Shown one piece after another: positions 1 to 32,000 of a DNA stretch of 32,000 nt (position 1 is its first letter; every line of letters starts with the position of its first letter). The notes under the pieces were generated by a model. The model was not told where the DNA came from. It did not search any database and saw nothing but the letters and a program-made list of their open reading frames with translations. The stretch covers positions 30,001-62,000 of the forward strand of contig NZ_NVQC01000023.1 of NCBI RefSeq assembly GCF_003044035.1, read 5' to 3'. The position numbers and the translations under genes were made by a program. The DNA comes from Candidatus Methylomirabilis limnetica (lineage in GTDB: Bacteria; Methylomirabilota; Methylomirabilia; Methylomirabilales; Methylomirabilaceae).

Positions 1-186
1 GACTGACCTGACTGCTTACTCGCGGTCCTCGCCCGCATATCTCACACTGCGAGGGATGGGTGGATGGCATGGCATGACCTCCGATGGTTTGTGGCTATCA
101 TGTGATCGCTTCGCAACGAACCGAAAGTATACGGTAACGGCCCGCCAAAATCAAGCGCAGAAGCATATGACGGATGCGTACAACCG

Positions 187-744
187 ATGAGGGTGATCGG
201 CGGTCTCGCTAAAGGGCGACGGATTCAGGCTCCTCGTGGAAGAGAAACGAGGCCAACCTCGGATTATCTCCGCGAGGTTCTGTTCAATGTGCTGGCACAG
301 CAGGTGGAGGGCAGAACCTTTCTGGACTTGTACGCCGGGACCGGAGCCGTGGGGATCGAGGCCTTGAGCCGTGGCGCCGCCGGGGCGGTATTCGTTGAGT
401 GCGATCGGTTGGCCCTTGCGATGCTACGCCGGAACATCGAAACGTCTGGATTCCGTGAGCAGGTCGAGGTTGTCCCGATGGAGGTTCTCAGATTCCTGCG
501 CCGGACGGCCTGTGCCGCACGACAATTCGATCTGATCTTTCTAGATCCGCCCTACCAGCGAACTGACGCAGAGGCGGCGCTCTCTATGATAGCATCCACA
601 GGGCTGCTTGCACCGACCGGTATTGTGATTCTGGAACGATCTACAAAGGACACCCCTATCCAAGCCCCTGCTGGGCTGGCGCTTATTCGTGAAGTCCGGC
701 ATGGCGCCGCAGCTCTTCAGCTCTATCGACGGGAGGCAATGTGA
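187..744 (+). CDS. rsmD: 16S rRNA (guanine966-N2)-methyltransferase RsmD
   Basis: 185-aa ORF. N-terminal RVIGGxxKGRRIxxPxGxxTRPTSD and motif IV FLDPPY are typical of the RsmD family. GTGA overlap with the next gene. Confidence 0.85.
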   Translation: MRVIGGLAKGRRIQAPRGRETRPTSDYLREVLFNVLAQQVEGRTFLDLYAGTGAVGIEALSRGAAGAVFVECDRLALAMLRRNIETSGFREQVEVVPMEVLRFLRRTACAARQFDLIFLDPPYQRTDAEAALSMIASTGLLAPTGIVILERSTKDTPIQAPAGLALIREVRHGAAALQLYRREAM

Positions 745-1253
745 CGACGCTGGCTATCTACGCCGGGACCTTCGATCCGTTTACCTTTGGACACATCGAT
801 ATCGCCAGGCGAGCCCACCGCCTCTTTCCTCACCTTGTCATCTCGGTGAGTACAAATCCAGACAAATCCGCGCTTTTCAGCCTTGCGGAGCGTCAGCGGA
901 TCATTAGGGACGCCGTCCGGACTATGCGCGGTGTCTCTGTCGAATCCTTTGACGGTCTTCTGGTGGATTATATGCATCGCAGGAGAGCGCGAGTTGTCAT
1001 CCGTGGTCTCCGCGCCCTTTCCGACTTCGAATACGAATTCCAGATGGCGCTGATGAATCGGAAGCTCAACGAAGAGATCGAAACGGTATTCCTTATGCCC
1101 CACGAGCAGTATTCTTACCTCAGCTCTCGACTAGTAAAAGAGATCGCCCTACTTGGGGGAGATGTCTCCCAATTTGTGAGACCAATGGTCTCAAAGATGC
1201 TCAAAGAGCGAATCGCCCTGCGGGAAGCAGGAGAACGGAGACAAGGAGAATGA
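741..1253 (+). CDS. coaD: Phosphopantetheine adenylyltransferase
   Basis: 170 aa. The N-terminal AIYAGTFDPFTFGHIDI nucleotidyltransferase (T/H)xGH motif and overall length match CoaD. GTG start overlaps the rsmD stop. Confidence 0.9.
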   Translation: MTTLAIYAGTFDPFTFGHIDIARRAHRLFPHLVISVSTNPDKSALFSLAERQRIIRDAVRTMRGVSVESFDGLLVDYMHRRRARVVIRGLRALSDFEYEFQMALMNRKLNEEIETVFLMPHEQYSYLSSRLVKEIALLGGDVSQFVRPMVSKMLKERIALREAGERRQGE

Positions 1254-2452
1254 CGGTGAATCTGTCAAGTCGCGCAAGGAATGCCAGTCCCTCTGCCACC
1301 CTCGCCATTGCTGCTGTCGCTAAGCAGATGAAGGCGGACGGAATTGATGTTGTGGACCTCGGGCTCGGGGAACCGGATTTCGAGACGCCGGACCACGTCA
1401 AGGAAGCGGCAATTGTCGCTATTCGGGAGGGGTTCACACGATACACGGCCGCCTCCGGCATCGACGAGTTGAAGAAGGCGATCGTCACCAAGCTGAAGCG
1501 CGATAATGGCCTCTCCTATACCCCTGCAGAGGTGATCGTCTCGTGCGGTTCGAAACATTCGCTATTCAACATCGCCGAGGTACTGTTTGAGTCTGGGGAC
1601 GAGGTGATAGTCCCGGCGCCCTACTGGGTCACCTACACCGAACAGATCCAACTCGTCGATGCGCGACCGGTCATCGTGCAGACGCGGGAAGAAGATGGTT
1701 TCCACCTGACCCGTGCGGCGGTGGAACCCGCCATTACGCCAAAAACCAAGGCGATTCTGCTTAACAGCCCATGCAATCCGACCGGCGCCATGATCCCGCC
1801 GGAACAGCTACGGGCGATCGCCGCGCTGGCGGTGGAGCGAGACCTATTGGTGATTTCGGATGAGGCGTACGAATCTATGACTTACAGCGGGCATACCCAC
1901 ATGAGCATCGCCTCGCTCGGCGAGGAGGTGAAGCGGCGAACGATTCTTGTAAATACCGTCTCAAAGGCGTATGCCATGACCGGTTGGCGGATCGGGTACG
2001 CGGCAGGTCCGGCGGACATCATCAAGGCGATGGGCACTATCCAAAGTCAGGTCACGTCGAATCCCACCTCGATCGCGCAAAAAGCCGCGGTGGCCGCCTT
2101 ACTCGGCCCGCAGAATGATCTGCTCACCATGGTCATTGAATTCGATCGACGTCGGAGGTATCTCCTGAGTCGGCTGAATACCATTTCCGGAATCACATGC
2201 ACGAACCCTGAAGGCGCGTTCTATCTGTTTCCCAATGTCTCCAGCTTCTACGGAGCTGTAGTGAACGGCGTCCCTATTCGAAACTCCGCCGAGATGGCAG
2301 CCCACCTTTTGCAGACAGCCAATGTCGTAACGGTCCCAGGGAGCGAATTCGGAAGCGATGCGCATCTTCGCCTGTCGTACGCGACATCGATGGATAGCAT
2401 TAGAAAGGGAGCAGAGCGGATAGAGCGAGCCCTTGGCGCACTTCGTGGCTGA
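1250..2452 (+). CDS. PLP-dependent class I aminotransferase (aspartate aminotransferase-like)
   Basis: 400 aa. Motifs LGxGEPDFxTP, NSPCNPTG and SVSKAYAMTGWRIGY (PLP-lysine region) are typical of AspB/AspC-type aminotransferases. ATGA overlap with coaD. Confidence 0.85.
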   Translation: MTVNLSSRARNASPSATLAIAAVAKQMKADGIDVVDLGLGEPDFETPDHVKEAAIVAIREGFTRYTAASGIDELKKAIVTKLKRDNGLSYTPAEVIVSCGSKHSLFNIAEVLFESGDEVIVPAPYWVTYTEQIQLVDARPVIVQTREEDGFHLTRAAVEPAITPKTKAILLNSPCNPTGAMIPPEQLRAIAALAVERDLLVISDEAYESMTYSGHTHMSIASLGEEVKRRTILVNTVSKAYAMTGWRIGYAAGPADIIKAMGTIQSQVTSNPTSIAQKAAVAALLGPQNDLLTMVIEFDRRRRYLLSRLNTISGITCTNPEGAFYLFPNVSSFYGAVVNGVPIRNSAEMAAHLLQTANVVTVPGSEFGSDAHLRLSYATSMDSIRKGAERIERALGALRG

Positions 2453-2557
2453 CGATCATTGCGTTTATTGCGTTATTGCGTACTGCGTGGTGCGTAAGCT
2501 TCCATCCCTTCTCAGAACGCCGCACGCTCGCACGCTGTACGCCGCACGAGGTTTACC

Positions 2558-3874
2558 ATGCCCAAGCTGAAGTTGATCACCTTTGGCTGTCAGGCCAACG
2601 AACTTGATTCGGAGCGGATCACTGGGCTGCTTCTCCGCGAGGGGTATACCCTCACCGAGCGTGAGGAAGATGCCGACCTGATTCTTCTCAATACCTGTGC
2701 TATTCGTGAGAAGGCGGAGCATAAGGTCTACAGCCGCCTCGGGACCTTTCAGGTACTGAAACGGCAGCGGGCAGGACTGAAAATTGGCATCTGCGGGTGT
2801 GTCGCTCAGCAGGAAGGGCAGGCGCTTCTCAAACGATTTCCGTACCTGGACTTTGTGGTCGGACCTGGACAGCTCACGGCCATTGCGCCGTTACTTCAAG
2901 CCGGGACTGCGAGGGGGCTTGCGACGGCGAGAGCGCCCGGCTACTCCTACCCTGTGGACGCGCCGGTGCAACGTCAAAACAGTATCAGGGCCTGGGTCAG
3001 CATTATGGAGGGGTGCGATCGCTTCTGCACCTTTTGCGTGGTCCCTTTCACTCGAGGCCGCGAGCGCAGCCGACCCCCTGAGGAGATCGTGGAGGAGATC
3101 CGTGGGCTCAAGCGACAAGGGTACCGCGAGGTCACGCTCTTGGGTCAAACAGTCAACTCCTATGGGAGGAAACTGACACCTCCGATCAGCTTTGTGGAAC
3201 TGCTCCGCCGGATCGATCACCTCGTGGACGGTCACATGCGGGTTCGATTTACGAGCCCACACCCCAGCGACGTTACCGACGAGTTGGCAGCGGCGCTCGC
3301 AGAACTCCCGAGTCTGTGTGAACAGATCCATCTGCCTGTTCAGTCGGGTTCTGATCGGATCCTTCATCGAATGAAGCGCGGCCATGATCGGGATGAGTAC
3401 CTGGAGAAGGTCGCACTGCTACGGGCCAAGGCACCCGAGATCGCTATCACGACGGACATTATTGTCGGGTTTCCCGGTGAGACGGAAGAGGACTTTCAGG
3501 CAACCCTGGACCTGATGCAGGAGGTCGGCTACGACGGCGCCTTCATTTTCAAGTATTCGCCGAGACCCCACACAGAGGCGGAGGAGATGCCCGATCAGCT
3601 CTCCGAGGAGGTTAGGGGCCGTCGGTTGGAGCAAGCGCTTGTGCTCATGAACCGGCTGTCACTTGAGCGCAACCGCGCGTACCTCGGTCGAACAGTAGAG
3701 GTACTTGTGAATCGCGAGGATGCCAAGGGTGACTCGGTTCGCCATTCCGGTCGGACCAGGCAGAATAAAATTGTCCATTTTTCAGGTGAAGGGGTGGAGG
3801 ACGGTAGCGTTGTTTCTGTAGCGATCACATGGGCCAGTGCCCTGTACTTGCAAGGCGAGATGGTTTGCCTGTAG
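2558..3874 (+). CDS. miaB: tRNA-2-methylthio-N6-dimethylallyladenosine synthase (methylthiotransferase)
   Basis: 438 aa. N-terminal MTTase domain (KLITFGCQANELDSE), radical-SAM cluster CDRFCTFCVVP, and a TRAM-like C-terminus. Confidence 0.9.
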   Translation: MPKLKLITFGCQANELDSERITGLLLREGYTLTEREEDADLILLNTCAIREKAEHKVYSRLGTFQVLKRQRAGLKIGICGCVAQQEGQALLKRFPYLDFVVGPGQLTAIAPLLQAGTARGLATARAPGYSYPVDAPVQRQNSIRAWVSIMEGCDRFCTFCVVPFTRGRERSRPPEEIVEEIRGLKRQGYREVTLLGQTVNSYGRKLTPPISFVELLRRIDHLVDGHMRVRFTSPHPSDVTDELAAALAELPSLCEQIHLPVQSGSDRILHRMKRGHDRDEYLEKVALLRAKAPEIAITTDIIVGFPGETEEDFQATLDLMQEVGYDGAFIFKYSPRPHTEAEEMPDQLSEEVRGRRLEQALVLMNRLSLERNRAYLGRTVEVLVNREDAKGDSVRHSGRTRQNKIVHFSGEGVEDGSVVSVAITWASALYLQGEMVCL

Positions 3875-3911
3875 CACACTTGTGAGCTTGTCCTGTAAAT
3901 GTCTTCTTGTG

Positions 3912-3987
3912 CTTCGACAGGCTCAGCACGAACGGGAAAAAGTTAATGTTTTCCATGCCCATGCCGTTCGCCCTGAGCGCGTCGAAG
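3912..3987. repeat. REP-like palindromic intergenic element
   Basis: The 24-nt arms CTTCGACAGGCTCAGCACGAACGG (3912-3935) and CCGTTCGCCCTGAGCGCGTCGAAG (3964-3987) are inverted complements (20/24 by eye), separated by 28 nt. There is no ORF. Confidence 0.5.
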
Positions 3988-4054
3988 GGTGAACGGGGGT
4001 ATGCAGGACAGGCTCTTGTAGCTGTTGAATCCTGCGAAAAAGGATCAGGTAAGA

Positions 4055-4164
4055 GTGCTTAAACATCGGGTTCTCTTCGATGAACAGACGATTGCGGTAC
4101 GGGTATAGGAACTGGCGCGGGTAATCGCTCAGGATCTGCCGGAGCCGACGCCGGTCCTGCTCGG
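4055..4164 (+). pseudogene. Decayed 5' fragment of hpt (duplicate of 21620-21729)
   Basis: Hand alignment with the start of the intact hpt gene gives 17 mismatches in 110 nt. Similarity begins at the GTG start codon. There is an in-frame TAG at 4106-4108. A perfect 21-nt block CCGGAGCCGACGCCGGTCCTG lies at 4139-4159 and at 21704-21724. Confidence 0.75.
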
Positions 4165-4177
4165 TCCAAATACCCGA

Positions 4178-4441
4178 GTGAACATCCAGTCGTCAGATTC
4201 CTCGACGAACATCGTTAACGTCGAGACGTCGGCGCTCTTCGAGGCACTGCGCAAGAACCTGGATGGGTCCATATCCGATCATGCATTGCAGCAGCGGCTT
4301 CGTGAAACTGTAGACGCGATGCAAGTGTCTGCGGGTACTTGCAGCTTCTCGGAGCGGTACAAGGACTTCATTGCCTTGGCGGCTGACCACGTCACTGTCT
4401 TCGCGCCGTTCTTGCCTGCACTTACACAGCTCTTGCTGTGA
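4178..4441 (+). CDS. Hypothetical protein (87 aa, helical) or read-through artefact
   Basis: ORF with a GTG start and no obvious RBS. It is in the same frame as the hpt fragment: the frame is open from 4109, right after the TAG. No family was recognised. Confidence 0.3.
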   Translation: MNIQSSDSSTNIVNVETSALFEALRKNLDGSISDHALQQRLRETVDAMQVSAGTCSFSERYKDFIALAADHVTVFAPFLPALTQLLL

Positions 4442-4585
4442 CGGGGAGGCATGTGCGGTCGACGCAAAGCAGCGACCGCCCAACTTCGCGCTACAGCAGA
4501 CCGGGTGCTCACGTTGTTCGTGCTCCAGCCGCTGACCGAAGCGTTAGGCTGGAAATGATTGAAATGCACTGGAAGAGGAGATGCC

Positions 4586-5782
4586 ATGTCAAGAGACAAG
4601 AGAAAGCAAATCATTCAAGACATTGAGAAGAAAAGAGATTCCAAAGTCATTACGTACATCACGAGTGATCGTGCGAACCTTCAGGTCATGATCAGTCATG
4701 ATGTGGTCTCGATTATCCACGACCATATCTTGATGCTCAAGGAAGAAGCACGCGCAAAACTGGACTTGTTTATCTACAGTCGAGGCGGTGCTAGCGACGT
4801 TCCTTGGACATTGGTCTCAATGTTCAGAGAATATTGCCATGAAGGATCCTTCAGCGTGCTCATACCGTATCGCGCGCACAGCGCAGCGACAGTCATCTCG
4901 CTTGGTGCAGATGAGATTCTGATGACAAAAAAGGCAGAGCTGGGACCAATCGACGCCACAATGACGACCGGTCCGTATAATCCGACTGAAGGAGACACTA
5001 GAAATCGTCTGCCGGTTTCAGTGGAAGATGTAACAGGATATTTCTCCCTACTTGACAGATTTGGTTGTGAGCGCGCAGACGAGAAAATGAAGGGATTCGA
5101 GCAACTGACAAACAAAGTCCACCCACTTGCCCTTGGCGCGGTGAGCCGACTTCTTGAGGAAACAAAGCTTGTGGGTCTTCGACTGTTAAACACAAGAGCG
5201 AAACCTTTTTCTGAAGAAGAGAACCATGAGATCATCCGGAAACTTTCTTCGGAAGTTTACTCTCACAGCCACACGATCAACCGTACTGAGGCAATAAAAT
5301 ATCTTGGTCTGAAACAGGTCAGGAATGCTGAAGACGCGACCTTGGAGAACGATCTGTGGAGCCTCTATCTTGAATACAGGGACATGTTCCAATTAGAAAA
5401 TCCTTTCAATCCAGAGGAACACTTGGTTGCTAACAACCTAGAGGAGAACACATGGGACAACTTGAATCTTGCCTGTATCGAGAGTGCTGACCGCTTGGAT
5501 GTGTGCCGCAAGTCAATCAGAGTCAAACGCCTGCGCCAAGTTCCACCCACGATCAACTTAAACTTGACCAATATCCAGTTTCCTGTCATAAATCTGCCGA
5601 ATTTGCAACCCAACATGAATCCCCAGCAAATTCAGGCTCTTGTTCAGCAGATGGCAAATGCCACCATGCAACAGATATTGAACACGGCAGTACAGAATGC
5701 GATAAATGAATTAATGAAATCGCTCCCTCAGATAGGATTTGAGCACGTCTCGCTTAATTCTGGGTGGGTGAAGGAGGCATGA
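4586..5782 (+). CDS. ClpP/crotonase-fold S49-like serine peptidase (SDH, 'serine dehydrogenase proteinase' family) with Q/N-rich C-terminal half
   Basis: 398 aa from ATG 4586, with GGAG 5 nt upstream; the ORF opens at 4559. The N-terminal 200 aa carry VITYITSDR, LDLFIYSRGG and YRAHSAATVISLGADEILM, which resemble Pfam SDH_sah from memory. About 42% GC, clearly below the flanks. Confidence 0.65.
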   Translation: MSRDKRKQIIQDIEKKRDSKVITYITSDRANLQVMISHDVVSIIHDHILMLKEEARAKLDLFIYSRGGASDVPWTLVSMFREYCHEGSFSVLIPYRAHSAATVISLGADEILMTKKAELGPIDATMTTGPYNPTEGDTRNRLPVSVEDVTGYFSLLDRFGCERADEKMKGFEQLTNKVHPLALGAVSRLLEETKLVGLRLLNTRAKPFSEEENHEIIRKLSSEVYSHSHTINRTEAIKYLGLKQVRNAEDATLENDLWSLYLEYRDMFQLENPFNPEEHLVANNLEENTWDNLNLACIESADRLDVCRKSIRVKRLRQVPPTINLNLTNIQFPVINLPNLQPNMNPQQIQALVQQMANATMQQILNTAVQNAINELMKSLPQIGFEHVSLNSGWVKEA

Positions 5783-5976
5783 TCATGAACGAACAAAATT
5801 CTTGGAGTGTTTCATCCATGTCTCTTGAGAATCAGGAGCACAATGACCTCAGTGCTCTTGCTGGTCGCTGGAATGAGAATCTTCACGTCACGGTCTCTCT
5901 CCCTAGCACTGTGACACGAGGCCCTATCGTCGACCACATGACGACTCAAGAGAGCAGGAGTTTCTTCGCGTTTTAA
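5779..5976 (+). CDS. Small hypothetical protein (65 aa), translationally coupled to the peptidase
   Basis: The ATG at 5779 overlaps the peptidase TGA (ATGA). AAGGAGG at 5771-5777 lies very close to the ATG. AT-rich like the upstream gene. No family was recognised. Confidence 0.4.
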   Translation: MIMNEQNSWSVSSMSLENQEHNDLSALAGRWNENLHVTVSLPSTVTRGPIVDHMTTQESRSFFAF

Positions 5977-6035
5977 AAGATACTTCAGAATTTCTTTTAG
6001 CCAAGAGAGATGAATATAAACCATAAATCCTCCAA

Positions 6036-6080
6036 CCAACGGATCGAGCGGGCGCTGTGAACCGCGCCGCTCATCCTTGG
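6036..6080 (+). other. Bulged 17-bp stem-loop immediately 5' of the group II intron (terminator-like or attC-like target structure)
   Basis: CCAA[C]GGAT[C]GAGCGGGCG - loop CTGTGAAC - CGC[G]CCGCTCATCCTTGG. It has 17 bp and three single-nucleotide bulges. No U-tract follows. The intron starts 3 nt downstream. Confidence 0.6.
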
Positions 6081-6083
6081 CAT

Positions 6084-6755
6084 GTGTGCCAGGCATGACA
6101 CAGAGCGAGCGAGGTGCAAGTCCCCGCGCCAGGTTCTCGCGGAGCCGAAGGCTAGGAGAAGGGCAAGGGCGTCACCGTGAGGTGGGGTCTGGAGGAAGCC
6201 CAATCCAAGAGCGCGGGGCGACGAACAGGAACCGGATACGAGGTGTGGGACCACCCGGGAGGAACTGGCACGTGACCGCGAAGTCCTCCATCCGCAACGG
6301 GGTGTGCGTTATACATCCGGCGTCTGCGCGCCAAACATTCTGTGTCGTATCCTGAGAGACCTGCCTGCTGTCCGCAGGAGCGGACTGAGGACGGGGAGAC
6401 CCGACCTGAACGGCAGGCAGAAGTCAGCAGAGGGCAGAGGAGGTGGAGGCAACGAGCCGGGACCGGTTGTCCGGAGGACCCTGGAGGACTCACCCCACCG
6501 AAGGCCCAAACAGTTCCTGCAAGGGATGAAGAGAGAGGAGTCGTTGCCTGGCGTGGAGCGGTGAGATAGCATCCGGCGAGGTGTTGGGCTTGCGTCCGGC
6601 ATCTGGGATGAACTTGCGGCTGGTGCACTGGGAGAAGACGCTCCGGTTGGGGTGCGCATACCACCCTGACTGAATCTGCCGAACCGCCGTATACGTGATC
6701 CGTATGTACGGTGGTGTGGGAGGGGGGAGGCCGTGAGGCCTCCCCCTATCCCGAT
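6084..6755 (+). mobile_element. ORF-less group II intron ribozyme, class C (IIC)-like
   Basis: The 5' end is GTGTGCC. D1 motifs are GAGGTGCAAGTCCCCG, GCAAGGGCGTCACCGTGAGGTGGGGTCTGGAGGAAGC and GAAGTCAGCAG. Domain V at 6684-6714 (CCGCCGTATACGTGATCCGTATGTACGGTGG) has a CGC triad and a 2-nt bulge. Domain VI at 6718-6752 has bulged A6748, 7 nt from the 3' end ...CCCGAT. There is no RT-sized ORF. It closely resembles my memory of the Oceanobacillus iheyensis IIC intron. Confidence 0.8.
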
Positions 6756-6866
6756 TAGGCCGACCGACGAACCACTGGGAATGCACAGACCATGGCACCT
6801 GCACAACGCGAACAACTCATCAAGCGCTTCGAACGCGACTCCCTCACGCCGCCTCGGAGTAACGAC

Positions 6867-7712
6867 ATGAACAGCGAGCAGAACAGGAAGGAGTCAACGG
6901 GTCAGACTGGCGAACCCCTCGCCATTCAGTTCCGGCAGTTCTGCCTTGCATACCGCGGACCCAAGGGTAAGCCGCTCCTCCAAGTGCTTCAAGATGTCTC
7001 GCTTTCCATTCGCCCTGGCGAGTTTATTACGATTGTCGGCCCCAGCGGATGCGGCAAGACAACACTGCTCCGGGTGGTTGCCGGCCTTCTCGTTCAAGAA
7101 GAAGACGACGTTGTCATCACCGGTTCACTGCGCGTCTTCGATATGGCCCCTCTGGAAGCGAAGCGCCAGCGTACGTTCGCCTTCACATTTCAGAACCCCG
7201 TCTTGTTGCCCTGGCGCACGGTTCGCCAGAACGTTGCGCTTCCCCTGGAAATCACGCACGAATCCGAAACGCCCGACTCCCAGCAAATCGACGCGATGCT
7301 GTCCATGGTCGGCATTGGCGACTTCAGTTGCTCCATGTCCGCCCAACTTTCCGGCGGAATGCAGCAACGCGTTAATCTCGCCAGGGCACTTGTACAGGAA
7401 CCACGCATCCTCCTGATGGACGAACCCTTTGGCAGCCTAGACGAGGTCACACGCGAGCGCCTGAACTTCGAGCTTCTGCGCATTCACCGGCTGAAGAAAC
7501 AGACGATCCTCTTCGTAACCCACAATCTGACCGAAGCCGCACTGCTGGCGGACCGCGTTCTTGTTCTGAGCAAGCGGCCGTCCACGATTCGCGAAGTGCT
7601 TCCAATTGGTCTTCCGGAAGAAAGGACGGACGACACCCTCCTTTCTCCGGAATTTCTGGCACACGTCAGAAGGGTCCGGGACGTTTTCACGCGCGAGGAG
7701 ACCGCAACATGA
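6867..7712 (+). CDS. ABC transporter ATP-binding protein (NitT/TauT, SsuB/TauB-like)
   Basis: Walker A GPSGCGKTT, signature LSGGMQQRV, Walker B ILLMDEPF. The likely start is ATG 6867 (GGAG 8 nt upstream); the ORF opens at 6792. Confidence 0.85.
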   Translation: MNSEQNRKESTGQTGEPLAIQFRQFCLAYRGPKGKPLLQVLQDVSLSIRPGEFITIVGPSGCGKTTLLRVVAGLLVQEEDDVVITGSLRVFDMAPLEAKRQRTFAFTFQNPVLLPWRTVRQNVALPLEITHESETPDSQQIDAMLSMVGIGDFSCSMSAQLSGGMQQRVNLARALVQEPRILLMDEPFGSLDEVTRERLNFELLRIHRLKKQTILFVTHNLTEAALLADRVLVLSKRPSTIREVLPIGLPEERTDDTLLSPEFLAHVRRVRDVFTREETAT

Positions 7713-8467
7713 GGCGCGTTCTTCCAGCCGTGGCCTTCATCGTTCTGGTTCTCGCCGTATGGGAAGGAGTGGTCAAACTGTTCCATGTTCCCGAGTACCT
7801 TCTCCCCGCTCCCTCGATTGTTTTGCACCGCCTCGTTGGCATGAATAGCGTGCTTCTTGCCCACACTTCAATTACCGCGATGGAATCGGCACTCGGCTTC
7901 GCTCTCGGGACGGTATTCGGAATCCTGCTGGCGGTCGCGTTTGTTCACTCCCGCACAATGGAAATGGGCGTGTATCCCTATGCCATCGCCCTCAAAACCG
8001 TTCCCATCGTGGCAATCGCACCGCTTCTCATTGTCTGGTTCGGCAACGGCATCCTGCCGAAAGTAATCGTGTCGGCCATTATTTCATTCTTCCCAGTCGT
8101 AGTGAACACGACAAAGGGACTCCGCAATGTGGACGCGGAAGCCTTCGACCTCTTCGACTCCATGTCCGCCAGTCGCCGGCAGGTATTCTTCAAACTCCGG
8201 GTTCCGTCGTCCCTGCCATATCTGTTCGCTGCCCTCCGTATATCTTCGACCCTCGCTGTCATCGGCGCCATTGTGGGGGAGTTCTCCGGCGCGGACCGCG
8301 GGTTGGGTTTCTTCATCATGATTTCGTCGCACCGTCTTGAGACGGTGGATATGTTCGTCGGGATACTTCTCTCGTCCCTACTGGGGATTCTCTTCTTCTA
8401 CAGCGTCGCGCTGATAGAACGATTGGTCATTCCGTGGGGACGAGGCAAAATCGGGGAAGCAGGTTAA
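7709..8467 (+). CDS. ABC transporter permease (SsuC/TauC-like, BPD_transp_1)
   Basis: 252 aa with about 6 TM segments. ATGA overlap with the ATPase gene. The typical EAA-like loop region is present (TTKGLRNVDAEAFDLFDSMSASRRQVFFKLRVP). Confidence 0.85.
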   Translation: MRRVLPAVAFIVLVLAVWEGVVKLFHVPEYLLPAPSIVLHRLVGMNSVLLAHTSITAMESALGFALGTVFGILLAVAFVHSRTMEMGVYPYAIALKTVPIVAIAPLLIVWFGNGILPKVIVSAIISFFPVVVNTTKGLRNVDAEAFDLFDSMSASRRQVFFKLRVPSSLPYLFAALRISSTLAVIGAIVGEFSGADRGLGFFIMISSHRLETVDMFVGILLSSLLGILFFYSVALIERLVIPWGRGKIGEAG

Positions 8468-8478
8468 CGGAGGTAAGC

Positions 8479-9480
8479 ATGAAAAAGCAGGTAGTCATCG
8501 GTATCGTAGTTGTTGTCGCGGTCATCCTTGGCTTTGTCGCCATCAAAGGGCGAAAGGGCACAACCGGCCCAGGCACGACCCCGGAAATCACCAAGGTCTC
8601 AGTCCGTATGAAGTGGTTTTTCGCCGGAACCATGACGGGCTGGTTTGCCGGCAAGGAAGAAGGGATCTTCAAACAACACGGCATCGACCTGACCATCAAT
8701 CCGGGTGGACCCGACAACAACTCGGTCAAACTCGTAGCGGCTGGAACGGATCTGTTTGGAGTCGCTGGCGCGGATGAAGTGCTCCTCGGGCGAGCGAAAG
8801 GAATCCCTGTCGTGGCTATCGGCGTCCTTTTCAAGGAATCACCAATCTGCTTCATCGCCAAGGAAGCAAAAGGAGTGCGAACACCCGCAGACTGGGCAGG
8901 AAAGACAGTCGAGGTCAGTTACGGCAGTAACGCCGAAGTTGAATATCGGGCGCTCGTTGCCAAGTTCAACGTGCAGAACATCAAGGAAGTGCCATACACG
9001 TTTAACCTCATTCCCTTCATTGAAGACAAGGTTGACGTTTCTGTGGCATACAGAATGGATCAGGTTGTTACGCTTCAACGCAAAGGCATCGCACTCTCGA
9101 TTATCACAGCCAAGGAACACGGCATCAATCCTTACGGGGATGTCGTTATAACTACCGAGAAGACGCTTCAGGAACGGCCTGAACTTGTTCGGCAGTTCAT
9201 GTCCGCAGTCGTTGAGAGCCAACGCTGGGCCATCCAACATACATCCGTTGCCGTAGAACACCTCGTTTCTCAAACAGGGAGCACGCTCAAGGCGGACAAC
9301 GAAGGCGCCGTTTGGCAAGCGACCGTACCATTCTTAGTGGCTGATGGTGGGGCCGAAGCCATTGGCGTTATGTCAACCGGTCGATGGAACGAGACAGCCA
9401 CGATTCTGGTGGACTACGCTAAATTGGACCCGACAACAGATGTCAAGAAAGCCTTCGTCAACATCATTGCCGCGAAGTAG
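8479..9480 (+). CDS. ABC transporter substrate-binding protein (NMT1/THI5-like, SsuA/ThiY-type)
   Basis: 333 aa from ATG 8479 (GGAGG upstream). N-terminal signal/anchor MKKQVVIGIVVVVAVILGF. The periplasmic binding fold is similar to NitT/TauT-family SBPs. Confidence 0.8.
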   Translation: MKKQVVIGIVVVVAVILGFVAIKGRKGTTGPGTTPEITKVSVRMKWFFAGTMTGWFAGKEEGIFKQHGIDLTINPGGPDNNSVKLVAAGTDLFGVAGADEVLLGRAKGIPVVAIGVLFKESPICFIAKEAKGVRTPADWAGKTVEVSYGSNAEVEYRALVAKFNVQNIKEVPYTFNLIPFIEDKVDVSVAYRMDQVVTLQRKGIALSIITAKEHGINPYGDVVITTEKTLQERPELVRQFMSAVVESQRWAIQHTSVAVEHLVSQTGSTLKADNEGAVWQATVPFLVADGGAEAIGVMSTGRWNETATILVDYAKLDPTTDVKKAFVNIIAAK

Positions 9481-9491
9481 CGAGGCAAGAC

Positions 9492-11438
9492 ATGGCAAAT
9501 CAAGAACAGCGGGCAATTGTGCGGTCACGTATCAAGCGCTCGTTTGCTGATCGCTACCGAAGCGCTGCAAGTTGGATGGCGAGGCCCAAGACGGTTGCAT
9601 TGGTAATCGTGGCTGGATATGTCGTCATCTTCATTGGTTGGCTTTTCTATCTAGCCGTTCAACCGGCAGTACCCGGCAGTACCCAGAAACTCTTCTCGTG
9701 GCAGCGTTTCAACGAGGACACAGGCCCATTCACACTGATGTGGAATACCCTTGTTGTGGTCATCACGTTTCTGGCGTCAATGCCGCACCGGAAGTGGGAG
9801 GACGCCCTTCGCTTGCGGTCATCGCAAAAGGAACGAATACGCATTCTTGACAACTTCCAGCCATCCCAATCGATGATTGAGTTCTTTGACAACCGGTCCA
9901 TCTACGATGCAATCCTCACAATGTTGTACCGACTCAACGATGAAGGGGACCATGGACCAGGCAAAACTCATTACAATGTGTGCATGCTCCTCTGCTCGCC
10001 TGCGTTGGACTACTGTGGGAACGAAAAGTCGCGCTCTCCCGGAAGCAAGCAGTCCGAGTGGGGCCTTGAGTTTCGGGACATCGTGGAGAAACTTGTGGCA
10101 CACAAGGACATTGAGTTCGACATTTGCCACCTTCCTGTCGAACCGTTCTCAGGGGTCAACGCACTTCGAGACTTCATCTCCGCGTTGGCCACATACACCA
10201 TTCAATCCGAAGACCAGTTGAAGTCCGACGATGCCGTGAAAGCGGATGCTGAGTTTCAGACCATATTCGGTTCGATATGGGATCGGTCTGGATTGGTCGC
10301 CAATGACTTCGCTAATTGGTCAACCGACGTAGACAAGAAAGACCGATTTCACGTCAAGACGCATACCATCAACATTCCGTTTCAGGTAGTCCTCGTTGAT
10401 AGCAAAGATGTCATGGAAGTCGTTGTTTCCTTTGCTGGCCGGGAGGTTCTGGAAAGAGAACAGAGGCGGGGGGTCAAAGGCTTCTACAGCAGCGACCCTT
10501 ACGTAGTTAAGACGTTCCGCGAGGTGTTTCGCATGTATGTGGAATCAAAGGGAAGAATCCCGTACATACCGAGTCATACGAGCAAGGTTTCAGACTCGCA
10601 CGACGCAATCGGGCCGCACATCATCCCAGGCTACTACAACAAACTCGTTGGCCCGCTTCGCGTGTTGCCCGAGACCTTCTCACCGGTAGTCGGGAACTCG
10701 ACGAAGTTCACAGTGTGGCTTCTTGACAAACTCATCACCACGGGCGATCCAGACGACCCCGATTGCTGGGGTAAGAAAGTGAAGAAGATTCTTGATATCG
10801 GGTCTGGTACTGGGGTGCTCGCACTTGCAACGGGAGCGATCTTGCAGGCCCGCTTTAAACGCACTGACTACACAATCACAGCGATTGATTCATGTCCGTA
10901 CGCGCAAAGGGTCCTCCGGTTGAACACCACGTCAGACCCGCGGATCAAAGTCAATCCCTGGACTCTCCGTTTCACCGCGAACAAGGAGGGTGAGGTTACG
11001 GACGCATGGTTCGAAGACGACAGCAACCAGAGGGTTGCCATTGAAGGTGACTTTGCTGGTTTCGATTTGGTCACAGGGGATCTTCCATTTGTTCACGCGC
11101 GGAAGCGCACGGAAAAGGACCTTCGGTTTCTCGATCTCGATCATCGCCTTCATCAAGCACTGTTCTGGGTTGCGGCCCAGACCAAGCTACTTACCCCTGC
11201 CGGATTACTCGTTACGGCGTTTTCAAGTCTCGGTGGTCCCGAAGACATTGCGGAGTTCGAGCGCCATCTGCGCAACAACGCACTTCAGGTCATTCAGCGC
11301 GTTGAGTTCCACGAATCCGGCTACATGTGGATGGTCTATGTCCTGATGAAGAAGCCGGGGTATGACGCTTACCAAGGGAAGCTATGGTGGAAGGTTCTTG
11401 ATGCTGAACGATATGTACAGTGGGATCCGAAGACCTGA
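9492..11438 (+). CDS. Membrane-anchored protein with unassigned central domain and C-terminal class I SAM-dependent (amino-)methyltransferase domain
   Basis: 648 aa. Two N-terminal TM helices (about aa 35-57 and 80-98). Motif I ILDIGSGTGVLAL, motif II ITAIDS, and motif IV-like DLVTGDLPF (a variant of the N/DPPY/F motif). Starts 12 nt after the SBP gene. About 50% GC. Confidence 0.6.
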   Translation: MANQEQRAIVRSRIKRSFADRYRSAASWMARPKTVALVIVAGYVVIFIGWLFYLAVQPAVPGSTQKLFSWQRFNEDTGPFTLMWNTLVVVITFLASMPHRKWEDALRLRSSQKERIRILDNFQPSQSMIEFFDNRSIYDAILTMLYRLNDEGDHGPGKTHYNVCMLLCSPALDYCGNEKSRSPGSKQSEWGLEFRDIVEKLVAHKDIEFDICHLPVEPFSGVNALRDFISALATYTIQSEDQLKSDDAVKADAEFQTIFGSIWDRSGLVANDFANWSTDVDKKDRFHVKTHTINIPFQVVLVDSKDVMEVVVSFAGREVLEREQRRGVKGFYSSDPYVVKTFREVFRMYVESKGRIPYIPSHTSKVSDSHDAIGPHIIPGYYNKLVGPLRVLPETFSPVVGNSTKFTVWLLDKLITTGDPDDPDCWGKKVKKILDIGSGTGVLALATGAILQARFKRTDYTITAIDSCPYAQRVLRLNTTSDPRIKVNPWTLRFTANKEGEVTDAWFEDDSNQRVAIEGDFAGFDLVTGDLPFVHARKRTEKDLRFLDLDHRLHQALFWVAAQTKLLTPAGLLVTAFSSLGGPEDIAEFERHLRNNALQVIQRVEFHESGYMWMVYVLMKKPGYDAYQGKLWWKVLDAERYVQWDPKT

Positions 11439-11465
11439 ATATCAGCAGGAACGAAAGGGGGCCTC

Positions 11466-11885
11466 ATGCCGACAATAACACGTGTTGCAGATAGAGATGC
11501 TCGCTGGCAACAGTCCACGTTTGATCCCAAGGCTTACAAAGTGGAGTTGTGGGAGGGCCGCAAGATTGGCCAAGGGAGAACGTTGCTGTCCCGCTACTAT
11601 CCCGGCCAATGCGTCGCCCCGCAGCGATCCAGTGCAGCATGGGACATCTTCATTTTGGAAGGCGACATGACCGTCAATGGTGAAAGGATAGGCTCTGGCG
11701 ACCATGTCTTGATCGGAGCAGGCGAATCCTGCTCTTGGTCAACTGAATCGGGTTGTTTGTCTTTGGTCTTCGTTAGAACTGATCACGAGTGGGTGCAGTC
11801 TGGCAATGCCGGGGGAGACCCCAGCAGCGAAAACGTGGAGAGGTGTGAGCAAGACATGGCGAGCAAGAGCGAGAAATCCCTTTGA
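11466..11885 (+). CDS. Cupin-domain protein (ChrR-like cupin)
   Basis: 139 aa. AAGGGGG RBS. Beta-rich with WDIFILEGDMTVNGERIGSGDHVLI. Assigned by eye only. Confidence 0.5.
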   Translation: MPTITRVADRDARWQQSTFDPKAYKVELWEGRKIGQGRTLLSRYYPGQCVAPQRSSAAWDIFILEGDMTVNGERIGSGDHVLIGAGESCSWSTESGCLSLVFVRTDHEWVQSGNAGGDPSSENVERCEQDMASKSEKSL

Positions 11886-12059
11886 AGACGGGGGACGCGG
11901 ATAACCTCCTCCTGAAGCACAGCGTCATTGCGCTGGGCTGGGTGGAGATGGGCGATATTTGACAAGTGAGCGAGCAGAAACGATCAGTGAAGGGCCTAAC
12001 AAATCTTTCCACCTACCATTTTTTCGCAACGCTCCCAAATGCAGGTGAACTAAATCGTT

Positions 12060-12276
12060 GAGGCTGTAGAAAAACCTCCTCGCGAAGAGCACTCGCAATA
12101 GGACGCGATATGAGCAACGATCGTCCGAAATCTGACCCCTTTCCAACGTCGGTACGATCGCGGCCTCTCGCGGCTCAGAGAGGGCCACAGGCTCGGCACC
12201 ATTGGGCAGCAAGAAAACTCGTGGCCTGTTGCCGAGGTCTCGAAACTCGCGTTTTTCGGGGTTTTTCTACAGCCTC
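12060..12276. repeat. 217-bp element closed by perfect 17-bp inverted repeats (MITE-like or structured RNA)
   Basis: GAGGCTGTAGAAAAACC (12060-12076) and GGTTTTTCTACAGCCTC (12260-12276). GTT lies directly outside both ends. Several nested internal hairpins are present (CGATCGTCCGA/TCGGTACGATCG, GGCCTCTC/GAGAGGGCC, CTCGGCA/TGCCGAG). Confidence 0.5.
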
Positions 12277-12499
12277 GTTATGCGCCTGCACGACCCACTA
12301 AAGTTTGTTCCCACCGAGCCGGCCTGGTGGACTGCATCGGCGGGCCATCTGCTGGGCGAGAAAGAGAATGAGGCCGCCATGAATCGCTTCCCCGGGCCGC
12401 TGCTCACATACGTGGTGCCGGACTGCGACGCTCTCCTCTAGCGACGGCACAAGCTCATGGCCGCGAAGATCAAGACCAATATGAGGACGGTGCAAACCC

Positions 12500-15022
12500 A
12501 TGGTGTCTCTGACTGAATCCGAGAAGAGCGAGATCATCCGACTTCTCAGCACGGGCCATCCGCTGCCGGAGCAGTGGCGGTATCGGCTGTTCCCCAGCGG
12601 CCATCGCGCGCAGGAAACCGGCAAGGAATACCGGCTGGTCTATGACGGCAAGCTCAAGCGTGAGGAAGTGCTGGCGCAGACACCTGCCGCACCGTGGCAA
12701 CTGGTGCGGGAGTTTTGCGCGGAGCGACCGCATGAGGACGGCTGGCGGAATCTGCTCGTGTGGGGCGACAACCTGCTCGCGCTGCGGGAACTGCTCTCGG
12801 ACCAGCAGGGGCCGAATCGCTTCTGCACGCGGGGCAAGATCAAGCTCATCTACATCGACCCGCCGTTTGCGACGCGGCAGGATTTCATGAAGGACAAGGA
12901 GAAGGCCTACCGCGACAAGGTCCTTGGCGCACAGTTCATCGAGTTCCTTCGCCGCCGGCTCATCCTCCTCCGCGAACTCCTCGCCGACGACGGCAGCATC
13001 TACGTCCATCTGGACACAAAGAAGAGCCACTATCTCAAAGCGGTGCTGGATGAATGTTTCGGCGAGGAAAACTTCATCAATGAAATCGTCTGGCAGAGAA
13101 CGGCTTCACACAACGACCCTGGCCGATACGGCAACGTCCACGACATTCTTTTCTTCTACAAGAAAGGAGATGAATGCATCTGGAATGCGCCAAAAATGGA
13201 GCAGTCGAAGGACTATATTGAAAAGTTCTTCGTATATGCCGAGTCGCTGGATAAGAAGCGTTGGGTCAAACTGCGCCGAGGCGAATCTCCACCTGAGAAC
13301 TGGCAACGTTATCGTTTAGGCAACTTCGCTAGCCCCCATCCACGACCGAACTTGACCTACAACTATAAGGGCTATCGGCCACCGGCCAACGGGTGGAAAG
13401 TGGCACTCGCACGAATGGTTCAAATGGATGCTGAAGGGTTGCTGCACTTCCCACTGAAGAAGGACGGGAGAATTCAGCCAAAACAATACCTGAGGGACAC
13501 GCTTGGAAACAAACCGGTCCCTGATGTTTGGTTCGGCATCAGTCCGATTCAGGCGCAGACAGCCGAGAAAACTAACTACCCCACGCAGAAGCCCGAGGAA
13601 CTTCTCCGGCGCATTGTTTCCGCCTCCTCCAACGAAGGCGACATCGTCCTCGACTGCTTCGCGGGCAGCGGCACAACCCCGGCTGTTGCAGAAAAACTAG
13701 GCCGGCGTTGGATCGCGATGGATTGCGGGAAACTAGCCATTTACACCACGCAGAAGCGGCTGTTCTCTCTCACAACCGCCATCGGAGCGGCGAAGAAGGA
13801 CGACCGCGCCGAACCGGAACGGGTGGAGGATTGGGCAGAGCACCTCAAGGGCGCACCCGGCGTCCTGCTCATCACCGAGAAGGCCCGCAAGGGCGAGTGC
13901 CAGGTGACGTTGGACCTGCTCCATGATCTCGCCGCTCTCGCGAAGAAACATGACCTCGTAAAGAAGGATGCGACGCTGTCGTTGGTCTGCCCGGAGGATA
14001 AGCTGGAAATCCCTGCGGGCCGCCTGAAAGAACCGGAGGACGGACACGGTGCCAAGTGCATCAAGGTGGACGGGATCGAGTTCCGCCTCTCAGTCATCGC
14101 GCCCAAGGACAAGCCGGACAAGGAACGTCCTTTACCCGCGAAGGAGTTCGCCCTTTACCGAGCGGGCGTCTATGACATGGCGACCATCAAGGCACTGCCG
14201 TGGACAGATTACCAGCCGTTTGTCCTGAAGCTCTTTGGCGTTCGCGAGCACCAGCACGCACGGTACGGGTTCCACCTCGACGGTTACATCAACACGCATT
14301 CCGCCCTTCTCTGGAATTATCCAGACCACAAGGCATTCACGCTGGATTACGGCTACGTGGACGACCTGCACAGGACGGTGCGAGGCAAACCAGGCGAGCG
14401 TTTCTACATCATCGCCCCGGTCGTGGCGATGGCGTTCGCAGAGGACGAGGTGACGCGGGGCGAGACGACGTATGTCTTTCTCAAAGTGCCGCTGTCGGTC
14501 CTGCTCCGGCTCATCGAGCGCAAGGTGCCGGCCGCTCTCAAACAGCCTGCAAGGGAGGAGGATGTAAACGAGGTGATTGACGCGGTGGGATTCGACTTCA
14601 TCTCGCAGCCGCAGGTGGCGTGGAAGGCGAAGAAGGAGAGCCGACCGGGAGAGCTGTTCGCCGACTACCTGCTGGAACTCTCCGAGTTCCGCGCCCAGAC
14701 GCTCGCGACTGACCCGGAGGATTTCCAGAACTTTGAGACGTTCTCAATGGCGCTGGTGGACCTGGACTACGACGGGGATGTATTCAAGTTGAGCCGGGTG
14801 TTCTGGGGTGAGGACGTGCTCAAGGCGGCGGGCGGGCTGGAGAAGGCCGAACGGCTGGAGCTGCGCATCGCGGAGCCGGAATTCACGGGTAAGCAGATGA
14901 TGGTGATCCTCTGCGACCGCTACGGGAACGAGAAGACGTTGCTGCTGTCGAAGACCGACTTTGAAGGCAAGCGCCCACGGTCTGATAAGAAGGTTGCCAA
15001 GAAACGGAAGAAAACAAAATGA
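12500..15022 (+). CDS. mod: Type III restriction-modification methyltransferase (Mod, beta-class N6A/N4C) with long C-terminal extension
   Basis: 840 aa. Motif IV IYIDPPF, then NYPTQKPEELLRRI, then motif I VLDCFAGSGTT (order IV before I). About 440 aa follow motif I, ending in the Lys-rich tail KRPRSDKKVAKKRKKTK. ATGA overlap with res. Confidence 0.85.
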   Translation: MVSLTESEKSEIIRLLSTGHPLPEQWRYRLFPSGHRAQETGKEYRLVYDGKLKREEVLAQTPAAPWQLVREFCAERPHEDGWRNLLVWGDNLLALRELLSDQQGPNRFCTRGKIKLIYIDPPFATRQDFMKDKEKAYRDKVLGAQFIEFLRRRLILLRELLADDGSIYVHLDTKKSHYLKAVLDECFGEENFINEIVWQRTASHNDPGRYGNVHDILFFYKKGDECIWNAPKMEQSKDYIEKFFVYAESLDKKRWVKLRRGESPPENWQRYRLGNFASPHPRPNLTYNYKGYRPPANGWKVALARMVQMDAEGLLHFPLKKDGRIQPKQYLRDTLGNKPVPDVWFGISPIQAQTAEKTNYPTQKPEELLRRIVSASSNEGDIVLDCFAGSGTTPAVAEKLGRRWIAMDCGKLAIYTTQKRLFSLTTAIGAAKKDDRAEPERVEDWAEHLKGAPGVLLITEKARKGECQVTLDLLHDLAALAKKHDLVKKDATLSLVCPEDKLEIPAGRLKEPEDGHGAKCIKVDGIEFRLSVIAPKDKPDKERPLPAKEFALYRAGVYDMATIKALPWTDYQPFVLKLFGVREHQHARYGFHLDGYINTHSALLWNYPDHKAFTLDYGYVDDLHRTVRGKPGERFYIIAPVVAMAFAEDEVTRGETTYVFLKVPLSVLLRLIERKVPAALKQPAREEDVNEVIDAVGFDFISQPQVAWKAKKESRPGELFADYLLELSEFRAQTLATDPEDFQNFETFSMALVDLDYDGDVFKLSRVFWGEDVLKAAGGLEKAERLELRIAEPEFTGKQMMVILCDRYGNEKTLLLSKTDFEGKRPRSDKKVAKKRKKTK

Positions 15023-17607
15023 GCCTCCATCTGCGTATCGCTGACCAGGTGCTGAAGGCAGAGGACACACGCGAAGCCACCGAGGCGGTGGTCCACAAGT
15101 ACGACGCATTCCTGAACCTGCTCTGCGCGGATCACTATTCCTTCCAGCGCGACGCCGTGCGGGAGTCGCTTCGGTTGCTCGTGTCCGATAAGTATCCGGG
15201 CCTCGAGCGGCTCGCGCGAGAAAACTGGAACGCCCGCGAGGCCATCCGCCAGCGGCACGAGAGCGTGGACGCCTACCTCGCCAAGATGCCGCTGCGAGAC
15301 AGGAAATCGGTCTCGCTGGATCTGGCCACGGGCACGGGCAAGAGCTTCGTGATGTATGCGTTGGCGGCGATTGCGCTCGCCGAAGGTCTAGCGGAGCGGG
15401 TGCTCGTGCTCTGCCCGTCGTTGACGATCGAGGAGGGATTGCTGGAGAAGTTCATCGCGCTGGCCGGCAACGGCGAGTTATCCGGGATTATGAAGGAGCT
15501 GGGCGCTGCGGTGGCGATCCCCGGCATCAAGCGTGGCAACGAGACGATTCAGTCCGGTGACATCTGTGTGGAGAACATCCACGCGGTTTACGAGAACACC
15601 GGCTCGTCCATCCGGGACAGCTTCCGGGGGCAGGGTGCGCGGACGCTTGTGCTGAACGACGAGGCGCATCACTTGTTCAGTCCGCCAGACCGCAGGTTGA
15701 AGGAGTGGATGAAGTTTCTCCAGCACGCTGATTTCGGCTTTCGACAGATCGTAAACGTCACGGGCACGCCTTACGTGGACGACGATTACTTTCCGGACGT
15801 GGTGTTTCGTTACGGGCTGAAGCAGGCCATTGCCGACAAGGTCGTGAAGAAGCCGAACTACAAGCTGGAGGACACCTACTCGGCGCAGGATTGGCAGAAG
15901 ACCTACGCGATCCACCAGAAAAACAGGAAGGACTACGGCAAGGAAGTGAAGCCCATCTCCATCGTCGTTACTCAGGAGATCGCGCGGTGCGTGGAGGTGT
16001 GGCGCGAACTGGTGGACTTCCTCGCTACCAAGGAGGGGATCAGCCGCGAGGTGGCGGAGAGGAAGGCGATTTGGGTGACCTCGGGTGTGCCGTCCAGTGG
16101 CGACGCCAAGCCCCGAGTCGAAGCAGCCTATGCCCCACGAGACGACAAGGATTCACCGGAGAAGCGCCGGAAGGAGAACTTGGCTTCGCTGAAACAGGTG
16201 GATGATGCCGGCAGTCCGGTGGAGTGGATCGTCTCGGTAAGCATGCTCACGGAAGGCTGGGATGTGAAAAATGTCTTCCAGGTGGTGCCACACGAATCGC
16301 GTGCGTTTTCGTCCAAGCTGCTCATCGCGCAGGTGCTGGGCCGCGGGTTGCGGGTGCCGCCGGGGTTATCCAAGGAGCCCCTGCTGACGATCAATAACCA
16401 CGAGGCGTGGTCGGAGGAAGTCGGCAACTTGCTCAAGGAAGTGCTGGAAGTGGAGAACACGCTCTCGTGGGGATACGACCCGCGTCGGCGCAAGTATGTC
16501 TTCCCGCTACACAACCTGACTTACGAGCCGGAGCAGAGAGGCGTGGAAGCGAAGCGTGAGCAGGCGCGGCCGCCGGACGTGACCTTCCTTCCCCAGGATC
16601 GGAAAACAACGGAGTATTCGACGTTCTCGGAGACCGGAACGCTGGCAGTAGAGATACAACATCACGATCTCTTTGAGATTGAGGATGCGGCGAAGCTCAT
16701 GCGCCTGTTCCTCCGGGAGAAGGACGAGAAGATTGCGGCTGCCTGGCCCAAGAAGCGGCTTAAAGAGTTCATCGTCAGTCGGCTGAGCGGCGCTGGGCAG
16801 GACGCGACCTTCCTTAGCAGGCAGAACTACCTTTTGCTACAGCACAGTTTCTCGCCGATGTTCCGAGAACTCGACAAGGAGCATCCGCGCATGAGCCAGA
16901 CAGCGAAAGACGTAGTGCTCGTGGACCTGACTGTGGTGCCTCGGCAATCCTTCTCCGAAAGCATGCTCAAGGAGCACGGTTCGATATGGACTGTGAGGGA
17001 AGAGTCTCCTCCGTATGGCGGTCAGGAACTGCATCTATGGGAGCAGTATCAGCAGTTCCGTAAACTGTACGCGGACTATCCTGACGGAGTGTCCGACCAG
17101 GCAAAGGCCATTAGCTCCAAAATCCATAATGTTGACGTGGGTAAGTTCAAGTTGCCGTGGAATGTTCACTACGTCACCCACGAGCCGGAGAGGAAGTTCT
17201 CCGATTTGCTATTCGAGAACGCCGGCTTGTTTGACGCGTTCGCGAAGATGCCGAACATGGGCGGGTACGCGTTCCCGTATTCCTACAAACCTGCCAAAGC
17301 CGCCAAGACCCACGTGGCGAACGAGAACTTTAACCCGGACTTCTTCATCAAGCTGAGCGCTCGGCACGACATTGTGGTCGTCGAGATTAAGGCGGAAGGA
17401 GATGACTCCAATCGAAATCGAGCCAAGTGCCGAGACGGACTGAAGCACTTCGAGACGCTGAGCGAGCGGTTGAAGGAATCGGGCGAACCGTGGCGCTACC
17501 ACTTCTATTTCCTTTCACCGGAGGACTACACCAACTTCTTCGAGCACGTCCGCAACCAGAGCTACGCCGGCTGGCGGTCTGGGTTAATGCAAGAGTTGGA
17601 CGCATGA
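15019..17607 (+). CDS. res: Type III restriction enzyme Res subunit (SF2 helicase plus PD-(D/E)xK nuclease)
   Basis: 862 aa. Helicase motif I LDLATGTGKS, motif II LNDEAHH, SMLTEGWDVKNV, and motif VI QVLGRGLR. C-terminal nuclease-like FNPDFF...VVVEIKAEGD. Confidence 0.85.
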   Translation: MSLHLRIADQVLKAEDTREATEAVVHKYDAFLNLLCADHYSFQRDAVRESLRLLVSDKYPGLERLARENWNAREAIRQRHESVDAYLAKMPLRDRKSVSLDLATGTGKSFVMYALAAIALAEGLAERVLVLCPSLTIEEGLLEKFIALAGNGELSGIMKELGAAVAIPGIKRGNETIQSGDICVENIHAVYENTGSSIRDSFRGQGARTLVLNDEAHHLFSPPDRRLKEWMKFLQHADFGFRQIVNVTGTPYVDDDYFPDVVFRYGLKQAIADKVVKKPNYKLEDTYSAQDWQKTYAIHQKNRKDYGKEVKPISIVVTQEIARCVEVWRELVDFLATKEGISREVAERKAIWVTSGVPSSGDAKPRVEAAYAPRDDKDSPEKRRKENLASLKQVDDAGSPVEWIVSVSMLTEGWDVKNVFQVVPHESRAFSSKLLIAQVLGRGLRVPPGLSKEPLLTINNHEAWSEEVGNLLKEVLEVENTLSWGYDPRRRKYVFPLHNLTYEPEQRGVEAKREQARPPDVTFLPQDRKTTEYSTFSETGTLAVEIQHHDLFEIEDAAKLMRLFLREKDEKIAAAWPKKRLKEFIVSRLSGAGQDATFLSRQNYLLLQHSFSPMFRELDKEHPRMSQTAKDVVLVDLTVVPRQSFSESMLKEHGSIWTVREESPPYGGQELHLWEQYQQFRKLYADYPDGVSDQAKAISSKIHNVDVGKFKLPWNVHYVTHEPERKFSDLLFENAGLFDAFAKMPNMGGYAFPYSYKPAKAAKTHVANENFNPDFFIKLSARHDIVVVEIKAEGDDSNRNRAKCRDGLKHFETLSERLKESGEPWRYHFYFLSPEDYTNFFEHVRNQSYAGWRSGLMQELDA

Positions 17608-17639
17608 GCGCAGCAGCGGTCGCTCAGCGCTACCGCGGT

Positions 17640-17765
17640 CTAGCCGACCTCCCCCGGCGGGGTGCAAGCGTCCGCCTCTCGCAGGATCCGGCGCTTCTCC
17701 TCACCCGTATATCGCCGTCTGGTGACCTTCTCCAGCACCTCTACCTCCTTCGCTGTGGTCCCCAT
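17640..17765 (-). pseudogene. IS3-family transposase OrfA N-terminal remnant
   Basis: A minus-strand 41-codon ORF, MGTTAKEVEVLEKVTRRRYTGEEKRRILREADACTPPGEVG-stop. It resembles the HTH start of IS3-family OrfA (RRR(Y/F)(T/S)xEEKxxIL...PGE(V/K)G). It is truncated against the res 3' end. Below the ORF-track cutoff. Confidence 0.5.
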
Positions 17766-17849
17766 TTCCACTTCCACTCTACCTATACGCTACCCGTTTC
17801 CTATCTCGCCCTCTACTCGAAACTCAGGGGAGGCGAGTGTCTCACCCAT

Positions 17850-17957
17850 GTTGACACAGAGGGGCACTACCGGTTCACGGCGGAGGAGTTGGATTTCATC
17901 CTGAACTACGGCATCAAATACCGCCTCGGCCGCGATGCCGGAAGTGAGGACGAATGA
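17850..17957 (+). pseudogene. Orphan gene 3' tail, copy A (VDTEGHYRFTAEELDFILNYGIKYRLGRDAGSEDE-stop)
   Basis: About 75 nt are near-identical to 19254-19330. No upstream gene body is present. From memory this tail is typical of the C-terminus of RM-type DNA methyltransferases (uncertain). Confidence 0.5.
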
Positions 17958-18078
17958 GCACGCGCGAGCAGAACGAAAGGAAGTACGTGCAGTGGGATGA
18001 TCTACCAGGCGGTTTCGGCGAAACCGCCCTACCCCGTCATTGACCACGGTAGGGCGCGATCGCCGAGCGCGCCGGCCC

Positions 18079-18132
18079 TGGAACTACGACATCAAATACC
18101 GCCTCGGCCGCACCTCGGAAACCGAGGAATAA
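18079..18132 (+). pseudogene. Orphan gene 3' tail, copy B (WNYDIKYRLGRTSETEE-stop)
   Basis: AACTACGACATCAAATACCGCCTCGGCCGC matches copies A and C. It has its own stop codon. Confidence 0.45.
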
Positions 18133-18150
18133 TAGGAAAGGAAACCCAGG

Positions 18151-18249
18151 AGCAAACAACTACCCATTGCCGCCGCCAACAACACGTTCGAGCGTATCAA
18201 ACGCGTCAACCAATCCGGCGGAGAATTCTGGTCCGCCCGCGAAGCTTAA
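18151..18249 (+). pseudogene. N-terminal stub of a DinD/Bro-N-like gene
   Basis: SKQLPIAAANNTFERIKRVNQSGGEFWSAREA-stop resembles the start of DNA-damage-inducible protein D (..FExIKHxxxxGxEYWSARxL..). No start codon and a premature stop. Confidence 0.45.
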
Positions 18250-18266
18250 TCTGGTGTAGTGTTGTT

Positions 18267-18581
18267 TTATTCAACTTCCCACTCGCCGGGTGTCAGGTGT
18301 TCAAGAATGACCCTGCTGCCGTGGATGATGGCGACAATGAAGCAGACTTGTTCTTTTACTTTGTAGATGATGCGATAGGAACCGTAAATGAGTTCTCGGA
18401 TTGTCTCATCGTTAAATTCCGGAACCATCCGGCCGCTCAGAGGAGCGTGCTCAAGCCTTCGAGGCGCGCGGACAACACGGATGCCGAACCGCTCGGCGTA
18501 TACTGCCGAGTCACGGGCGATATACTCGATAAGGTCGTGAAGGTCCTTTAGTGCCGGTTCGGTCCAGATGACTTCAGCCAT
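18267..18581 (-). CDS. RelE/ParE-family type II toxin
   Basis: 104 aa. The IWTEPALKDLHDLIEYIARDS...RMVPEF.....RELIYGSYRIIYKV pattern is typical of ParE/RelE toxins. It lies downstream of, and overlaps, a small antitoxin-sized ORF. Confidence 0.8.
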   Translation of the reverse strand: MAEVIWTEPALKDLHDLIEYIARDSAVYAERFGIRVVRAPRRLEHAPLSGRMVPEFNDETIRELIYGSYRIIYKVKEQVCFIVAIIHGSRVILEHLTPGEWEVE

Positions 18582-18754
18582 TCCTGAACCCTGTTTTCGG
18601 CCTCCACCTGTGAAACCAGGCGGCCTTCGTCAATAGCCTTGAGTCCATGCTCCACCTTCTCTCGGACATAGAGGTGATAGTGGATATCTTCAAGAGTTGA
18701 ATCCTCGGGCAGGGTTTTTATGAGTTCAATTACTTGGTCTCTGACGTGAGTCAT
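18548..18754 (-). CDS. Putative type II antitoxin
   Basis: 68 aa from ATG 18754 (GGGAGG 8 nt upstream; the ORF track starts at GTG 18763). A small acidic helical protein immediately upstream of the toxin, overlapping it by 34 nt. Confidence 0.6.
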   Translation of the reverse strand: MTHVRDQVIELIKTLPEDSTLEDIHYHLYVREKVEHGLKAIDEGRLVSQVEAENRVQEWLKSSGPNRH

Positions 18755-18953
18755 GTTGCACACCTCCCTTGGGTGATTGGACCTCTACAAATCTTGGGCT
18801 TGCCCGCACAAGTAGAATCGCACACATTGCCACGGTGATCAATCCTTTGGGAAGAATACTTCGTTTATAGATTTACGACGATGCGGGCAGGCGGGTCGAG
18901 ACGCAAGAGAAATCCCCGTGGATAAAGGCCATCAGAAAGGATAGGATGTCGCC

Positions 18954-19214
18954 ATGATGATTACGAAACAAACTGTTGCCGACCAGATTGTCGCGTATCT
19001 TCACCACGAGGTTACGCTGCCGCAGTTGGTGGATTGGGCTGAGAACGCCATGATGGATGGCGAGTTTGCCGAACGCGATGCCACGACAATTTCGTCCGTC
19101 ATCGCCCGTCTCGGCGTGGCAGATGTGCGCACCTTCGGCCTCGCTTGGGAAGATTGCGAGGAGTTGCTAGGCAAGCTCGGTTTCGCGCCTCGCGTGGAAG
19201 TCGTCTCCGCATAA
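18954..19214 (+). CDS. Hypothetical small acidic protein (86 aa)
   Basis: ORF divergent from the TA pair, with AGGATAGGA upstream. No family was recognised. Confidence 0.4.
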   Translation: MMITKQTVADQIVAYLHHEVTLPQLVDWAENAMMDGEFAERDATTISSVIARLGVADVRTFGLAWEDCEELLGKLGFAPRVEVVSA

Positions 19215-19218
19215 ACCC

Positions 19219-19353
19219 AAACCCGTGTTCGACGAAATCGACACGGTGCTGGCGGGGCACTACGGGTTCACGGCGGAGGAGTTGGATTTCATCCTGAACT
19301 ACGACATCAAATACCGCCTGGGCCGCGACACCGAAACCGAGGCGGAGGACTGA
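19219..19353 (+). pseudogene. Orphan gene 3' tail, copy C (PVFDEIDTVLAGHYGFTAEELDFILNYDIKYRLGRDTETEAED-stop)
   Basis: This is the longest of the three tail copies. Its stop lies 3 nt before the yhcG-like start, so in the donor context the missing gene and yhcG were operonic. Confidence 0.5.
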
Positions 19354-19356
19354 GCC

Positions 19357-20487
19357 ATGCCCACGAAAAAGAAAACCGCCGTCACGAAGCGCGCCCCCGT
19401 TCCCCGCGCCCTCGGCTCGCTCGTCGCAGAGGTTCGCAGCCTCATCCAGTCCGCCCGCCGCGTGGCCGCTTCTACGGTCAACACTCTTCAGGTGCGGACC
19501 AACTATGAGATCGGCCGCCGCATCGTGGAGCACGAGCAGAAGGGGGAGAAGCGGGCCGGGTATGGGCAGGAACTGCTCAAGGCGCTTTCCGAACGCCTGA
19601 CCGCGGAGTGCGGCCAGGGATTCTCAGTGAGCAACCTTCAGCTCATGCGGAAATTCTTCATCGAGTACAAATATCGAATTCAACAGCAGGCTGCTGTTAA
19701 ATTGATCGCCACAATAATTCAACAGCCGGATGCTGTTGAATTCAGTCCAGTTGAGATCGCGAAGCCTACGCAAAAACCTCCTTTCACGCTCAGTTGGACG
19801 CACTATGTCCTGCTCCTCACCGTCAAAGACCCGGACGAACGCAGTTTCTACGAGATTGAGGCAGCGTCGGAAGGCTGGTCCATCCCCGAACTGAAGCGCC
19901 AGGTGGCCGCCTGCCTTTATGAGCGTCTGGCATTGAGCCGCGGCAAGACAGCCGTGCGCAAACTTGCGCATGAAGGGCAGATCGTCACGCGACCGGAGGA
20001 CATGCTGAAGGAACCCTACGTCCTGGAATTTCTCGGGTTGGACGAGAAGACGAAATACTCCGAGAACGACCTGGAAACCGCCATCATCAACCGGCTCGAA
20101 CATTTTCTGCTGGAGCTGGGCAAGGGCTTTCTTTTCGAGGCGCGGCAGAAGCGTTTCACTTTCGATGAAGACCACTTTTATGTGGACCTCGTTTTCTACA
20201 ACCGCCTGCTGCGCTGCTACGTCCTGATCGACCTCAAGCTCGACAAACTCACGCATCAGGACCTGGGCCAGATGCAGATGTATGTGAACCACTACGACCG
20301 GAAGGTGAAGCTGCCAGAGGAGAACCCCACTATCGGCATTCTGCTGTGCAAGCGAAAAAAGGATGCCATTGTCGAGGTCACGTTGCCGCCGGATGCCAAT
20401 ATCCAAGCCAGGGAATACAAGCTCTACCTGCCCTCCAAGGAGGAGCTGAAGCGCAAGCTGCTGGAGTGGGGAGAGGAGCAAGTCTGA
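19357..20487 (+). CDS. YhcG-like PDDEXK nuclease (DUF1016)
   Basis: 376 aa. C-terminal core DLVFYNRLLRCYVLIDLKLDKLTHQDLGQMQMYVNHYD (D...(I/V)DLK) and an N-terminal helical domain typical of DUF1016. Confidence 0.8.
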   Translation: MPTKKKTAVTKRAPVPRALGSLVAEVRSLIQSARRVAASTVNTLQVRTNYEIGRRIVEHEQKGEKRAGYGQELLKALSERLTAECGQGFSVSNLQLMRKFFIEYKYRIQQQAAVKLIATIIQQPDAVEFSPVEIAKPTQKPPFTLSWTHYVLLLTVKDPDERSFYEIEAASEGWSIPELKRQVAACLYERLALSRGKTAVRKLAHEGQIVTRPEDMLKEPYVLEFLGLDEKTKYSENDLETAIINRLEHFLLELGKGFLFEARQKRFTFDEDHFYVDLVFYNRLLRCYVLIDLKLDKLTHQDLGQMQMYVNHYDRKVKLPEENPTIGILLCKRKKDAIVEVTLPPDANIQAREYKLYLPSKEELKRKLLEWGEEQV

Positions 20488-20493
20488 TATCCC

Positions 20494-21036
20494 ATGGCCG
20501 TCCTCACGCTCAGTCTCGATGACGCTCGCTACCCGCCGAATTTGCGCGAGCGCATGGGCGATGACGCGCCCGCGCAACTGGCCGCCCTCGGCAACCTCGA
20601 CCTGCTCGCGTTGCCCAAGATCGGACTGTTCAGCTCCGTGCGTTGCCCTGGCCACGTCATCCTCACGACCTACGACCAGGCCGCCAAGTGGCGCGATGCA
20701 GGGCGCTGTGTGATCAGCGGCTTTCATTCGCCGGTCGAGAAGGAGTGTCTGCGTATTCTTCTGCGCGGTCCACAGCCCATCATCATCTGCCCGGCGCGCG
20801 CCATCGAGGCCATGCGCATCCCGATCGAATTGCGCACGGCTTTCGATGCAGGACGGGTACTGTACCTTTCTCCGTTCGCCAAGCAGCCGAGGCGCGTCAC
20901 CAAGGAGTCTGCGCTCCGCCGCAACGAGACCGTCGCGGCCTTGGCGGACGAAGCGTACGTCGCGCACGTGGCCGCGGGTGGCCAGACGGCGCTCATCAGC
21001 AAAATGCTCGCACAATGGGGAGTACTACTCGTGTGA
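20494..21036 (+). CDS. Stand-alone DprA/Smf-like Rossmann (SLOG superfamily) protein
   Basis: 180 aa. IGLFSSVRCPG..., VISGFHSPVEKECLRILL, PIIICPARAI, LSPF...RRNETVAALAD parallel the DprA core (VGSR..., SGxAxGID, RNRIIA). It lacks the SAM and DML1 domains of full DprA. It begins 6 nt after yhcG-like. Confidence 0.7.
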   Translation: MAVLTLSLDDARYPPNLRERMGDDAPAQLAALGNLDLLALPKIGLFSSVRCPGHVILTTYDQAAKWRDAGRCVISGFHSPVEKECLRILLRGPQPIIICPARAIEAMRIPIELRTAFDAGRVLYLSPFAKQPRRVTKESALRRNETVAALADEAYVAHVAAGGQTALISKMLAQWGVLLV

Positions 21037-21155
21037 GCAACGCCACACACTTGGAACTGTGCGGGCAGGCGTCTAACACCATGCTGCACCCGACGGCCGC
21101 TGACCTTGACGCAACGCGTCCACTGGTGATCGCGAGCCGTTATGAGTATTGTTGA

Positions 21156-21452
21156 ATGGCTACAAAGGCGAAGAATTACCGTCGGGGCGCAACCTGGGTT
21201 TTGCTTAGCCCTCTATTGTTTGTTATGGCAGCTATTTCAACTGTCGAATCATTAACCACATATTATGTGCAGTTGGTTTGTTTTAGTATTGTTTCAATTG
21301 CAGGTGTAGTCACTGGCGTTGGTTTTGTTTTTGGTTGGCCTTGGGCAAATATCTCGGCCAAGTATATCGCCGGAATAGTAATAGTTTACTTTGTTTGTAG
21401 TTGGCTTCTAATAGCTCTGTTTCTTGCATATGAAATGATTTCGGGCATGTAG
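21156..21452 (+). CDS. Small integral membrane protein (98 aa, 3 predicted TM)
   Basis: Hydrophobic ORF. GC drops to about 32-48% per 60-nt line against about 60% in the flanks. No family was recognised. Confidence 0.5.
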   Translation: MATKAKNYRRGATWVLLSPLLFVMAAISTVESLTTYYVQLVCFSIVSIAGVVTGVGFVFGWPWANISAKYIAGIVIVYFVCSWLLIALFLAYEMISGM

Positions 21453-21463
21453 ATGCATCAGAC

Positions 21464-21533
21464 TCATAACAAGTCGCTTGTGTGGGACGGCGCGCCGCGA
21501 TGCGGCGCGCCGTCCCACAGCTTATCGTTCAGG
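21464..21533 (+). other. attC-like site built around a perfect 18-bp palindrome
   Basis: TCATAAC-AAGTC-GC[TTG]TGTGGGACGGCGCGCCGC-GAT-GCGGCGCGCCGTCCCACAGC-TTATC-GTTCAGG. The perfect stem is 21481-21498/21502-21519. It has an ...AAC / GTT... outer pair, symmetric 5-nt spacers and a 3-nt bulge. It starts 12 nt after the stop of the low-GC ORF, and no T-tract follows. Confidence 0.4.
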
Positions 21534-21619
21534 CTTGATTGTGGTCGCGTGTGGTGTGATACTGGTTAGAGATTGACCATGGTGAGTATCGTCTACTGGG
21601 TCATCGTGCGGGGGGAAGG

Positions 21620-22162
21620 GTGCTGACACATCGGGTCCTCTTCGAAGAGCAGGCTATTGCGATACGGGTGCAGGAAATGGCGCGCGCGATCGCCCAGGAT
21701 CTTCCGGAGCCGACGCCGGTCCTGATCGGCCTGCTCACCGGCGCGTTCATCTTTCTCGCCGACCTGATGCGAGCGCTGGGGCGCCTGGGGATCGACCCCC
21801 ATGTAGACCTGATGGCCGTCTCACACTACGGGCCGTTGGTATCATCCAGTGGGCTGGTACAGATCCACAAGGACAGTGCATTGGATCTCAGGGGGCGGGC
21901 TGTGCTCCTAGTCGATGATATCCTGGATTCCGGGCGAACCCTCAGCATGGTCCGAGATCACCTTGCCGCCAAGGGGCCAAGATGGCTGCGAACGTGCGTC
22001 CTCCTGGACAAGCCGAGCCGACGGGAGATCGCGATCAGCGCGGACTATATCGGCTTTGAGGTTCCCAATGCCTGGATTATTGGCTACGGCATGGACGCGT
22101 CCGGGGAGGGGCGAGCGCTTCCGTATGTGGCCCTGGTAGAGCGGGAAGGGGAGCAGGGGTAG
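21620..22162 (+). CDS. hpt: Hypoxanthine(-guanine) phosphoribosyltransferase
   Basis: 180 aa. PRPP-binding loop LLVDDILDSGRTL, N-terminal VLFEEQAIAIRVQEMA. GTG start with a G-rich RBS. Confidence 0.9.
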   Translation: MLTHRVLFEEQAIAIRVQEMARAIAQDLPEPTPVLIGLLTGAFIFLADLMRALGRLGIDPHVDLMAVSHYGPLVSSSGLVQIHKDSALDLRGRAVLLVDDILDSGRTLSMVRDHLAAKGPRWLRTCVLLDKPSRREIAISADYIGFEVPNAWIIGYGMDASGEGRALPYVALVEREGEQG

Positions 22163-22164
22163 GC

Positions 22165-22977
22165 GTGAGTCGTAAAGAGGCGGGGAAGAAGCATGATGTC
22201 CGCCGTCGTCTGCTGGTGAAGGAGGATCTGGTCTATGGTCCTCTGCTGTCTCGGCGACTGGGCCGCTCGCTGGGCGTCAATCTGCTTGGCGCCGGCGAGA
22301 AGCTTTGTTCCTTCAACTGCCGCTACTGCCAGTGCGGCTGGACAGCGCGTCCGATCCTGGAGGTGGGCGAGCTGATCGCGGACTTTCCTGCGGGCGAGAA
22401 GGTTGCCGATGCCTTAGAGGCCAGGCTTCAGCAAGTGTGCCGAGAGAGCATCCCCATCGACGCCATCACCTTCTCCGGTAATGGCGAGCCGACGCTCCAT
22501 CCGGAGCTCATGGCGATTGTCAAGGCCGCGTCGGTCCTTCGGGATCGCTTTGTTCCACACGCCAAGCTGGCTATTCTGTCCAACAGTTCAACCGTGTATC
22601 GGCCAGAGATCCGCGCAGCACTTGAGTGCGTGGACCTGAAGTTGATGAAGTTGGATGCCGGGAGCGAGGCGCTCATGCGCCGGATCAATCTGCCGGCCAA
22701 AGGGTGTGACTTCGCCCAGATGCTCCAAGGGTTAGCACAGCTCGACGGCGTGCTACTGCAAGCGATGTTCGTGTGGGGCAGGGTAGCCAACACGGCCCCG
22801 GTGGCAATACGCGAGTGGGCCGACCGGGTCGCTGCGATCCGGCCGCTTGGGGTCCAGGTCTACACCCTCGACCGGGTACCGGCCGACTCCGGCTTGACGC
22901 CGGTCTCCAGGGTAGTGCTCGATTCAATTGCCAGGTATGCACGACGGCGCGCCCATGTCGCAATCGAAGTCTACTGA
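22165..22977 (+). CDS. Radical SAM protein (COG0731-like)
   Basis: 270 aa. YGPLLSRRLGRSLGVNL followed by CSFNCRYCQC (CxxxCxxC). Starts 2 nt after hpt. Confidence 0.8.
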   Translation: MSRKEAGKKHDVRRRLLVKEDLVYGPLLSRRLGRSLGVNLLGAGEKLCSFNCRYCQCGWTARPILEVGELIADFPAGEKVADALEARLQQVCRESIPIDAITFSGNGEPTLHPELMAIVKAASVLRDRFVPHAKLAILSNSSTVYRPEIRAALECVDLKLMKLDAGSEALMRRINLPAKGCDFAQMLQGLAQLDGVLLQAMFVWGRVANTAPVAIREWADRVAAIRPLGVQVYTLDRVPADSGLTPVSRVVLDSIARYARRRAHVAIEVY

Positions 22978-24613
22978 GGCTGTCGCCGGCCGCCGGGCTC
23001 GGCGGTGGTGGCTGATGCTCCCTGTGCTCGCCCTGCTCGGCATGGCCGACTCGGGCTACCTGCTCTGGCTGCATCGCACGACGACCTCGGCCTTCTGCCC
23101 TACGGCGGGATGCGATGTTGTCAATCAAGGAGAATATTCTGAGATCAGGGGCGTCCCCCTCGCCGCCTTCGGTATCGCAGCCTATCTGGCGCTACTTGCG
23201 CTCTCGGTGATGGCTGTAGCGCTCGACAGCCGTCGCGTGCTGGGGGTGATGCTCGCGATTGCCGGAATCGGCGTAGCTGTGTCGGCGTGGCTGGTCTATT
23301 TGCAGGTCGCTGTCATCGGATCGATATGTTTCTGGTGCGTCCTCTCAGCCTTTACTATGTTGTCGATCCTTGCCATGAGCTTGAGTGCTTTTCTCGTGAA
23401 GCGAGATCCTCAACGATCGGAACTGGCCAGCCCACCACGAGTGACGCAAGTCCCATCGGGGGCATTGCCACAATCCTTCAGGTTTCCGCTAATGGCGCTA
23501 GGAATGATCGCCCTGCTCGCCGCAATGCTGGGAGGCCTCTTCCGTTTGGGATGGGACTGGTCGAGCGTGCCGTCAACCTTGCCCCCTGTACACGGCCCTC
23601 TGATGATTTCTGGATTCCTGGGTACGCTCATCGGGTTGGAACGAACCGTGGCCATGGGGAGGTGGTGGCCCTCTATCGGGCCTCTGTGTACTGGCATAGG
23701 CGCCCTTCTTCTGATTGCAGGTGTACCCGGTGTGGCCGGCCCGATATTGATGACCCTTGGCAGCCTTATACTGGTCATCACTTTTGTCCAGCTCATTCGG
23801 GGCCAACCGGCCCTGTTTACGGTTACCATGGGGCTTGGGGCGCTCGCGTGGCTGGTAGGCAATACCCTTTGGCTTGTCGGATGGCCGATTTTCCGCGTTG
23901 TAAGCTGGTGGGCCGCTTTCCTGATCCTCACTATTGCCGGGGAGCGGCTGGAGTTGAGCCGTTTTCTCCCTCTCGCTCGAAGACACCGACTATCGTTTCT
24001 GGCTGCCATTGGTTTTTTTGTGGCCGGGCTCCTTCTCGCCGTGGTAGCGTTCGATGGCGGGTCGCGCATGAGCGGACTGGGCCTTATTGCCATGAGTATC
24101 TGGTTGCTGCGCCACGATATGGCGCGACACTCGGTGCAGAAGACAGGGCTGCACCGATTTGTCGCTCTGAGCCTGCTTGTAGGTTACGTATGGTTGGCAG
24201 TGGCTGGGCTGCTCATGTTAAGTTTAGGCGGAGTAGCGACCGGAGTACACCACGCTGCAGCTCTGCACGTCCACGAACATGGCGTGCAAGACGGCTACGA
24301 TGCTGCGTTGCACGCCATGTTCGTGGGCTTCGCGTTCTCTATGATTATCGGGCACGCCCCGATCATTTTCCCGTCTGTGCTGGGAATTTCTTTGCCTTTT
24401 CGCCCAGCCTTCTATAGTCATCTTGTCTTACTCCATCTTTCGCTCGTGCTGCGAGTGGTAGGGGATTTGGCAGCGTGGTGGCCGGGAAGACTGGGAGGCG
24501 GACTGCTCAATGTTGTGGCCGTGCTGCTCTTCCTTGGCAACATGGCGTTATCTGGTACGATGGGAAGACAGTCGGTCTCGTTGGGAGATGCCGGCAACTA
24601 CTCAGGTAGATAG
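22955..24613 (+). CDS. Fusion protein: N-terminal VKOR (vitamin K epoxide reductase family) domain plus C-terminal polytopic His-containing membrane domain
   Basis: VKOR hallmarks are the loop cysteines CPTAGC, GVPLAAFG and the CxxC motif CFWC. About 380 further aa are hydrophobic (HGPLMISGFLGTLIGLER, HAMFVGFAFSMIIGHAP) and are weakly NnrS-like at best. The start is uncertain (TTG 22928, ATG 22937 or ATG 22955), and the gene overlaps the radical SAM 3' end. Confidence 0.6.
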   Translation: MSQSKSTEAVAGRRARRWWLMLPVLALLGMADSGYLLWLHRTTTSAFCPTAGCDVVNQGEYSEIRGVPLAAFGIAAYLALLALSVMAVALDSRRVLGVMLAIAGIGVAVSAWLVYLQVAVIGSICFWCVLSAFTMLSILAMSLSAFLVKRDPQRSELASPPRVTQVPSGALPQSFRFPLMALGMIALLAAMLGGLFRLGWDWSSVPSTLPPVHGPLMISGFLGTLIGLERTVAMGRWWPSIGPLCTGIGALLLIAGVPGVAGPILMTLGSLILVITFVQLIRGQPALFTVTMGLGALAWLVGNTLWLVGWPIFRVVSWWAAFLILTIAGERLELSRFLPLARRHRLSFLAAIGFFVAGLLLAVVAFDGGSRMSGLGLIAMSIWLLRHDMARHSVQKTGLHRFVALSLLVGYVWLAVAGLLMLSLGGVATGVHHAAALHVHEHGVQDGYDAALHAMFVGFAFSMIIGHAPIIFPSVLGISLPFRPAFYSHLVLLHLSLVLRVVGDLAAWWPGRLGGGLLNVVAVLLFLGNMALSGTMGRQSVSLGDAGNYSGR

Positions 24614-24642
24614 GCTGAAGGCTGAAGGCCTTTAGGGGTAAA
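24605..24642. repeat. Dispersed 38-nt repeat, copy 1 (inverted relative to copy 2)
   Basis: GGTAGATAGGCTGAAGGCTGAAGGCCTTTAGGGGTAAA. It matches the reverse complement of 26099-26136 at 36/38 positions and overlaps the stop codon of the upstream gene. Confidence 0.85.
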
Positions 24643-24646
24643 AAGG

Positions 24647-26023
24647 TTGCAGATCAATCTCGATCCGAAAAATAAGGCGAACGTGGCGCCGATAACGGGT
24701 AGTGAAGTCACGGGAGGGACGGCCCCGTCTCGCGATGTCATTAAAACTGCGCGACTTCCGATACACTTCTTCACTTGTGCCGTTGCTCTCTTTGGAATGG
24801 GTATGGCCGCGGTACCGTTTGTTGTGGGTGATCTGGTAGACTTTTTCTACCAGCCGCGAATCTTAGCCCTTACCCACACCTTTACGCTGGGATGGATCAG
24901 TTCTGCGATTATGGGGGTCATGTACCGCGTTGTTCCAGTTATGACGAAGCGGCCATTACGATTTCCAAGATTGGCGCGCTGGCAGTTCTGGCTTTTCGAA
25001 ATCGGTGCGACAGGCCTGATTACGCATATGCTCATTGGAGTGTGGGAACCCACCTGGATGTCTGCGGCTGTGATTGTGCTCAGCGCGGCGTTTTTTGCCG
25101 TAAACATGCTGTACTGCGTTGGCCCTGCTTGGCACCAGGGTGTATCCGAAACCGGAATGTGCATGTCGGTGATGTTTCTGCTGACTGCCGCTTCTCTTGG
25201 GCTGGTCCTCGCATTGGATAAGTCCTACGGATTCCTCTCTGGCAGCGTGCTCACTAACTTAGCCAGCCATGCGCATCTCGCCGCGCTCGGATGGGTGAGT
25301 CTCACCATTTGTTCCGTCTCCTATCGGATGGCTCCAGCGTTTCTGTTGTCGGAACTGACGCTTCCGCGTGTGGCGATATGGCAACTCTACAGTCTTGCCG
25401 TCGGTGTGACCGGCCTGGGCCTCTCGCTTCTGGGATGGATTGGTGGCGGTGCGTCCATCTGGAGCGGCATCATCATGTTGGCTATGCTTGCATATGTGGG
25501 TGTCCTTCAGTCACTTGTGCGCAACCGACGGATATCGATCGATTGGACGATGCGGCACGCGCTGGCCGGTGTCGTGTGTTTACTGCTCTCCATCGGACTC
25601 GGGTTCTCGCTGCTATGGATTGATCCAGGCAGCGCCATTGGTAATAGAGTGGCGGGAGCGTATGGGGTCCTGGGACTGCTCGGCTGGGTGACGAATCTCA
25701 TTATTGGGATGTCTTACAAGCTCTTTCCGGGATTCGTTGTCGGCGTACGTGAGCGCAGAGGGTGGCCAAAGCTGGCGCTCGCTGAACTATCCTTGCTTAG
25801 TTGCCGGCCGGTCGTCTTTATCTTACTGAATGCAGGTGTCCTGACGGCTGCCGGTGGTCTGATCGCGGCTCATGTGGCGGTCGCTCAGCTTGGTGCTCTG
25901 GTGATCGCGCTGGGGGGCCTGATCTACGTGGCAGTGATGGCGCGGACCCTGAGCTATGCGTATCGCGCCTCTGTTCCTCCGGCCGCAAACGACCCATTCC
26001 GTATCCTTTCCGGTAGCTCGTAG
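24647..26023 (+). CDS. 12-TM membrane protein, distantly heme-copper-oxidase subunit I-like
   Basis: 458 aa. It has three internal repeats spaced about 130 aa apart of the form G-W-x6-G-x2-Y-x3-P (HTFTLGWISSAIMGVMYRVVP, HAHLAALGWVSLTICSVSYRMAP, LLGWVTNLIIGMSYKLFP), reminiscent of CcoN/NorB helices including an HxH. No HH CuB pair was seen. TTG start is uncertain. Confidence 0.5.
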   Translation: MQINLDPKNKANVAPITGSEVTGGTAPSRDVIKTARLPIHFFTCAVALFGMGMAAVPFVVGDLVDFFYQPRILALTHTFTLGWISSAIMGVMYRVVPVMTKRPLRFPRLARWQFWLFEIGATGLITHMLIGVWEPTWMSAAVIVLSAAFFAVNMLYCVGPAWHQGVSETGMCMSVMFLLTAASLGLVLALDKSYGFLSGSVLTNLASHAHLAALGWVSLTICSVSYRMAPAFLLSELTLPRVAIWQLYSLAVGVTGLGLSLLGWIGGGASIWSGIIMLAMLAYVGVLQSLVRNRRISIDWTMRHALAGVVCLLLSIGLGFSLLWIDPGSAIGNRVAGAYGVLGLLGWVTNLIIGMSYKLFPGFVVGVRERRGWPKLALAELSLLSCRPVVFILLNAGVLTAAGGLIAAHVAVAQLGALVIALGGLIYVAVMARTLSYAYRASVPPAANDPFRILSGSS

Positions 26024-26042
26024 AAACGTGGTTTTCTACGAG
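26017..26042 (+). terminator. Stem-loop overlapping the stop codon of the 12-TM gene
   Basis: CTCGTAGAAA-CGTGGT-TTTCTACGAG is a perfect 10-bp stem. No downstream T-tract follows, so terminator function is uncertain. Confidence 0.35.
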
Positions 26043-26098
26043 AGGGCTCATCATTGAGCAGGACGCCCACACGCTTCGACGCATTGCGACGTCATCGC

Positions 26099-26136
26099 TT
26101 TACCCCTAACAGCCTTCAGCCTTCAGCCTATCTACC
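26099..26136. repeat. Dispersed 38-nt repeat, copy 2
   Basis: TTTACCCCTAACAGCCTTCAGCCTTCAGCCTATCTACC is the inverted partner of 24605-24642. Confidence 0.85.
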
Positions 26137-26166
26137 TCAACGGTGTGGTGTCTCTGGAAAAAGGAT

Positions 26167-26195
26167 TTGACAACCTTCCGCCCGCTATCTATCAT
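26167..26195 (+). promoter_or_regulatory. Sigma-70-type promoter candidate for ihfA
   Basis: TTGACA (26167-26172), a 17-nt spacer, then TATCAT (26190-26195). It lies about 110 nt upstream of the ihfA start. Confidence 0.5.
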
Positions 26196-26308
26196 GTCAT
26201 CAATACGGGACAGGGGCTGAGGAGGCGCTCTGATCTAAAGCGAGGGGTGGTGCATGGACTGCGGAACCTTGGAAGGGCAGATGCGTTTACTAAGAGGGAA
26301 GGGAAACG

Positions 26309-26590
26309 ATGACTAAAGCTGACATCGCTTCAATCGTCGCTGAAAAAGGCCTCCCCAAGAAGCAGGCGATGGAAGCAGTGGAGGCCACCCTCAGCATTCT
26401 GAAGGACGCTCTCATGAAAGAGGAGAAGATCCAGCTAGTCGGGTTTGGCTCTTTTCAGGTCAGGGCCAAGCGGGCGAGGAAAGGCCGGAACCCGCAGACC
26501 GGAGAACCGATTACGATCTCGGCTCGTAAGGTGCTGAAGTTCAAGCCTGGAAAGGCCTTGCATCAGGCCGTAAACGATATCGGTGGGTAG
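26309..26590 (+). CDS. ihfA: Integration host factor alpha / HU-family DNA-binding protein
   Basis: 93 aa. GFGSFQVRAKRARKGRNPQTGEPITISARKVLKFKPGKAL is the canonical IHF/HU arm. Confidence 0.85.
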   Translation: MTKADIASIVAEKGLPKKQAMEAVEATLSILKDALMKEEKIQLVGFGSFQVRAKRARKGRNPQTGEPITISARKVLKFKPGKALHQAVNDIGG

Positions 26591-26617
26591 CTGCTAAGTA
26601 GCGGAAGAGGGAAGGCT

Positions 26618-27028
26618 GTGCTTGGTGCACGGACGAGGTTGGCCAGAGCGAGGCCGCGATCTTCACAAAGACTTCTTCCAGGTCTTGATGGCGGCTTCCA
26701 GATCCCCGAGAAGTTGTTTTTTAAGATCGGAGAGGTCGCTGAGCTGACAGGCCTTCAATCCTATATCCTCCGCTACTGGGAGACGCAGTTTACAGCGCTG
26801 CGGCCAACCAAAAGTCCAAGAGGACAACGACTGTATAGGCGTAATGACGTCGCGGTTGTGCTTCAGATCAAGGAGCTACTGTACCAGAAGCGATTCACTA
26901 TTGCGGGCGCCAGGCGCCATTTATCAGCAGAGCATGGGCTGTCTCAGCCAACCCTATTGGACTCTGTGCGCCAGGTAAGGGAAGAGCTGAAGAATATCTC
27001 CTCGTTATTGCACAGACATTCCCCCTAA
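26618..27028 (+). CDS. MerR-family transcriptional regulator
   Basis: The HTH FKIGEVAELTGLQSYILRYWETQF...RGQRLYRRNDV is the MerR signature. GTG start with GAGGGAAGG upstream. The ihfA-merR-tRNA-Pro order is common. Confidence 0.8.
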   Translation: MLGARTRLARARPRSSQRLLPGLDGGFQIPEKLFFKIGEVAELTGLQSYILRYWETQFTALRPTKSPRGQRLYRRNDVAVVLQIKELLYQKRFTIAGARRHLSAEHGLSQPTLLDSVRQVREELKNISSLLHRHSP

Positions 27029-27047
27029 CGTGAAGGACTGGAATCAT

Positions 27048-27124
27048 CGGGGCGTGGCGCAGTCTGGTAGCGCACTGGTCTGGGGGGCCAGGGGCCGCTG
27101 GTTCAAATCCAGTCGCCCCGACCA
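27048..27124 (+). tRNA. tRNA-Pro (anticodon GGG)
   Basis: Hand-folded 77-nt cloverleaf. Acceptor CGGGGCG/CGCCCCG, anticodon stem CTGGT/GCCAG with loop CTGGGGG, T-loop TTCAAAT, encoded CCA. Confidence 0.9.
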
Positions 27125-27143
27125 TCAATACATAGCGCAGCGA

Positions 27144-27168
27144 CTAACAGCCTTCAGCCTTCAGCCTA
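27144..27168. repeat. Dispersed repeat, copy 3 (25-nt core)
   Basis: CTAACAGCCTTCAGCCTTCAGCCTA is identical to 26106-26130 and in the same orientation. It lies between tRNA-Pro and surE. Confidence 0.8.
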
Positions 27169-27193
27169 AACACCTGAGAGTTACAGGTTACGA

Positions 27194-28063
27194 ATGAATA
27201 TTCTGGTCTCCAATGATGATGGCATTCACGCGCGCGGGCTTCGTACGCTTGCGGACGCTCTGTCCAGCCTCGGTGAGGTGTGGGTGGTGGCGCCTGATCG
27301 TGAACAGAGTGCATCCGCCCACGCTCTCACGCTCAATCGACCACTTCGGGTGACCAAGGTTGCGCCAACATGGTTCGCCGTCGACGGCACGCCTACCGAT
27401 TGTGTCGCCCTGGCTCTCATGGGTATGATCAAACGAAAGTTCGACCTGGTTGCGTCAGGCATCAACCTTGGTGGGAACATGGGCGATGATGTCACCTACT
27501 CCGGGACGGTGTCAGCCGCCTTCGAGGCGACGTTGCTGGGGTATCCGGCGTTTGCTGTTTCTGTTGTGGCTGAGCGACGAGTCAATTTCACGGCAGCAGG
27601 ACAGGTTGCCGTTGTGGTGGCTGAGCTGATTGCGAAACATGGTCTGCCGCGGGATACCATGCTGAACGTGAATGTCCCGAATTTGCGCCCCTCAGAGATT
27701 AAAGGTGTCGCGATCACGCAGCAGGGAAGGCGACGCTATGGCGACATCATTGTGAGAAAGGTGGACCCTCGTGGGAAGGCCTATTACTGGATCGGAGGGA
27801 AGGGGCCTACGTGGGAGTCATCAGAAAAAAGCGATTATGCTGCGGTGACGGCAGGATCGATCTCGATCACGCCGCTTCACATAGATCTGACCAACCCTAG
27901 CGCTGTCGAAGATCTTCAAAGGTGGAAGTTTCACTGGAACACACATGAAAAAGCAGACAAACATCAGCGGTCTGATCTCGGCTCCAAGCGGAAAGCAGGC
28001 GCGGCTGTGCGTCGAACTACCCACGCCCCCTCCACAGCGGGTCGCCGCCACGTAACAGCGTGA
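27194..28063 (+). CDS. surE: 5'/3'-nucleotidase SurE (with basic C-terminal extension of about 40 aa)
   Basis: The N-terminal ILVSNDDGIHARGL, SGINLGGNMGDDVTYSGTVSAA and the conserved surE-pcm order support the call. 289 aa, compared with about 250 typical. Confidence 0.9.
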   Translation: MNILVSNDDGIHARGLRTLADALSSLGEVWVVAPDREQSASAHALTLNRPLRVTKVAPTWFAVDGTPTDCVALALMGMIKRKFDLVASGINLGGNMGDDVTYSGTVSAAFEATLLGYPAFAVSVVAERRVNFTAAGQVAVVVAELIAKHGLPRDTMLNVNVPNLRPSEIKGVAITQQGRRRYGDIIVRKVDPRGKAYYWIGGKGPTWESSEKSDYAAVTAGSISITPLHIDLTNPSAVEDLQRWKFHWNTHEKADKHQRSDLGSKRKAGAAVRRTTHAPSTAGRRHVTA

Positions 28064-28106
28064 AGCGACTGTCAATTCGGGTGAAGAACAGGTTTCCGAT
28101 TCGATA

Positions 28107-28748
28107 ATGGATTACCTTGTTGCCCGGCAGCGGATGGTGGCCGAGCAACTGGTGGGACGTGGGATTACGCACCACAGGGTGCTGGAGGCAATGGCCAAGG
28201 TCCACAGGCATCTGTTTGTGGAAGAAGCGTTCTGGGGGCGCGCCTACGGCAATTATCCCCTACCGATTGGTGAGAAGCAAACGATCTCCCAACCGTTTAC
28301 GGTGGCACTCATGACGCAGGCGCTTGAGCTGGAAGAAGATCAGCGGGTACTGGAGATAGGGACAGGGTCTGGATATCAGACAGCCATCCTGGTAGAATTG
28401 GGCGCGAAGGTGTATTCTATGGAGCGGAATCGAACGCTCGCGATACGCGCGAGGCGCCGCCTTGAGTCATTCGGGTATGACGATGTGTGGATTAGGATTG
28501 CGGATGGTTCTGTCGGTTGGAAGGAGAAGGCGCCCTTTGACGCAATCGTCGTGAGCGCGGGTGCCCCAGAAATCCCTACGTCTCTTATCGAGCAGCTCGC
28601 TGAGAATGGGCGCCTCGTGGTGCCAGTCGGTCAGTTACGGAACCAAGTTCTCAAAAAAGGCACCAGGAGCGGGACGAGTATACAGTGGGCTGACCTTGGA
28701 GATTGTGCATTTGTAAAACTGATAGGCCAGCAAGGGTGGGACAGTTGA
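28107..28748 (+). CDS. pcm: Protein-L-isoaspartate O-methyltransferase
   Basis: 213 aa. [15 protein letters not shown], and SAM motif [15 protein letters not shown]. Confidence 0.9.
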
Positions 28749-28750
28749 TG

Positions 28751-28828
<78 letters not shown>

Positions 28829-28868
28829 ACTTCTTCCCGCATTCGGTGGATCGTGAGGAACAGCACGG

Positions 28869-29390
28869 ATGTCGACTGAAACGCTAAAACATAAAATCCG
28901 AGACATTCCAGATTTCCCGAAAGAGGGGATCATCTTCAAAGACATTACCCCATTGCTGGCAGACGGTAAGGCCTTCCATCTGGCCATTGACCAGATTGCT
29001 GAGCATTTTCATGACAGACATATCGACCTTGTAGTTGGTGTAGAGGCGAGGGGTTTCATTATTGCCGCTGCATTGGCCTATAGACTTCATGCTGGAACGA
29101 CCTTGATCCGAAAGCCTGGGAAGCTGCCGTATAAGACGCACCGCACGACATATGCCTTAGAGTACGGGGTGGACACCCTTGAGATCCACCAGGATGCCAT
29201 ATTGCCAAGCCAGCGGATCCTGATGGCGGATGACCTGCTCGCCACTGGCGGCACTATGACCGCTGCAATCGACCTTATTACTCGCCTCGGCGGCGATGTA
29301 GTCGGCGTGGCTTTCCTGGTCGAGCTGTTGTCCTTGCAGGGGAGGGCACGGTTCAAGGATCGGGAAGTCTTCTCCTTGCTCCAATTCTGA
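28869..29390 (+). CDS. apt: Adenine phosphoribosyltransferase
   Basis: 173 aa. [21 protein letters not shown], and PRPP loop [13 protein letters not shown]. Confidence 0.9.
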
Positions 29391-29592
29391 TCAGTGGTCT
29401 CGCCTGCGTGCTGCACATCCGGGTGCCCGTAGCTCATATAGATCGAGCAAGGGCCGCCTAAACAAGCACCGTCCTCGTTTGCAACCCCTCAAACACGCTG
29501 CGTTGTACTACTTATTACTCAGAGCATAAAATAGATTGCACTCTCGCACAACATCTCCAGCAACTTCCCCCTTGCCCCCTTTGCTAAAAAGT

Positions 29593-29620
29593 GGGGTAAG
29601 GCAAGCTATTTTTTTACCCC
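29593..29620 (-). terminator. Rho-independent terminator candidate for the minus-strand gene at 29646-30227
   Basis: GGGGTAA/TTACCCC stem with a 14-nt loop. On the minus strand it is followed by ACTTTTTAGC. Confidence 0.45.
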
Positions 29621-29645
29621 GAGTTAGACAGCGGTCGATCAGAGC

Positions 29646-30227
29646 TTAGCCGCCTGCGAACGTGATCTTCCAGCGCTGCGCTGGATTATCGAAGCGGACC
29701 GCCGAGGGGTCGAAGGCTTGTGGGTCGATCACTCCACCGAGCCACTCCACCGTGCTCTCGTATTCCTCATGCGTTGGGTCGGCGATCGTCGCCAACAACT
29801 CGGCGTATCCATGCGGGCCACCGCAGTCTTCCGGCGGACAGCGGCGTGCGCCTGCGATGCACCGGGGGTACCTCGTCCTCGCTCGGCGCGGGGCTATCGA
29901 CTCCAAGAGTACATCGTGGACCCAGCCATCGCCGAAATCGTACTCGTATTCCGCACGAGTGCCGACCCGCGTGAAGTAGGCCGCGACTGCAAGCTCCCAG
30001 CCTGGGTGGCAGACCGGCTCGCCCTCGAACGTGTCCTCGTTAGGGATGCCGATCTCCTCGATCTCGCCACCGACGTTGCGGACGCGAAACATGTGCAGGT
30101 GGTAGTCAAGCCAGCCCATAGCATCCTGAATCGCGACGTGGAGATCCCAGAAGCTGTACCTCGCCGGAACCTCAATGCGGCGCCACACGAGCGGCTCGAC
30201 GTCCCGGAGCGTCACCTTGAACTGCAT
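29646..30227 (-). CDS. pRiA4b ORF-3-like (PF07929) protein
   Basis: The core MQFKVTLRDVEPLVWRRIEVPARYSFWDLHVAIQDAMGWLDYHLHMF matches the family signature (YxLKVxLxxxxPxIWRRxxVP...LHxxIQxxxGWxxxHLHxF). The likely start is ATG 30227; the ORF opens at 30380. Confidence 0.7.
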   Translation of the reverse strand: MQFKVTLRDVEPLVWRRIEVPARYSFWDLHVAIQDAMGWLDYHLHMFRVRNVGGEIEEIGIPNEDTFEGEPVCHPGWELAVAAYFTRVGTRAEYEYDFGDGWVHDVLLESIAPRRARTRYPRCIAGARRCPPEDCGGPHGYAELLATIADPTHEEYESTVEWLGGVIDPQAFDPSAVRFDNPAQRWKITFAGG

Positions 30228-30324
30228 CGCATCACGTCTCAGGTCCACTAGCTCTCCTCTGCCGCTGGCTAACGTCCAAATTGAGGGACGCGCCGCCCGC
30301 GGCACGTCCCGCTCGAATGCAGGG

Positions 30325-31422
30325 TTAGGCGAAAAACGTGATTGAAAGGCCCAACCCTGCGCTTTCGACCCTGGCTCCATTGATTGTGCCTTTGATTCTG
30401 GCCCCTTTGATTTTGTGCTTCCTGGCGCGGTGCACGGCGGTCACTGCACGTTGAAGCGCCAGCGTACGGTGAGCTATCCCGGCATCGCCGAATTCGCCCT
30501 TCAACACCACCACCTGTTCACCGGCCTGGCTGCGACAGCCGCCCTTGAGTGCCACGGTGAACGGTTTGTTGTTTCCGTCGGCGCTGGTGCGAAACACCAG
30601 TTGCTTGGGCTGGGGCCCCTTGGGTGTGGGCGTGTCGCGGGCACCGTCGGGCTCGTTGGTGGTGATGGTCTCGGTATAGGGCAGTGGCAACAGCGGCACG
30701 GGCAGGGCGACGGTCAGCGTGTTCTTTGCTGTATCCACCTCGACCGCGTAGAACAAACCGACGTCTCTTGCCGTGGCGGATCGAGGCGGTACGGTGCCCG
30801 AGCCCTTGTGCGCCTGGTTGCGCGTGCAACGCAGCGTAGGCTGGCAAATTGGGTCGGCGAGTACCGAATGCGCCGTCTCATCGATCGCGTAGCTGCCCTT
30901 TTGCGCGGTGGCATACCGGACCTGGTAGCGTGATGCGCCGGGCTGGACCGCCTGCGCGGTTTCCTTGCCGGTTTTGATCATGGCGTCCCCCTTCTTCGTG
31001 CCCGCCAGTGCCGTGCCCATGTTCTTGATCTCGCGCTCCATACACTTCTCGTCGAGATTCTCGACGCCGCCGCACTTAGCCATGATCTTCCCGATGTCGG
31101 CCGTCATAGGCGCCATCTCGGTGACCATCTTTCCCATCTGGCCGGCCTGTTTGTCGAGCTCGGCGGTTTGCGCCGCATCGAGCGCCTGCATCGTGGGCAG
31201 CGGGGTCGGTGACTGGCTCGCCAGATCGGCCACCAGGCTCACGCTGCGCTTGGAGCGCCATTCGCGCAGGTCGTTTATGTCCTGCTTCTTGCCGACCGAC
31301 TCGTAGACGTAATCGACGCTGAGCGTGGCCTTTGCGCCAGCAGGTGCGAAGGCGTAGGCTGTATGAATTGCTGTCGTCATGACTGCCAACATTATGACCA
31401 AGGCTGCCGATACAAGCTGCAT
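30325..31422 (-). CDS. Secreted hypothetical protein with paired cysteines
   Basis: The likely start at 31422 gives the signal peptide MQLVSAALVIMLAVMTTAIHTAYA. Cys pairs are CGGVENLDEKC and CQPTLRC. No family was recognised. The ORF opens at 31554. Confidence 0.45.
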   Translation of the reverse strand: MQLVSAALVIMLAVMTTAIHTAYAFAPAGAKATLSVDYVYESVGKKQDINDLREWRSKRSVSLVADLASQSPTPLPTMQALDAAQTAELDKQAGQMGKMVTEMAPMTADIGKIMAKCGGVENLDEKCMEREIKNMGTALAGTKKGDAMIKTGKETAQAVQPGASRYQVRYATAQKGSYAIDETAHSVLADPICQPTLRCTRNQAHKGSGTVPPRSATARDVGLFYAVEVDTAKNTLTVALPVPLLPLPYTETITTNEPDGARDTPTPKGPQPKQLVFRTSADGNNKPFTVALKGGCRSQAGEQVVVLKGEFGDAGIAHRTLALQRAVTAVHRARKHKIKGARIKGTINGARVESAGLGLSITFFA

Positions 31423-31618
31423 TGCATCGCTCAGCTTTGTTTCATCCCTGACTTTTCGTCCTAAGTTGCGCACAAATGTCCTCCTTGGTTTTGTCGAAGA
31501 ATTCTTCACCTGAACTTCGGCTTGCTGCCGGCTAATCGAGCTGGGCTGGTTCACTGCCGCCTAACGCCGCGATCAGCCGCCGGAGCAGCCGGTCGGCTGC
31601 ATTGCCTGGTTCGCTGTT

Positions 31619-32000
31619 CTATTTGTCCTGTAACTGATCCTTTACCCTTTGAGGGAGCAGGGCGGTTAATTCTGGATAGGTTTCAATTATTCTTGAAATG
31701 TCGGCAAGATCCTTTTGTCTCTTGCTCCTCCGTCGTGCTTCATCCATGAATGCCCACAACTTGCCTTGCAGCACATTTTCTAACGATGCAACCTTTATTT
31801 CGTATCCTAGAACCTCTTGCATCGTGGCGCTAGCGATAAAACTCTGATATCGAGGGTCAGTCTGTACCTGAATCCGAAGATCTGAATCCGAGCCGCTGAG
31901 ATTGATGCTATAAGGAAACTCCTCTACTTTCATTTTCTTCGATCTTGCGGTGTTGGCTACTGCTTGAATACTATCGACTGCAACCACAATATCGACATCT
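31619..32000 (-). CDS. Nucleotidyltransferase-fold protein, N-terminus outside the window
   Basis: The frame is open to the window edge. DVDIVVAVD at the edge looks like the D-x-D of the minimal nucleotidyltransferase motif, and a helical C-terminal domain follows. Partial. Confidence 0.45.
   Translation of the reverse strand, partial: DVDIVVAVDSIQAVANTARSKKMKVEEFPYSINLSGSDSDLRIQVQTDPRYQSFIASATMQEVLGYEIKVASLENVLQGKLWAFMDEARRRSKRQKDLADISRIIETYPELTALLPQRVKDQLQDK

Follow-up and report, generated by a model that had tools for sequence, protein, structure and literature searches.

The window analyzed here is a 32,000-nucleotide stretch of the Candidatus Methylomirabilis limnetica genome, an origin borne out by protein sequences that match this organism exactly, in which a strain-specific island of about 17.7 kb (3.9 to 21.6 kb) between miaB and a phosphoribosyltransferase gene holds all the features described below. 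In the related locus L047, the phosphoribosyltransferase gene directly follows miaB. On the forward strand, the island contains an unoccupied attC-type site, attC_1 (4478 to 4549), composed of an exact GCCCAAC, a 58-nt imperfect palindrome, and an exact GTTAGGC. Between this site and a second, attC-like one (attC_2) lies an AT-rich gene cassette (4545 to 6083; GC content 43 to 49% against about 56% for the genome), which encodes an SDH/ClpP-like serine protease (4586 to 5782, Pfam PF01972) and, antisense, a 70-aa ORF (5812 to 6024). At attC_2 there is an ORF-less (delta-ORF) group IIC intron of 672 nt (6084 to 6755, forward strand), which ends 37 nt before the start codon of an ABC-transporter gene (111 nt if the gene is called differently) and reads in the same sense. 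The element thus lies where the original prediction had put it, between an AT-rich peptidase cassette and an ABC operon.

Comparison with related Methylomirabilis loci revealed that attC_1 is conserved at 86% with L045 and that the homology ends at the GTTAG core, with different cassettes beyond. Besides this break between the window and L045, L031 likewise diverges from L045/L046 at GTT cores. Exchange of cassettes at the G/TT core is supported both at attC_1 and at the site in L031. Because the related loci lose homology exactly at the GTT hairpin cores, the AT-rich protease gene is taken to be a true cassette. By tblastn, no IntI1 homologue was detected in the window or in any locus examined; with no IntI in the DNA examined, the array is CALIN-like at best. 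A simple genome-wide attC scan (RYYYAAC...GTTRRRY plus folding energy) was uninformative, giving 11 matches against about 12.6 in shuffles.

Identity and boundaries of the intron

Three Rfam models match the intron. RF02001 (6171 to 6345; 89.3 bits, E = 7e-17) and RF01998 (6385 to 6506; 39.3 bits) pass their gathering thresholds and fall within domains I to III (6084 to 6507, forward strand), which also include the 5' GUGUG (GTGTG at 6084 to 6088) and the conserved GAAGUCAGCAG segment (6420 to 6430), which we take to be the J2/3 region. The D5/D6 model RF00029 (6682 to 6755; E = 3.6e-6) scores 39.9 bits, just short of its cut-off of 40, and ends precisely at 6755, the 3' end of the intron. In family alignments, the similarity of relatives begins at GTGTG and ends exactly at ...CCCGAT|, and both ends have the form of group II boundaries (5' GUGYG, 3' AY), with GTGTG at 6084 and ...GAT at 6755. 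The intron is 100% identical in two ENA contigs (L003 and L004).

Domain V (6684 to 6714, forward strand, within the RF00029 match) has a 5-nt loop, a 2-nt AU bulge (A6704, T6705), and CGC at the triad position (6685 to 6687), a triad presumably common to this intron and that of O. iheyensis. In domain VI (6718 to 6752, forward strand), the bulged branch-point A6748 is unpaired, 7 nt before the intron 3' end. Over 32 family members, pairing in the D5/D6 structure reaches 93.6%, compared with at most 58% for slid controls, and ten pairs show compensatory changes, a result that 0 of 500 shuffles reach; 99% of the cells of the D5 helix are paired, while compensatory changes occur in 8 of the 12 pairs of the main D6 helix. 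The start, D5, D6, and 3' end proposed from the letters alone were all found at their places, and the proposed D5/D6 fold is borne out by covariation.

The class of the intron can be read from its relatives. The ribozyme is 74 to 86% identical to introns whose intron-encoded protein (IEP) matches the GsI-IIC RT. For the closest full-length relative, L031, the IEP (409 to 448 aa) gives a full-length match to the GsI-IIC RT (6ar1, E = 1.6e-138), its best PDB match, and the E. rectale IIC maturase ranks second for the IEPs of the relatives. The L031 protein is without an additional C-terminal domain, and the relatives show the class C arrangement of RT and X domains with no En, the window copy itself having no IEP. 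Judged by its sequence, the region from 6084 to 6755 is a group IIC intron, as had been proposed, and belongs, though an unusual case, to known kinds of element and not to a new one. The clean boundaries and the clean deletion junction led us to reject two alternatives, a twintron and a longer intron whose RT is displaced; the original prediction had named the second of these against itself.

Loss of the reverse transcriptase and movement of the ORF-less form

There is no reverse transcriptase anywhere in the window. What remains of domain IV (6508 to 6680, forward strand) consists of the leader that preceded RT0 in the lost IEP gene, filler sequence at the junction, and a post-stop linker. 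In alignments with full-length relatives, the match to their leader runs up to about 6648 and the match to their post-stop linker begins at about 6668; a CAUCC...GGAUG block is conserved in this domain. A tblastn search for IEP remnants with RT-core-only queries gave nothing significant, and was superseded by one with N-terminally extended IEP homologues as queries, which found 14 codons of the IEP N-terminal extension (DELAAGALGEDAPV, 6607 to 6648, forward strand; 79% identity to P0085 aa 21 to 34). The deletion begins about 7 codons before the MERVL/RT0 motif and ends just past the stop codon, and its junction carries a filler (GGGGTGCGCATACCACCCTG, 6649 to 6668, forward strand) that is diagnostic of the delta-ORF lineage. 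The intron had been described as ORF-less, which is right insofar as domain IV jumps from leader to post-stop linker and the window has no RT, but the 14-codon trace of the IEP survives. By these alignments, the intron is a derivative of an IIC retroelement of about 1.9 kb that arose by deletion of nearly the whole RT/maturase (IEP) ORF.

A search for sibling copies, suggested along with the original prediction, recovered the same filler in L034, which is 95.7% identical across the deletion junction and has a different 3' exon, and in two delta-ORF copies on L041 to L043, each with its own flanks and with unrelated genes downstream. The junction recurs at no fewer than three other loci in NC10 bacteria (at least four attC-like sites, in genomes and metagenomes). 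Furthermore, when M. limnetica samples were assembled from short reads, the assemblies broke within the intron, among other places in 30-mers with the delta-ORF filler, which implies near-identical siblings in the same samples. Since one deletion junction is found at different attC-like sites, the ORF-less form moved after the deletion, probably in trans. Neither the window nor any of the NC10 loci fetched contained an RT or IEP that could act in trans. The contig of the full-length, IEP-carrying L031 has a 3' flank 98.3% identical to Methylomirabilis loci. The protein database holds more than 8,000 close IEP relatives, and two candidates for the trans IEP among them were set aside as coming from other samples.

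An attC-like hairpin as the insertion target

The intron is preceded by a bulged hairpin (L''-loop-L'; 6036 to 6080, forward strand) with arms CCAA-C-GGAT-C-GAGCG-G-GCGC and GCGC-CGCTC-ATCC-TTGG. Its 17 bp (4+4+5+4) are interrupted by three single unpaired bases of the 5' arm (C6040, C6045, and G6051), and it folds as DNA with -16.7 kcal/mol (z = -2.7). An R''-like box, CTCCAAC (6030 to 6036, forward strand), matches RYYYAAC at 6 of 7 positions, and the R' core is split by the intron into AT (6082 to 6083), which ends IBS1 and is replaced by GT in relatives, and TAGGC (6756 to 6760), whose T6756 is IBS3. The R' so divided, ATTAGGC, also matches the consensus at 6 of 7 positions, and 4 of the 7 positions of the two boxes can pair mutually; it starts with A and not with the G needed for integrase cleavage. 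The layout R''-spacer-L''-loop-L'-spacer-R', with two extrahelical bases (C6045 and G6051) on the 5' arm, is superimposable on attC(aadA1), the spacers being 4 and 5 nt compared with 5 and 6 nt.

The hairpin, with its three single-base bulges and no U-tract, is as originally described, and so is the predicted ligated exon junction, GGCAT|TAGGCC, whose single mismatch to GTTAGGC fits a family junction consensus of GT|TAGGC. No match to this ligated junction, and so no empty attC_2 site, occurs in JGI metagenomes, and the sister genomes offer no comparable orthologous site, as the 3.9- to 21.6-kb island is absent or different there. Placing the insertion 3 nt after a stem-loop was correct in that the hairpin precedes it, but it is better placed inside the R' core. 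Similarly, the attC likeness holds, given the attC(aadA1)-type layout and a relative that occupies a real attC at the same GT|T, but the proposed bottom-strand polarity does not: extrahelical bases on the 5' arm together with a sense intron indicate the top (sense) strand. On the sequence and fold, then, the hairpin is attC-like and the intron lies inside its R' core in sense orientation.

The insertion sites of the intron family allowed us to weigh this target against a simpler one, in which an ordinary terminator-targeting IIC intron inserted behind a weak terminator of the protease gene and the attC likeness is coincidental. Most IIC introns do insert after intrinsic terminators (PMC4424553), and the relative L017 follows a hairpin and then a T-run; the degenerate R box of the window, the uninformative attC scan, and the lack of an integrase in the loci examined would suit this explanation as well. 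However, scans of the surrounding sequence for promoter and terminator consensus motifs gave no promoter, no T-tract after the hairpin, and no terminator-like match, and the hairpin starts 254 nt past the protease stop codon; an intrinsic terminator was rejected because the T-tract is absent. Across the family, R'' boxes lie upstream of 9 of 10 insertion sites compared with 30% of controls (P = 1.5e-4), the +1 base is T at 32 of 36 sites, and TRGGC occurs at 10 of 36 (P = 2e-19). The 3' exons read TRGGC/TRRRY and the junctions ...CGT|T, with upstream target bases (R)CGT/T, of which GT/T is shared with the classical TTGT/T consensus. Family members are located among toxin-antitoxin cassette arrays, and the relative on plasmid pR148 occupies attC(aadA1) at GT|TAGAT, in the same orientation as the cassettes. 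Together with the cassette-type homology breaks at these cores in Methylomirabilis, these data make a plain terminator target improbable.

Exon pairing and erosion of the window copy

The family shows the pairing expected of IIC introns, namely a short IBS1-EBS1 (3 to 4 bp), T at +1 (IBS3), and, wherever the 5' flank is intact, a hairpin upstream of the site. In the window copy, the EBS1 loop GCACGUGA (6268 to 6275, forward strand) contains EBS1 as ACG(U) at 6270 to 6273. Its pairing partner in the relatives is the (R)CGU of their 5' exons, and in L016 loop and exon covary (CCGGGU with CCCG). The window 5' exon reads CAU instead of CGU, which puts a C.A mismatch in the center of IBS1-EBS1, and the EBS1 stem has two further mismatches. 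Of the 114 family consensus pairs in D1 to D3, 104 are kept (91.2%) and 10 are broken, compared with 98 to 99% kept in ORF-carrying relatives, and the RF02001 score of 89 bits compares with 100 to 121 in relatives. The ORF-less copies form a decay gradient in D1 to D3 pairing, in which the siblings L042_A and L042_B are more degraded than the window copy. It looks as if the window copy is mildly eroded, and it is probably weakened at present; because of this erosion and the IBS1 mismatch, its predicted splicing and mobility today are only putative.

These same features could mean that the intron is an inert fossil, inserted once by a now-absent RT and decaying in an intergenic spacer with neither splicing nor movement, and the lack of an IEP in the DNA examined is in line with that. 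Yet D5, D6, the J2/3-like segment, and both intron ends are intact, the close sibling in L034 and the assembly breaks point to copies elsewhere, and the pR148 intron, although ORF-carrying, likewise has only 95.6% of D1 to D3 paired and one EBS1-stem mismatch. We regard the fossil explanation as quite possible but, on balance, doubtful. It is compatible with the intron identity and opposes only the view of a still-functioning non-autonomous element.

Proposed mechanism and implications

We consider it likely that the element is a non-autonomous, deletion-derived, ORF-less group IIC intron that sits in sense orientation in an attC-type R' core, was moved in trans, and has been weakened in this copy. 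A retroelement of about 1.9 kb lost its RT/maturase coding sequence by deletion but kept its ribozyme domains together with the leader in domain IV, which may serve as the IEP binding site. From established IIC biology and the family data, the intron RNP would reverse-splice into the single-stranded top-strand hairpin, recognizing the stem-loop, a 3- to 4-nt IBS1 ((R)CGU with EBS1 ACG(U)), and IBS3 (T), and cDNA would be made by an En-less class C RT, which the window copy would borrow from a full-length relative. By splitting the R' core (GT|TRRRY; here AT|TAGGC), the intron should block cassette recombination there while present.

This split, together with the sense orientation and the 37 to 111 nt that separate the intron from the ABC start codon, could also suit co-option, either as a structured 5' leader that regulates the ABC-transporter operon or as a "lock" on the cassette junction. 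There is no sign of selection beyond what a ribozyme would show, the siblings precede unrelated genes, and the structure is eroding rather than conserved, and we hold co-option to be very unlikely.

The locus presents an ORF-less IIC derivative that has spread to several sites in the environmental phylum NC10, and it offers a natural system for the trans-mobilization of IIC ribozymes. It may also serve to study the recognition of bulged DNA stem-loops by IIC RNPs and any effect of these introns on cassette shuffling, and it indicates that Methylomirabilis undergoes cassette-type gene exchange at attC-like hairpins beside miaB. A wider reading, which we put forward tentatively and think rather unlikely as a whole, joins integron-like arrays of NC10 with no nearby integrase in the miaB-adjacent island, a widespread but mostly overlooked IIC sub-lineage that homes sense to the top-strand R', and an ORF-less derivative that proliferates on the RT of a relative. 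In this connection, contigs L058 and L059 share the 5' flank and intron but have different 3' flanks. If the wider reading is true, sense-strand introns could lock cassette junctions, recombination between intron copies may join attC sites to new genes, as the flanks of L058 and L059 may illustrate unless these contigs are assembly chimeras, and the family would allow the cassette-genesis model of Leon and Roy to be tested on natural examples.

Comparison with known systems

The closest counterpart is the integron intron of IncC plasmids (A. hydrophila pR148, NC_019380), of which identical copies occur in E. coli, Vibrio, Klebsiella, and Enterobacter. It appears to be the integron-borne group IIC intron published in 2012 and cited in PMC7923331 and PMC6591265. 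The two introns share 74% DNA identity over intron positions 1 to 363, near-identical D5/D6, the EBS1 loop, the GT|T insertion point, and the orientation of the neighboring genes. However, the pR148 intron, at 1838 nt, is full length, its IEP is intact, and it lies in a bona fide class 1 integron beside intI1, whereas the window copy is ORF-less and chromosomal, has an NC10 host and a degenerate R box, and has no integrase in the DNA examined.

Classical group IIC-attC introns, namely S.ma.I2 and its relatives, target R'' on the bottom strand and lie antisense to the cassettes, with TTGT/T as their consensus (PMC3001079, PMC7923331). They resemble the window family in the IIC ribozyme, the bulged attC stem-loop target, the GT/T of GTTRRRY just 3' of the hairpin, and the short IBS1 with IBS3 = T. 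In contrast, the window family targets R' on the top strand and reads in the direction of the cassettes, with (R)CGT/T as its consensus; this orientation is found in both the window copy and the pR148 intron. A plasmid match, H40, considered as a classical IIC-attC reference, is not in an integron. A top-strand E. cloacae intron was termed "not a IIC-attC" (PMC7923331). Sense-strand targeting of the attC R' core, "unusual" in one plasmid intron, appears to be a general trait of this family, which is large and environmental and has over 8,000 close IEP relatives.

Terminator-targeting IIC introns (B.h.I1, the O. iheyensis intron, and GsI-IIC) are alike in the class C IEP of the relatives, the small ribozyme, and the stem-loop upstream of a 3- to 4-nt IBS1, and the window copy is set apart from them by the missing U-tract, the extended 3'-exon motif TRGGC, the upstream R'' box, and the lost ORF. 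Finally, ORF-less bacterial group II introns that are mobilized or spliced in trans are known from cyanobacterial examples and C.te.I1 (reviewed in PMC4424553). Like them, the window copy has lost its IEP and kept its ribozyme, with full-length relatives in the same genus and multiple copies; it differs in its IIC class, its attC-like targets, and the evidence for its putative trans action, which here comes from the shared deletion junction at different sites.

Ribozyme identity and family assignment

The window intron runs from 5' GTGTG at 6084 to 3' ...CCCGAT at 6755. We scanned the whole window with Rfam models, first at the gathering threshold and then permissively. Two group II intron D1-D4 models were recovered in the gathering-threshold scan, RF02001 at 6171-6345 (89.3 bits, E=7e-17) and RF01998 at 6385-6506 (39.3 bits), while the D5/D6 model RF00029 appeared only in the permissive scan, at 6682-6755 (39.9 bits, just under the cut-off of 40; E=3.6e-6), its match terminating exactly at the proposed 3' end. 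In Domain V (6684-6714) the triad position reads CGC and the bulge is AU, and Domain VI (6718-6752) leaves A6748 unpaired 7 nt before the intron end. The ribozyme and both domain descriptions in the original prediction are therefore borne out.

A D5-pattern scan of GTDB representative genomes gave 33 loci from many phyla. For D5/D6 covariation, 32 family members were aligned and pairs were counted on a hand-written structure, with slid 3' partners and shuffles as controls. Pairing was found in 93.6% of cells, compared with at most 58% for slid partners; ten pairs showed compensatory changes, and 0 of 500 shuffles attained any observed measure. The covariation lies mostly in D6, the part left free by the D5 search pattern, and agrees with the predicted fold. 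In several relatives, segments resembling the 5' part of the window intron (84-86% identity) and its 3' part (87-90%) are separated by about 1.9 kb, and domain IV holds an ORF of about 410-460 aa. The intron-encoded protein (IEP) of L031, the closest full-length relative, matches the GsI-IIC RT (PDB 6ar1) end to end (E=1.6e-138), the next match being the E. rectale IIC maturase. Because of this end-to-end match, the family belongs to bacterial class C, and the window element is a group IIC member. L038, a full-length relative from the MAG of an uncultured Syntrophus, has an extra insertion of about 130 nt that includes a run of N in domain I (4713-4880), which may be either a gap from scaffolding or an insertion nested in the intron.

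Anatomy of the ORF deletion

No reverse transcriptase coding was found anywhere in the window. Domain IV of the intron aligns with the leader of full-length relatives and retains 14 codons of the IEP N-terminal extension (DELAAGALGEDAPV, 6607-6648, 79% identical to intact proteins); homology to the IEP ends about 7 codons ahead of the MERVL/RT0 motif and, after about 20 nt of filler, restarts in the short stretch that links the IEP stop codon to D5. The intron is therefore a clean ΔORF derivative devoid of any RT or maturase domain, as the ORF-less description had anticipated. Other ORF-less derivatives of the same IIC family (L028, L016, L008, L013 and L022) occur in MAGs of Nitrospirae, Terriglobia, Peptococcaceae and others; since their deletion junctions differ, ORF loss is recurrent in the family. 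The 410-nt L008 copy has also lost most of D2-D4.

Target-site architecture

As first described, the upstream hairpin (6036-6080) comprises 17 bp with three single-base bulges; all of these fall on the 5' arm, and the DNA folds at -16.7 kcal/mol (z = -2.7). It has no T-tract, and a search for a terminator-like site found none. All relatives with an intact 5' flank are inserted 8-13 nt 3' of a GC-rich hairpin, and their 5' exons end in (R)CGT. The pairing EBS1 is ACG(U) within the loop GCACGUGA, an assignment confirmed by L016, where loop (CCGGGU) and exon end (CCCG) differ in step. The 3' exon starts with T in 32/36 sites, with TRGGC in 10 sites (P=2e-19, 36 sites) and with TRRRY in 14/32 (P=2e-9); joined to (R)CGT, the ligated junction thus restores the integron core GTTRRRY, extending to the family the core resemblance first noticed in the window. 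Of ten non-plasmid sites, five have an exact RYYYAAC-type box upstream of the hairpin (controls, 7.7% of positions; P=5e-4), and nine have one matching at 6/7 positions or better, AAC included (controls, 30%; P=1.5e-4). The targets of the intron family have attC-type architecture, which upholds the earlier preference for an attC-like target over a terminator.

Cassette boundaries in Methylomirabilis

With its intron removed, L031 is 98% identical to the Methylomirabilis loci L045 and L046 3' of GT|T, through ParE-type toxin-antitoxin genes, whereas upstream of GT|T the hairpins and genes differ; the hairpins on both sides of the comparison start with GCCCAAC and end with AGCGT. Likewise, window 4048-4555 is 86% identical to L045 11416-11912, with homology stopping at ...AGCGTTAG, past which the window carries a protease gene and L045 a ParE cassette. 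Because homology breaks at the core, 4478-4549 (GCCCAAC - 58 nt - GTTAGGC) is an unoccupied attC-type site and the AT-rich protease gene (4545-6083, GC 43-49% versus about 56%) a cassette; the intron sits in the attC-type site ending that cassette. These comparisons show cassette exchange at cores in Methylomirabilis, and the window locus thus reveals attC-type cassette exchange in NC10 bacteria. Elsewhere, intact family members lie within same-strand arrays of HigB, BrnT/BrnA and PIN toxin-antitoxin genes. No IntI homologue was found in the window or the other loci fetched, so the array is CALIN-like at best.

Two candidate hairpin-plus-core sites, at about 12140-12206 (+) (TTCCAAC...CCAT|TGGGC, 5' of a type III methylase gene) and about 31563-31640 (-) (CAGCCG-A-CCGG...CCGG-CGGCTG ATCGCGGC GT|TAGGC, directly upstream of a 409-aa ORF at 30325-31554), may be more attC-like boundaries, such sites being at chance level in a naive scan. 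The protease cassette also contains a 70-aa antisense ORF (5812-6024, -), called as a gene in ENA assemblies and with no Pfam or PADLOC match. Two further loci, L058 (1526-3458) and L059 (631-2563), have a common 5' flank (BrnT/BrnA cassette plus hairpin) and full-length intron but different 3' exons (TATCCGGG versus TGGGTGCC); this could stem from recombination between intron copies, which would join different cassettes, or from chimeric metagenome assembly over the repeat.

Genomic island and neighbouring features

Five window proteins (PTL35453, PTL35454, PTL35475, PTL35477 and PTL35478) are exact matches to Candidatus Methylomirabilis limnetica (M. limnetica), of the NC10 phylum. In the sister NC10 genome L047, which has no island, the genes for phosphoribosyltransferase, radical-SAM and VKOR come immediately after miaB; in the window they begin at 21620. 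Window 3875-21620 (about 17.7 kb), from miaB to the phosphoribosyltransferase gene, is therefore a strain-specific island. It holds the protease, the intron, an ABC transporter, type III restriction-modification, a PDC-S02/YhcG nuclease and other genes, and is bordered by two direct copies of 117 nt from the start of the phosphoribosyltransferase gene (4048-4164 and 21613-21729, 84% identical). L045/L046, from another Methylomirabilis, carry a different island at the same place (ParE, DUF4011 helicase), and short-read contigs also break at 3964-3993.

Other repeats were noted. A short repeat with CAGCCTTCAGCCTTCAGCC (24604-24642, 26099-26137 and 27144-27178, in both orientations; also L043 4601-4649) flanks an NnrS/COX1-like gene and follows tRNA-Pro(GGG); it is possibly REP-like. 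The surE and pcm genes are bracketed by two genes for tRNA-Pro, with anticodons GGG and CGG (27048-27124 and 28752-28828; 90% identical, 1.7 kb apart). A coding segment of 53-89 nt (…NYGIKYRLGRD…) occurs three times at 79-91% identity (17861-17955, 18081-18133 and 19254-19348), near the 3' ends of ORFs that surround the type III restriction gene and precede the gene for the YhcG-like nuclease.

Spread of the ΔORF form and state of the window copy

One deletion junction is common to four places: the window, the Ca. Methylomirabilis MAG L034 (95.7% identical over intron positions 441-672, with a different 3' exon) and, on the three JGI metagenome contigs L041-L043, a pair of diverged copies that are separated by 1.5 kb and differ in their flanks. 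One of these contigs shares its sample with L045. A shared junction at several sites indicates that the ΔORF form has moved. In short-read assemblies of samples with M. limnetica, intron-internal breaks fall at 6171, 6228, 6248, 6688 and 6728. The ΔORF filler and the D6 3' half plus exon bases TA are contained in the 30-mers at 6688 and 6728; such breaks are the signature of at least one further near-identical copy in those communities.

The L031 intron is full-length and has an intact IEP. This locus (DATMXF010000016.1, MAG SMAG_U13113) is labelled 'Patescibacteria group bacterium', but its contig 3' flank is 98.3% identical to L045 and L046, and the accession series of its MAG includes a MiaB that shares at least 90% identity with the M. 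limnetica protein. Hence the bin is probably NC10 or mixed, and the same evidence indicates a related RT in the genus Methylomirabilis. The window intron joins the few bacterial group II introns without an ORF that seem to rely on the IEP of a relative, and reveals a non-autonomous IIC lineage present in multiple copies in NC10 bacteria.

The window 5' exon ends in CAU, where relatives have CGU, placing a C.A mismatch in the middle of the 3-4 bp IBS1-EBS1 pairing; the same G-to-A change in R' would leave the recombination core inactive. Two mismatches lie in the EBS1 stem. Scored on a consensus structure built without the window, D1-D3 pairs are kept at 98-99% in the ORF-carrying relatives L017, L031, L033 and L037, 95.6% in the plasmid copy pR148, 93.9% in L028, 91.2% (104/114) in the window, 90.7% in L016, and 87.6% and 78.3% in the metagenome copies L042_B and L042_A. 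No damage is seen in D5, D6, the GAAGUCAGCAG segment or either splice-site sequence. Taken together, the mismatches and broken pairs beside an intact D5/D6 make it plausible that this copy is weakened.

Comparison with known attC introns

By analogy with established IIC biology (PMC4424553), the intron RNP would reverse-splice into single-stranded stem-loop DNA, with an RT supplied in trans and possibly bound at the kept D4 leader, a putative IEP binding site; this En-less RT would prime cDNA synthesis at replication forks, and the split R' core would block recombination there.

The closest annotated relative (59.5% IEP identity, 74% ribozyme identity) is carried by a class 1 integron of IncC plasmids, where the order is intI1-qacL-blaOXA-10-aadA1-intron-qacEdelta1-sul1. 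It is oriented like the cassettes, with its insertion point at ...TCAAGCGT|TAGAT within the R' core of attC(aadA1). The layout of attC(aadA1), GTCTAAC AATTC GTT-C-AAGCCG-A-CGCCGC loop GCGGCG-CGGCTT-AAC TCAAGC GT|TAGAT, and that of the window site, CTCCAAC CAAC GGAT-C-GAGCG-G-GCGC loop GCGC-CGCTC-ATCC TTGGC AT|TAGGC, are almost superimposable. Because the extrahelical bases lie on the 5' arm and the intron is in sense orientation, the insertion has top-strand polarity, and the bottom-strand target first suggested did not hold. Classical IIC-attC introns insert at bottom-strand R'', antisense to cassettes, at TTGT/T (PMC7923331, PMC3001079); the window intron is their mirror image, differing in both strand and orientation. 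It instead matches the 'unusual' E. cloacae intron, which is top-strand, in the same orientation and not IIC-attC (PMC7923331). The window intron thus follows the pattern of the top-strand attC intron of the plasmids and E. cloacae.
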